Positions 1 through 64,000 of a DNA stretch of 64,000 bases are shown piece after piece. Below the pieces are notes generated by a model, which ran no database searches, was not told the DNA's origin, and worked only from the letters and a program-made list of their open reading frames with translations. Position 1 is the first letter of the stretch. Every line of letters begins with the position of its first letter. A program made the position numbers and the translations under genes. Origin of the DNA: Basidiobolus meristosporus CBS 931.73. Its lineage: Eukaryota; Fungi; Basidiobolomycota. Location: the NCBI GenBank assembly GCA_002104905.1, contig MCFE01000081.1, positions 1-64,000 on the forward strand, written 5' to 3'.

Positions 1-318
1 TCGCATAGGAAGACCAAACATATTGGCACCCGTATATTGGCACCCATTATCATCAACGCAGCTGAAAGAGCTCAGCTTTGGAGGAATAATGCTTCCAGAT
101 GCTATGATTCGGCATTTGCAATAGATAGCGGGACATTTACTTTTGGACTTTCCGAAGACTGTCAGTCCGCCACTCTTGCCTGGTGTCAGGGTGAGAATGC
201 CAGGATAGTTGAATCCCGGACCACCATCCTTAAGACATGGGTTAAGCGTCTTGTCAATATCCCAAGCGTTGGCAGCTATAGCAAGACATCCGAGCAAAGC
301 TGCTAGTTTGAGCACCAT
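1..318 (-). CDS. Putative secreted protein, 3' end beyond the left window edge (absent from the ORF track)
   Basis: ATG at 318 opens 106 stop-free codons to position 1: MVLKLAALLGCLAIAANA|WDIDKTLNPCLKDGGPGFNYPGILTLTPGK... It has a signal-peptide-like N-terminus. A possible intron (gtaaat at ~140 to tttcag at ~62) leaves the downstream frame uncertain. Confidence 0.6.
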   Translation of the reverse strand, partial: MVLKLAALLGCLAIAANAWDIDKTLNPCLKDGGPGFNYPGILTLTPGKSGGLTVFGKSKSKCPAIYCKCRIIASGSIIPPKLSSFSCVDDNGCQYTGANMFGLPMR

Positions 319-1036
319 GTTGGTTATTTTTAAACGTAAAGCGATGAAAAAACTTGATACACAAAAAAACGAGTTGTACCATTTTATTTATACCTCTGAC
401 AAGTAGTACTCCTAAGTCAATGGATGAGATGATCGACAGTATATCAGATATTTCATTTGCTGGGAACGTCAAGATTACGTAGGTCAATCATTCTGATGTA
501 CTTCTCACTCCAGCATGTCGGCTCAGATAAGAGAATATTGGTCTTCACAGGTAAATAGGAGCCTGATGATTCATGTAATATGCATGATATGATCTCCTGT
601 GTCACTTTTCTCAGCAGGGACATCCTTTCATGATACATACTACTGTCCTTTTGTTGTAAATCCGTAGACTGTACCGATATTTACCGTTCATGCATATTAC
701 CGCCCTATTATTGCAAGTTTCCAGGGATTACTAGTAGTGATTTGGGTAACTAGAAGATACGAAGGATAGAGTACTTCTATTAAGTAAAGTTTGGGGCCGG
801 AAGTGAGATCATGAAGAATAATTAGGCTGTAATAATGCTTTCATACATAGGATACGTGGACACTTCACTCCCAGTCCAGGCTCTGTATTCACATAAAAGT
901 GCGTGTACCAGACATGTTGACGGAACAATACTACTCACGTCGCTTTATAAGCAATGAAGTACTACTTGGTGAAGCATTGAGAAAGAGAAAGTTGAAACGG
1001 TTTATTTCAGTAGACAAGTAAACTGGTGGTAAAGAT

Positions 1037-2648
1037 TTAACAAGCACCCAGATCGGTCCACACATTTTGGCCATTATTTCCGGGAGTATCATTCTGAGTC
1101 CACCATTTGGCCTGCCAGAGATGCCCATTGTACGTTACCTTTTGTGCTCCGTTGTACGCCTGAGATGATTTCCAGGTATCAACTCCGCTGCAGACACCGG
1201 GTGTAGTAGTAGGTGTCGAAGTGGTAGTAGGCTTTGTCACCGAAGAAGTGGTAGTAGGTTTTGTCGCTGAAGAAGTGGTTGGAGGCTTGGTAGCTGAAGC
1301 CGTAGTGGTTACTGTCACAGGGGGTTGAGTGGTATCTGGCTGGCGAACAACCTGGACGGCATTCAAAAGCTCATCATTCGAGTCATTTGTCATATCCCAG
1401 AACATGACCCCCCGTAACCCCTGCTGCTTGGAATATTCGGCCTTAACCTTTAACGACTGTGGATCATCGTAAGATATGTACATCTTATTGCTAGAGCCGA
1501 ATAACCAAGGAGTCTGCGTTACATTATCCCAGTAACGATTCCAGCCGTTGATGGGGCTGGACGGCCCGTTCTTGAGAATTTCACTGCGAAGGTACTTCCA
1601 AGCCCAAAGTCCACCATAGACGGACCCTTCATTACAAAACGCATTTGGCTCGTTGGAGTCTGATGGGTCCCCTTTAGGCACGGTTGGTGACTTGGAAACG
1701 TACTGGTTGGATGGGTTCGAGTTCATGTCCACAGTAGCGGTCAGCGATCTGCCATAGAATGGCAGACCCATTACCAACTTGTTGGCCGGCCACTTGGCAT
1801 TCAACCAGGCCTTGGATGCTTGACGGAATGAAAATGGGTCTCCACCTTTGGTGTCGTAGTCAAATGGAGCATTTGGACCAGTTGTAGCAGACCAGCCGCC
1901 ATTGATGTCATATGCCATAACGTTGATAAAGTCAAAATAGGGGACGAATGCTGAAACATCCTTGAGCGGATTGCCACCAGGCCCGTCAAACGGCTGAACC
2001 CTCACAGCCGCAGTTATTAGCTTGTGCTCGGTAGGGAACTCCTTGTCAAGCGCAGCACGTAGTTCTTTTAGCAGGGTCAGGTAATTCGCAGTATCTGCTG
2101 CATCATAAACATTGCACACTGCTCCCTCTCTTGCAGGATACTCCCAATCAATATCAATTCCATCCAAGTCCCATCCGTCAGGGGTCTGCCTTCAGGTTTT
2201 GTATTTTTGCGGACAAAAACGAGAGCATTATTGATGAATTTCTGACGAAGCAACGGGTCGCGAACTACCAGCGAGAACGTCTGACTTCCAGTCCAGCCAC
2301 CGAGGGAAATCTGCACTTTGACCCCTTTGGGGGTAGCAAGTTGCTTCAGTTGGCGAATGGCGGTACCGTCATAATCCGGGTCGATGAAGATGTTGGTTGG
2401 GTCGTCTTTCTTCGTCAGAACACCGAAGCCTTGAAAAAGATTAGTGTTTTGAAATGGCAATCACTCTCCGGACTAATAGACTTACCGTAGTTGATGTGAG
2501 TGACCTTGTCATAGCTGAGCTGGCTAGGTTGCACATTTCCCCAAGGAACGTAATATCCCACGATCACTTTGTCATCGGCAGCTAGCGCTGACGGGGAAAG
2601 TACGATGGCAACGGAGAGGGCGGAAAGAAGAAATTGAGTAAACTTCAT
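1037..2648 (-). CDS. Secreted GH18 chitinase with Thr-rich linker and C-terminal CBM5/12 (ChtBD3-like) domain; one intron plus an apparent frameshift
   Basis: Signal peptide MKFTQFLLSALSVAIVLSPSALA, then VIVGYY, SLGGW, catalytic DGIDIDWEYP, VMAYD, GLPFYG and WDM motifs. C-terminal W..SQAY....VTYNGHLWQAKWWT is CBM5/12-like. Intron 2430-2485 (gtaagt...ctaat...caag). The frame changes near 2170-2190. Confidence 0.93.
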
Positions 2649-4345
2649 GCTGTTGTTGTTTTTTTCTAAAGCGTAGATGGACTCTTATACCTTCGGATGA
2701 GGTGAGGATACAGGAAATAGCTGGCAAGAAGCAAGTATACCAGCTGTTAATTATTCCAAATAAAGGAGAGCTCTGATGATGGTATGTACTAAAGATACTC
2801 TCTCTATTTCAGCACCTTCTCCAGTTCAAAACAAGCAGATGGACCTTAATATTTAACATGTTTGGACACGAGGGAACCAGATTCTCCCACCAGTGAGATA
2901 TAAATGCACATCCCTCCTTGAGCTACTAACCGCACCACATCCCAACTTTGCCTTTGAATAGTTTACTTTACAGGTTGTAACTAAGTGTCACCTTATTTAC
3001 ATAAATAAGTCAAGGATCATAGCAAAACGAAGTGGCTTACTTGATTTTGAACTCGTTTTTCGCAAAGGAGTTAAACCAAACAAGGACTACCACATCGCCA
3101 GTTAACTTTACCTAGAGTGTCAAGATCACGACACTCACACTGAGCCAGAATGGGGTAGTCCATATATAGCTAAATTTGGCACTCACGCTAGCTTTGCTGT
3201 AGGACAGTGAATGCAATTTGGACATAAAAGCGGCGTTAGATTCATTTAGATTACATGGTTGGCCAATGTAAGTTAGCTGCAAGGCTCGGTAACTTACTCA
3301 AGTCCTCGATAGCCTGCATAATAGGCATGATGCGTATAGATTTGACTACACGGTTGTTGCAAGTAATAATACAATAAGAATTATCCAATGTCGATCAAAA
3401 ATTATAATCAATGGATTCACTTCAATCTGGTGACGTTGCTTCAGAAATAAATTAGATGTTTCCTCCTGATAAACCCCAACACATTCTATTTGTTTCAACA
3501 AGTGATGGATATTGCAGCTGGCCGTTCTTATTGAAACGCTACCTGAGAGCAATGTTTCGAAATACGTGATTGAAATCGTAGCAGAAGAAGTCAAGCCACC
3601 TTATGAATGTATTACATAAGATGATTCATGCTGCCCAAAATGAGCTTCGCCACATATACCAGAAAATCCCGGGAAATTACGGAGATATATTTATCCAAGA
3701 TCATCTAAAAGAGTCCTCAGATATAGCGTACATCTTTCCAATGACCTTCACCGTGTGGTACCTCAGTTAATTATAAAGCAGGTGTACACCACACTCGAGT
3801 AACAGCGACCAAGCGATTGGCGTACCTCGGGACGATCCCCTGTCAAGAAGTACGTGTGTAGAGGAACTAAGGTGCATATAAAGTGAGCTAGATATTATGC
3901 TGTATAAGAGACACCCGGGATAGGCGTTGAACGAATTGCATACTACACAAAAAATGTATGGAGATCAAAATGATGGGTGTGAATTTTCGCATGCATGTTA
4001 AATTAATGTGACACTTGGCTCCAACTTACTCGCATTCATAGCCACTAGAGTGATTGAGCATAGCAATGATCGCCATTGCAGTATGACCTTCCTTCAAATG
4101 GTGGCTATAACCTGTATCATGCCTACTCATATTGCTGCTGAATCAGATTTGAAAGTTGCTCTGCACCACAGTGTTGGGCATCTAAATGCTACTTTCACGA
4201 CAGATATATCCAGGATGTGATTGCGGAAGGCCAGGTACCGTAACCCAATATTGAACAGAGTGTTGGGGTGGGGATTACCATGAAGTGCGTGCTGGGCAGT
4301 AGCTATAAATAATGGTGTGAAACGAAAGTGCAAGAACATCCACAA

Positions 4346-4675
4346 ATGCGTTTCTCAATTGCCGCCATCACCTCTCTCTTTGCTGCTGCTTCATTGACTC
4401 AAGCGGTCGAATTCGAGGCTTGTATCAACTCCAACGGTGTGAACTGCTCTGTTCGTAGGTGCCCCGTCAACGAATGCTGCAACTTCCAACCAGATTTGAA
4501 AAACAATATGGCAAGTGGCAGGGTCCGTGCGCTGGTTAATTGCGTGATATTCTACAACTCCAACTGCCAAGGAAACTACTGGATTCTGGACCATAGAGAC
4601 GACGGCAAATTCACCAATCTACCCAGCTGGATCAAGAATAATAATGCGGCTGTGCGTTGCGAAGACGGAATGTGA
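4346..4675 (+). CDS. Small secreted Cys-rich protein, beta/gamma-crystallin-like (paralog A, 109 aa)
   Basis: Signal peptide MRFSIAAITSLFAAASLTQA; 8 Cys; motifs NNMASG, FYNSNCQG and IKNNNAAVRC; clear homology to 5163-5477. The fold assignment is inferred from motif spacing. Confidence 0.85.
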   Translation: MRFSIAAITSLFAAASLTQAVEFEACINSNGVNCSVRRCPVNECCNFQPDLKNNMASGRVRALVNCVIFYNSNCQGNYWILDHRDDGKFTNLPSWIKNNNAAVRCEDGM

Positions 4676-4873
4676 TAGAGATGGAGATAAATTATGAGCT
4701 AAATCCATGCGAAATAAATGATCGTAAACTTTAAGTCGAACAAAGCCCCAATTTGGATTTAGTAACTGTGATAGAGATAGAGATGAACTATAAGCTAAAT
4801 TGAAATCCATGCGAAATAAATGACCGTAAACTTCAAGTCGAACAAAACCACTCCCCAATTGGGATTTAGTAAC
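4671..4873 (+). repeat. Imperfect tandem duplication (96 bp + 107 bp) of the stop-codon/3' region of paralog A
   Basis: tgtgatagagat(g/a)gagat...aaatccatgcgaaataaatga(t/c)cgtaaactt(t/c)aagtcgaacaaa...gatttagtaac occurs at 4671-4766 and 4767-4873. Confidence 0.9.
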
Positions 4874-5162
4874 GAGGTAGTGGCATCGTACTACAATAGC
4901 CTGATAAAGACCTCTTGGTATGTAACATTGCACATTACAACTCAATCACTATAACAATCCTGGCAACGATCGTCCAATATGAAGTATGTCACTGTGTGAG
5001 CGTATATCCAATATATGAGCGGTCAGAGTAGGGTGTAGTAATTTATAAACATTAATATTCCTTAAATAAAGCCAAACTAGAGAGCATCTTGTCAAGTTGG
5101 CTTTTTGTATAAAAAGGAGAGCTCCCCTTCGGGGTGATTCATCAAATCCTTTGCTCGGTACA

Positions 5163-5477
5163 ATGCGCCCCTTTGCACTCGCTACCATCGCTCTCTTAGC
5201 CGTCGTCTCTACCGTTCAAGCTGGCTCTTTCTACGCCTGTGTCAACTCTGGTGGTGGTAACTGCAGTGAACGTCAATGTAGCAAGGGCAACTGCTGCAAC
5301 TTCCAGGCAGATATGAAAAATAACATGGCCAGTGGCTGCGCCGCCAGCCATTTGGGCTGCACTATTTACTACAACTCCAATTGCCAAGGGGCATCATTTT
5401 TACTGGATAACCAATGCTTCCAAAATCTTCCGGCCTTCATTAAAAACAATAATGCCTCTGTCAGATGCAACTTTTAA
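5163..5477 (+). CDS. Small secreted Cys-rich protein, beta/gamma-crystallin-like (paralog B, 104 aa)
   Basis: Signal peptide MRPFALATIALLAVVSTVQA; 10 Cys; motifs NNMASG, YYNSNCQG and IKNNNASVRC. Confidence 0.87.
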   Translation: MRPFALATIALLAVVSTVQAGSFYACVNSGGGNCSERQCSKGNCCNFQADMKNNMASGCAASHLGCTIYYNSNCQGASFLLDNQCFQNLPAFIKNNNASVRCNF

Positions 5478-7498
5478 ACAATAAACTCATCCATGTGCAC
5501 CATCGCCAACGTTCACCTTGTGGGTCCTAATTCGATTAGGAACCGATCATCATGCCAGTGATTCAGTAAAAGCAGGGTTATATAGGGCAATCGCTCCGAC
5601 TGCAGCCATTTCGGAAAGATCCATGTTGATCATGAGTTGCTAAGCATAAGAGCCAAAACAATGAACCTGATGATCAGCATCTTCTTGGTTCCAACCTCTG
5701 CATGCTACCTTGATCCTGTAGAGGCCTCAATGATTGAGCTGCCGGATTGTCAGTGAAAGTAGGAATGTAGCCTGTGTTTCGAATATATACCTGTGTGTAG
5801 TATAACCAGCGCTTTGAATACCCTCCACCAATACAAAATAGAACTGGGACCTAGTAAGGTGCGTAGAGATCACACAACACCAACAAGGATTGTAGAAATT
5901 TCAGCAAGCTACTCTGATAGGTACCAATAATTGTAGAACTACCAAATGCTGGGGAGCTTTATTAACGCAATATTATCTTTGGTCCTAAGAAATCCTCTCC
6001 GGGTAATTCTAATATTATAATTATAATCAACAGGCTAAACAATATTGTTTTCGATTTAGTAGTAAGTTTAGATAATTCCGGAATACCACACTACTGGAAT
6101 AGCTTAGCATGGCGATTTGATGCTTGCAGGATTTATAATGGAGGTTGATGTTTATACAGCATCGTCACGATCGCTTTGCATCACCCCCCTCTCATTTCTG
6201 TTGCGCTAAACACTAATGGTAAAATTACAATCGCCTGCCATCTTGATATCAATGAGGCCGCCTTATTACAGCTTCCAGTACGAACGAAGCCTCGAGCATT
6301 AAGTAGCAAGTCGACACTCGCCAGAAAATGATTTTCATACCCGACCAAAGTCGACTATATTACCCAATAAGAGCAGATCTCTAAGCTTTATAACTTCCGG
6401 CTCATTTACACGGATTCCCAAGTCTAGGTGCATGGTTTGGAAATCTATGGTACGGAGAAACGGGTATTATGATGTGGTTTGTATGCAGTATTGTGAAAGG
6501 TAGCTCCTTTTCAGAGATGAACTCCAATGGAAGGTAGCAATTCGCATCCGCAGGATCTCTAGACGATCAAGGTAATGATTCACGAGCAGCATGTACGCTA
6601 TGTTTCTCATGAATCAGCCCCTGTGTTCTGGGAAGGAGCATTGGATAAGTTGGGAAGAGTGGAAATATACGCATTCATCCGAAACATGGAACATGTGTTC
6701 TTCCGGCAGATGTTGCAATGCATTTTTTTAAGGTTTAATGAGTGGTGGATCTTAGTTCTGGCATGGCGCATGCATACATTCATTGGCGTAGGTAGAAATT
6801 TCCTTGGCTTTTGCATCTTCTGCACAAGCAACCAAATCTCAGTATGTGCTTGCTGAGCAGAATGGGACTTCTTTCAAGCGCTTTCATGTGGTGGAAATGG
6901 GGGAAAGTAGACATGAGTATTAACAAGATTAGTGGTATTCAATAGGGGTCAGAGGGAAGTACGATTCGATCGCATTTGATTTGTTGAGCTCACAACACTC
7001 GACTATAAGGCTAGCCTTGTGTGTAACCACTTGTTCTACACCAAATATTGTTCTTCATCTATCCCATTGGCATCTCGCGCCCAACAACCAGAATGTGCAC
7101 CTGGTCATTGTGAAGGAGATTGCCTAACCAGTTGCCTTACATTAGCCTGAATACATATACATTTAATTGCTGGTGAGACAAGAACGGATGAGTCGAGAGA
7201 GATCCCAATTCTCCCTAATATCTCTGTCAACCTCACTCTATGTATGGAAGTTGGGGTACATTAGAATGGAAATTTTGCTATATATGTGTATATATTGTGT
7301 ATATATTATATCTGAACATAGTACCGAATTAATGAAAAAGCCTGGATCAAACAGGCTTCGGTCTTGGATCTGATCTGATCCACGTCTCGCGCTTTGACAC
7401 ATCTCGCCACCTAACACCCTCAAAATGATATAAAGGATCCACCCACAGCGCCAATTTTCTGTTAATCGATTTCTTTCAGCACCCAACCCAAGCTTTCT

Positions 7499-8638
7499 TT
7501 GCATATGGATCCCCATTCTCATTACTATCGACTTGGGCAGCATGCTGAGGCATTTCCAGGGATGGCCCCACACTATATATCCAACTCACATATACAGTCT
7601 TCGCCTTGCTTACCAGGTACGTTTAGATTTCTCTACAGAGAATTAAATGGCAGTCAACTCATCCTTTGGTATTTTCTAGACAAAGAAATCAAGGTGGAAC
7701 AGACAAGCCCATATAGATATGAGCCATATTCAAAGTCTCCCAACAAATGTAGCTCCACATCCACCGCAGCCGATAACAGCTCCAAGATAGATTTGAGAAT
7801 CAACGAGCCTTCCTACTATAGAGACTACTGCAATAAACGCCATGAATATCAGTCACCAGAGATGGACTCGCAACTACAAACGGCGATACAGTCAATATTG
7901 ACCGAATTTGAGTCCAAGAAAATATTCACCGCCTCTGGGACCACACCGACAGCCAAAAGAAAAAGGGCAAACAACGAGCAACTTCGGATTCTCAAACAGG
8001 TGTTTGAATACACCTTTTTTCCGTCCACAGAATTGCGAAATGAGCTGGCCAGAGTTTTGGAGATGACACCTCGAGCTGTGCAGGTGTGGTTTCAAAACAA
8101 ACGGCAATCTTGGAAATCATCCAAAGGGAAGTTTTCGAATGGGAAAAGGAGCACCTCACCTGCTGTGAACCCTTTAAAAAACCCCCCTCCTTCCGAATAT
8201 ACGCCGCCCGTGCTAGACTTACCCATTCGTAACTCGGCGCTGACTATGATGCCACCAACAACCAAAGTTCACAACGGTCACTTGTACAAGTCGACAGTGG
8301 ACAATGAGCTTCTAAACAGAACTGATCCATACCCATCGCCTGCAATGACAGAGCCCAGGTTTGCTCTTCGGGAATCATACTTTGAACCCTTGGCTCCATT
8401 CCACACACTTCACCCCCCGAGCCAGCAACAGCCCCCGAAAAGAAATCCATTGCTTGGCCACGACAACAAATTACCATCTTTGCTAGAAATGGGAATATCC
8501 TCACAGGGAAATTCACACCAAAATCCTCCACATGACATTCGGGTTCCCCCACCTGTAGAAAGCCGTGGATTCCTGTACACAGAGCAGCGCAACCAATTAT
8601 CTACTCTACCTGCACCTTATTCAAACACAAGATTTTGA
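7499..8638 (+). CDS. Homeodomain transcription factor (probable in-frame 63-nt intron 7617-7679)
   Basis: Homeodomain KRKRANNEQLRILKQVFEYTFFPSTELRNELARVLEMTPRAVQVWFQNKRQ with the WFQNKR hallmark; Pro/Ser-rich tail; gtacgt...ttctag intron signals. Confidence 0.9.
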   Translation: MHMDPHSHYYRLGQHAEAFPGMAPHYISNSHIQSSPCLPGTFRFLYRELNGSQLILWYFLDKEIKVEQTSPYRYEPYSKSPNKCSSTSTAADNSSKIDLRINEPSYYRDYCNKRHEYQSPEMDSQLQTAIQSILTEFESKKIFTASGTTPTAKRKRANNEQLRILKQVFEYTFFPSTELRNELARVLEMTPRAVQVWFQNKRQSWKSSKGKFSNGKRSTSPAVNPLKNPPPSEYTPPVLDLPIRNSALTMMPPTTKVHNGHLYKSTVDNELLNRTDPYPSPAMTEPRFALRESYFEPLAPFHTLHPPSQQQPPKRNPLLGHDNKLPSLLEMGISSQGNSHQNPPHDIRVPPPVESRGFLYTEQRNQLSTLPAPYSNTRF

Positions 8639-10683
8639 ATATGGTTGACTCCCTTAGGCATCCTTCAATTTAGCTGATCTTGTACAATAGCCGCATCATG
8701 TAAACTTAATTGACCTCTTAATAATAACCTTTAGAACACAGCATATTTACAAATATGAGATTGTCACAGGCGTATTCAGCCCTCTCCAGGTCTGACCTTA
8801 CCGGAATCCACTGACACCGAGATTGTTGAGTGGTGGTGGGATGTAATAGTGAACCAAGACATCTGTAACCGTCGTGAATGCATGGATTTCCATCCTACCA
8901 ATCAGTGTTCTATCAGGATTGGTAGATAGATTGTGATCTATATGTATGCGAAACAGCTTGGACCAATCATGACACGCGCATGATTAAAATTCATTCGGCT
9001 TGATTAATGATTCAGACAAGCTTAATTTAAGTCTGAGGGGGGGAGCAGGCAGGCATCGTTTTGGGCGAAAACCTATCTGAAGATCCGTAAATCAACCCCG
9101 TTCACATCAAGATCCAGTGATAAGCTTAACGCAGGGGAAATATCGCTAAGCCTCACATAAATTCACCACTCTGAATATCTCCGATCCGATCTGAGCCTCA
9201 GATGAGATCTAGCGGTGCTACTTGGGAATCGTATTGCAAGTGAGCCAGGTTGCCAACTCCCGCATCAACGGCCTAACCTAATCCCTTGCACCGACTTCCA
9301 AGGTCACATATCCCATTGGTGTTGATTGATTGGAATGGGAACAATGTACATCCCGAAACCTTATGAGTTACCGAATTTATCAACGTAGTGGAGCACTGAT
9401 AAAGGTATCGCAACTCTAATCCAACTGATGTCATACCTGATGAATTTGTACCCATTTCAGTGGGATAGATGAAACGTATCATTTGAGCATATGGAATTCT
9501 ATCTAGCCCAGCCACTTCAAGCCCGTTGCACATTTGCCGAACAGGTTGTAGCTATTATGGATCCCGTTTTGTGCCAGTGCACAAGGCAATCATTGTAGCG
9601 TACCATCACCCGTAGGATGACTTGGCGTAAACTGGCTACCATGACTTATTTGAGGGCCACCATCTCTTTGTCTCAAAGCAATAGTGCTTTAAGTGGACTC
9701 CGTTCATGTTTGAGTCGTCACCCTTCATTGGCTCCAAACAAACGGTAGGCTATTCCCACCGCCATTTCTGGACCAATCCAGTCCATGCTGATGGGTGCAC
9801 ACTGGGCGAAATCAATATTGAAATTAATATTACACATCCCCCTTTTCTCTTCTTGATATAGGGAACTACACTTGATCAGATCTTGGGGAAAAGGGGCCAT
9901 CGCTACTTGTACGAACATCGAATCTCTCTGGGAGGATACAGATCCCAGGTTGTACACGTTTCTATTTGAGGGATTTCTTCCCAGCCCGCCCCAACTTTCC
10001 CTGAACCATCAATCGAGGGCAACCTAAGAGTTTGCAATGTAGGTTGTGTTCGAGGTTGGAAGCGGGTCTAGACTTGGTGACGGTGGCCTCCCATTGTGAT
10101 GCAGGATAATCCAGATGCTGTGTCATCGATGGTCTGAACCCCCTGTGAAAAGAACACCATTTTAGGATCGGTAGCTTCCAAGGTGTGGTCAAACCGACGA
10201 AATGATGGATTGATGGAAGGTGGATATGGCGTATTGCTTTGGATCCTTCTGCTTCACCGGAGATGTCTCATCGTGGGGAGGAGCGACCATCACATTCCAA
10301 CCGTCATCTCATTGTTTGTTTTGGCACTCTTTCCATTAGAGGTAAACGTATATCCAGCGTACGACGTCGTCACGTGAACTCGATCAATTTCAGAGAAAAT
10401 GAACGGAATCATCGAACAAATCCCAAATCCCAAATTTTTCTGGCCGCTATAAAGCAACTGTGATCACGTCCTCCAAAACTCAGCCATCGCAGATTTACTT
10501 ATCTCCCTTCAAGAGTTTTCATGATGATTGAGGGGCCATTTATTCTGCGTAAATCAATTTCACGTTGATTCGCTAACACTGGTGAGATCCCTCTTCAAGG
10601 AACGATGACCAGAGTTTGATAGTAACCTCGTGACATTTCTATTCCATCTTGGAATGCATTTTACCTTCTAAGTTTGAATACTT

Positions 10684-11642
10684 CTACGGATCGGCTTCGG
10701 ATGCGCTTGATGCGCTATCGAGTACGCGATTCATGTTGAAACTAGGTCGATAGTTTCTAGCGATGAGCAGGATGGCGTCGCTGCAGCTACAACAGACGGC
10801 ATTTAACTTCACCCAGCCGACTGTGGATTGGAAAAGGAAGGTTAGGCGGCAGACGCATAGTTCCTCTCGGACTTGTTTGATCTTTTCCAGCACATATTCT
10901 TTCTGATCGGGGTGCACCAGGTTGGTGAGCTTGTTATTGATCAGGGTATCGCTTTCGACGCCAAGTAAAGTCTGACTCACAGAGGAGACATACACTATGT
11001 TCGGATCGGCAGTGTTTTGTAAAGCAAATACCACTCGAGGCTGTGGAGTTAATTGTAAACTCTCTCCGTTGTCGAAAAGCTCGTGTTGCAGACGAGTCAG
11101 CATGGCGTGGTTGCTGGGGCTTAAATTCTAGGAAAAGTTCAGTATTCTGTACAGTGGGAACAGCTAAGAAGTGGAGGGAGGGAATTGCCTTGGCTGTAAC
11201 TGCCCCATCAGCCTTGAAAGCGAACCATCTTTCAACAGTCTGGGCACGTTCTACATAGTAAACCAGGTCAACTGAAGGGTCAAAGGTCAAGGTTGATCGT
11301 GCTCTTACTAGTACGGCCGGCTTGTTCTGGTTCTATCTGGTTCAGAATGATGGTCCTTAAGTTGTAGCTTACGGAGACAAAGGCTTCCACAGTGATGTGC
11401 TCTCCATTTTTATGTTTAAGAACAAAACTACTTCCTTGGATCAAACTATCCTTCTTCAGGAAATAGGCGGAGCATAGTCTCCCCATAGCGCGCTGTTCTG
11501 GGAGGCAGATATCGGCCAGAGTAGTATTCAGTAGCTCGTCAGGCTCATAGCCCAGGACACGCTGGACACTTGGAGAGATGTACACCATGCTGGTGTCGAT
11601 ATCCTCTTTGCAGAAGATGAAAAAACTCTTTTCCTCTGTCAT
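10684..11642 (-). CDS. Two-PAS-domain protein (3 exons: 11642-11309, 11250-11189, 11127-10684; ~279 aa)
   Basis: PAS1 MVYISPSVQRVLGYEPDELL...LKHKNG; PAS2 PRVVFAL...IVYVSSVSQTLLGVESDTL...LVHPD. A GT-AG intron (11251-11308) and a proposed GC-AG intron (11128-11188) join three ORF-track fragments into one 840-nt frame. Confidence 0.75.
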
Positions 11643-12015
11643 CGAAAAGAGAACTGGTGAAAACGAGTCATGGAGGGCTGTCCTCATTTAAACTAAACCC
11701 TAAGTCTAAGCTCATCTGAGTACCTCATTTGATCTCAAATCGACTGATCTTCAATTTGGGGATGGGCCAGGTTTAGTCAATGTGATTTAGCAACGCTGCT
11801 AGAGAGATGTGGTTTAGCAACCCTCCTAGCGAGAAGTGATCATATAGACATCGTATAGAATAGAGTATGTACATAGAGTTAGTATATCGTATAGAGTATG
11901 TACATGGAGTTAAATGCAAGCCAGATGGGCTTGGGCTGAGGGGTTAAGGGGTTTAAAGCAAAACTGAGCTGATCAGCAAAAACGGATTTCATGTACAGTG
12001 GCAGGCAAAATGGGG

Positions 12016-12990
12016 TTACGCTTGGGTATTGTGTACAGTGCTTTCTGCATTCAGGTTGAAATGCGATTTCGACCGGTGAACAGGCCCTCGGCTACGGCTC
12101 AGGGTGCGCTTACTCTTGTACGAGTCTTTTTGGGCTCTGCGGAGCAGACGAAGCACTTTCTCCAAGGACTTTGCCATGGAGACCGGTGGCGGGTGCTGTG
12201 GATTCAAGTGGCGACCGGGATAGATCTCTTTCATCAGGTCAAGTGACCATCGCTCATATTCAGCCACTGAAACAAAGAGTTGATGATGCGAGCGGTGTAG
12301 AAAGGCAAGCTCCACTCGGGTCACTTCTCTCAAATCCAAACTGGTGTAGCGGGCCCAATCAGAGTTGGTAGGGGCATGGTCCTGGTGGTACTTTGAGGCA
12401 GCCATCAGGGCCCCGATAAGTGCCTTTCGCACATGACCAGAACGGTCCCTAATGCCTGCAGTGGCCTTGGACGGGTCTCTGGATCCTGCTGGTTGACCAA
12501 GGCTTCTGTAGGCATCGATATGGGACATCTCCGCAGTTAGCAGAGGCTGCATCCGATATATATACAGCAGTGATATCATCACGGTAGAATAGAACACTCT
12601 AGATATTTTGATTGTCTCTCTTACGAAGGCTCTGAGGAGGAGTCGCTTGGTTCGGCCGAGTGCGGATTCCCGATACCAGACTTGCTCTACAACATACTCC
12701 ACAGCATCTAGGGAGGTGGAGAATAAGCCTTCAGCAGTAGGAAACGTTAATACAGAGTCAGACCACCTACCAACAAGGCAATCCACGAATTCACCGTGGT
12801 GTCTGCACGTGGAGATTACCTGGGACATGGAGGGCTTGTGTTTAAGGAAGCATGCAAATATCGATAGGAGCTGGTTAATCTTCAGGGTTAGGCAAGCGAG
12901 TAGGCTAGCCAGGGTGAGAGGTAGGTTTTTTTGGTCTTTAAGGATGGTTTGCGCCTGGTACACCAAGTTAGTATAGCTAAGGAAAGCCAT
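12016..12990 (-). CDS. Pho80/Pcl-family cyclin (start codon uncertain)
   Basis: Cyclin-box-like FVRETIKISRVFYSTVMISLLYIYR ... LIGALMAASKYHQDHAPTNSDWARYTSLDLREVTRVELAFL, matching the typical KYxxDxxxxNxxW pattern. Confidence 0.85.
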   Translation of the reverse strand: MAFLSYTNLVYQAQTILKDQKNLPLTLASLLACLTLKINQLLSIFACFLKHKPSMSQVISTCRHHGEFVDCLVGRWSDSVLTFPTAEGLFSTSLDAVEYVVEQVWYRESALGRTKRLLLRAFVRETIKISRVFYSTVMISLLYIYRMQPLLTAEMSHIDAYRSLGQPAGSRDPSKATAGIRDRSGHVRKALIGALMAASKYHQDHAPTNSDWARYTSLDLREVTRVELAFLHRSHHQLFVSVAEYERWSLDLMKEIYPGRHLNPQHPPPVSMAKSLEKVLRLLRRAQKDSYKSKRTLSRSRGPVHRSKSHFNLNAESTVHNTQA

Positions 12991-13432
12991 TACAAGGAAG
13001 CGCAGGGTTGCGCATATTTCAATCAACAGTCATTTAACTTGATTGATTTGACCAATTCAAGGGGTCACATGCCCGCATGTAGAGTTACGTTGGCCAGCGA
13101 CAGTTTCGCACACACGATAGAAAGATGCTTGTCTGCGCATTGCAAACACTTATCTCCACTTCTTGTTTAAAGTTAAGCTGGGTGTGAAGATGATACATGT
13201 TTCTGCGAATGTGAAAATCGGTTTCATCACCAGGAGCTATCACCAGTTGATTTGCCACAGCATGCCGTATATGTACTCCTAGTGCAAACCTCTTGAGAAG
13301 CGATGTTTCAAAGAGGTAGGGAGCGCGAGACATGGAAGTATTTAAGAGCGGAACGGTCTCCTGGTAGCATTGTCCCTTTCTAGCTCGGCATTCATCTCCT
13401 CTCTTCTCTTCTCTCTCTGCACTCATCCAAAC

Positions 13433-13894
13433 ATGAAATTCTCCTGCCTTGCCCTTGTTTCGGTCATTGCCCTCGGCAGTTGCGTTGACGCTGCTTCTCC
13501 GGTGGGTGGCAAAAGAGTGATCTACGGAAACAAGGAGTACAATTACCAAAGTGGCTACCGTGTTGGTAAGAAGCAGGGCGAGGAGGATGGCCTGGACATC
13601 GGAACGAAGGATGGCTTCGGAAAAGGGTTCGATGAAGGCGTCAAGGTTGGATTCAAGAAAGGAGAGAAGTGGGGACAAGCCAAAGGGAAAGCGATTGGTG
13701 AGAAGCTGGGCCGTGAGCGAGGCGCGAAGAAGGGGACCGAAGTAGGTTATCGCGAAGGGCATGCAGATGGGTTCAAGTCAGGATTTGATGCCGGCATTGA
13801 CAAGTCATACTGGAAAGGGTTCAGAGATGGCAAGAGAAGACACAAGGGGAAAACCAGCTACAAGTATATTGACAGCTATGCCAAAGCATATTAG
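13433..13894 (+). CDS. Secreted Gly-periodic (Gxxx)n protein, paralog A (153 aa)
   Basis: Signal peptide MKFSCLALVSVIALGSCVDA; 23 consecutive tetrads from GYRV to GFRD (one G replaced by S). Confidence 0.88.
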   Translation: MKFSCLALVSVIALGSCVDAASPVGGKRVIYGNKEYNYQSGYRVGKKQGEEDGLDIGTKDGFGKGFDEGVKVGFKKGEKWGQAKGKAIGEKLGRERGAKKGTEVGYREGHADGFKSGFDAGIDKSYWKGFRDGKRRHKGKTSYKYIDSYAKAY

Positions 13895-14377
13895 ATCAGG
13901 TTCAACGCCCCTTCCTTCCCTCCATGTTCTGCAATCATTACCTTCGTAATTTTCAATAAACCATCTTCATCTTGATTCTATTTGATTGTCCCAACGAGAG
14001 AATAGCCATAGTTGCCAATGCTGTGTTGCATGTTTTGGGTGTCGAAGACATTGATATGCTACGAGTGGCGAGGATATTCATGCCGCTGCTGCGTGTTGCA
14101 TGGTATGTTATGGGTGCTGAGAAACCAGGCTGGCGATCCCTAGCCATGGAAGCCTTGACGCTTTGTAACGTGACTCCAAATAGATTTCAAACCACGAGAC
14201 TTGAAACGATACGCTCCTTACATCGGAAATAAGCTGATCAGTAGGTGTGCTTCATATCTGTTTCAGGCACTTCAAACAGGAACATGGCCCATCGAATAAA
14301 TAAGCTCGCCGTCGCCAATCTCCATCTCGCCAGTCCACACTTGGTTCTCCACCCTTTTCATATCCTCCTCCGCCATC

Positions 14378-14830
14378 ATGAAATTCTCGACTGTCGCACT
14401 GATTTCAGTTGGTCTCCTTGCCTCAACCACCATGGCCGCTTCCCCATCAAAAGGTGACGGCTACGGGAAGAGCTACGACAAAGGAGTTCGTGATGGGCGC
14501 AAGGACGGAGTCGAGGAAGGCCGCCAGTCCGGCTTCGATGATGCATTCTGGAAGGGATACGAGCAGGGGCATCAGGTCGGCTACAAGAAAGGAGAAAAGG
14601 TGGGCTATGAAAACGGGTTCAAGGTAGGGTCTGCCGCTGGCCACCAGAAGGGATCCATCCACGGAACCAATGTGGGATTCCGCGAAGGCGATGGGGAAGG
14701 CTTCAAGACCGGTTTTGATGCTGGAATGGATCGTGGCTACTGGAGGGGCTACAGAGAGGGCCACGTCAAGGGCGAAATCGAGACCAAGGGCAAATACAGA
14801 AGGAACCTTGGCGGTGCTTACAAGTACTGA
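14378..14830 (+). CDS. Secreted Gly-periodic (Gxxx)n protein, paralog B (150 aa)
   Basis: Signal peptide MKFSTVALISVGLLASTTMA; 27 tetrads from GYGK to GEIE (one S and one A substitution). It shares the segment VG(Y/F)REG...GFK(S/T)GFDAG.D..YW.G.R.G with paralog A. Confidence 0.88.
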   Translation: MKFSTVALISVGLLASTTMAASPSKGDGYGKSYDKGVRDGRKDGVEEGRQSGFDDAFWKGYEQGHQVGYKKGEKVGYENGFKVGSAAGHQKGSIHGTNVGFREGDGEGFKTGFDAGMDRGYWRGYREGHVKGEIETKGKYRRNLGGAYKY

Positions 14831-15272
14831 ACATCGAATCATCTCCTGTCCTCAACCCCCTTCATCACTACATTTTCTGTTCAATAAACCTCGCTTATAC
14901 TTCCTCAAAAGAACAAATTGCCTGAGTTATGCAAGTCCAATCGCGAAGATCCGATATATCTCTGATCGAATTTTGTCCTTTTATGAATCCCGTCAATTCA
15001 CCGACTCTTATCCACACTACAAATCTTTACCCAGTCACAACACTAGGCGAGCCATTCTTTTTTTTTCCACCCTATTTCATAAAACTGACTACTCCACTTG
15101 CCATTCCGCTTCCCTTTTGCATCCGTTCACTTCGCTACCACACCCGCCACCTCCTTATCCCAGCTCCCTCCTAGAAAGCCCCTAGAACGTGCGTTTTTTT
15201 TCGGTGCTTGGCTTAGTGTGAACCCGCTAGATTTCGTAGACTTGCAAAGGTATGCTTGGTATTGTCAATACC

Positions 15273-15944
15273 ATGTCTCTGAAGGATCCCATATTTGCTG
15301 TTGATGTAGAGTGCATCGCCACTGGACGTGGCCATAATGATCGAGCTGTCTGCAGCGTGGCAGTGGTGGATCAGAACCTGGACATCGTTTTTGAGCGTCT
15401 GGTTAAGCCCTCCTTGAAGATTCACAACTATCTCACACCCATCACCGGCTTCAAGGAGGGTGATTTGGATAAGGGAGAGCCACTAGAGGTGGTTCTCCGG
15501 GACCTCTACAGCTTCCTTCCCACAAACTCCATCCTCATTGGGCAGGCCATCGATGGAGACATTTCCTGGCTGGAACTGAAGCAGGGGGTTCATTTCAAGG
15601 AGCGCGTGGATCTGGCTGAGGAGTTTGCTACAAGGCATCCGGTTTACGGAAGCATGATGTACTACTCCCTTGCGCATACCTCCAGGGTTCTGCTTGGATA
15701 CGAGTGCTTCGAGTCAGGTGGGTCACACAGCGCAGCGAATGACGCCAAAGCTTCCATGATGCTTTACAAAGAGTACATTATCCCCAAGAAAGCCAAATAC
15801 GCCAGACACATCCTATCCGTCGCCACGCGCCCATTGCCAAGCATTGCCAAGAGAATGAACTACCGTTGCGACGATGTTTGCATGGCCGCCTACATGCCCA
15901 AGTTCTGCTTCTGTGGGACAGCAAGCAAGCAATCGACCGCCTGA
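15273..15944 (+). CDS. DEDDh 3'-5' exonuclease (REX/RNase T-like)
   Basis: ExoI AVDVEC, ExoII GQAIDGDISWL, ExoIII HSAANDA; YLTPITG motif typical of REX proteins; Cys-rich C-terminal tail. Confidence 0.88.
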   Translation: MSLKDPIFAVDVECIATGRGHNDRAVCSVAVVDQNLDIVFERLVKPSLKIHNYLTPITGFKEGDLDKGEPLEVVLRDLYSFLPTNSILIGQAIDGDISWLELKQGVHFKERVDLAEEFATRHPVYGSMMYYSLAHTSRVLLGYECFESGGSHSAANDAKASMMLYKEYIIPKKAKYARHILSVATRPLPSIAKRMNYRCDDVCMAAYMPKFCFCGTASKQSTA

Positions 15945-16214
15945 CCTCGGACCCCTTCCAACCCCTCACTCACACCCCCTAATGCTTCACTCTTGACCCA
16001 TTACTCACCAAAAGCTATCCTTCGTTATTTATATCTAAATGTTATCCAACCCTCATTACTATTGTATATTTTTGGATGTTCGGCAGAGCAATGTGTGTTG
16101 TTCGTTTCTCATGTATGTGGCCGTTCCTTTCTCAAGGGTCTATGTTATTAGAATAAGAATCAATTCAAACCCCCCATCGGACAGATTATCTCAATCTTTA
16201 TTTCTCATTGGCAA

Positions 16215-17323
16215 TCAGGACGAGGTGAGACTGGTGAGGTCGGAGAAATCCATCGTAACATCATCCACCGACTTGTATGTGGCCAACATCGGGGTAACGC
16301 TGATGTAGCGCTGGTTTATGGCGAATGCATCCGAGTCCTCTGGCAGCTTAGCCGGGTCGTGCAACCACTTCAGGTCTGGTGCGAACTTGTAGACAACCTC
16401 TCCTTCGGCGTCCTTCACCGGCTCGAACAGCGAGCGATAGACATTCTGGTGCAACTTGGTCACCATGATGGGTCGCTCGGGCTCGTCGACCAGAGGGATA
16501 TTGATGTTGAATAGCTCCACTCCTTTGGGCCATCCGCGGTTCCATATGTGGGAAATCACTGACAGCGCCATGGAGCACGCATTTGCGACCTTCTCCTCAG
16601 TTATCGTGTCGCGGTTGAAATAGGCGAACGACAAGGCGATCGCTTTCTTCGAAGCCAAGCAGCCATCCAGTGCGGCTCCAATAGTACCCGAGGCTAGCGC
16701 GGATGCTCTGGAAGAATTGCGGCCGAAGTTAGGGCCAGATATCTATGGAAGCGCTGTTAACGCACGACTCTGCCGCTCTTTTGAGCTACACCACTTACCA
16801 CCAAGTCAAACTCTTCTTTGGCGAAGATGTGATGGAGGCCAATGTTGACGCACGTGGCAGGGGTGCCTGAGGGATTCCACAGGGTCAATACAGGGTGACC
16901 GAAACAAAGGGTGAGCTTCGAAACGTCCACCTACCGCTCAACAAGCACCAGGTTTTGGAGGAGTTCTCCCCCGAGGCCTTGACCTTCTCTACCTCGTTGG
17001 TATCCTGGTTGTAGTAAGTGCACCGGACCGAATCCTGTATGTAGAAGGCTTTGGAAACCCAGGACTTCTGCGAATCGGGGATGCAAACACTACCGAAGAA
17101 AGTCTGTTTAGAACGGGTGCCGCTACACGGGAAATCGCGCGGTCGGTTCGACAACGGGACTCTCGTCCAACTCGTCCCGCTTTGTGCTAGAAAAAACCTA
17201 CTAATACTCCCAACCGAGGGTGGCCTCCAGCGCCTTGACGAAAGGAAGCAGGAAGGGGCTTTCAGGACTGGGCGGGCCGTCGTCGTTGGTGATAAATACC
17301 CTGGGCTTAGGTGTGGTCAACAT
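16215..17323 (-). CDS. surE: SurE-like 5'-nucleotidase/acid phosphatase (4 exons, ~290 aa)
   Basis: Spliced product MLTTPKPRVFITNDDGPP...VCIPDSQKSWVSKA...GTPATCV...ISGPNFGRN...SGTIGAALDG...NINIP...ISVTP. GT-AG introns at 17090-17201, 16867-16934 and 16743-16798 all keep the frame. Confidence 0.93.
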
Positions 17324-17746
17324 GTGAGATATGGTAAGCTACGGAAGCGTACGATTGATTGATAAATCCTGGAAAGAGTCATTCTGATCTGGTATGTATA
17401 CTCACTGAACTGTACGTAATATCCGTGTGGTATAAGTGCGATTTAGTTGTCCTTCTCACACCTTAATCAGTTAACGGGTATATATTCAGGAACATCTGGC
17501 GGATCTACCTGGCCTTATGCAGGCCAAACCATGAGTCATCATCGCTCAACTTAATCAAGAAAGGGAAAGTTAAGCATAATAGGAAAAAAAGAAACATCCT
17601 TGCATTTCAGGCGAGCTTTTTTTTTCTACTGGACATTGATTCAAATATTGCCATCAGCCGGTGGTTTTCTTCGTTGACCTTTTCGGAAAACAATAGACCA
17701 ACGGAACTCATCAATCACCTGCCAAGTATCTCTTACCGAAGAAAGC

Positions 17747-20077
17747 ATGGCTTCCATAGAGCAAAAAATGGAGAACCTCGAAGTGAACGACAAGGCTCAG
17801 CAAAAGCCCAAGAGCACAGAGAAAAAGCAAAAGAAGGCCAAGGCTGCCAAGGGTGGTGAGACCGCATATCCTCTCGAAGTAAACATCTAGTCCAAGTTTT
17901 TCCCTTCTGTTTGTATTACTCGGACCCTCAGCATGCTGATGATACTCTTCCTCCCTCATCGCACAGATTTCCCCTGCTCCTGAATATTTGGAACACAGAA
18001 TCAAGATGTTTGAGCAGCTCAAGCAGGAATACGACGAGGAAGTCAAGAGTAAGTGATTTGTCGAAATTCGTCAGCCTCGTGTTCGTGTATTCACTCGGGT
18101 GTCCATCTAGACAAGCCACGTGAGCCTATTACCATCACTCTCGGCGATGGCAAAACCAAGGAGGGAACCTCTTGGGAAACCTCTCCCATGGACATTGCTA
18201 AGGGGATCAGCAAGTCCCTCTCCGAGCGCGTTGTTATCTCCAAGGTCGATGGTGTTCTTTGGGATCTTCTTCGCCCTCTCGAGAAGTCTTGCACTTTGGA
18301 GTTGATCGACTTCGAGAACGATGAGGGTAAGAGAGTCTTCTGGCACTCCAGCGCTCACATTCTCGGTGAGGCCTGTGAGCGTCACTACGGCTGCCACCTT
18401 TGCATCGGTCCCCCATTGGAGGACGGATTCTACTACGAAATGGGTGGTATGAACGATCGTGCTGTTTCTCAAGCGGATTATCCCAGCCTTGAGACCCTTG
18501 CCAAGAACATCGTCAAGGAGAAGCAACCATTCGAGCGTTTGGTGATCTCCAAGGAGAACCTCTTGGAGATGTTCAAGCACAACCCATACAAGATCCACAT
18601 CATCAAGGACAAGATTCCCGATGGCACCGCTACCACTGTCTACCGCTGCGGACCTCTCATTGATTTGTGCGTCGGTCCCCACGTTCCCCACACCGGTCGT
18701 ATCAAGTCCATGGCCGTCATGAAGAACTCTGCTTCCTACTTCCTTGGTGATGCCAACAACGACTCTCTTCAGCGTATCTACGGTATCTCCTTCCCTGATA
18801 ACAAGCAGATGACTGAATACAAGAAGTTCATCGAAGAGGCCGCCAAGAGAGATCACAGAAAGATTGGTAGAGAGCAGGAGCTCTTCTTCTTCCACGAGCT
18901 CAGCCCCGGTTCTTGCTTCTTCCTTCCTCACGGTACCCGCATTTACAACACTCTCATGGAATTCATCCGTGGTGAATACCGCAAGCGTGGTTACACCGAA
19001 GTGGTTACCCCTAACGTCTACAACATCAAATTGTGGGAACAGTCTGGTCACTGGCAAAACTACCAGGAGAACATGTTCTCTTTCGAGATTGAAAAGGAAA
19101 AGTTTGCCCTCAAGCCCATGAACTGCCCTGGTCACTGCCTCATGTTCGGTAACCGCGAACGTTCTTACCGTGAGCTCCCCATCCGTATGGCCGATTTCGG
19201 TGTGTTGCACAGAAACGAGTTCAGCGGTGCCCTCACCGGATTGACCAGAGTCAGAAGATTCCAGCAAGATGATGCCCACATCTTCTGTACCCAGGACCAA
19301 CTCGAGTCCGAGATGGACGCCACCTTGGACTTCCTTCAACACGTCTACGGAGTCTTCGGCTTCACCTTCTTCCTTCGTCTTTCCACCCGTCCCGAGAACT
19401 ACATTGGAGACATCGAGGTGTGGAACAACGCCGAGAAGAAGCTTGAGGACGCCCTCAACAAGTTCGGCAACCCCTGGGACATCAACCCTGGAGATGGTGC
19501 TTTCTACGGACCCAAGATCGATATCACCATTTCCGACGCTTTGGGCCGTAAGCATCAATGCGCCACTCTTCAATTGGATTTCCAACTCCCCGAGCGTTTC
19601 GAACTCCAATACCGTACTCCCCAAAGCGAGGATGCCGACAACGCCTTCAAACGTCCCGTCATCATCCATCGTGCCATGTTGGGCTCCGTTGAGCGTATGA
19701 TCGCCATTCTTACCGAGAGTTTCGCCGGTAAGTGGCCATTCTGGTTGTCCCCTCGTCAAGTGATGGTCATCCCAGTTACCGGGGTGTTCAACGAGTACGC
19801 CGAGAAGGTGCGTCAAGTCCTGCACAACGCCGGACTCTACGCCGAGGCCGATCTCAGTGACAACACATTGAACAAGAAGATCCGTAACGCCGAGCTTGCC
19901 CAGAACAACTTCATCTTCGTTGTTGGTGGAGAGGAAGAGTCCACACAGAGCGTCAACATTCGTAACCGTGACGACGCCGGCACCAAGGCCAAGGGACAAA
20001 CCATGCCATTGAGCGAGGTTGTGGAGAAGATGGTTAGACTCAAGGAATCCAGATCAATCCTCAACCAACTTGATTAG
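17747..20077 (+). CDS. THS1: Cytosolic threonyl-tRNA synthetase (3 exons)
   Basis: TGS domain, editing motif [57 protein letters not shown] and anticodon-binding domain. Introns 17879-17966 and 18049-18110. Confidence 0.98.
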
Positions 20078-20240
20078 GTTGCCACATTCAACCAACAATA
20101 AACCATTTAATCTTTCCATCCACTTAATTCCCATCAAGCCAATGGACCTTTGGGTTGGATGTACATATATGTACTGCATATTGGATTTTCACCACATGAA
20201 TCCCCATTGGTCATTGCCTTCCCCCGTGATTACATACACG

Positions 20241-20273
<33 letters not shown>
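20241..20273. repeat. Compound microsatellite (CA)10(TA)6
   Basis: Read directly from the sequence, between the convergent 3' ends of THS1 and CDO copy A. Confidence 0.95.
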
Positions 20274-20531
20274 CATGGACCGGATATGGTGTTGGCTTTG
20301 TCTCAGAGGTAATGTCTGACAAGGTTGGGTTTTAATGGCGGGAACAGAGAAACAAGGAAATATCAACAATAATATACTAAACAGGGAACAGCGGATGGCT
20401 GAACTGGGTTTCTGGCCTAGGAGGGGGAAGAAAGGCTCGTATGCGGCCACGAACGAACGGTCTAGAGACCGGTGGCAGATATGGTACTACGGGACAGGGG
20501 GAGGATCTCTCGGGAGCATGGGGGAGCGTAC

Positions 20532-21227
20532 TCAGGCAGAGGGGGTGACCATCGTGTTGGCGACCTCCCTGTGCCCGGCCAGATTCTTCCGAATGCCATG
20601 ATGGCTGACTCCTTCTCCGTTGATGGAGTAAAACACGCAGTTGCCTGACTTCCGGGCCACGCTGGTGTCTTCGCAGAACGTGTTGCAAACCTTGATGGGC
20701 GGTGTGTAGAGGTGAAGGGAGACCGCCTTCTTCACCGGGGAGTCGTTCGAGACCCGGTGAAGACCGATCGTATCCGAGATATAGGTGACCTCGTCCCGTT
20801 CGCAGACGCTTTTCTTGCGTAAGCTCATGGGCTTGGAGTTGTGGGAGTCTCGGTGGAGCTTGCTCTCGTCGAGCTCCTCCGGCCAGTGGTATTGGCTCTC
20901 GGTGAGCTTCCCGTCCAGCATCTTCACTATGCAATGGCTGCCTGCGTGATCATGGATGGGGCTTTGCTGGCCCTCACCCCAGCAGAGGACCAAGAGGTTG
21001 TATTGGCCATTGCCATTGTCGACCAGGTTTCTCGTGTACTTGTACTTATCAAAGTGGGCGTACCGCTGCCAGTCGGACGCATTCGACTGGTAGTTGCTCA
21101 TGATCTGCATCACCCGCTTGACGTCGACATCTTCCGAGTCGAGGCCCTCGTCGCCAAGCTCCTCGCGGATCACTTGGACCAGCTCTGACATGCTTTTGGG
21201 TACGGGAACGGGGTAGGTTGACAACAT
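20532..21227 (-). CDS. CDO1: Cysteine dioxygenase type I, copy A
   Basis: YTRNL, LCWGEGQQSPIHDHAGSHC (2 His ligands plus cross-link Cys), GLHRVSN (3rd His) and SLHLYTPP (Ser-His-Tyr triad). Confidence 0.96.
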   Translation of the reverse strand: MLSTYPVPVPKSMSELVQVIREELGDEGLDSEDVDVKRVMQIMSNYQSNASDWQRYAHFDKYKYTRNLVDNGNGQYNLLVLCWGEGQQSPIHDHAGSHCIVKMLDGKLTESQYHWPEELDESKLHRDSHNSKPMSLRKKSVCERDEVTYISDTIGLHRVSNDSPVKKAVSLHLYTPPIKVCNTFCEDTSVARKSGNCVFYSINGEGVSHHGIRKNLAGHREVANTMVTPSA

Positions 21228-21376
21228 CCTGACAGGTACACTTCGACTGGGATTCGAGTCGCCTCGTCCCGAGGCAGGCCCGCTTTATACCTGCGAAGGG
21301 TGTGGCTGTTTTGCTCTGGTCGCTATCCAGATGCCCTGATCATCTTCGAGTGTGAGTCATGGGGTGGCACACTCCC

Positions 21377-21408
21377 ATGACGCCATATAGCGTGATGCTC
21401 TCTATTGG
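21377..21408 (-). promoter_or_regulatory. Candidate bZIP-site + CCAAT module upstream of CDO copy A
   Basis: ATGACGCCATAT at 21377 and ATTGG at 21404. The same arrangement recurs at 22931/22957 upstream of copy B. Confidence 0.4.
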
Positions 21409-21911
21409 CCCCGAGGGCGAGGCGACGAAGTGATGCGCCGAACTGCACAATTCGTGGTACCATGGGATAGAATGCGAAGATACCGGTCATGAGCAAATCG
21501 CGGTTGGGTGCCACCTCGAAGGGGCATTCCGGTATACATTGGTTTCGCCCCGTCCAATCAACGAGAGCAGAGCGCCGCCTGCAAGGACTCGTGGGTTGCT
21601 ACCAATGTGCAGTGGTCAGCTGGGTGATACTGACCTGCGATTGGTATGAGCTCATATTGCGCAATAAGTGGGACTCCTCCCATTCGCCACCCCTACCCAT
21701 CAAGGATCTTGGGTGTTTGTTGTGAGCGATTCGGAATCTATTGGTCGCGGGCCAGCTAGTCAATTTTGGTAGTTACACGGAAGTGGGTTTCCCCAGGATG
21801 ACCATTCTTGCACCCATCAAGGACCCATCACATCACTCGACACGAAGCGATCCTCCAAAGATTACGTTTCCAAGATCAAGGTTTATTTCATGTATTCGAA
21901 GGGGTAACATG

Positions 21912-21927
21912 TATATATATATATATA
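21912..21927. repeat. (TA)8 microsatellite
   Basis: Read directly from the sequence. Confidence 0.9.
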
Positions 21928-22072
21928 GTCTTGTATTTATATGTATATAGAAGAAATGTACACATTTAGTTGGCCCATAGGGCGTTCAGTTGGGGTGGAT
22001 GTATAGGCGACAAAACACGCTCGGGACAAAGGTTAAATAAATCCATTGGTCGCATTGCTGGCTCACGACCGC

Positions 22073-22765
22073 TTAGGCGGTGGGCATGATCATCCGGCTC
22101 ATCCTTTCCTCCTCCTGGGTATTGCTTTCCGTGCACTTGTATTCGGGTCTGTGGCCGTGGATCGAATGGAAGACGCAGTTACCGGATTTCCTGGCCACGC
22201 TGGTGTCTTCGCAGAACGTGTTGCAGCTCTTGATGGGTGGTGTGTAGAGATGTAGGGAGATGGCCTTCTTCACCGGGGAATCATTCGAGACTCGGTGGAG
22301 GCCGATCTTGTCCGAGATATAGGTGACCTCGTCCCGTTCGTAGACGCTTTTCTGCAGTAAGCTCATCGGCTTGGAGTTGTGGGAGTCTCCGTGGAGCTTG
22401 CTCTCGTCGAAGTTCTCGGGCCAGTGGTACTGGCTCTCGGTGAGCTCTCCGTCGAGAATCTTCATCACACAGTGACTGCCGGCGTGGTCGTGGATGGGGC
22501 TCTGCTGGCCTTCACCCCAACAGAGGACCAGAAGGTTGAACTGGCCGTTGCCATCGTCGACCAGGTTTCTCGTGTACTTGTACTTGTCGAAGAGAGCGTA
22601 CCTCTGCCAGTCGGACGCATTCGACTGGTAGTTGCTCATGATCTGCATCACCCGCTTGACGTCTACGTTTTCCGAGTCGAGGCCGTCGTCGCCAAGCTCC
22701 TCGCGGATCACTTGGACCAACTCGGCCATGTTCTTGGGGACTGGAGTGGGGTCGGTGGACATCAT
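22073..22765 (-). CDS. CDO1: Cysteine dioxygenase type I, copy B
   Basis: Same catalytic motifs as copy A (IHDHAGSHC, GLHRVSN, SLHLYTPP); C-terminal ~25 aa unrelated to copy A. Confidence 0.96.
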   Translation of the reverse strand: MMSTDPTPVPKNMAELVQVIREELGDDGLDSENVDVKRVMQIMSNYQSNASDWQRYALFDKYKYTRNLVDDGNGQFNLLVLCWGEGQQSPIHDHAGSHCVMKILDGELTESQYHWPENFDESKLHGDSHNSKPMSLLQKSVYERDEVTYISDKIGLHRVSNDSPVKKAISLHLYTPPIKSCNTFCEDTSVARKSGNCVFHSIHGHRPEYKCTESNTQEEERMSRMIMPTA

Positions 22766-22930
22766 CTTTCGTGTAGGGGAAAAGGCGGGAAAGTATCGGT
22801 GGGAATCTGTCTGGTGGGTGGTCGAGGCAGGGGGGTTTTATAGGCGAGCGGGTAGTCCCCGATGGGTCATACCACCCGACGAATGACCCAATGCAATTTC
22901 CCATGCTTCCACTTGACGCACCAACATCCT

Positions 22931-22961
22931 ATTACGCCATATCACGCAAACCTACGATTGG
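22931..22961 (-). promoter_or_regulatory. Candidate bZIP-site + CCAAT module upstream of CDO copy B
   Basis: ATTACGCCATAT at 22931 and ATTGG at 22957; spacing 26 bp versus 27 bp in copy A. Confidence 0.35.
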
Positions 22962-25071
22962 TAGGAAGGCCAGGTTTCATGTACTTCCTGAGACCACCTT
23001 GTTTTTCCATGCATTCCCAGCATGCCCACCAAAATCCCCATTTCAGGGAGGAGGCTAGGAATCATCCTCTGATTTCCATCTCAGTTAGATGAGGCTCCCA
23101 GGGGCACGAGACGAATGTGGTACAGCGGCCACCAGGAATTGCTATCGTCCACGACATTTCCATTTCCACTCCAGCTTCCGTGTTCGGTCCCATATCCGTC
23201 GCATCCCATCCCGTCCCGTCCTATCTCCATCCCATTCCTCGCTGCGTGGTTCCTCCGAGTTGGTGGTTCACCTTGGAGGGGAGCAGGGTGCTACAGGCAA
23301 TCCTCGATTGGCGAGCCGGAATTTTCCAATGGTCAACAAACCGTGTGATGGATACCAATTACTGGACGTGGCTGTGCAGTAGTGCACACCCGGTATCTGA
23401 CCAATCCCCATTAGCCTATTCGCTTCTGGCCGTCCGGTCATCCTCGCCAGCGTGGCACAGATGTCTCTAGACCGTACCGTACCGTAACGTACCCTTGGGA
23501 ATGGGTGGTGGATTAGGGCCATTGTGTGCGCCCATTGTACCTGATTTCCAGTATGTCCCTGGTCGATACACACATCACCCCTCCCAGTGCGCCAGTATCG
23601 ACATTTCCAGCTCATCGAGCCGGTCCTTTTCCCCGTAGTTGGCCCCCCATTCAAGGATTCTCGAGACATTCGCTGATTCGAGGGCGTCACCTCCCATCGG
23701 TCCTGTTGGTGTCCCGTAGTCGACCTACACATCATTATGTCATTCGTCGTGGTGTCCTCCTTCCCACCTGCCATAACCGTCACGTAGGGTGAGTGGAAGG
23801 TTGGTGTTTTCGGGAGGGGGTCACGTGCCATGGGAGGGGAGGGTTCGGTCGGACTGAGAATCCAATTCGATCACTGGCGCTGGACCGATGGGATGTCGTC
23901 AGAGGTCTTGGTGAGGATTGTTTGTGCCATGGATGGGGTTAGTATAAGGGGAGGGAACAGGAGATCCAAGAATTTCCCGATCTTCGCCCTCCGCAACCCC
24001 GCCGCTACATTGGTGCTTTCATGACCTTTGCTAGGCTTCGGGTTCCAGCTCCGTAAGACCACCAGGTGAGTGATGCCTCCGTCGGGGTGGTTACCACCTC
24101 ATTCTGGTTCCTCCTTGCAAGTTGGTTGGGAAGGCGCCAAACAGCCCTGACCTTAGCCACGACAATAGGGGCGTAGAGAGCTACCGGCAAAAAAGTATCC
24201 ATCGCATGCAGGCGGCACACTTACCACCTGGTGGGTGACAATGTGATTCGGACGCCTCGAAACATGGTTTGGAATAAGCCCACCGGCACCTAGTTGTACA
24301 TCCACCGGCATTTCACGCCTCCGCACGATGGATAACCTTCCGAGGGGCCCAACCGAGCTATGTTTTGTGGTGAGGGATCCCGATGGTACGCCTATACACT
24401 GCTTCCGAAATCCCGGTTAGTGAGTTCATTTCAAGATCCTGCTCACTGCGGCGCGTTAGTTCCTCCAAATAAGACCGATCATTTCCGCCGGAGGCCCTCC
24501 GCATATGCCTGCACATCCACATCCACCTCGAACCTGTCGCTTGTTTACCAGAACACCACTGGCACCGTCGAGGTTAGGTCAGGGATTGGTGGTGCAGTAG
24601 GATCGAGTGATCATCAACGGTTCTGCCTGTCACCCAAACATGGTAAACCAGGAGGGGTGACAGCGCAGTTACGAACAACGGAAGAGCTAATGGGCGAATC
24701 CGTCGTCGCCTACTCACCACATCCTGTTAGGCCGGGTTGCTCGCATGGGATATGAATCGGGTGGTAGATATGTAGCAGACCATGCATCGATATACGGCCA
24801 GGTTTGTTGGAGCACCGTGGCCGGCGGATCAATGGGAACCAGAATGGGTGACTCAGGTATCCATGGTAAAAGCCAGTATTGCCTTTCCAGCATAAACTTA
24901 GGTTTGGATGTGATATATGCTCAGAGTATTGCACTGCACATGATGATATGCCTGGCTTTTGCATACGGGATTAGCGTACGTTAAGGTCACTAACCACAAG
25001 ACAGTGTAAATATCACGAAACTGTTTGCTGCACATTCTAGACAACCAATAGGCACAGTAGATATTACGATC

Positions 25072-25860
25072 TGCTGTAAACTTGCATTACATCTAAATAT
25101 TCACCAAACTTAGTCACCTAGATCATAGTCCACAAATATATGAGACTTCTACCCAAATTCCAGGTTGGGACCTACCTGGAATGTTCTCACCAGTACATCA
25201 GGTACCCAGAACATGAAAAATCGGTAAGTTGTCCGAACAGCCCCAAAATCTACGCGCATGCTTTTAAGGTCTCGATATGCATATTTTATGTGTTTTTTGT
25301 GCAAAAACCATGTGAAAGTAGAAATACTACTTTTCCATTCAACAGGTAATTTAGAGAATGCCACATAATCTACTTGCTCCCCAAATTGCTTCTAATATCT
25401 CCCTAACTCTTGCTTCAGGCTATGAGCCCCCAGCCGGCACTTTCTTATAAATCTACCATCACTACAACCAGAACACCTCCCTCAGCTGAAATGATGGACA
25501 AATCTAACTACCAAGTCTGAAAGGTGAAGATCAGGATGCTGCTACAGGAAATGGGCCTTTGGGATAGTGTTATGGGCAAAGAACACCCTTGCCAAGGTTT
25601 AGGAGAAGTGGCCTTCAGGTACCAGAAGAAAGAACAATGTGCCCCTTACTGCATATATCTCAATGTCAATGACAAAATACTAATTCAATGCTCTAGCACA
25701 AGGGCAGCACAGAGTGCCTTGAAGGAATTGATATACACCAATCAGTCATATTTGGCTCATGAGAAAATATATCTTAGATCAAAATGCTTTTCCACCAAGA
25801 CACCCCCATGGGAAGAAACAAAAAATCAAAATAACAAGCTGCCCTATTGGTTGATGTGAT
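25072..25860 (+). mobile_element. Degenerate Ty1/copia element 5' end (family C1): LTR 25072-25417, PBS 25418-25429, gag remnant
   Basis: TG...CA LTR homologous to the reverse complement of 29112-29462; PBS ggctatgagccc; gag-like MDKSNYQV*KVKIRMLLQEMGLWDSV. Confidence 0.82.
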
Positions 25861-26149
25861 GGAATTAGTTGGAATACAAACTATTGCCAAAGATATAATA
25901 CTTACCCTCCTGTGCAGCCTGAAAGACAGGCTTCAGGGCCTTGCATCAGCCTTAGAATCCACAACTAAAGATCAGCCTTAAGGTATGATGCATGGAAAAT
26001 TCCTTTACAAGGAATCAAGAAAATGAAGTTCCATTACAAATGAAGAAGAAAATGCTTTAATAGGTGGTGAGGGCTAACAAAGGAGGTACTCAAGACCCTA
26101 CAAAGAAAGAAACCTACTTTCTAGTGGCTACTGCAAAATGAAAACACCA

Positions 26150-28330
26150 GCATTAAGCCCAACCTCAAACTCAACAAGTAGCTCCATTAAAATTCACCAT
26201 TCAATAGGTAAATCTGCCAATGTGCCCTTTTCATGACTCTTGTGGGAGCCCTACAGCTTCATACCATTATTCATTCACTGGTCACCATATGACCTGGTCC
26301 TCAGCAGGCACAGCAAGGTCTGGCACCTCATCTACCAGTTTTTGCAATAGATCCTGGCAATATTCAAGTACATCTTCCTGAGCACTGCACTTGAAGGAGT
26401 GCTGCAACCACTTTGTGGGACTATTGATATTCCAAATCTCAACTATTGGCATTATGATAGTTGTCAGAGTTCTAGACATTGCTGCTCTGTCTGTCAGTGG
26501 GATCTCTACCTGGTCAAGAATGGGGGACATGAAAGCCATTATAAACAAATGGTCCTCCTCTGCAGGCCCATCTACCTTGCTGAAGCTTAGCTCAGCTGGC
26601 TGCACATCCAACTCTTGCAACAACAGCTGTTGTTGTATTAGTAATTCTGGTTGGCTGTCATGGGATTCAGCATGTTTTGGACTTACAATGTTGGTTGGTC
26701 AGAGCTGTAGCTTCTTTCCCACTCTGCCCTGTCTCTGGCTTGGGTAGAATTTGTGCCCTTTACCTTTATCATTGCTAAGTCATTCACTGCTACTTTCACC
26801 AAGTGCTTCTTGAATAGCTATACATTTTCTTCTAGATAAATACTGCACCAGTGCATCCAATGCTGTCTGCTTGCTGTTGACCAGCACCCCTACAGCTACT
26901 TGGCATTTCTTTGCCACTTACTTGAGCTTTTGGCTCTGCTTGTGGCAGGCTCTTGAGGAACCTGTTGGTTTTTATAGCTGCCAGGTCCTTGACTGCTACC
27001 TTGACAATGAGCTTTATGTTTCAAGCTACAGTTTTTTCTTGAGAAATCCTGAGCTGATGCATCCATATCTATCTGCTTGTCCCTTATTGGCACTGTTCCA
27101 GCTACCCAAAGCTTCTTTGTTGCTTGTCTCAAACTTTCAACCCTGCTGTGACAGGCTCTTGAGAATTCTGCTGGTTTTTGGCCATGGTACCCTTGTTCTT
27201 CTCTCATTGATAATTTTGCCATTCCTGAGATACTTTTGTAGCATACCAATAGTGGCCTGGAATCCGTTTGCTTGTTTGAATCCAGGATAATGCTGATGGC
27301 ACAGATCAAGTACATTCTGCTTGGTCTTGAGTTCCCAATGGTCCAACGGTATGCAGGCCTTAAGGTGATGGTGTGCTAGATTTCTTATAGCCTCTTGATC
27401 ATTAGTTGACTCTTTATTATTGCACTCAGCGGCTTCATGGATCTTCAGTGTCTTTTGATTTCTAGGCTTTAATATGAATATCACAGTCTCTCCCACACAT
27501 AATGAAATCGGCATCTCTGTGGAATTTATCTTTGGACACAGTTGTTGTTCATCAAAGACTGTACAGTGTTCCCCTGCTGTATCATCAGGAAATTGCTCAA
27601 TTATAGGCTGTGACATTGAGCAACTTTGGTTCCTTCATTGCCACCTGGCTACTACATTCTCCACTTGGGAAAACAGAGTGCTGTACCTGTAGTACCCACT
27701 CATTCAGTGTCTGCACTATATCCTGATTTCTCTGGGCCTTTGCATTGGTTCCATTGGCCACTGCACTTAATTGCCTTACTTATGCTTTTGTATGAGCTGA
27801 CTGCATACTTGCAAGTGCTGGTGGTGATGATTTTTTGAAGATCATTGGCTGATCTTCCACACATGGTATTGCTTTTTCTACAAACTGACTTGCCTGCGCA
27901 TTGCAGTCAGCTTGTAGATTTACAGAGATTCTCAATTACCTATGTGTCTGAGTGCCTGAGTAGTCAACATTATTCTCTTCAGTGAGCATACTGTCAACAT
28001 GACCTTTTTTAATGTAGCCCTACTTGTTACACTGATTGTCAAGGCAAGCTGTTGTCCAACCATTCTTCTGCTGTTGTGTGAGGTGTGGTTGGCTGCAAAA
28101 ATGACAGCTTTGCTGTATTTTTGCAGCATATGTATGGAAATGAGTAGGACCAAAGGGAAAGTAGAGTGTCATGTGCATGTATGCTTGGTGCCACAAGTTT
28201 ACTTATAGTGCTTATTTTGTTGGGTATTCATCAACAAGGAAGCAGTTTAGGAGTATAAATTGAATTACTACCAAATGCTGTAGTTGTAGTCTATGTGAGA
28301 AAAATGAACTTGAAGATTATGCTTTTGTAC
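26150..28330 (-). mobile_element. Degenerate accessory ORF of a putative CACTA-like element (copy 1)
   Basis: Colinear DNA similarity to 57650-59830 and to the reverse complement of 45000-45440; fragments such as HYPGFKQANGFQATIGMLQKYLRN; many stops and frameshifts. Boundaries are approximate. Confidence 0.55.
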
Positions 28331-28974
28331 TGAATTACTATGATTTGTTAAAAATCAAACAATACAAATCTTTTCTTAACAATCCAGATGTAACTATGTC
28401 TAGCAAATGATCATAATATTCCTGATAAATGCTTTATCAAAATTTTCATTTACCTGTGACAGAACTCCTATTTATAAGTACTCTCCATATATAAATATAT
28501 CATCTTTAAAACTGGTGCAGCTATTTAATATGTCTTGCAGCTGCCAAATGATTTGCATGCATTTACTCCATCCTATCCAATCACTAGACTTGAAAACTTA
28601 CTTGCTCCATAGGAAAAATGGGATATTTGATGGCAAATCAGGTAGCTTGTACATTAGTCACTGAGCCAGATAGATGATCACAGCTTCAGAATACTCTTGA
28701 ATCATTTAAAAATCATCCAACTTGAACAATGGTAACCAAAGTGGCATATATGATTAGATTTGTAAGACTTGTTCTGTTAGATGGTGCCACATTGATCCAT
28801 AAGCACTAAATAACACCCTAGTGTGCTGGAGAGCTCAGGTAGACTAATACTTTGCCACAGAGTGTAAAGTATAGTTTCACTTTATCATGGAGAGCAGCCC
28901 CAATGTTGCACACACTGTGCAGAAGAAAGTCTGTTTTTTGACCTTTTTTCTGGGATCAATGCTGTGCCTGACTT

Positions 28975-30398
28975 TGTGGTGGTGTATAAGTCCAAGGAAG
29001 GGATATGTCCAACACTTCTCAAGTGATTTGTGTGTGGGGTGCTCACTGGGTGCAATAACCTCTGGCAAAAGCTTGCTAGGAATACTTGGATTTTGTCTCT
29101 AATCTAATGTGTGTTGTAAGAGTCTTGGAGATATTGGAAGTGATTTGGAGAACAAGTAGATTATGTGGTTTTCACTTAATGATTTATTGAATGTAAAAGT
29201 AGTATTTATACTTTTACATGGTCTTGGCATTACAAACACGTAGAATAGGTTAAGGAAGGTCCCAAGAACATGTGTGCAAAGTTTGGGGCTGTTTGGACAA
29301 CTTTGAGAATTTTCATGTTCTGGGTACCTGGTATTTTGGTGAAAATATTCTAAGTAAATCCCGACAAGGAATTTGGTCAGTATTCTCTAGGATTTGAAGG
29401 TGGTGATCTAAGTGACTAAGTTAGGTGAATATTTAGGTGGAAAATACGAATTTTTTACAACAATGTGAAGGGGAATAGAGCCACAAACTTGTCAAGAGAA
29501 AACTATTGAGCTACACTCCCCAACTTAATTGGCATCTTAACAAAAGTATGTGCTGGGTCCAGTGTTGCTTGAGATAACAGTTTACTAAAGCTTCCAAAGT
29601 CAAAACAGCTGTAAACTCCACCAGCAGGGACTTTATAAGAATGCAGATGTGGCCAATAGTTACAAAGACAGAGAGATACATTTGCCTGTACAAGAATAAA
29701 CTTGGGAAAGAATCAAATATAATAGTAGATACCTACTCTGAGTATTCCTTACAAGTAGTACCTCCAGGGTCAGTTGGCTGTCAGCATGGTTTCCTGGGAG
29801 AGTTCTGTGGACAAGGTTGGAGTTCAGGTAGCAGCAGGTAGCAGTGAAAAAAATAATCAACAAGTTGGTATATTGATAAAAGGGATGCTGATTTATTGTT
29901 GAGGGATTGCCCCGCTTATGTACTTTTCTCACTGGCAAAGTGATTACTAACCATGGTGTACCAGAAGGTTCTGGTGGTCAGTATAGAATCTTAATAGCAT
30001 CAGAATGAACTAGAATGTTCTAAGTAGGTGATGGAAAGTTCTAAGAAGCACAGCAAGCACAACCAATCAGGGGTCAGTATTCTGAAGCCTGTGTAGCATA
30101 GGGATACCATATACAGTATGAAAATGGTAGGGATGGTGATGCAGTTTGCTCTTGTGTTACTGGTACTACAGCAGGTACCTGACTAATATACAAGCACTTA
30201 CATCAAGCAATCTTACATAAAGTGAGGGACAACTTATGCAATATGGTAAGCAGGTATGATAGTCAGTTGGCTTACAGGATAGTACTGATCAAGTAAGACA
30301 AAAGGATTCAAACTAATATAAGGGTAGTGGAAAATAGGGAAGTCGAAAATATGGGAATGAGCACATCTGTCAGTGGGTGTCACTGTGACCCCATCACA
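28975..30398 (-). mobile_element. Long (~1.07 kb net) LTR of gypsy-type family L, interrupted by a copia solo LTR
   Basis: Ends tgtggt...catcaca. Homologous to 39012-39590, to 30410-31082 (inverted), and more distantly to 34241-35043 and 56216-57158. Confidence 0.7.
29112..29462 (-). mobile_element. Solo LTR of copia family C1 with 5-bp TSD
   Basis: tgttgtaa...ttacaaca; TSD atgtg at 29107-29111 and 29463-29467; absent from the homologous copies at ~30950 and ~39145. Confidence 0.92.
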
Positions 30399-30409
30399 CT
30401 GCCTAAGGG

Positions 30410-31082
30410 TTAATTTTGTATAGGTCCAAACAGATCACAGGAACCTTATGGAACACCATGATTAGTAATCACTTAGCCAGTAAGAAAAGCATATAAGGGA
30501 GGCTATCCCTCAACAATAAATCATCATCCCTTTTATCAGTATTCCAACTTGTTGATTAGTGTGATCACTGCTACCTGCTGCCACCTGAACTTCCAACCCC
30601 AGACCACAGGACACTCCCAGGAAACAGCACTAATAGCCAACTGACCTTGGAGGCACTACTTGTGAGGAATACTCAGAGTAGGTATCTTTTATAATATTTG
30701 ATTCTTTCCCAAGCTTGTTCTTGTACAGGCAAAGATACTTTTCTGTCTTTGTAACTATTGACCACAGCTGCATTCTTATCAAGTCCCTGCTGGTGGAGTT
30801 TACAGTTGTTTTGACTTTGGAAGCTTTAGTACATTGTCATCTCAAAGGACACTGAACCCAGCACATACTTTGTTAAGACACCAACTAAGTTGGGGATTGT
30901 AGATCAATAGTTTTCCCTTGACAAGCTTGTGGCTTTATTTCCCTTCACATTAGATTAGAGACAGTACCCAAGTATTCCTAGCAAGCTTTTGCCAGATGTT
31001 ATTGCACCCAGTGAACACCCCACAAACAAAACACTTGAGAAGTGTTGCATGTATCTCTCCCTTGGACCTATACACCACCACA
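30410..31082 (+). mobile_element. Partial family-L LTR inverted relative to 28975-30398
   Basis: Reverse-complement similarity over ~650 bp, ending ...ctatacaccaccaca. Similarity continues into flanking DNA (to ~31430 versus ~28660). Confidence 0.75.
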
Positions 31083-32879
31083 GAGCCATGCATTTTTCCA
31101 ACATGTTACAAGCCACAGGAGCTAGATTCAGAGTGCCATGGGTATTGAGTACCTGATGCATGTCTTCAGTCCTTTTGTGCTCTTACACATCCTGCAAAGT
31201 ATTGACCTAAAAAAAAGGTCAAAAAATGGATTTTCTCCAACACAATGGGTGAAACACAGGGGCAGCTTTGCATGAAGATGCAGAGCTATGTTTCACACAC
31301 TGTGGCCAAGTATAGGTACACTTAGCCTCTCTGGTGCTCTACGGCATCATTTGGCACTCATGGTTCATTGTGGCACTATCCAATGGAACAAGTCTAGTGA
31401 CCTGGTGAGTCAGATCAATCTGGCTCTATAAACAGGCTGGCAATATGTGGCACTATCCAATGGAACAAGTCTAATATCTTCTTGTATGATTATACTGTGC
31501 AATAATAAGCACTTTGACTATTGCACCAGTTTGGCTGTATTCTCTTATATATGACTTTCCTCTCTACCTACCTGCCAATATGCTAAGTCTCTTTAGATGT
31601 CCAAATGTATGCATAACTCTCACTCTGAAATGTTTGAAAGTCTCATTATATAGCTTCTGCTTCATGCTAAACATACTGTTCCTTAGCTTCCTGTAAGCTG
31701 TGATACATCCTAATATCTGACAATCCTGTGCTATTTAAGCTAAGTCTGAATACATTTCTCCACTCTACTAAATTCTGGATGATTCTCTACCCATAGTGTT
31801 TTGTCATGCCTACTTCCAGCAAATGGCCAGCTAATTCAGATGATATTACCCTCAGTATCAGATAGTGCTTCAAATTTCACACAATGTGCCTTGTACTTGC
31901 CAGAATAACAGTGCCTCTGCCCTTAAGAAGGTCTGTTAATCCTAACTGGGAAGGTATCCAAAATACTCCCTATATGGAACCTATTACCAAATACTCTGGG
32001 ATATGGATTCTATTGGAGCTTCTGAACCTAGTATTCAAAGCTTGCTCTGAGTACTGCATACCCTCTGCATGGTGGTTTTCCATTGCTGTCAGCTGGAAAT
32101 GAGACCTTCTGGGGCTTTTGTTGCCATGGATGATTGGATGAAACCTTGTGGGGCAATACTCCTTGTAATAGCTGAGAAGCATAACAAGGGAGCTCCTTGA
32201 GTAGATTGGGGTAGATGGTCTACAGTACTTGGTATATATCTCCACTAATATCTCATAACAAAATTTAGTGGTAGTGATGGGATTGATGAGAAAATACCAT
32301 TCAGATTAGTAAGTCATATTCAAATTGGTAGGTGAATGAGCTGATGTGATTTGAACCAATTCAGCACAATTAGCTTTAGTTTTCAGATTTTCCATGCATT
32401 ACAATTAAATCTTTATCAATTGCCATGTGTCCCATCATTATGTTGCAAAAATCATCCTCAAACAATGACCTGATATTTTAATTGATGCTTTACTCACAAG
32501 TCTTTAATAAAGTAGGAAATCTGCAATTGTTGTGATCTGATATGTGTCAGTGCAATCCAAGATGTATCATGGACAATATATGAAAAATTCAACAATCACA
32601 TTAGATTTCATAAATATTTCATATATGACCAGGTTGATGCCAATATACTACTGTAGAAGTTTCCAAATCCATCACCATGGTCCCTATACCAAGTCTCAAT
32701 TCATCCTTAGTACAAGCAAGACAAAACCCACCCCCCCAACTCACAAGCACAGTTCAGATTGGAGAAGCCAATGTTGGATCCATTCAAGTTCTTGCCAAAT
32801 AATTTTAATATAGCCCAAGTGTCTATGATGAGCCTTCATACAGCTATTTGGGCGCTACACACTAATCTAGCAGAACTAG

Positions 32880-35589
32880 TGTTACAGGTCTTGGTATAAG
32901 AGTTGAAAAGAATATGGAGTCTAGCTAGTATTGTATTTCCTAATGTAGGTTGTGGCTGATGACTCATTTGATTGCATCATCATCACCTAATCAGATTTTA
33001 CTTCAAATATCTGTTCCTGTCTGATAAGGATCTGATGATTCATTTGCTGACTAATGCTACTGATGTGATAGATAACACTGATACACTGATAGGCATTACA
33101 TGTAACTAACTGATTTGACTAAGGGCTAATCTATCTTTAACATTCAAGCAGTAGATCATAGCATCCAAGTCCAAGGTAAAACTTGCAGTTCCCAAGTATA
33201 TAGGCCCATAGATCTACTTCATAGTCATTGATCTTCATCCCTACAGGCTGAGTAATACAGTTGATTATGTGAGAGCTCTCATCAGCAGTGGAGACTGAAG
33301 TTGATTTGGTGGGTTTCAAGTTGATTCCAGCTTTCAAAGCATATTGCTCTGACATGTACTTGTGTGATGCTCCTGAGTCAATCATGATCTTGGCAGGTAC
33401 TCCATTGATTACTCCATTCAGATATAGTAGCTTTTCTAAGTTTGAGGTCATCTGGGATAGGTATTCTTCTGTCATATGGAAGGAGAGTCCCAAGTCTTCA
33501 TCAAGTTCATCCTCATGTCACTATGCTCAAGGGCTTCAATATGGTTGATGGTACTTGATGGCTGGTGTCCATCTCCTCTCTGAGAGCAGCACTTTGCAAT
33601 ATGTCCCTGCTGGTGGCAATTGCAGCAAAGTCCTTTCTTCTTACATTCTTCTGAGGTAGGATTTTTCCGTATAGCATCAATTTCCATTGGCACTGCTTCT
33701 GATTGTATTCTTTCACAATGATTGGGGCCTCTCTGATCAGTCATTGTGGTCTACCCAACTCTAAACATAGCTGAGTCATAGTCAATGGCAATCTTGATGG
33801 CTTCTTAAGTAGTCTGCGGTCTTTGATAACTCACTTCCTTGCAAGTTCTTTCTTTCAACCCATCAATGAAGTATTCCACTTAATCCAGCAGGTCCACTCT
33901 TTCAATTTATCCAAGTAGACATCTATATTCTTGGATGTACTCTTGAACCATTCCCCCCTGTCTGAGTGCCTTCAACTTTCTTCTTAGTAGTGCCTGCAGG
34001 TGTGGAGGTTCAAAAGCATCCTGAATTTCCAACACAAACTCATCCCAGGTAGAGATTGTAGAGCATTCAATCATGGTGGCTGACCTGATCTTACTGTAGA
34101 AACACTGTTAAGCTGCATCTGCCAGGTAAGAGACTACATAATGTAACATGCTTTCTAGAGCAATTTGCTTAGCCTTGAAAGCTTCTTCAATCTGGAAGAG
34201 CCAAGTTCCCAGGTTTTCATTGACTTTACCATGGTACCAGTGTGGTAGGGTAAGCATTCCTCCCACATCAAGTTCATTCATACAGCCATTATTATATACT
34301 TATCCCTATTTTATCTAATCAGTATTATCCCATTCTTCTTTTGCCCATATTATCAGTATTATACTCATATGATGTTTACCCTGATTAGTTATTAGCATTA
34401 GTTATTCCAGATGTTATTCAGCTTTGTGCTCAGTATATGTATCTACATAAGGCAAGTACCCATGTCAGGTCCTGTGACACATGACCTAGGTACGTGTTAC
34501 CATCCCTACCATTTCAAAACCATATATGGCATTTCTATGTTGCACATGTTTCCAACTACTGATCCCTTATTGGTTGGATGTGCTGTGCCTTTTAGAACCT
34601 TCCAGGACATTCCTGGCATATTTTTAGCTCATAGTGATGTCATCAAGAATAACACTGATGCCTAGAATCTTATAGAACCTTGTCATTAGTGTTCACTTGG
34701 CAATCAGGAAAAGTACTAGAGGGAAAGCAATCCCTTATCAATAAACCATCCCTTCTATCAGAAACACTTCTCCCTTATTGATCAGCAGTTGATCACTGCA
34801 CCTGCCCTCAAAAGTACATCTCAAACCTGCCATCAAGGAGCTTTTCAGGGTAGTGCACAAGACACACAGAGGCCTTTGGAGACACTTGGAGCACCTAGGA
34901 AGCTAGAGAAGCAGGAGCTTCTACCATAGTGACATATTGACAAAGACACCAGCAGTTTAGACCCAGAGGTTTTTGCACCCATCAGACACCTCACACACCT
35001 TGGGTTGTGTAGCTACTCCCAGGAGTACCTCTACACCACCACACCGGTTGACCTTCACACTAAAGTTGCACTTGACAGGGTTTTGCTGGCTTTGGGGCAT
35101 GGTGGTCATTCCTTGTTGCTGCTGGGTAAGGATCTGGAGTAGCTGTTGCTGATGGGCCAGGATTTGCTGCATAGCATTTTCCATTCTTGATTTTTGGACA
35201 TCTTGAGGGAGGCTTGTTCTTTCTTTAGGAGGGAAGTATCTGGTTATTGCTGCTACCAATGTTAGCTAGTATTGTATTCACTACAACTTGAAGTGATTTT
35301 TATTGAGGTTCCAGCAGCGCCTTATATACAATTTTGCCAGATCAATTGCTGACTAATTGTGTTTCCTAATGTAGACTGTGGCTGATGACTCATGTGATTG
35401 CATCATCATCACCCAATAAGATCCAACTTAATATACCTATTCCTGTCTGATAAGGATCTGCTGATTCATCTGCTGACTAATGCTACTGATTTGATTGATA
35501 ACACTGATATACTGATAGGCTAAATATATAACTAATTAATTTGACTAATAACTGATTTAACTTAAACATTCAAGCGGTAGATCATTACA
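32880..35589 (-). mobile_element. Truncated Ty3/gypsy family G1 copy: LTR 35260-35589, gag-protease remnant, LTR 32880-33163
   Basis: PBS ttggtagcagc; Gln-rich gag start; CCHC knuckle C.NCHQQGHIAK.C; protease IMIDSGASH. Both LTRs carry internal deletions, and RT/IN are absent. Confidence 0.88.
34241..35043 (+). mobile_element. 803-bp solo LTR (family L2) inserted in G1 gag
   Basis: Terminal inverted tgtggt/accaca; flanks ccag (34237-34240) and ccgg (35044-35047). Removing it restores the gag sequence seen at ~46155. Confidence 0.88.
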
Positions 35590-36720
35590 CTTTGGCAAAG
35601 TAGTCCTAATAAGAGTTATTTGTATTTTGCATCCAACCTAACTTTGCATTGCTCAACTGATTAGTTATGCATTGGGGCTGCTTAGCTTGTTAGTAGCAGC
35701 AGATATCTATGTATTCAGCTTTGTGCTTGTAGTATAGCCGCTCAAACCCTATCACAAACTCCTCCCATAAATGCTGTAGATGCATCAAGTTAACATTGGC
35801 AATATGCTTCTGCATAAATATTCTTAAAGTGTCAAGTTATGACTCCAAATACTTCCAATATACACTAGGTAGAAATACACTCATAAAGACACATGAATAA
35901 GTACATATCAAGTTTAGTTCATCCAGTGCTTGCATCTGTATTATTGTACATAAATATAAATACTGGTTGAAGCTTGTGCAAAATACTTTGGGTATTAGAT
36001 ATTTTGTAATATCTTCCCAGTTCTCTCAAGTTTCTCTGATAATACAAAGGGCTCATTCCACTTGAAATCCCCCATGTACAACTTGGTTGTTAGTATAGAG
36101 ATATAGTTGACGAGCAAATGCATGGTACCTAGTGGATAGCTTTTGCTCCAATATATTCCCTCTATCTTGAGTATATCTGGTTTTTGATTAATTCTAGATT
36201 CTGGCCAATGGCGTATAGCTTGCCAGCAATGCTGCAGTTGCTTGCTGACTCTTCATGTTCTCTCTGTGGAAGGATGATATTTGTAGTGTTGGTGTCTGGA
36301 TAACATTAATGTATGTGATTTAGTACAAAATGGTGCCATTACAAAAGTATCAAGTGGCCAGCTTGGTATTGCATGTACAGTAGAAACTGATGAGTTCTCA
36401 AATATGACATGTGTGGCCAAATACTGGCTATTATCCTTATAACACTTCCTGTACCATTTGTTTGCTTTATAGTTGAGAGGCTGGTTACAATAGCTGCATA
36501 GTTGTTTACCCTTCTCTTGTGGCATTGAAGCCAAGTAGTCTTCTCCATGGGGCAAACAGCTTGACACGCAACAATGTTATGCTGTTATATCACTTATGTG
36601 TTGGCACAGATGTTATCTTACAACTGTCCTGTATATGCAACATTGCAACTATATGTATGTGATATTTGCTGATATTGCATCATAGTTGGTATTACATATA
36701 AGCTTTATAAGAAATAATTT
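35590..36720 (-). mobile_element. CACTA/En-Spm-like transposase remnant (deleted copy including the N-terminal part)
   Basis: DNA similarity to 43450-44200 and to the reverse complement of 59760-60050; ORF fragment with CSYC zinc-ribbon-like motif (36253-36567). Confidence 0.55.
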
Positions 36721-36986
36721 AGTCCCCCTGGTGGATCCAATCTGGGTCAGCTATTGGGATCCCACAATGAGTCAGTGATAGTGCTAGCAGCTTGGAATCA
36801 TTGACTTTCCATACCATCTTATGATGGGATTATATTGGCATTTTGCTGAGTTTACTGCCAAATAGAGTAAAATCTCAATGGTGTTTTAGCAGTCTTGCAA
36901 CAGGAACTGCATAGCACTTTAATGGTCTTAGTGTGCTCTTCATCCCTGCAAAAAATAATATGATCATGCAGGTGTATCCAATATGG

Positions 36987-38560
36987 TGTGGCAAGTCTTG
37001 GCAAAAGATTTGTAGAGGAATAGGGAGTTTAGCTAGTAGTGTATTCACTAAAACTTGACCTGATTGTTGTTGAGGTTCCAGCAGCTCCTTATACACATTT
37101 TGCCAGATCATCTGCTGCCTAATTGTATTTCCTAATATAGGTTGTGGCTGATGACTCAATTGAGTGCATCATCATCACCCAATAAGATCCTACTCAATGT
37201 CTCTATTTTGGTTTGATTAGGATCTGCTGATTCATTTGCTGACTAATGCTACTGATTTGATAGATAACACTGATACACTGATAGGCATTACATGTAACTG
37301 ATTGATTTGACTAAGAACTAACCTATCTTGAACATTCAACTAGTATATCATTACATTCTCCCCTACTAAAGTTGAAAGGGTTCTTCTGAAGCTCTTTTCT
37401 TGTAGTACCAATATCATGATGGTTCAGTATTGTTGGCAGGTCTTGCCAGCTTGATTCTGTCTCTATGAACTAAATCTTTCTGGATATTCCCGTGTTTGAC
37501 CACTAGGTGGTAAGTTGCCAATGGACATTTGCTGATGATCTTAAAATGTCCTGTCCATTGTGGCTCAGACATCTTCCAAGTGTTGTTTCTCAGCAATACA
37601 TAGTTCTCAGCTGTCAATGCTTATGATCAAATAGTTATATCAAATCTCTGCTTCATCTTTTCTGCACTTTGAGATACTTTGGCCTGTGCCTCTTGACATC
37701 TTTGCTCCAGCTGCTGGTGTCTAATTGACTGACTGAGCTTATCTTCTAAGGTGTCTGTAAGCTTTGGTTGTGTGAGATCTCCTAGAATCCTTGGTTCACA
37801 TCCAGACATCAAGTGAAATGGCAATTGTTGGGTGATGTTGTGTACTATAACTTGACATGCAAAAGGTGCTGGGTTTATATACTTGTCCCATTGACTGACA
37901 GCTCCATTTGCATGCTTGGACAGCATTTTCCAAACAATGTATAAACCACTCATTGACTCCATATGTTCTTAGGTGATATGGTAAGGTATTCAAGTGTTTG
38001 ATATGCTGCATTTCCAGGCAAGATTCCAATGTCTTTGCCATGAAGTTTGCTACTCTATTGGATAAAATCTTTACAGGGCATCCAAACTTCATAAGGATCT
38101 TATTGTAGATGAAACTTGCAACTTCTTGCTCACTGCCTACAGGTACAGCTTTAGCCACTGGCCACTTGGTGGCATGGTCAATTGCTACTAGGATCCAACA
38201 TTGCATTTCCTGGTTATTGGCAGTTTTCCAATAAAGACAATTTCCCATATATTGAATGGTCTTACAGGCTCCAAGGGAGAGGGTTTGGCAATTCTCTGTG
38301 GTTGGCCTTGGTTGATTTGGCAATTTGGGCAGGTTTTCACTAACTTCTTAATATCTTGTTTCATTCTGGGCCACCATGCTCTGGCTTTCACAAAGCTATA
38401 GGTACTTTTGACTCCAAGATGTTCATATCAATTGTGTAGCTTATGTACTAAATCCAGGCAAGCAACATAAGGGCAATAGGCAATAGGGCTTCCATTAACA
38501 ATCTGGTAGAGAATTTCATCATGTACCATAAATTTGCAACACCATTATGGTAAGGTTAGC
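36987..38560 (-). mobile_element. 3' half of a gypsy G1 copy: integrase remnant, PPT and 3' LTR (36987-37355)
   Basis: KARAWWPRM, WILVAIDHATKWPVA, ILSNRVANF (decayed SDRGANF), PQWTGHFKI; PPT tagtaggggagaa abuts the LTR. Confidence 0.9.
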
Positions 38561-39011
38561 ATATGTCCAACTATACACAATAATAGGTGTAGGACCTAAT
38601 TACCAATCCAGCTAGGTAACCTGATAATAAACCATGATGATGTGGCCATACCTGTTTCAGCCAACAGCCCACTTATTGGCAAGAGTTGGTTTCTCCAACA
38701 TAAGATGGACTCTGCAGTGCATCTGAGCTCAGGTAGGACACTGAGAATAGCCCACTGATTCATATCATCAATGAGATCAAGGAGTGTAGCAACAGTGCAA
38801 CAATACAGGAGGTGAAGCCATCACAGTCTCTGATTATTACACATAAGGTGATAAAAATACTACTTGCAAGTTAGACCATGATCTCATTAGAGATACCAGT
38901 AGCATATTGGACAAATAGAAGAATGAAAACCACAACAAAGGTATTTGGCCATATGAAGGAAATCTTAATCCTTATAGTAGGGACACTGCCAAAATTTGAG
39001 ATGCAAAGCAT

Positions 39012-39590
39012 TGTTGTGGTGTGTAAGCCCAAGGGAGAGATACATCCAACACTTCTCAGTGTTTTGTGTGTGGGGTGTTCACTGGGTGCAATAACCTCTG
39101 GCAAAAGCTTGCTAGGAATACTTGGGTTCTCTCTCTAATCTAATGTGATGGGGAATCAAGCCACAAGCTTGTCAAGGGAAAACTATTGAATCAGAATGAG
39201 CTAGAATGCTCTAAGCAGGTGCCAGAAGGTTCTAAGAGGCACTGCACATCTAACAAATCAGGAATCAGTACTCTGAAGCCTGTGTAACATAGGCATACCA
39301 TATATGGTATGAAAATGGTAGGGATGGTGACAGAGGTTGATCATGTGTCATGGGTACTGGCATGGGTACTTGCCTAATATAGAAGCACTCACAGCAAGTA
39401 ATCTTACATAAAGTGAGGGATAACTTATGCAATAAGGTAAGCAGGTGTGATAGTCAACCAGCTTATGGGATAGTACTGATCAGGTAAGACATATGTGATA
39501 AAGCTAAAATAAGTGTAGTAGAGATATAGGGAAGTAGAAAACATGGGAATGAACATATCTGTCAGTGGGTGTCAGTGTCACCCCACTACA
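39012..39590 (-). mobile_element. Internally deleted solo LTR, family L
   Basis: Both ends match 28975-30398; flanks gcat (39008-39011) and gtgt (39591-39594). Confidence 0.78.
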
Positions 39591-39599
39591 GTGTGAAAA

Positions 39600-42320
39600 G
39601 CTTAGAGGTTGATAATGGACAACAGATGGTGATACTGCATAGAGGAGTGCTGTTGTTGAACATAGAGTAAGTCAACAGAAATGACTAAGAACCACCTACA
39701 TGCAAGGAGTCAGAAGTCAAGCCCCTTCAACTGGATGCTGACCTAGTCTACCACTAATGCTACAAGACAGGTTCCTAGAAGGAATGCACCCTCTTGCTTG
39801 AGTATTCTATAAGAACCATATATTGGCCATAGGCCCAGAGTATATCACCAAATCCACCTTGCTGACAAGTACTCCATGAAGCAAAAAGCCTAAAGCAACT
39901 CACAAACTGACACAGTATGTACTAAAGAGACAATTGAAACCTTATTAAAGGACAACATCATTACAGAGAGCCATTCTTGTGGGCCTTCCCAGCACTGATA
40001 GCCCAAAGAGGTACAGAGAAGCAATGTTTTGGAATAGACTTTCAAATGGTGAATGCTATCACCCAGAAGGATATGTATTCACTACTACAAGTAGACAACC
40101 TTGTGAACAGATTAGTTGGAGCTAAATATTTTAGCTCTCTTGACATAATCTCTAGGTATTGGCAACTAGAAGTAGCTCCAGAAGATTAACCTAAAGCTGC
40201 ATTGATAACATTGTTTGTACTAAGCGAATGGAAACTACTGCCCTTTGGCTTGTGAAGTGCCCCTGCTATGTACCAAAGGATAATCAATAGGGTACTAGGA
40301 ATACCACAATGGGAATGTGCTCATCTGTGCCTAGAAAACTTCACTTTATATTCTCTGGATGTAGAAGAACATAAATATAATGTGCACAATTTCCCAACAG
40401 CCTTCTTGAGGATCAGCTCAAACTACATCCCAAGAAGTGACACTTCTTGAATACAAAATTGTTGTTGCTGGGCCACAAGATATTGGTAGATGGGATTTAC
40501 CCATCTACTTCCCTACAGAAGGCTGATCAAGATACACTTGTGCCATAGGATATCAAGCAAATGTTGAGTTACCAGGAGTAGCTGGCTACTATTGCCACTT
40601 TGTTAAATGCTTTGCAACAATAGTGGCCCCTATGTACAAATTAATGTGGAAAGGCCATTGTTCTATATGGTTAGAGCCTCAAAAGGAAGCATTCAATCAG
40701 CTAAAATATTCCCTTATATTACCCCTAGTGTTACAATGTCCAATCAGGATGTGCAATTTCTTGCTAACTGTGATGGAAGCCTCACTGGTAGAGGCACCAT
40801 ACTGGGACAATACTACTAACCCTGCAAACTCCACCCAAGTGGTTACATGAGCCATTTGCTAAACAAACACAAACATAACTACCTTGTTACTAAGATAGAT
40901 AATCAGGCTGTTGTTTATTCCATTAAGCAATTCTATACATACATACATGGTTGCCAATTAAAATAGTAAAAGACCACAGCACATTGGTCTAGCTGATGAA
41001 AACTAAAGACTTCACCAGCAGGCTAGCATATTGGGCCCTCCAACTACAGGGATACAACTTTGAAATAATCCACTGTGCTTGCAAGAAACACCAGGATGCA
41101 GAATACCTGAGTTGCTATCCTGTTTGCCAAATACAGATCAGTGATATTCAATAGGACCTTATCTACTTTATAGAGAAGACAAAGTATCTCAAACACATTG
41201 TTCCAAACATACTGAAGAGAGAACTCCAAAGGAAATTGTGTCAGTATAGAATACAAGAAAACCAATTATGGCTCCTCCAAGGGCAGTTCAGAGCAATGGT
41301 GCCCCATTAGCTGCCCACAAAGCAATCATACAAGAAAGACATTTGTTATCAGGACACATTAACCCCCTAACAGCATATAGGATTTTAAGAAAGACATTTC
41401 ATTGGAAAAAGATGATGACCAACATCATAGATATATTACAAAGATGCACCACATAAAAACAACTTAACTGGAGTCACAAGATAGAGACAGCTGCGCCAAC
41501 ACTAGTTAGCTTACCCTTCCACCAGGTACGGATTGACTTTGTAGGGTCCCTTACAAAAAAAGAAAGGAGAACAATACATAATAATTGCTACCAATTTTTC
41601 TTGCAGTGGGTAGAACCCATGCCATCCAAAATAAAGATCAGAAGACACCTGCCCAATTCATTTTAGAATACCTCATCAGCCAGCATGGATATCCTTAGAT
41701 ACTCCTAACCAACATTGGAGGTTCATTCCTGAGCTACACTGTGGCCCACCTGTGCAAAATGATAGGCGTGAAACAGGTCATCATGGCCATTTATCATCTC
41801 CAGACTATCAGATTAACCAGGTGGATGGAGAAGGAGTGTTGCTCTATACTAGGGAAGCTTCACTGGGAACTTCCCCAGTCATGGGCCAAGCTGCTCCCAC
41901 TGTCACTGCTAGCAATGCCTACCACACCTAATAAAATAATAGGTTTCTCCTTGTAAGAAATCCTACATAAACAGAGACCCAAGTGGCATGAAGAAGCTGG
42001 ACTGACAATGGAGGGCATCCCCCCAACAACACATAACAGCTATATAGAGAGGTTGATGCACCATATTGCCTACCTATACTTAAAAATATTTGAAAATGTT
42101 GCTAAACATCCTCCCCATGCACCTAAAAATTAGAAACCAACAAGACAAAAGTGGAAACCAGGGAATAAGAGGTATGACTAAGCCATTACAGGCCTCAAGT
42201 TTTGCCCTCAATTTACACCCTAATTGATTGGTCCTTGCACCATTATCAATTTGGACTATAGACCAAAGTACAACATCACCCTGGATAATAGGACAATCAG
42301 CAATGTGGCACCTGCCCATC
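39600..42320 (+). mobile_element. Highly degenerate Ty3/gypsy pol (family G2): RT-RNase H-integrase
   Basis: WAFPALI..., ITQKDMYSLLQVDNL..GAKYFSSLD..SRYWQ, RNase H-like CDGSLTG..LGQ and SRLAYWALQLQGYNFEI, and integrase-like fragments; many stops and frameshifts. Confidence 0.82.
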
Positions 42321-42699
42321 TAAAACAGTTCATTTCATGATCCACTGATCATCACCAAGACCAAAGTGTTATTAAACAATCATCAGGACAAGGACTGAGG
42401 ATGACACAGAATATGTACAGGGTTTATTAGAGGAGATTCTGATTGATATAGGTACAAATGGATTGTGCAAGGAAGTTTGCCCACAAGGCAGCACAAAAGA
42501 ATTTACATGCAAAGTGTTAAAGGAAACAGTTCACCTAAAACTGGCTATACTCCCTCTAGCAGCAACAATCATGACAACATCAAAAAAAAGATGGACCTGC
42601 TGGTGTTGAGAGATGTCATACACATATGATGTGCAACAAGAAGCACCTAAAAGGAGACATTTGCCAGTAAAGTCATGCTAATACACAATACACTCAGGC

Positions 42700-44930
42700 A
42701 GGGACATGACAAGTTACCAACACAATCAATACATGGAGATACTACCCAAAAAGTCAGTAGACCACTTGTGAAGAGGTTCTTGAGTTATTAAGTTTGGTAA
42801 AAAACAATTTGGTCCATGAGTTGCTCTAATCCAGATCAGTTGTGAAGATTCCATCAGGAGACCACAATAATACCAGCGGCTCTGAATTAATGACCATATA
42901 CACAATCTTGTGATGGGATCACAATGGCCTTTTGCTAATTTGACAGTCAAATAAAGTTGTTAAAATATATCGGTGTTTGTACAGTTTTTTGGCAAGGGTG
43001 GCATGGCATTGTTGCATTCTTAGCATGCTTTACAGATATTGGAGTATATCTAACAGACCAGTACATCCAATTGCCTTCTATGGCAAGAAACCTGACGGTT
43101 TTTTGATGGCCTCATTGCAAGCTCTGATGGCTTTATTGCAGCAGTATAGCTTTTTAGTTTGTTGCTTGCCAAGTTGCCATCTATTTTGCATTGCAGGTAA
43201 AATATACATCTTGCAAACATATGCTTAGTTGTTGCACATCTGCCATGAATACCTCCTGAATATCTGCAAAATACTTCTTGGTATTTGGCCAATATATTCC
43301 TTCTCCCAGCTGGATCCTAATCCCCCTTATAGGTGGGTTCTGGCTCATGTTTGTGTGAATTCCATATTAAATGGTGTAGAAGTTAGCTTGTGACCACAAG
43401 AAATCCAGCATACCTTGGTAGAGTTTTTCTAATAGAAATTAGTTGCTTGTTGCACCCAACCCAACTTTGCATTACCTGATTGATTACACACACATTGAGG
43501 CTGCTTAGCTTCTTAATACCATAGGCATAGGTGTCTCCATGTGCACATCTGTACTCAGTATTTTCCAGCTCTTCCTGGCTGTCCTCCTACTCATCACATC
43601 CATGACAGACTTGAAGGTATTATTCTTGATGAGATTGGGATATGGTAGTGCCTGCAACTTGATTCATCTTCCCATTTCCCCACACATCTGCATCATAGGA
43701 AGCTCCCAAAAGGTAAAGCAAGGCCCAATATTCTCCACACACTGTGCACATTGGAGTAGAGAATGGATACAGTAGAGGCAGAGATCAACATGCTCAGCTC
43801 TATGTTTGCAACATAGCCGCCCAAATCCCATTACTAACTCTTTGCAAAGCAGCTGTACATGCGTCAAGTTGGCATGGGCAATCCACTTCTTGATATATAA
43901 TCCTGCAATGTCTTCATATGACTCCCAATGCTTTCAGTGCTCTCTTGATAGAAATGGCTTCAGTAGGGCACTTAAATAAATAGATATCCAGTTCATCTAG
44001 TCCTTGCACTTTTATTGTTAAGCGTGCAAATGAATGTTGATTGAAGCCTGTAAGAAGCACTTAGGGTATCAGAGACTCTCTATTTTCTTGCCTATTCATT
44101 CAAATTTCTTCAGTAACTCAAAGGCTCATTTAGCTTGAAATGCTCCATGCACAACTTGGTCATTGTTAAAGGGATATTGTAGAAAAGTGATTGCATTGCT
44201 CTCAGAGGAAAGCTTTTGCCCCAGCAGATACCCACTACCTTGGGTGTCTTTGGTTTCTGATTAAATCCATATTCTGACCAATGGCTTTTAGCTTACCAGC
44301 TTTGCTGCAATTATGTGCTGACTTCTCTACGTTCTCTCTGGGGGAATCTGATGCTCATAGTGTTGGTATTTGGACAATAATGATGTGTGTGAGCTATGGA
44401 GTAAGTCCTATGGATCTCCCACATGAGATAGCAATACCATCCATTGTGCCCAGAAAAGTTGGCTATATTGCTGATGGCTAGAATATCTCCAAAGCAGATA
44501 ATAGTATATGCTTTTACATGACAGCTGTTTATTGTTATCCCACTGAAAAGTATACAGAATTCATTGAGCAATGAATACCAGTAGCTACCCAGGTTGGATG
44601 GTGATTTAGGCTAAGATACCAGTGAGATTGCCATCTGATTTCTGCTCTAATATTGTAAGATAGGCAGCAGATTCAGGTTAACAAGAATTGGTGGCCAGCA
44701 GGATTTGATGATAGAGTACTTGTTTAATGGGAATACATCAGGTGCCAAGGAAAAGGCATGGTCATACATACCATCAGAATTGCCCTTGCTTTGTGGCTGT
44801 TTATAATGTTTGCCATCATACATATCTGATATGTTTGCAAATGATTGATACTGAGTGCAGTACTTTATAGCTTCACAATATTTGTTAGATTGCATGAGAT
44901 TCTTTACACAGAGCATTCCAGGAATATATC
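42700..44930 (-). mobile_element. CACTA/En-Spm (tnp2-like) transposase remnant
   Basis: ISDMYDGKHYK...FSLAPDVF...SCWPPILVNLNLLP and FGDILAISNIANFSGHNG resemble conserved Transposase_21 blocks (DGxxY, STDGF, WPxxxxNxNLPP, GDxPA, KGHNG). Confidence 0.72.
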
Positions 44931-44999
44931 CAGAGTGTGAAGAATGTTTTCTCCAAATGGTTGGGGATTCTTGACAAGTTGGTCAACCTTGAGATTGTG

Positions 45000-45440
45000 G
45001 CTCCAGTGCCCATTACAAGCAGGGCCAAAGCCCCAAACCAGCATCAAAGAGGCATCAGGTTGCTGGAAGAGTGCCAATAAGGGAAAAGCAGGTAGACACA
45101 GATGCACCAGCTCAGCATTTATTATGGAAAAGTGCAGTTCTAATCAAGAAGCACTCATCCAAAGTAGCAGTGAAGGACCAGGCTGTCATAAAAACAAGCA
45201 GCTATCTCAGAAGCCTGTTGCAGCATAGGCCAAGAGCTTAAAACAAGCAAGAAAGAAGTGTCAGATTGCTTGCAGATTGCCAGCAAGGAACATGCATACC
45301 AAACAGATGCATCAGAGCAACATTTATCAAGGTAAAACTTATTTAATACTAGAAGCACTCAGACAAAGTAGCAGTGAAAGACATGGCAGTGATAAAGAAA
45401 AAGGTAAAGGGCAAAAGGTCCACCCAAGCCAGTGATAGGG
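45000..45440 (+). mobile_element. Fragment of the CACTA-associated accessory ORF (copy 3), divergent from the transposase remnant
   Basis: Reverse-complement match to 58230-58670 (e.g. gcatcaaagaggcatcagg...gcaggtagacacagatgcaccagc). Confidence 0.65.
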
Positions 45441-45577
45441 AAGTGTAAGAAAAAAGCTGCCGTTCTGGCCAAATAACACTTTATGCATGGAAAAGACTGG
45501 ATTCCATCATAGCCTAGAAGAATTACCAACAGGATAACAGCTGCTTTCTTAAGAGTTGGTAGTGCAGCCAGTTGAGC

Positions 45578-48500
45578 TGTTATGATCTGCCGCTTGAATG
45601 TTTAAGTTAGATCAGCTTCTAGTCAAATCAATTAGTATATGTTTAGGTTATCATTAAATCAGTATTATCTATCAAATTGGTAGCATTAGTCAGCAAATGA
45701 ATCAGCAGATCCTTATCAGACAGAAATAGATATATTAAGTAGGATCTTATTGGGTGATGATGATGCAATCAAATGAGTCATCAGCCACAACCTACATTAG
45801 GAAATACAATTAGTCAGCAATTGATCTAGCAAAATTGTATATAAGGAGCTGCTGGAACCTCAATAAAAATCAGTTCAAGCTTTAGTGAATACAATACTAG
45901 CTAAACTCCCTATTCCTCTACAACACTTATACCAAGACTTGTAACATTGGTAGCAGCAATAACCAGAAACCTCCCTCCTGAAGAAAGAAGAAACCACCCT
46001 CAAGATGTTGGACAATCAAGAATGGAAGAATGCCATGCAGCAAATCCTGGCCCAACAGCAACAGTTACTCCAGGTCCTCAGCCAACAGCAACAAGGAATG
46101 ACTACCATGGCTCAGAGCTAGCAGAGCCCTGTTAAGAGCAACTTTAGTGTGAAGGTCAACTGGTACCGTGGCAGAGTCAATGAAAACCTGGGAACTTAGC
46201 TCTTCCAGGTTGATGAGGCTCTTAAAGATAAAGGAATTGCTCCAGAAAGCAAGTTGTTTTATGCAGCTTCTTACCTGGCAGATGCAGCCTTACAGTGGTA
46301 CCACAACAAGATCAGGTCAGCCACTATGATGGGATGCTCTACAATCTCTACCTGGAATGAGTTTGTGTCAGAAATTCAGGATGCTTTTGAACCTCCACAC
46401 CAACAGACACTACTAAGAAGGAAGTTAAAGACACTCAGACAGAAAGGAATGGTTCAAGAATACATCCATGAGTACAGATGTCCACTTGGACAAGTTGAAA
46501 GAATGGACCCCCTGGATCAAGTGGAATACTTTATTGATGGGTTCAAAGGAAGAATTTGCAAGGAAGTGAATTATTGAAGACCTCAAACTATTGAAGAAGC
46601 CATCAAGATTGCAATTGACTATGACTCAGCTATGTTTGGAGTTGGGAAGCATACAGTGACTAATCAGAAAGGCTATAATCATTATGAAAGAAGACAGTCA
46701 GAAGCGGTACCAATGGAAATAGACGCTATGCAGAAGAATCCGACCTCAGAAGAATGAAAGCAGAAAGGACTTTGCTTCAATTGCCACCAGCAATGATATA
46801 TTGCAAAGTACTGCCCTCAGAGAAGAAATGGAGACCAGCCATCAAGAACCTTTAACCGTATTGAGTCCATGGAGCATAGTAACATGGAGGATGAGCTTGA
46901 AGAAGACTCAGAACTCACCTTCCACATAACAGAAGAATACCTATCCCAGATGACCTCAAACTCAGGAAAGCTATTATGCTTAAATGGAGTAATCAATGGA
47001 GTACCTGTCAAGATCATGAATGACTCAGGAGCAACACATGAGTATGCGTCAGAGCAATTTGCTCCAAAAGCTGGAATCAACTCAGAACCTACCAAATCAA
47101 CTTCAGTCTCAACAGCTGATGGGAACTCTCACATAATCAACCGTATTACTCAGCCAGTAAGAAAGAAGATCAATGACTTTGAAGAAGACCTTCAGGCTTA
47201 TATATTTGGGAACTGCAAGTTTGACCTTGTACTTGAAAAAAGCTGGCTATTTTGTTGTAATCCATCAATCAACTGGAGAACCAATGCTACTCAGATCCAA
47301 AAAGACAACAAGTGTTACAAGTCTTGGTATAAGAGTTGTAGAGGAATAGGGAGTTTAGCTAGTACTGTATTCACTAAAACTTGAACTGATTTTTATTGAG
47401 GTTCCAGCAGCTCCTTATATACATTTTGCCAGATCAATTGCTGACTAATTGTATTTTGTAATGTAGGTTGTGGCTGATGACTCATTTCATTGCATCATCA
47501 TCACCCAATAAGATCCTACTTAATATATCTATTTCTCTCTGATAAGGATCTGCTGATTCATTTGCTGACTAATGCTACTGATTTCATAGAAAATACTGAT
47601 ATACTGATAACCTAAACATATACTAATTGATTTGACTAAAAACTGATTTAACTTAAACATTCAAGCGGCAGATCATAACACAAGACCTATGAGCTATTAC
47701 CTGCCAGGCTGGATTTCAACTTAGTCAATTCCAGTATGGGTGAGACAAGTGAACTTATCAAGACCAAGTTCTGTAGAGTGCTTAGAAAAGGTACCCATAT
47801 GTTCCTCATGGCAGTATTACAGTAGGATTCCACTACCCCAGCACCCCAGCAGGTCCAGACTCTCTTGAAGAAATATTCAGATGTGTTTCCAGATGAGCTT
47901 GTAAGCTTACCACCAGTCAGAGATGTGGATCATGCCATTGACACAGGAGATAGCCCTCCAGTGAGCAAGATACCTTACAGAATGAGTCCATGGGAATTGG
48001 AGGAAATGAAGAGTCAAATTGATCAGCTATTGGAGCATGGATACATCAGACCCAGCAAGTCACCTTGGGGGGCAACAGTGCTTTTTGTGAAAAACAAGGA
48101 TGGAACACTTAGGATGTGCATTGACTACAGAGCCCTGAACTCAGTTACCGTCAAGAATAAGTACCCCATACCTCAGATTGATGAGCTTTTGGACCAACTT
48201 AATGGAGCCACTATTCTCAGCAAGATTGACCTCATGTCAGGATACAACCAGATTAAGGTGAAGCCAGAAGACATCCCAAAGATAGCATTCAGGACCAGAT
48301 ATGGACATTACAAGTACTTAGTCATGAGTTTTGGCCTCACCATGCCCCTGCAACTTTCATGACCCTGATGCAGACTGTCTTCCAGGAGTACTTAGACAAG
48401 TTTGTCATAATCTACCTAGATGATATACTGATATACAGCAAGACAGAGGAGGATCACATGGTGCACATTGAAAAGGTCTTGAAGAAGCTAAGAGAGAACA

Positions 48501-50051
48501 AGCTTTATGGCAAGCTACCCAAGTGTGAATTCTTCAAGGAACACGTTGAATATCTGGGACATATAGTGACTAGCACAGGAGTAACCTTAGACCCTAAGAA
48601 GGTGGAGGTAATTAAGAATCTGAAGCAGCCCCATAGCATATCAGAGCTCAGATCATTCCTTGGAATGGTTTCCTATTACTGAAGATTTGTAGTACAGGAT
48701 GAAACACTCTACCAAATTATTGATGGAAGCCCTATTGCCTATTGCCCTTATGTTTCTTGCCTGGATTCAATACATAAGCTACACAATGGATATGGACATC
48801 TTGGAATTGACGGAACCTATAGTCTTGTGAAAGCCAGAACATGGTGGCCCAGAATGAAACAAGACATTGAGAAGCTAGTGAAAACATGCCCAAATTGCCA
48901 AAACAACCAATGCCAATCACAGAGAATTGCCAAACTCTTTCCCTTGGGGCCTGTAAGTACATTTGAAAGATGGGGAATTGACTCTATTGGAAGACTGCCA
49001 ACTACCAGGAAATGCAACTGTTGGATCCTAGCAGCAATTGTGCATGCTACTAAATGGCCAGTGGCTAAAGCTGTACCTAGAGCCAGTGAACAAGAAGTTG
49101 CAAGTTTCATCTACCATGAGATCCTGATGAAGTTTGGATGCCCTGTGGAGATCTTATCTGATAGAGGAGCAAACTTTATGGCAAAGACATTGGAGGCTTA
49201 CCTGGAAATGCAGCAGATCAGACACTTGAAAGCCTTGGCATATGACCCCAGAACTAATGGAGTCACTGAGCAGTTTAATGCATTATTTGGAAAAATGCTG
49301 ACCAAGTATGCAAATGGAGTTGTCAGTAGATGGGATGAGTATATAGACCAAGCACTCTTTGCATGCAGAGTCAGAGTACACAACACCACCCAGCAATCAC
49401 CATTTTACTTAGTGTATGGATGTGAACCAAGGATTCCAGGAGATCTCACATAACTAAAGCTTACAGACACCTTAGAAGATGAACTCAGTCAGCCAAGTAG
49501 ACACCAGCAACTGGAACAAAGACATCAAGAGGCACATACCAAAGTATCTCAAAGTGCAGAAAAGATGGAGCAGAGATTTGATAAGACTATAGCACCAGAA
49601 GCATTGACAGTTGGGAACTTTGTATTGCTAAGAAGCAACACTTGGAAGAAATTTGAGCCACAATGGACAGGACCATTCAAGATCATCAGAGAATGTCCAT
49701 TTGCAACTTACCAACTGGTGGACAAACAAGGCAATATCCGGGAAGACTTAGCGCATAGGGACAGACTCAAGCTTGCAAGACTTGCTGATAATACTGGACC
49801 ATCAAGATATTGGTATCACAAGAAAAGAGATTCAGGAGAACCCTTTCAACTTTAGTAGGGGTGAATGTTATGATCTGCTGCTTGAATGTTTAAGTTAGAT
49901 TGGCTTTTAGTCAAATCAATTAGTATATATTTAGGTTATCATTATATCAGTATTATATATCAAATTGGTAGCATTAGTCAGCAAATGAATCAGCAGATCC
50001 TTATCAGACAGAAATAGATATATTAAGTAGGATCTTATTGGGTGATGATGA
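45578..50051 (+). mobile_element. Near full-length Ty3/gypsy G1 element: 5' LTR 45578-45946, PBS, gag-PR-RT-IN (RNase H missing), PPT, 3' LTR 49866-50051 cut by copia
   Basis: PBS tggtagcagc (Met-i-type 3' end, inferred); gag WYHNK/EYIHEY; CCHC knuckle; PR DSGA; [19 protein letters not shown]; IN SDRGANF, NGVTE and GPFKI. No chromodomain is visible. Confidence 0.95.
47313..47680 (-). mobile_element. G1 solo LTR inserted antisense into G1 pol, with 4-bp TSD
   Basis: Reverse complement of 45578-45946; TSD caag at 47309-47312 and 47681-47684. Removal restores in-frame IQKDNKTYELLPAR. Confidence 0.95.
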
Positions 50052-53000
50052 TGTTGAAATATTGGACTATTTGGTATCATTCAGCAGCTAAAAAATTTAC
50101 TTAACAATTCTAGGCTAGTCTTAGTCACTGTAGGACTCATTTACTGCCTTAACTTTGCCACTTTCTCCAGATATATGATCTTATGATTATTCCCCTATAG
50201 TCAGGATCAAATTAGCACTATTACCAAACATTATGTACTAACCCTGAAACTGTTACAGAATGCTCCTGAATATTGAGAAACCCTCCCTACTTAGTGTTGC
50301 AGCTGTATTAATTCTACAAAGGTATAAATACTGAGCTTCTTTATGAACAAACTACAGTTCAACTATTATCACTATTTCTTGATAAGTTCCTTATATCCAA
50401 ATCACTTCTTAAATTGCAACAGGTTATGAGCCCTGGTTGCCTTAATCTACTCAAAAGATGATTTCTACCAGCAAACAAAGCAACACCAACATCTTCCCTG
50501 TAAAGGAGAGGTTTGATGGGAAGAACTACAGACTTTGGAGAATCAAGATGCAGATCCACCTTGAGGAAAGAAAGCTTTGGAACATAGTAACTGGAAAGGA
50601 AGTTGAGCCCAAAGGAATAGCAGAAGATGTGGAGAAGTTTCAAGAGAAGGAGAGAAAGGCCTTCAATGCAATATGCATCAATGTGAAAGACTCCTTCATT
50701 GGACAAATCCATGCCTCAAATACTGCCAAAGCAGCATGGGAATCCTTAGAGAAGATCTTTAGAGCAAAGTCAGTATCAAGCAAGCTTTATTTGAAACAAA
50801 AGTTCTTCAACATGAGAAAAAAGCCAGATGATGGCATGCTACAACTCATTACCAGAATGGAGACACTTGCAGAAGAACTTTATAGTATTAATACTGATGT
50901 AGATGATGAAGAAAAGATACTCTGTCTGCTTTGCAGCCTACCAGACAAGTATGAGCCACTCATACTTTCTTTTGAAAGCAGAGAAGACAACTTGACTTTA
51001 GACTATGTCAAAGGAAGACCTCTCCATGAAGAACTCAGACTTAATGATCAAGCAGAGAAAATTGAAGATAATGCTTTATTCAGTTCAGAAAGGCATACAG
51101 AAAAGAAGGGAAAGCAACAAAACCAAAGAAAACCTGGCTGCTGTAACTATTGTAAGAAGCCAGGACACTGGGCAAGAGAATGCAAGAAGAAACAAGCAGA
51201 CAAAAAACAGAAACTAGAGCAGGCAAACCTTATAACTACCGATGAACAGTTATTTGTCACTGTACAAGAGAGTGCAAGTAACCAAAGTAATGAATGGTAT
51301 ATTGACTCTGGAGCATCACAGCATATTTGTGATATAAAGGATTGGTTCAGCAACTTAAAGACTATTCCCGTAAGAAAGGTTTATCTGGGAGATAACTCTG
51401 CATTGGAAGCTACTGCCAGTAGGTCTATACAACTAAATATGAGTGATAACTCAGGGGCAACAACAGCAAAACTGACTGACGTACTCTATGTACCTGGAAT
51501 AGCTAAGAACCTACTCTCAGTCAGTAAAGCAACTACTCAGGGACTGATATTTGTTTTTACTAAGCTGAGCTGCTCAATATTGAGTGAAAATGGACAAAAA
51601 TTAGCTTTAGGAATCAGAGATCACAATATATACAAGTTACAATGCAAGATCATTGTACCTGAGTATGTCAACATTGCTGAAACTGATGAAACCAGCTGAG
51701 AGACGTGGCATAGGAGGCTAGGACACATAGGGGAACAGAAAACGAGCCAATTGGTGAAAAATCAGCTTGTTTTGGGCCTAAAATACTCAATTCCAACCAA
51801 ATTGAATGTTTGTAAGGGATGTTCATATGGCAAACAAGCTAGGCAACGTTTCAAGAGCTCAGAAGGCACCAATACCACCAAAATATTGGCTATTGTACAC
51901 CTAGACATATGTGGCCCCATGAGAACACTGTCCTTTGGAGCCAAGAGATACTTTATGACGCTTATTGATGACAAGACAAGATATACATGGGTGTACTTCC
52001 TCAAAGCAAAGGATAGAGCTTTAGAGACATTTAAGCACTTCAAGAACATGGCAGAAACACAAACTGGGTGTAAATTGAAGGTACTACAAAGTGACAATGG
52101 AGGTGAATACTGCTCAAAGGAGTTTGCAAAATACTGCTTGTCTACTGGTATACTTCAACAGACCACAGTTCCTCATACTCCACAGCAAAATGGAGTAGCA
52201 GAACGTGCAAATAGAACAATAGTAGAGATGGGAAGATCTATGCTACATGATAAGGAAATGGACTACAAGTTTTGGGCTGAATCTTTTGCTACCACTGTAT
52301 ATATCAAGAAAAGATGCCCAACAACAGCACTACGTGATTCTACACTCTTGGAAGCATATACAGACAAAAAACCAGATCTCCTGCACCTCAGGATCTTTGG
52401 CAGTGATGTTTTTTATCACATCCCTGACAAAAAACGCTCAAAGTTGGAACCAAAGAGTAGAAAAGGGATCTTTCTTGGGTATTGTGAAGATACTAAAGGG
52501 TATAGAGTGTATGATGGCAAAATTCAGAAGCTGATCAAGAGCAGGGACGTTGTATTTGAGGAGAATTCAGATCAGAAAGCCACAGAAATCATTGGCCAGC
52601 TGCCTGATGATGCAATCCACACAAATGAAGAAGATACGTACCAAATCCAGCCAGAGATGGAAGATACTTCTACCAGTTCCAGATCAGAACAGATTATCCC
52701 AGTTAGGAGATCTACCAGAATAAGAAATGCCCCTGGATTCTGGTGGCAGACATCCAATGATCATGAAGAAGCTTATCTTGCCTTATGTGCCAAACCTCAG
52801 AATCTGGAACAGGCAATGCAAGGTCCAAATGCTACTAAGTGGCAACAAGCCATGCAGGAGGAGTACCAATCACTGATCAAAGCAAAAACGTGGGAACTGG
52901 TAGATTTACCAAATGGGAGAAAGCCAATAGGATGTAGATGGGTCTACAAGATCAAGATAACCTCAAATGGTGCCGTTGATAAGTACAAGGCTAGATTAGT

Positions 53001-54483
53001 AGCTAAAGGCTCTTCCCAGATCCAGGGACTAGACTTTAAGGAAACATTTGCTCTGGTTGCCAAGTTTAACTCTATTAGGACAGTTCTAGCCCTGGCAGCT
53101 GTACACAGTGTAGATCTACACCAAATGAACGTCAAAACAGCCTTTCTAAATGGGGATTTGCAAGAAACTATATATATCAAGCAACCAGAAGGTTTTACCG
53201 ATTCAAAAGGCCCCCATAAGGTGTGCAAACTTAGAAAATTGTTGTATGGGCTTAAGCAGGCACCCAGAGCACGGTATAACAAGATTGACACATATCTAGA
53301 GGAAATTGGGTTCTCTTGTAGCATTGCAGACCACAGTATACATGTGAAACAGCTCAAAAAGGGTGTGATCATCCTAGTTCTTTATGTGGATGACCTAATT
53401 ATAGCTACAAGTGATCAAGAGGCACTTAAACAGACGAAATCAGATCTCTTCAGCAAGTTTGAGATGAAAGATCTTGGAAAATTGAGCTATTTTCTTGGAA
53501 TTGAGATCAAATTTGACATACCTACGCAGAAAATTGTGCTGAATCAGTCTAAGTACATCAGGGACACTCTTAGACGCTTCAAAATGGAAAATTGCAAGCC
53601 TGCAGCAACCCCTATGGACAATAACCTGAAATTAAGTAAATCTCAGCCAGTTATAGATGAAAACAGCTCAAATATGGACCAAAACTTTCCCTATCAATCA
53701 ATGGTTGGTAGCCTAATGTACTTGATGGTGTCTACATGTCCAGATATTGCAGTAGCAGTTGGAATAGTTAGTCAAGACATGCAGAATTATGGATCAGATC
53801 AAATTGCAGCAGTTAAGCGGATTTTCAGATATCTACAAGGTACCATAAATATGGTACCGGAATACTCTGGAGCAGCTAATAGGCAAATTTGATGGTTATA
53901 GTGATTCAGATTGGGGTAGGGATCTGATTGACAGACGCTCTACCTACCACAGGCTATGTATTTCTTTATGCTGGTGCAGCTATTACTTGGAATTGCAAGA
54001 AACAACCAACTGTGGCACTATCTACAACTGAAGCCAAATATGTGGCTGCATGTCAAGCAACTAAGGAGGCTATATGGCTACAAAAATTATTCAAAGACTT
54101 AGGTTTTAATTCAGGTGAACCAACATGTATTTACAAGGATAATCAAAGTTGTATTTCATTAGCTAGAAATCCTACTAATCACACCAGAACTAAGCACATT
54201 GATACACAGCATCACTTTGTGAGGGAAGCTGTAGAAAATAACTTAGTGGAGCTGGTTTACTGCCTAACTGACAAAATGGTGGCAGACATATTGACAAAAC
54301 CAATAGCTAGGCCACAGTTTGAGATTCTTAGAGAGAAATTGGGATTAAGAAATTATTTAGTTGAGGGGGAGTGTTGAAATATTGGACTATTTGGTATCAT
54401 TCAGCAGCTGAAAATTTACTTAACAATTCTAAGCTAGTCTTAGTCACTGTAGGACTCATTTACTGCCTTAACTTTGCCACTTT
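50052..54483 (+). mobile_element. Ty1/copia element family C2, copy 1: 5' LTR 50052-50421, PBS, gag-pol, PPT, truncated 3' LTR 54372-54483
   Basis: PBS ggttatgagccct; CNYCKKPGHWAREC; WYIDSGASQH; WHRRLGH; DNGGEY and NGVAER; KARLVAKG, YGLKQAP and YVDD; RNase H ALSTTEAKY and KHID; PPT tgagggggag. One stop at 51697-51699 and frameshifts near 53885 and 53945. Confidence 0.97.
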
Positions 54484-55899
54484 TTGACCAAGTTTTTTAT
54501 GAGATCTGGGTTGCAGTTATTTCTTGATGGTCTTTGCATGGTGTCCTGATGGTATTGATACCTAATAGTCATGGGGCCCAGATTCTGTGACAACCTTTTG
54601 ACAGGATCATCACAATAGTTTTCATAGGGTGCTCTATTGATTTTGGTCTCCATACTGGACACATTCAGACAAGGATGCATGTAATCAACTGCTGAGCCCT
54701 CCTGGCTTGTTGCATGCTTACCTTTGATAGGTATCACATTGGTTGAGATATATTCAGACCTGGTACAAGCTGCAAGAGAACCAGAAGTAGAATTCCCAAT
54801 CAAAGAACTTCTCTGAGAAATCTGCAAATATCTCAAACCATATTTCCAAGAAGGAACCAACCTGGAGAATTTATATGAACAGATTAAATACATCAGCCAG
54901 TTGGCCTGTGCAATCCACCAAGTTGCTGTGTTACAACTGTAACAGTGGTTCAGTATAGGACAACTCAGGAGCCAGAATAAAGTCCAACTCCAAGAAACCA
55001 AAGAAACCACCCCAAACTCTGTTGAAACAATGAGTGAAGTACAAAAATGCCTTGATTGAGCCACAGTCTCCACAGTATTACTACAATACATCTCAGAGCA
55101 AGCAAGAACTTGTTATTGACATTGGATGACTGCCAACCAGTGTATGCTCTCTTCAAAGAGCGCATGGTGTCATATTGAATGTGAAAGAGACAAGCCTCAA
55201 CAACATTTGGAAGATAATGAAGGAAGACTTCATTGCGTTATTGCATCTCTTCTTGTTCTCCAATCCACCTAAGGAACTAACCTAGAGCCCTATAGCTAGC
55301 CAATTATTTGGGCTCCATGGAAAACATCCCTCAAATAATCCAAGCCACACCCCACTCAGCCGCCAAATGGTATCAGGTACACACTCACAATCCCTATGTA
55401 AGGTACAACCAGCAATGGTACTATGGTGACTCCGCATGCTCTGTAAACAAAATCAACCTTGGAGTGGCAAGTCAGTCATAGAACTTCAAGGACAAAGCTC
55501 CATCTTTACCCCTGGGATATGTGAGTACTAAATGTAGTACAAGTCTTTGCCCTAGAGTCCCCCTAGAGTCCTACCTGAAGTCTCCCTAATATCCTCCCTA
55601 TGAGTCCTTTGTATATCCTTCCTCCTGTTCTGGTCCTTACCTAATTTGAATTCTTACAATAACAGAAAGGTGCTCATACCCCTATTTTATAACACATTGT
55701 TAATTACACAAGCTCCTCTCTGTGAGATATATATATTCAATTGACACAAGTTGAAGGGGACAAACTTTCAATGTAGTGAACATAAGTCTTGGTTGCCTGC
55801 TACCTTCCATTGGAAGCTATTCTGAGCCAAGTGGTACTGACTTGACCTACACGCTCTCCCAACTATCAAGTACAGTCAGTAATAAGCCATGCAGTCAAC

Positions 55900-57158
55900 T
55901 TATCTCTCTCCACATTCACATAGCTAGTAGCTCTTCAGGAGGGTCCAATTTGCAAGATCACTTTGTATATATAGTGACAGCATGATCTCTTTGATGCTGT
56001 AGGGGGGTTTCTTGCTAGTCACCATGGCCTCAGGTACTTAATAGGCTCTGCAGAGAAGCTCCCACCTCTTGATGAAAGCTTTAACCTGGATTCCATTCAG
56101 GTAAGGTGTCCCTTGCATACCTGGTAAAGGTAGATTCATAGTCTTGATAAGATCTCTTACTTGAGTCTGCTAGGGGCAGTTCTGTCAAGCCCTCCCCCAT
56201 GTTGGGTGCCAAATATGAGGTAGTATAGAGGTACTCATGGGAGAAGCTACACATATTAAGTTGTGTGAGGCATCAGATGGGTGCAATAGCCTCTAGGTAT
56301 AAATATATGGTGTCTTTGTCAAAATGTCACTATGGTAAAAGCTCCTACTTCTGTAGCTTTCTAGGTGTTTCAAGTATATCCAAAGGCTTTGTATGTCTTG
56401 TGCACTACCCTGCAAAGCTCCTTGATGGCAGGTATGATGTGTAACTGTTGAAGGTAGGTGCAGTGATCAACTACTAATCAATAAGGGAGAGTTGTTATTG
56501 GTAGAAGGGATGATTTATTGATTAGTGATTGACTTCCCTTAAATACGTTTCCTGATTGCCAAGTGATTACTAATGACAATGTTATAGAAGATTCCAGACA
56601 TCAGTGCTATTCTTGAAGACATCACTACAAGCTAAAAATATGCCAGGAATGTCCTGGAAGGTTCTAAAAGGCACAGCACATCCAATCAATCAGGGATCAG
56701 TAGTTGGAAACCTGTGCAACATAGAAATGCCATATATGGTATTGTAGAGTACCAGATGGCATCACTGTATGCCAAAAACTTTCTAAGAAGGTTCAGGAAG
56801 GTTCTAAAAGGCTTAACATATCCAACCATTGAGGGATCAGTAGTCTGAAATCTGTATAGCATAGAGATATCATGTATGACATTAAGATATTAGGGATGGT
56901 TATACAGACTTAGATCATGTGTCACAGGTACTGATATGCGTACTTGCCTAATGTAATTACTTGTACTGATCACAAAGCTGAATAACATCTGGGAAAACTA
57001 ATCCTAATAGCTATTCAGGGTAAACATCAAATGAGGATAATGCTAATAACATGGGCAAAGCGGAATATGATAATGTTGTTAAGATAAAATATGGATAAGT
57101 GCACCACATTTTCTATGTAGATAACCTTATCTGTGGGAGGTATGTTTACCCTACCACA
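55900..57158 (-). mobile_element. 5' end of a gypsy-type element (family L2): LTR 56216-57158, tRNA-Lys-type PBS 56194-56211, gag remnant
   Basis: LTR homologous to 34241-35043 with an internal ~130-bp duplication. PBS tggcacccaacatgggg equals TGGCGCCCAACGTGGGG with two CpG-to-CpA changes. Gag-like PGMQGTPYLNGIQVKAFIKRWELLCR follows. Confidence 0.75.
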
Positions 57159-57649
57159 CTGTACAGTCATTGAAGCACTACAGCAGTGCACAAAGATAAA
57201 GCCCACAAAGAAACCTTTCAGTATGGGAGGAAGACACTGTGGTGCCCTATGAGAAATTATTGTGATGATCCTGTCAAAAAGCCATCACATATTCTAAGTC
57301 TTGTGACTATTAGGTATTGATTCCATCAAGACACTGCTCAGAGACCATCAAAAAATAATTGCACCCCAGATATCATGCAAAACCTGGTCAAACTTCTTCA
57401 TCACAAAAGTACAAAAGTGGCTTCTGATTGATTCTCTGCCAATTTTCTCACTTTCCAACACCAGAGACTCAGTCACCTCCTACATTGGTGTACATTGATT
57501 GGCTATTGCTTCCTTTTTGCACTCCTTATTACCTGACTCAACCATTTCTCTTATTTTTCATGCATTGAAATTGATTTATTCCTGTTGAAACTTCAGTTGT
57601 ACCTCAGTTGATAATGTATTGAACTATTCAATTCCCTATAACCTACACC

Positions 57650-60413
57650 AACAATTAGCCCAACCTCACACTCAACAAGTAACTCCATTAAGATCCACCA
57701 CTCATTAAGTATTTCTGCTGTAATGCTCTGTTTCTACATACTTGGCAGGAGCTCTGCAGCTTTATGACATTGTTTATTCACTAGTTCCAATACATCCTGG
57801 TCTTCAGCCAGCTCTACAAAGTTTAGCTCCTCATCTGCCAGTCTTTGCAATAAGTCCTTGCAGTATCCAGGTGCATTTTCTTGATCACTGCTTTTGAAGA
57901 AATGCTGCAACCACTTGGTGTGCCTATTAATGTTTCTAAATTCCACTATAGGCAAAGTGATAGTCTTTTGAGTTCTTGATATTGCCACTTTGTCTGTCAG
58001 TGAGATCTCCACTCTGTCAGCAATGGAGGATGAGGAGGCTCTGGTGGATGAAATGCCTTTCTCTGCAAACTCATCTAGCTTACTGAAGTGTAGCTCAACT
58101 GGCTGTGCTTCCAACTCTTATGAAAACAGCTGTTTTCTTGTTGGTAATTCTTCTTAGCTATGATGGTGTTCAGTCTGTTTCAGGCTTACAGTGTTAATTG
58201 GCAAGAACTGCAGCTTTTCTCTTATGCTCCCTGTTGCTGGCTTAGGTAGACTTTTTTCCCTTTACCTTTTCCTTTATCACAGTCAGGTCTTTCACTGCTT
58301 CATTGTCTGAATGCTTCTTGTATTAAATTATGTTTTTTCCATAATGAATGCTGCTCTAATGTATCTGTTTTGGCCTGCTTGTTCCTTGCTTGCACTCTGC
58401 TGGCAACCCAACACCTCTTTCCTGCTTGATTTGAGCTCTCAGCCTGTGCTGTGACAGGCTCCTGAGGTGGCCACTTGCTTCCATCATTGCCAGGTCCCTT
58501 ACTGCTACTTTAACTGGGTTCTTCTCAGGTAAACCTACACTTTTTCCTTTGTAAATGTTGTGCTGGTGCATATGTGTCTGCCTGCTTTTCTCTTATTTGC
58601 ACTCTTCCTGCTACCTGATGCCTCTTTGATGCTTGATAGGAGCTTTTGGCCCTGCTTGTAATGGGCTCTCAAGGAAGCCACTAGTCTTGGCCATTGCACC
58701 CATGTTCTTCTGCCTTTAATAGTCTCAGCTATTTTTGAGATAGTTTCCTTACATACCTATACTGGCCAAAAAACAGTGTGCTGGTTTCAATTGCAAATAA
58801 TGCTCAAGTAGATAGTTAGGCACATTCTGCATGGCCATGAGTTCCTGATGGTCCCATTATATGCTGGCCTTGAGGTGTTGGCATGCTGGACTTCTAACAG
58901 CCTATTGAATATGAGGCCATTCTTCATCATTGCACTCTGCACTTCACAGATCTTCAATATCTTTTGATTCTTAGATGTTGGTATAAACACCACATTTGTG
59001 CCCTTCTATGGTGTGAGAGGTTCTCTGCAGGCATTATCATTGGGCACTATTGATGTGCCTCAAAGACTCTACAATATTCCTTGACTGTTACATTGAGAAA
59101 TGGCTCAATTCTTGGCAATGATGTTGAGCTACTTGAGTTCCTTCTTTGCAGCAAAGATACTGCTTTTCTAGCTAGGATATTGATTGCTTTACACCTTTTG
59201 TCCCCTCATCCTGTTTCTGGACTATTTCCTGATTTCCCTGGGTCATTGCATCTACCCTATCAGCCACTGCACCCAATTACCTCATTAATGCTTTGGTATG
59301 CACTGACAACATACTTGCTAATATATGTGGTGGTGATGTTATGACAGCCACTTGCTGGTCTTCAACTGAAGGTACTGCTTTTGCTACATTCTCATTGGCC
59401 TCAGCAATATGGTCAGCTTGTAGCTCCACAGATATTCCCAGCTGCCTACTTGACTGAGAACCTGAGGAGCCCACATTGTTCCCTTCAGTGGGCACACTGT
59501 CCATAGGGCCTTTTTTGGTTGTAGCTGTGCTTGTTGCACTATATGTCAAAGCAAGCTGTTGTCCAACTGTTATTCTGCGGCAGCCAGCAGGGGGTTTGGT
59601 TGGGAACTTGACAACTTGGCTTTATTTTTTGACAGCATATATGTGGAAGGGAGTAAAACCAAAGGTGGAATTGTGTTACATAGACACATGTATGTGGTAC
59701 CACAACTTTATTTGTAATGCCTACTATGGTGAGTCATCATTGAGTTTTACATTCATGTAGGTGCAATATTTCAAATACAAGACTGTCTCAAACTGACATA
59801 AGTACTGACAGAAAGTGAAATAATAGTATTATGTAGTTGAGTGTCAAACTGTTTGCCCCATGGACTAGACTAGTTTGATACAATGCTGTAAGAGAAGAAA
59901 AAAAGACCATCCATGAAGCATGCGGACAGTATAGGAAGTATTACAACAGTTACCGCCAGTATTTTGTCACACAAGTCATGTTTGATCATTCACCTGTCAC
60001 TACAGTGCCAATAATATCTTGCTGGCTACTTGATACTTCACTCACAGCATCTGGCTGTACTTGTCACCTTGCGCAAGCCAAGTCAGGAGAGTTTGTGATG
60101 CATTTAGGCTTACCCCAGCCTTCTCTATATGGCATACAGAGTGATAGCTCTGAAGAAGCAGGCTCACTGATGGATTGTGAGCCTATCTTCCCAACACCAG
60201 TACCATGCATGAGCCCAGCAAAATCCCATATGCAATGAGACAACACTCATGGAAAAAAATACCAAGGGTACTTCATGGAATTAAGTGAGCCCAGTAATCA
60301 ATTTACTGGTGAATGATGTGATGTTGTGGCTAGACGAGTGGAGTGATTCCACCAATGCCATTAATGGGGGCTTTGAGGATTTACTACTACTTTTTGCTAA
60401 AACCATCCTGGGA
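57650..60413. mobile_element. CACTA-like remnant: accessory ORF (minus, ~57700-59640) head-to-head with transposase N-terminus (plus, from ~59840), cut by copia
   Basis: 57650-59830 aligns with 26150-28330; 59760-60050 aligns with the reverse complement of 36320-36660. Confidence 0.6.
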
Positions 60414-63400
60414 TGTATTGCAATTTAAGAAGTGATTTGGATATAAGGGACTTATCAAGAAATAGTGCTAATAGTTGAACTGTTGTTTATTCATAAAGAA
60501 GCTCAGTATTTATACCTTTGTAGAGGTAATACAGCTGCAACACTAAGTAGGGAGGGTTTCTCAATATTCAGGAGCATTCTGTAACAGTTTCAGGGTTAGT
60601 ACATAATGTTTGGTAATAGTGCTAATTTAATCCTGACTATAGGGGAATAATCATAAGATCATATATCTAGAGAAAGTGGCAAAGTTAAGGCAGTAAATGA
60701 GTCCTACAGTGACTAAGACTAGCCTAGAATTGTTAAGTAAATTTTTTAGCTGCTGAATGATACCAAATAGTCCAATATTTCAACACTCCCCCTCAACTAA
60801 ATAATTTCTTAATTCCAATTTCTCACTAAGGATCTCAAACTGTGGCCTAGCTAGTGGTTTTGTCAATATGTCTGCCACCATTTTGTCAGTTAGGCAGTAA
60901 ACCAGCTCCACTAAGTTATTTTCTACAGCTTCCCTCACAAAGTGATGCTGTGTATCAATGTGCTTAGTTCTGGTGTGATTAGTAGGATTTCTAGCTAATG
61001 AAATACAACTTTGATTATCCTTGTAAATACATGTTGGTTCACCTGAATTAAAACCTAAGTCTTTGAATAATTTTTGTAGCCATATAGCCTCCTTAGTTGC
61101 TTGACATGCAGCCATATATTTGGCTTCAGTTGTAGATAGTGCCACAGTTGGTTGTTTCTTGCAATTCCAAGTAATAGCTGCACCAACATAAAGAAATACA
61201 TAGCCTGTGGTAGGTAGAGCGTCTGTCAATCAGATCCCTACCCCAATCTGAATCACTATAACCATCTAATTTTTGCCTATTAGCTGCTCCAGAGTATTCC
61301 AGTACCATATTTATGGTACCTTGTAGATATCTGAAAATCCGCTTAACTGCTGCAATTTGATCTGGTCCATAATTCTGCATGAATTGACTGACTATTCAAA
61401 CTGCTACTGTAATATCTGGACGTGTTGACACCATCAAGTACATTAGGCTACCAACCATTGATTGATAGGGAAAGTTTTGGTCCATATTTGAGCCATTTTC
61501 ATCTATAACTGGCTGAGATTTGCTTAATTTCAGGTTATTGTCTATAGGGGTTGCTGCAGGCTTGCAATTTTCCATTTTGAAGCGTCTAAGAATGTCCCTG
61601 ATGTACTTAGACTGATTCAGCACAATTTTCTGCGTAGGTATGTCAAATTTGACCTCAATTCGAGAAAATAGCTCAATTTTCCATGATCTTTCATCTCAAA
61701 CTTGCTGAAGAGATCTGATTTTGTCTGTTTAAGTGCCTCTTGATCACTTGTAGCTATAATTAGGTTGTCCACATAAAGAACTAGGATGATCACACCCTTT
61801 TTGAGCTGTTTCACACATATACTGTGATCTGCAGTGCTACAAGAGAACCCAATTTCCTCTAGATATGTGACAATCTTGTTATACCATGCTCTGGGTGCCT
61901 GCTTAAGCCCATACAACAATTTTCTAAGTTTGCACACCTTATGGGGGCCTTTTGGATCGGTAAAACCTTCTGGTTGCTCCATATATATAGTTTCTTGCAA
62001 ATCCCCATTTAGAAAGGCTGTTTTGACGTCCATTTGGTGTAGATCTACACTGTGTACAGCTGCCAGGGCTAGAACTTTCCTAATAGGGTTAAACTTGGCA
62101 ACCGGAGCAAATGTTTCCTTAAAGTCTAGTCCCTGGATCTGGGAATAGCCTTTAGCTACCAATCTAGCCTTGTACTTATCAATGGCACCATTTGAGGTTA
62201 TCTTGATCTTGTAGACCCATCTACATTCTATTGGCTTTCTCCCATTTGGTAAATCTACCAGTTCCCACGTTTTTGCTTTGATCAGTGATTGGTACTCCTC
62301 CTGCATGGCTTGTTGCCACTTAGTAGCATCTGGACCTTGCATTGCCTGTTCCAGATTCTGAGGTTTGGCACATAAGGCAAGATAAGCTTCTTCATGATCA
62401 TTGGATGTCTGCCACCAGAATCCAGGGGCATTTCTTATTCTGGTAGATCTCCTAACTGGGATAATCTGTTCTGATCTGGAACTGGTAGAAGTATCTTCCA
62501 TCTCTGGCTGGATTTGGTATGTATCTTCTTCATTTGTGTTGATTGCATCATCAGGCAGCTGGCCAATGATTTCTGTGGCTTTCTGATCTGAATTCTCCTG
62601 AAATACAACATCCCTGCTCTTGATCAGCTTCTGATTTTTGCCATCATACACTCTATACCCTTTAGTATCTTCACAATACCCAAGAAAGATTCCTTTTCTA
62701 CTCTTTGGTTCCAACTTTGAGCGTTTTTTGTCAGGGATGTGATAAAAAACATCACTGCCAAAGATCCTGAGGTGCTGGAGATCTGGTTTTTTGCCTGTAT
62801 ATGCTTCAAAGTGTGTAGAATCACATAGGGCTGTTGTTGGGCATCTGTTCTTGATGTATACAGCGGTAGCAACAGATTCAGCCCAAAACTTGTAGTCCAT
62901 TCCCTTATCATGTAGCATAGATCTTCCCATCTCTACTATTGTTCTATTTGCACATTCTGCTACTCCATTTTGCTGTGGAGTATGAGGAACTGTGGTCTGT
63001 TGGAGTATACCAGTAGACAAGCAGTATTTTGCAAACTCCTTTGAGCAGTATTCTCCTCCATTGTCACTTCGTAGTACCTTCAATTTACACCCAGTTTGTG
63101 TCTCTGCCATGTTCTTGAAGTGCTTAAACGTCTCTAAAGCTTCATCCTTTGTTTTGAGGAAGTACACCCATGTATATCTTGTCTTGTCATCAATAAACGT
63201 CATAAAGTATCTCTTGGCTCCAAAGGACAGTGTTCTCATGGGGCCACATATGTCTGAGTGTAAAATAGCCAATATTTTGGTGGTATTGATGCCTTCTGAG
63301 CTCTTGAAACGTTGCCTAGCTTGTTTGCCATATGAACATCCCTTACAAACATTCAATTTGATTGGAATTGAGTATTTTAGGCCCAAAACAAGCTGATTTT

Positions 63401-64000
63401 TCACCAATTGGCTCGTTTTCTGTTCCCCTATGTGTCCTAGCCTCCTATGCCACGTCTCCCAGTTAGTTTCATCAGTTTCAGCAATGTTGACAAACTCAAG
63501 TACAATGATCTTGCATTGTAACTTGTATATATTGTGATCTCTGATTCCCAAAGCTAATTCTTGTCCATTTTCACTCAGTATTGAGCAGCTCAACTTAGTA
63601 AAAACAAATATCAGTCCCTGAGTAGTTGCTTTACTGACTGAGAGTAGGTTCTTAGCTATTCCAGGTACATAGAGTATGTCAGTCAGTTTTGCTGTTGTTG
63701 CCCCTGAGTTATCACTCATATTTAGTTGTATAGACCCACTGGCGGTAGCTTCCATTGCAGAGTTATCTCCCAGATAAACCTTTCTTACGGGAATAGTCTT
63801 TAAGTTGCTGAACCAATCCTTTATATCACAAATATGCTGTGATGCTCCAGAGTCAATATACCATTCATTACCTCGGTTACTTGCACTCTCTTGTACAGTG
63901 ACAAATAACTGTCCATCAGTAGTTATATGGTTTGCCTGCTCTAGTTTCTGTTTTTTGTCTGCTTGTTTCTTCTTGCATTCTCTTGCCCAGTGTCCTGGCT
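60414..64000 (-). mobile_element. Ty1/copia family C2, copy 2 (5' part beyond the window); complete 3' LTR 60414-60785
   Basis: Near-identical reverse complement of 51157-54371; RT motif YVDN; stop at ~61400; frameshifts at ~61665 and ~61212. Confidence 0.97.

Follow-up and report, generated by a model that had tools for sequence, protein, structure and literature searches.

Introduction

Investigations of regular runs of glycine at every fourth residue (GX3) have so far been confined to short intracellular modules for dimerisation, with ten units in Yae1–Lto1 and about 2–10 in FliH. Yae1 and Lto1 are adaptors of cytosolic iron-sulfur protein assembly (CIA) for Rli1. Their GX3 motifs mediate the heterodimer, and Gly-to-Ala changes in the motif of Lto1 abolish binding between the two proteins (PMC4523923). 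[quoted passage not shown] According to the part of the publication available to us, a C-terminal [LIM]-[DES]-[WF] tag marks CIA clients and adaptors (PMC10245660). In FliH the GxxxG run, with its internal repeats, is soluble and hydrophilic and is thought to drive helix–helix dimerisation (PMC2674601). In published AlphaFold models, GX3 proteins intertwine as a coiled coil whose glycine interface is continuous (PMC12810181).

Here we describe two adjacent genes, A and B, of Basidiobolus meristosporus CBS 931.73, in which GX3 units make up nearly the whole protein. Basidiobolus is a frog-gut fungus. No paper found by our literature search mentions A or B, and they probably represent an undescribed fungal family of probably secreted proteins.

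A conserved tandem gene pair

The window, i.e. the whole stretch of DNA analysed, comprises 64,000 nucleotides of contig MCFE01000081.1 (GCA_002104905.1). A preliminary description had placed two reading frames for secreted proteins at 13433–14830. Both are present there and are already called as genes in the assembly; the called record (L003), identical to positions 11273–19944 of the window, holds A (153 aa) and B (150 aa). The main features of the two genes are as follows.

13433..13894, + strand: gene A, intronless coding sequence, 153 aa (ORF list and translation)
13433..13492, + strand: signal-peptide-like N-terminus of A, residues 1–20, putative cleavage after Val-Asp-Ala (read from the sequence)
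13553..13840, + strand: GX3 array of A, residues 41–136, 24 tetrads (23 Gly, 1 Ser)
14378..14830, + strand: gene B, intronless coding sequence, 150 aa (ORF list and translation)
14378..14437, + strand: signal-peptide-like N-terminus of B, residues 1–20, putative cleavage after Thr-Met-Ala (read likewise)
14447..14782, + strand: GX3 array of B, residues 24–135, 28 tetrads (25 Gly, 2 Ser, 1 Ala)

Sequence comparison identifies A and B as colinear paralogues of 45–47% identity. In B. ranarum the same tandem A/B pair occurs at two syntenic loci (L004 and L005), and orthologue identity between the two species is 71–82%. dS between the orthologues exceeds 1. The dN/dS ratio is about 0.08–0.10 for gene A and 0.10–0.14 for gene B, in each case against the orthologues at L005 and L004. 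Thus, A and B are real genes conserved under purifying selection, and they form an old tandem pair in Basidiobolus. Their GC and GC3 values match those of the adjoining housekeeping genes. The neighbourhood (exonuclease, SurE, ThrRS, cysteine dioxygenases) offers no hint of function. A metagenome scan with the six-sequence A/B alignment returned 600 pattern matches and 0 confirmed relatives, a word-index protein search with A alone as the query gave no match, and the ESM Atlas searched by features gave no usable match.

The following signals flank the two genes.

13339..13346, + strand: TATA-like element about 90 nt 5' of the start codon of A, with a CT-rich leader after it (read by eye)
13952..13962, + strand: AATAAA-containing 11-mer, likely polyadenylation signal, 58 nt past the stop codon of A
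14296..14303, + strand: TATA-like AT-rich element about 75 nt 5' of the start codon of B, with a CT-rich leader after it (read by eye)
14880..14890, + strand: the same AATAAA-containing 11-mer, 50 nt past the stop codon of B

Across the 64-kb window there are just two copies of the 11-mer, one behind each gene, while 0.02 are expected. It is also found 3' of both B. ranarum A orthologues and is likely to be a polyadenylation signal. The TATA-like elements are putative. Scanning for bacterial promoters and terminators revealed no enrichment.

Both N-termini consist of Met-Lys, a hydrophobic core of about 14 residues and small residues at −3/−1, followed by Ala-Ser-Pro; the layout is the same in all four B. 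ranarum orthologues. We called the signal peptides by reading the N-terminal sequence and not with a predictor. Read in this way they appear cleavable, in agreement with the preliminary description; A and B probably carry cleavable signal peptides and would be secreted. The last residue is Tyr in both proteins, as had been pointed out before, and in the four orthologues as well (A ends in Ala-Tyr and B in Lys-Tyr). It had also been suggested that a KR site follows a short propeptide in A. The dipeptide is indeed present after residue 26, but it is not a conserved site: the B. ranarum A orthologues do not have it, which rules out a Kex2-type propeptide as a family feature. The mature proteins are about 14 kDa (about 130 residues) and contain no cysteines and no domain beyond the repeat. 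They are rich in Lys, Tyr and Phe and carry a net positive charge, with a pI of 9.75 (A) and 9.28 (B). They are also very hydrophilic, with GRAVY values of −1.21 (A) and −1.28 (B) and a glycine content of about 19–21%. N-glycosylation sequons were not found by inspection.

The GX3 array

The tetrad counts, 24 in A and 28 in B, bear out the 23–27 tetrads reported earlier, and so do the rare substitutions to small residues: one Ser in A, two Ser and one Ala in B. Without interruption, glycine runs through 21 tetrads in A and 19 in B. When each mature sequence was shuffled 200,000 times, strict runs grew no longer than 9–10. None of the shuffles reached the observed values, so the GX3 period is far beyond chance. 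It is not a recent slippage product, because no tandem repeat was found in A or B at the DNA level; an origin of the period from a DNA tandem repeat is therefore rejected.

In the general form of the repeat, Gly is followed by an aromatic or hydrophobic residue and by two residues that are charged in most cases. Phe or Tyr occupies position x1 of 9 of 24 tetrads in A and of 13 of 27 in B. At position x2 charged or polar residues predominate; charged ones account for 19 of 24 tetrads in A and for 15 of 27 in B. Among the three members of each orthologue group, 23–24 of the 24 tetrads keep an invariant Gly and 15–19 of 24 x positions do not vary, while only 5–7 of 24 x positions are invariant across the paralogues. 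The preliminary description had noted the divergence of the x positions between the paralogues and had concluded that selection appears to act on the periodicity. The divergence is real, but selection on the period alone fails as an account of A and B: the x residues are under selection too, since orthologues conserve most of them and dN/dS is about 0.08–0.14.

The closest described family is Yae1_N (Pfam PF09811, deca-GX3), which matches A with 46.7 bits in four stretches and B with 42.4 bits, both above the gathering threshold of 27.5. This family is recognised by at least ten consecutive Gly-x-x-x units, of which A has 24 and B has 28. A match to a characterised family therefore exists, and the novelty proposed earlier holds only in part: the proteins are undescribed in fungi but do not fall outside known families. 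A PDB search by sequence returned only low-complexity inserts of Plasmodium and no structure with a comparably long GX3 array. A, B and a protein of Smittium mucronatum (P0041) are exceptions to the statement of Paul et al. No LEA or hydrophilin family of Pfam matched A or B.

Other proteins with long GX3 arrays

An exhaustive search yielded 1498 protein clusters with similar repeats. Among the best 150 of these, 99 have runs of at least 24 tetrads and 76 have signal-like N-termini. Long GX3 runs behind signal peptides are thus common; the preliminary description had known of no characterised secreted fungal family with repeats of this length. Most of the best 150 look bacterial or phage-like, with runs of 20–96 tetrads; examples are P0001, P0007, P0012 (Phage_tail_C, phage tail tip domain) and PHROG 4785. 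Position x1 of the bacterial and phage arrays is Tyr in 41% and Phe in 9%. Many of these proteins carry signal peptides or lipoboxes, and because about half of the arrays come with signal-like N-termini, they would be extracellular or surface-exposed. They differ from A and B in being longer and multidomain, the array forming a spacer or stalk beside other domains. Their x2 and x3 residues are acidic or polar, whereas A and B are rich in Lys and Arg. The literature search found no experimental characterisation of such array proteins.

When the order of the tetrads was shuffled, the scores of the best 150 matches did not drop (median z about 0, one marginal case at z 4.1), in contrast to the orthologues and paralogues of A and B (z 13.6–22.9). 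Judged by this comparison, the likeness of A and B to the best 150 matches is one of repeat grammar only and not of residue order.

A second GX3 pair in tandem is present elsewhere in the same Basidiobolus genome, formed by K493DRAFT_390562 (P0151) and its upstream neighbour (L002:8488-9474). Like A and B, this pair combines tandem arrangement with GX3 arrays in the same genus. Together with an environmental protein (P0101) it also has a signal-like N-terminus with a Met-Lys-Phe/Tyr-Ser start and the 10-residue motif G-x-D-x-(G/S)-Y-W-x-G-(Y/F) in common with them. These proteins differ in being longer (226–328 aa), in an array broken by Ala and in a Pro-rich repeated spacer before the array; in one member the array is followed by a Trp-Asp-Asp-Lys-Lys repeat. 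Their resemblance to A is only weakly order-specific (z 1.7), so common descent with A appears likely but is not proven. A contig holding a relative of the second pair ends like a polyadenylated transcript. Protein P0041 of Smittium mucronatum has a signal-like N-terminus and 45 tetrads. It lies on a contig with GC typical of Smittium, which suggests that such proteins are native to zoopagomycete fungi.

Predicted structure

Single-chain AlphaFold2 models of both proteins are all-helical. Helices span residues 38–72 and 74–139 in A, and 29–65 and 69–147 in B, and the break between them falls at corresponding alignment positions. The models reach moderate confidence (mean pLDDT 67 and 57, pTM 0.43 and 0.34 for the two models), with pLDDT reaching 80–86 over residues 31–100 of B. 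A glycine content of 20% may leave the unpaired monomer disordered. Foldseek against the PDB gave nothing at E 0.001 or better. A wide fold search with VIA-align returned only helical hairpins and long helices of a generic kind (Z < 8). The rows returned by a shape search of the Atlas were helical but unspecific, and included a phage cluster that carries Yae1_N in part. Helicity here is computed; secretion, seam pairing and every function of A and B discussed below are what we infer.

Discussion

Our interpretation is that A and B are secreted, basic, cysteine-free helical rods pairing via a glycine seam, with a plausible structural or adhesive role in the wall or matrix. We consider it evenly balanced whether this is correct. 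The array would fold as long α-helices, arranged as a hairpin whose kink falls at corresponding alignment positions in A and B. The glycines would then make a continuous seam winding slowly round the helix, which would let two helices pack backbone to backbone with the x1 Tyr and Phe residues at the flanks. Helices joined in this way would intertwine tightly into a coiled-coil rod, probably a right-handed one. A may pair with B, or each protein with itself; both are possible because of the analogy to Yae1–Lto1 and because the two paralogues have different, separately conserved surfaces. Outside the cell, a cationic rod rich in Tyr and Lys would most plausibly serve the wall or matrix as a structural or adhesive element, or attach to polyanionic surfaces. 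A role as a fibre, adhesive or coat protein is possible.

Other explanations have to be weighed against the rod. It is unlikely that A and B are secreted cationic antimicrobial or bacteria-binding proteins whose basic amphipathic helices bind anionic bacterial envelopes and inhibit or agglutinate competitors in gut or dung. Their high pI, positive net charge and abundance of Lys, Tyr and Phe would suit such a role, Basidiobolus shares the gut with bacteria (PMC9391592), and, as a lead only, nematode genes induced by bacterial diet are enriched for Pfam Yae1_N (PMC13068944). On the other hand, at a GRAVY of −1.2 there is no membrane-inserting hydrophobic face, 130 residues is long for a pore-forming peptide and KR is not retained as a processing site. 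Residues fixed in a paralogue-specific manner under strong purifying selection are also unlike the fast evolution usual in defence peptides. The charged x residues, together with the same GRAVY and a pI of 9.3–9.8, make the membrane-active glycine zipper considered in the preliminary description unlikely as well. Hydrophilins were reportedly defined by Garay-Arroyo et al. in 2000 by Gly above 6% and high hydrophilicity. Disordered hydrophilin- or LEA-like proteins of this type would be secreted and unfolded in water, shield the wall or spore on drying and become helical upon dehydration. The composition of A and B (Gly about 20%, GRAVY −1.2), the moderate AlphaFold confidence and the drying faced by Basidiobolus resting spores are in line with this. 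We nevertheless regard it as very unlikely, given the missing Pfam match and a position-specific conservation of most x residues that exceeds what is expected of a purely compositional disordered protein. Moreover, the aromatic x1 grammar is seen again in proteins of phage tails and bacterial surfaces, where they are folded into fibres or rods.

Acquisition of the genes from bacteria or phages, followed by addition of eukaryotic signals and duplication in Basidiobolus, would explain why the best non-fungal matches look like bacterial or phage arrays of 20–96 tetrads, many with signal peptides or lipoboxes. Both genes are intronless, and Basidiobolus reportedly has many bacterial-like genes. 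But the order-shuffled best 150, almost all of them non-fungal, keep their score (median z about 0 against 13.6–22.9 for the A/B orthologues and paralogues), and GC and GC3 are those of the adjoining housekeeping genes. With eukaryotic-type signal peptides and AATAAA signals present, and with the 45-tetrad Smittium mucronatum protein on a contig of typical Smittium GC, we find such a transfer highly improbable. Hardly probable at all is that A and B are not secreted, the hydrophobic N-terminus anchoring them in the ER or a membrane and the GX3 rod serving as an adaptor within the secretory pathway, as Yae1–Lto1 does in the cytosol. It is true that the GX3 proteins characterised to date all work as adaptors inside the cell (PMC4523923; PMC2674601). 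However, a short h-region (about 12–15 residues) with small −3/−1 residues after it is what cleaved signal peptides typically show. A KDEL/HDEL-type end and a further hydrophobic segment are both absent, and the hydrophilic C-terminus lacks the [LIM]-[DES]-[WF] tag of CIA clients and adaptors as given in the available part of the source (PMC10245660).

The secreted rod can be extended to a broader proposal, namely that A and B would assemble outside the cell, as heterodimers or in higher order, into a right-handed coiled-coil rod with a glycine seam. This fibrous unit would be unseen in solved structures, and the zoopagomycete gut fungi Basidiobolus and Smittium would in principle have it in common with the bacterial and phage arrays. 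We hold this to be doubtful. If it is true, long GX3 arrays (20–96 tetrads) are a widespread stalk or fibre module of extracellular proteins that has been overlooked. Being small and single-domain, A and B would be handy models for the assembly of long glycine-seam helices and its extracellular role.

Comparison with known systems

A and B share the deca-GX3 grammar of Yae1/Lto1 and of the GxxxG segment of FliH. They resemble Yae1/Lto1 in having Gly at every fourth residue with the same grammar of x positions, in the presence of two paralogous GX3 proteins side by side, and in their predicted helices, which agree with the published glycine-seam coiled-coil models (PMC12810181). They differ in having 24–28 tetrads instead of 10, in being strongly basic and, as far as seen, in being confined to Basidiobolus. 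Yae1/Lto1 are cytosolic, whereas A, B and the four orthologues carry a hydrophobic, cleavable-looking N-terminus. Regions outside the repeat for binding Rli1 or the CIA targeting complex are absent from A and B, and so is the Lto1-type C-terminal Trp/Phe tag (Ala-Tyr in A, Lys-Tyr in B).

The NCBIfam models of FliH (FliH/YscL, SctL) align to the repeat part of A and B only, at 30–40 bits against cut-offs of 180–293, and Pfam FliH gives no match. FliH is cytoplasmic and bacterial, and A and B do not have its FliI-binding C-terminal ATPase-binding domain. Membrane glycine zippers need hydrophobic x residues, while those of A and B are mostly Lys, Arg, Asp, Glu and aromatics. With hydrophilins and LEA proteins A and B share the compositional definition (Gly about 19–21%, GRAVY −1.2), which is a test of composition alone. 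What is new in A and B is that the motif is nearly the whole protein and 2.5 times the length found in Yae1/Lto1, that it stands behind a putative signal peptide and that it is under purifying selection in two species.

Genes A and B and their products

Two adjoining paralogous genes of the window encode proteins built of GX3 tetrads (Gly followed by x1, x2 and x3). Both are called genes in GCA_002104905.1 (contig MCFE01000081.1), with no Pfam family on record for either.

13433-13894 (+): gene A, intronless ORF, 153 aa; GX3 array at residues 41-136, 24 tetrads (23 Gly, 1 Ser)
14378-14830 (+): gene B, intronless ORF, 150 aa; GX3 array at residues 24-135, 28 tetrads (25 Gly, 2 Ser, 1 Ala)

Both proteins begin with Met-Lys-Phe-Ser; a hydrophobic stretch comes next, then small residues ahead of Ala-Ser-Pro. 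This N-terminus is read from sequence as a putative 20-residue cleavable signal peptide. By inspection, cysteines are present only in A, both inside the signal peptide, and no N-x-S/T sequon was seen in either protein. GC and GC3 of both genes are in line with the adjacent housekeeping genes. An AATAAA-containing 11-mer has exactly two copies in the 64-kb window (0.02 expected), 58 nt past the stop codon of A and 50 nt past that of B; it is also found downstream of the A orthologues in Basidiobolus ranarum.

The preliminary description of uninterrupted Gxxx arrays in both proteins is borne out by the tetrad counts, as is its remark that the rare replacements of glycine are small residues. The longest strict Gly run is 21 in A and 19 in B, beyond the maximum of 9-10 obtained when each mature sequence was shuffled 200,000 times. 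No DNA tandem repeat was found under the arrays, so the period belongs to the protein level and does not stem from recent slippage. Position x1 is Phe or Tyr in 9/24 tetrads of A and 13/27 of B, x2 is mostly charged or polar (charged in 19/24 and 15/27, respectively) and x3 is charged or Val/Ile.

Further features of the window are as follows.

1037-2167 (-): ORF with a GH18 chitinase domain and a CBM5/12 module
20532-21227 and 22073-22765 (-): tandem pair of type I cysteine dioxygenases, in tandem also at locus L005 of B. ranarum
50458-53892 (+) and 61617-63755 (-): Copia-type LTR retrotransposon ORFs (gag, integrase, RVT_2)

According to a published survey (PMC9391592), Basidiobolus is an exception among Zoopagomycota, in which CBM5 is otherwise rare. 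The Copia-type ORFs lie in the right half of the window, which is AT-rich (GC ~0.40, as compared to ~0.50 around the genes).

Conservation and selection

B. ranarum (GCA_040143965.1) carries the A-B tandem pair twice, both times in a syntenic setting.

L005: PAS protein, unknown gene, A, B, exonuclease, SurE, ThrRS, two cysteine dioxygenases
L004: A, B, exonuclease, ThrRS

Orthologues are 71-82% identical while A and B share 43-49%, so the A/B duplication is older than the divergence of B. meristosporus and B. ranarum. Between orthologues dS exceeds 1 and dN/dS is 0.08-0.14, and both copies are under strong purifying selection. It had been proposed that x positions diverge between the paralogues and that selection appears to act on the period. 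The divergence is real, as only 5-7 of 24 tetrads are invariant at a given x position when A and B are pooled, but within each orthologue trio the number is 15-19 of 24. Selection thus acts also on the residues between the glycines, and the two paralogues have different surfaces, each of which is kept. Tyr ends all six proteins (A, B and four orthologues), in agreement with the earlier observation on the window pair; the KR noted after a short propeptide in A is absent from the B. ranarum A orthologues.

One aligned tetrad is Gly-Phe-Gly-Lys in all A orthologues and Ala-Phe-Trp-Lys in all B orthologues, a fixed swap of small and bulky residues.

13613-13624: swap tetrad of A, residues 61-64
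14543-14554: swap tetrad of B, residues 56-59

We speculate that in-register pairing of A and B could turn the swap into a knob-into-hole contact.

B. ranarum has the whole neighbourhood of A, B, exonuclease and ThrRS in duplicate, at ~80% protein identity between the copies, and this points to a genome segment that is duplicated or hybrid. From B. meristosporus, the exonuclease search returned only the copy of the window.

GX3 arrays in other organisms

B. meristosporus has a second tandem pair, at locus L002 of contig MCFE01000077.1.

L002:8488-9474: upstream gene, 328 aa
L002:10001-10726: P0151 (K493DRAFT_390562), 241 aa

In both proteins the N-terminus is signal-like, a GX3 array is present, and a motif of 10 residues is shared with A and B. 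The upstream protein, with no Pfam family on record, carries three Pro-rich units (Ala-Arg-Thr-Ser-Pro-Ile-Lys-Val) ahead of the array and about five Gly-Trp-Asp-Asp-Lys-Lys-x-Asn-Gly units behind it. An environmental orthologue of P0151, P0101, lies on a 904-base JGI contig ending in AATAAA and a short A run, resembling a polyadenylated transcript. Another protein, P0041 (399 aa; L006:3001-4200 on LSSL01002704.1, GCA_001953115.1), has a signal-like N-terminus, 45 tetrads and a Cys-rich C-terminal tail. It comes from the insect-gut fungus Smittium mucronatum, to which the prefix LSSL belongs (PMC5954228); GC is 41% in the gene and 27% in the flank, the latter consistent with that genome. Pfam Yae1_N is enriched among the genes that a Novosphingobium diet induces in the nematode Pristionchus pacificus (PMC13068944), which hints at expanded GX3 families beyond Yae1/Lto1 in other eukaryotes too.

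The A/B profile, run exhaustively with HMMER, matched 1498 clusters at E<=1e-3, of which 89 had E<=1e-10 and none E<=1e-30. Among the best 150 of the 1498, mostly long and bacterial- or phage-like in appearance, 99 have runs of at least 24 tetrads and 76 have signal-like N-termini (lipobox-like sites in 12 of the 76); at x1, 41% of tetrads have Tyr and 9% Phe, and one match has a phage tail tip domain at its end. Many bacterial- or phage-looking proteins of this set (e.g. P0001, P0007 and P0012) have very long G-Tyr-x-x arrays, of as many as 96 tetrads; a literature search found no experimental description of such a module. Some of the long-array proteins carry phage tail tip or lectin-like domains. 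PHROG 4785 (function unknown) also aligns with A and B.

Likeness beyond composition was scored at x positions only, in register, against the same match with its tetrad order shuffled. On this measure z was 13.6-22.9 for A/B orthologues and paralogues, as compared to a median of ~0 for the best 150 matches (nearly all from outside the fungi), of which a single one was marginal at 4.1. What joins A and B to the bacterial and phage proteins is therefore a common repeat grammar, and homology and transfer are neither shown nor excluded. We regard an origin of A/B by transfer from bacteria or phages as improbable; it would concern origin only and is compatible with any of the readings below.

Structure and possible role

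AlphaFold2 models B as helices 29-65 and 69-147 (mean pLDDT 67; 80-86 across residues 31-100) and A as helices 38-72 and 74-139 (mean pLDDT 57). When the two models are aligned, their breaks coincide, directly ahead of an invariant Lys-Gly-Glu-Lys block, and a hairpin is suggested. Structure searches, against solved and predicted models alike, gave generic long-helix or hairpin matches only, and no solved chain with comparable sequence was found. With a period of 4.0 on a helix of 3.6 residues per turn, each tetrad would displace the glycine stripe by +40 degrees, so that it circles the helix once in 36 residues (~54 angstroms). Helices packed at glycine-contact spacing would then wind into a steep, right-handed supercoil and cross at close to 40 degrees, the crossing angle of GxxxG-mediated helix pairs.

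In our estimation there is about an even chance that A and B are secreted helical rods which assemble via the glycine seam into homo-oligomers or A-B pairs and would serve as a structural, adhesive or polyanion-binding extracellular component. The mature proteins are ~14 kDa, with pI 9.75 (A) and 9.28 (B) and GRAVY -1.2. A cationic protein that acts against or binds bacteria is an unlikely alternative reading, and a disordered hydrophilin-like protectant is somewhat less probable still. That the proteins are kept inside the secretory pathway seems the most doubtful of these. The earlier suggestion of a membrane-active glycine-zipper family does not hold up well, since the charged x residues make membrane insertion unlikely.

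Comparison with known GX3 proteins

Our literature search found no papers describing the A/B proteins. Yae1 and Lto1 no longer bind each other once Gly residues of the Lto1 motif are changed (PMC4523923), and a Yae1-domain/Lto1 pair modelled with AlphaFold is an intertwined coiled coil whose glycine interface is continuous (PMC12810181). The repeats of FliH are believed to drive helix-helix dimerisation, with aromatic side chains touching the glycine backbone of the partner (PMC2674601). A and B both score above the Pfam threshold for Yae1_N (PF09811, the deca-GX3 motif) and are members by Pfam's rule, but they depart from the features that define Yae1/Lto1 function, with a presumably non-cytosolic location and neither the C-terminal aromatic tag nor the partner-binding regions. 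They do not belong to FliH either, as the NCBIfam models align to the repeat only, with scores far under the cut-offs. On their sequences, A and B are best described as a motif-only, putatively extracellular variant of GX3 proteins, with 24-28 units and limited to a fungal lineage.
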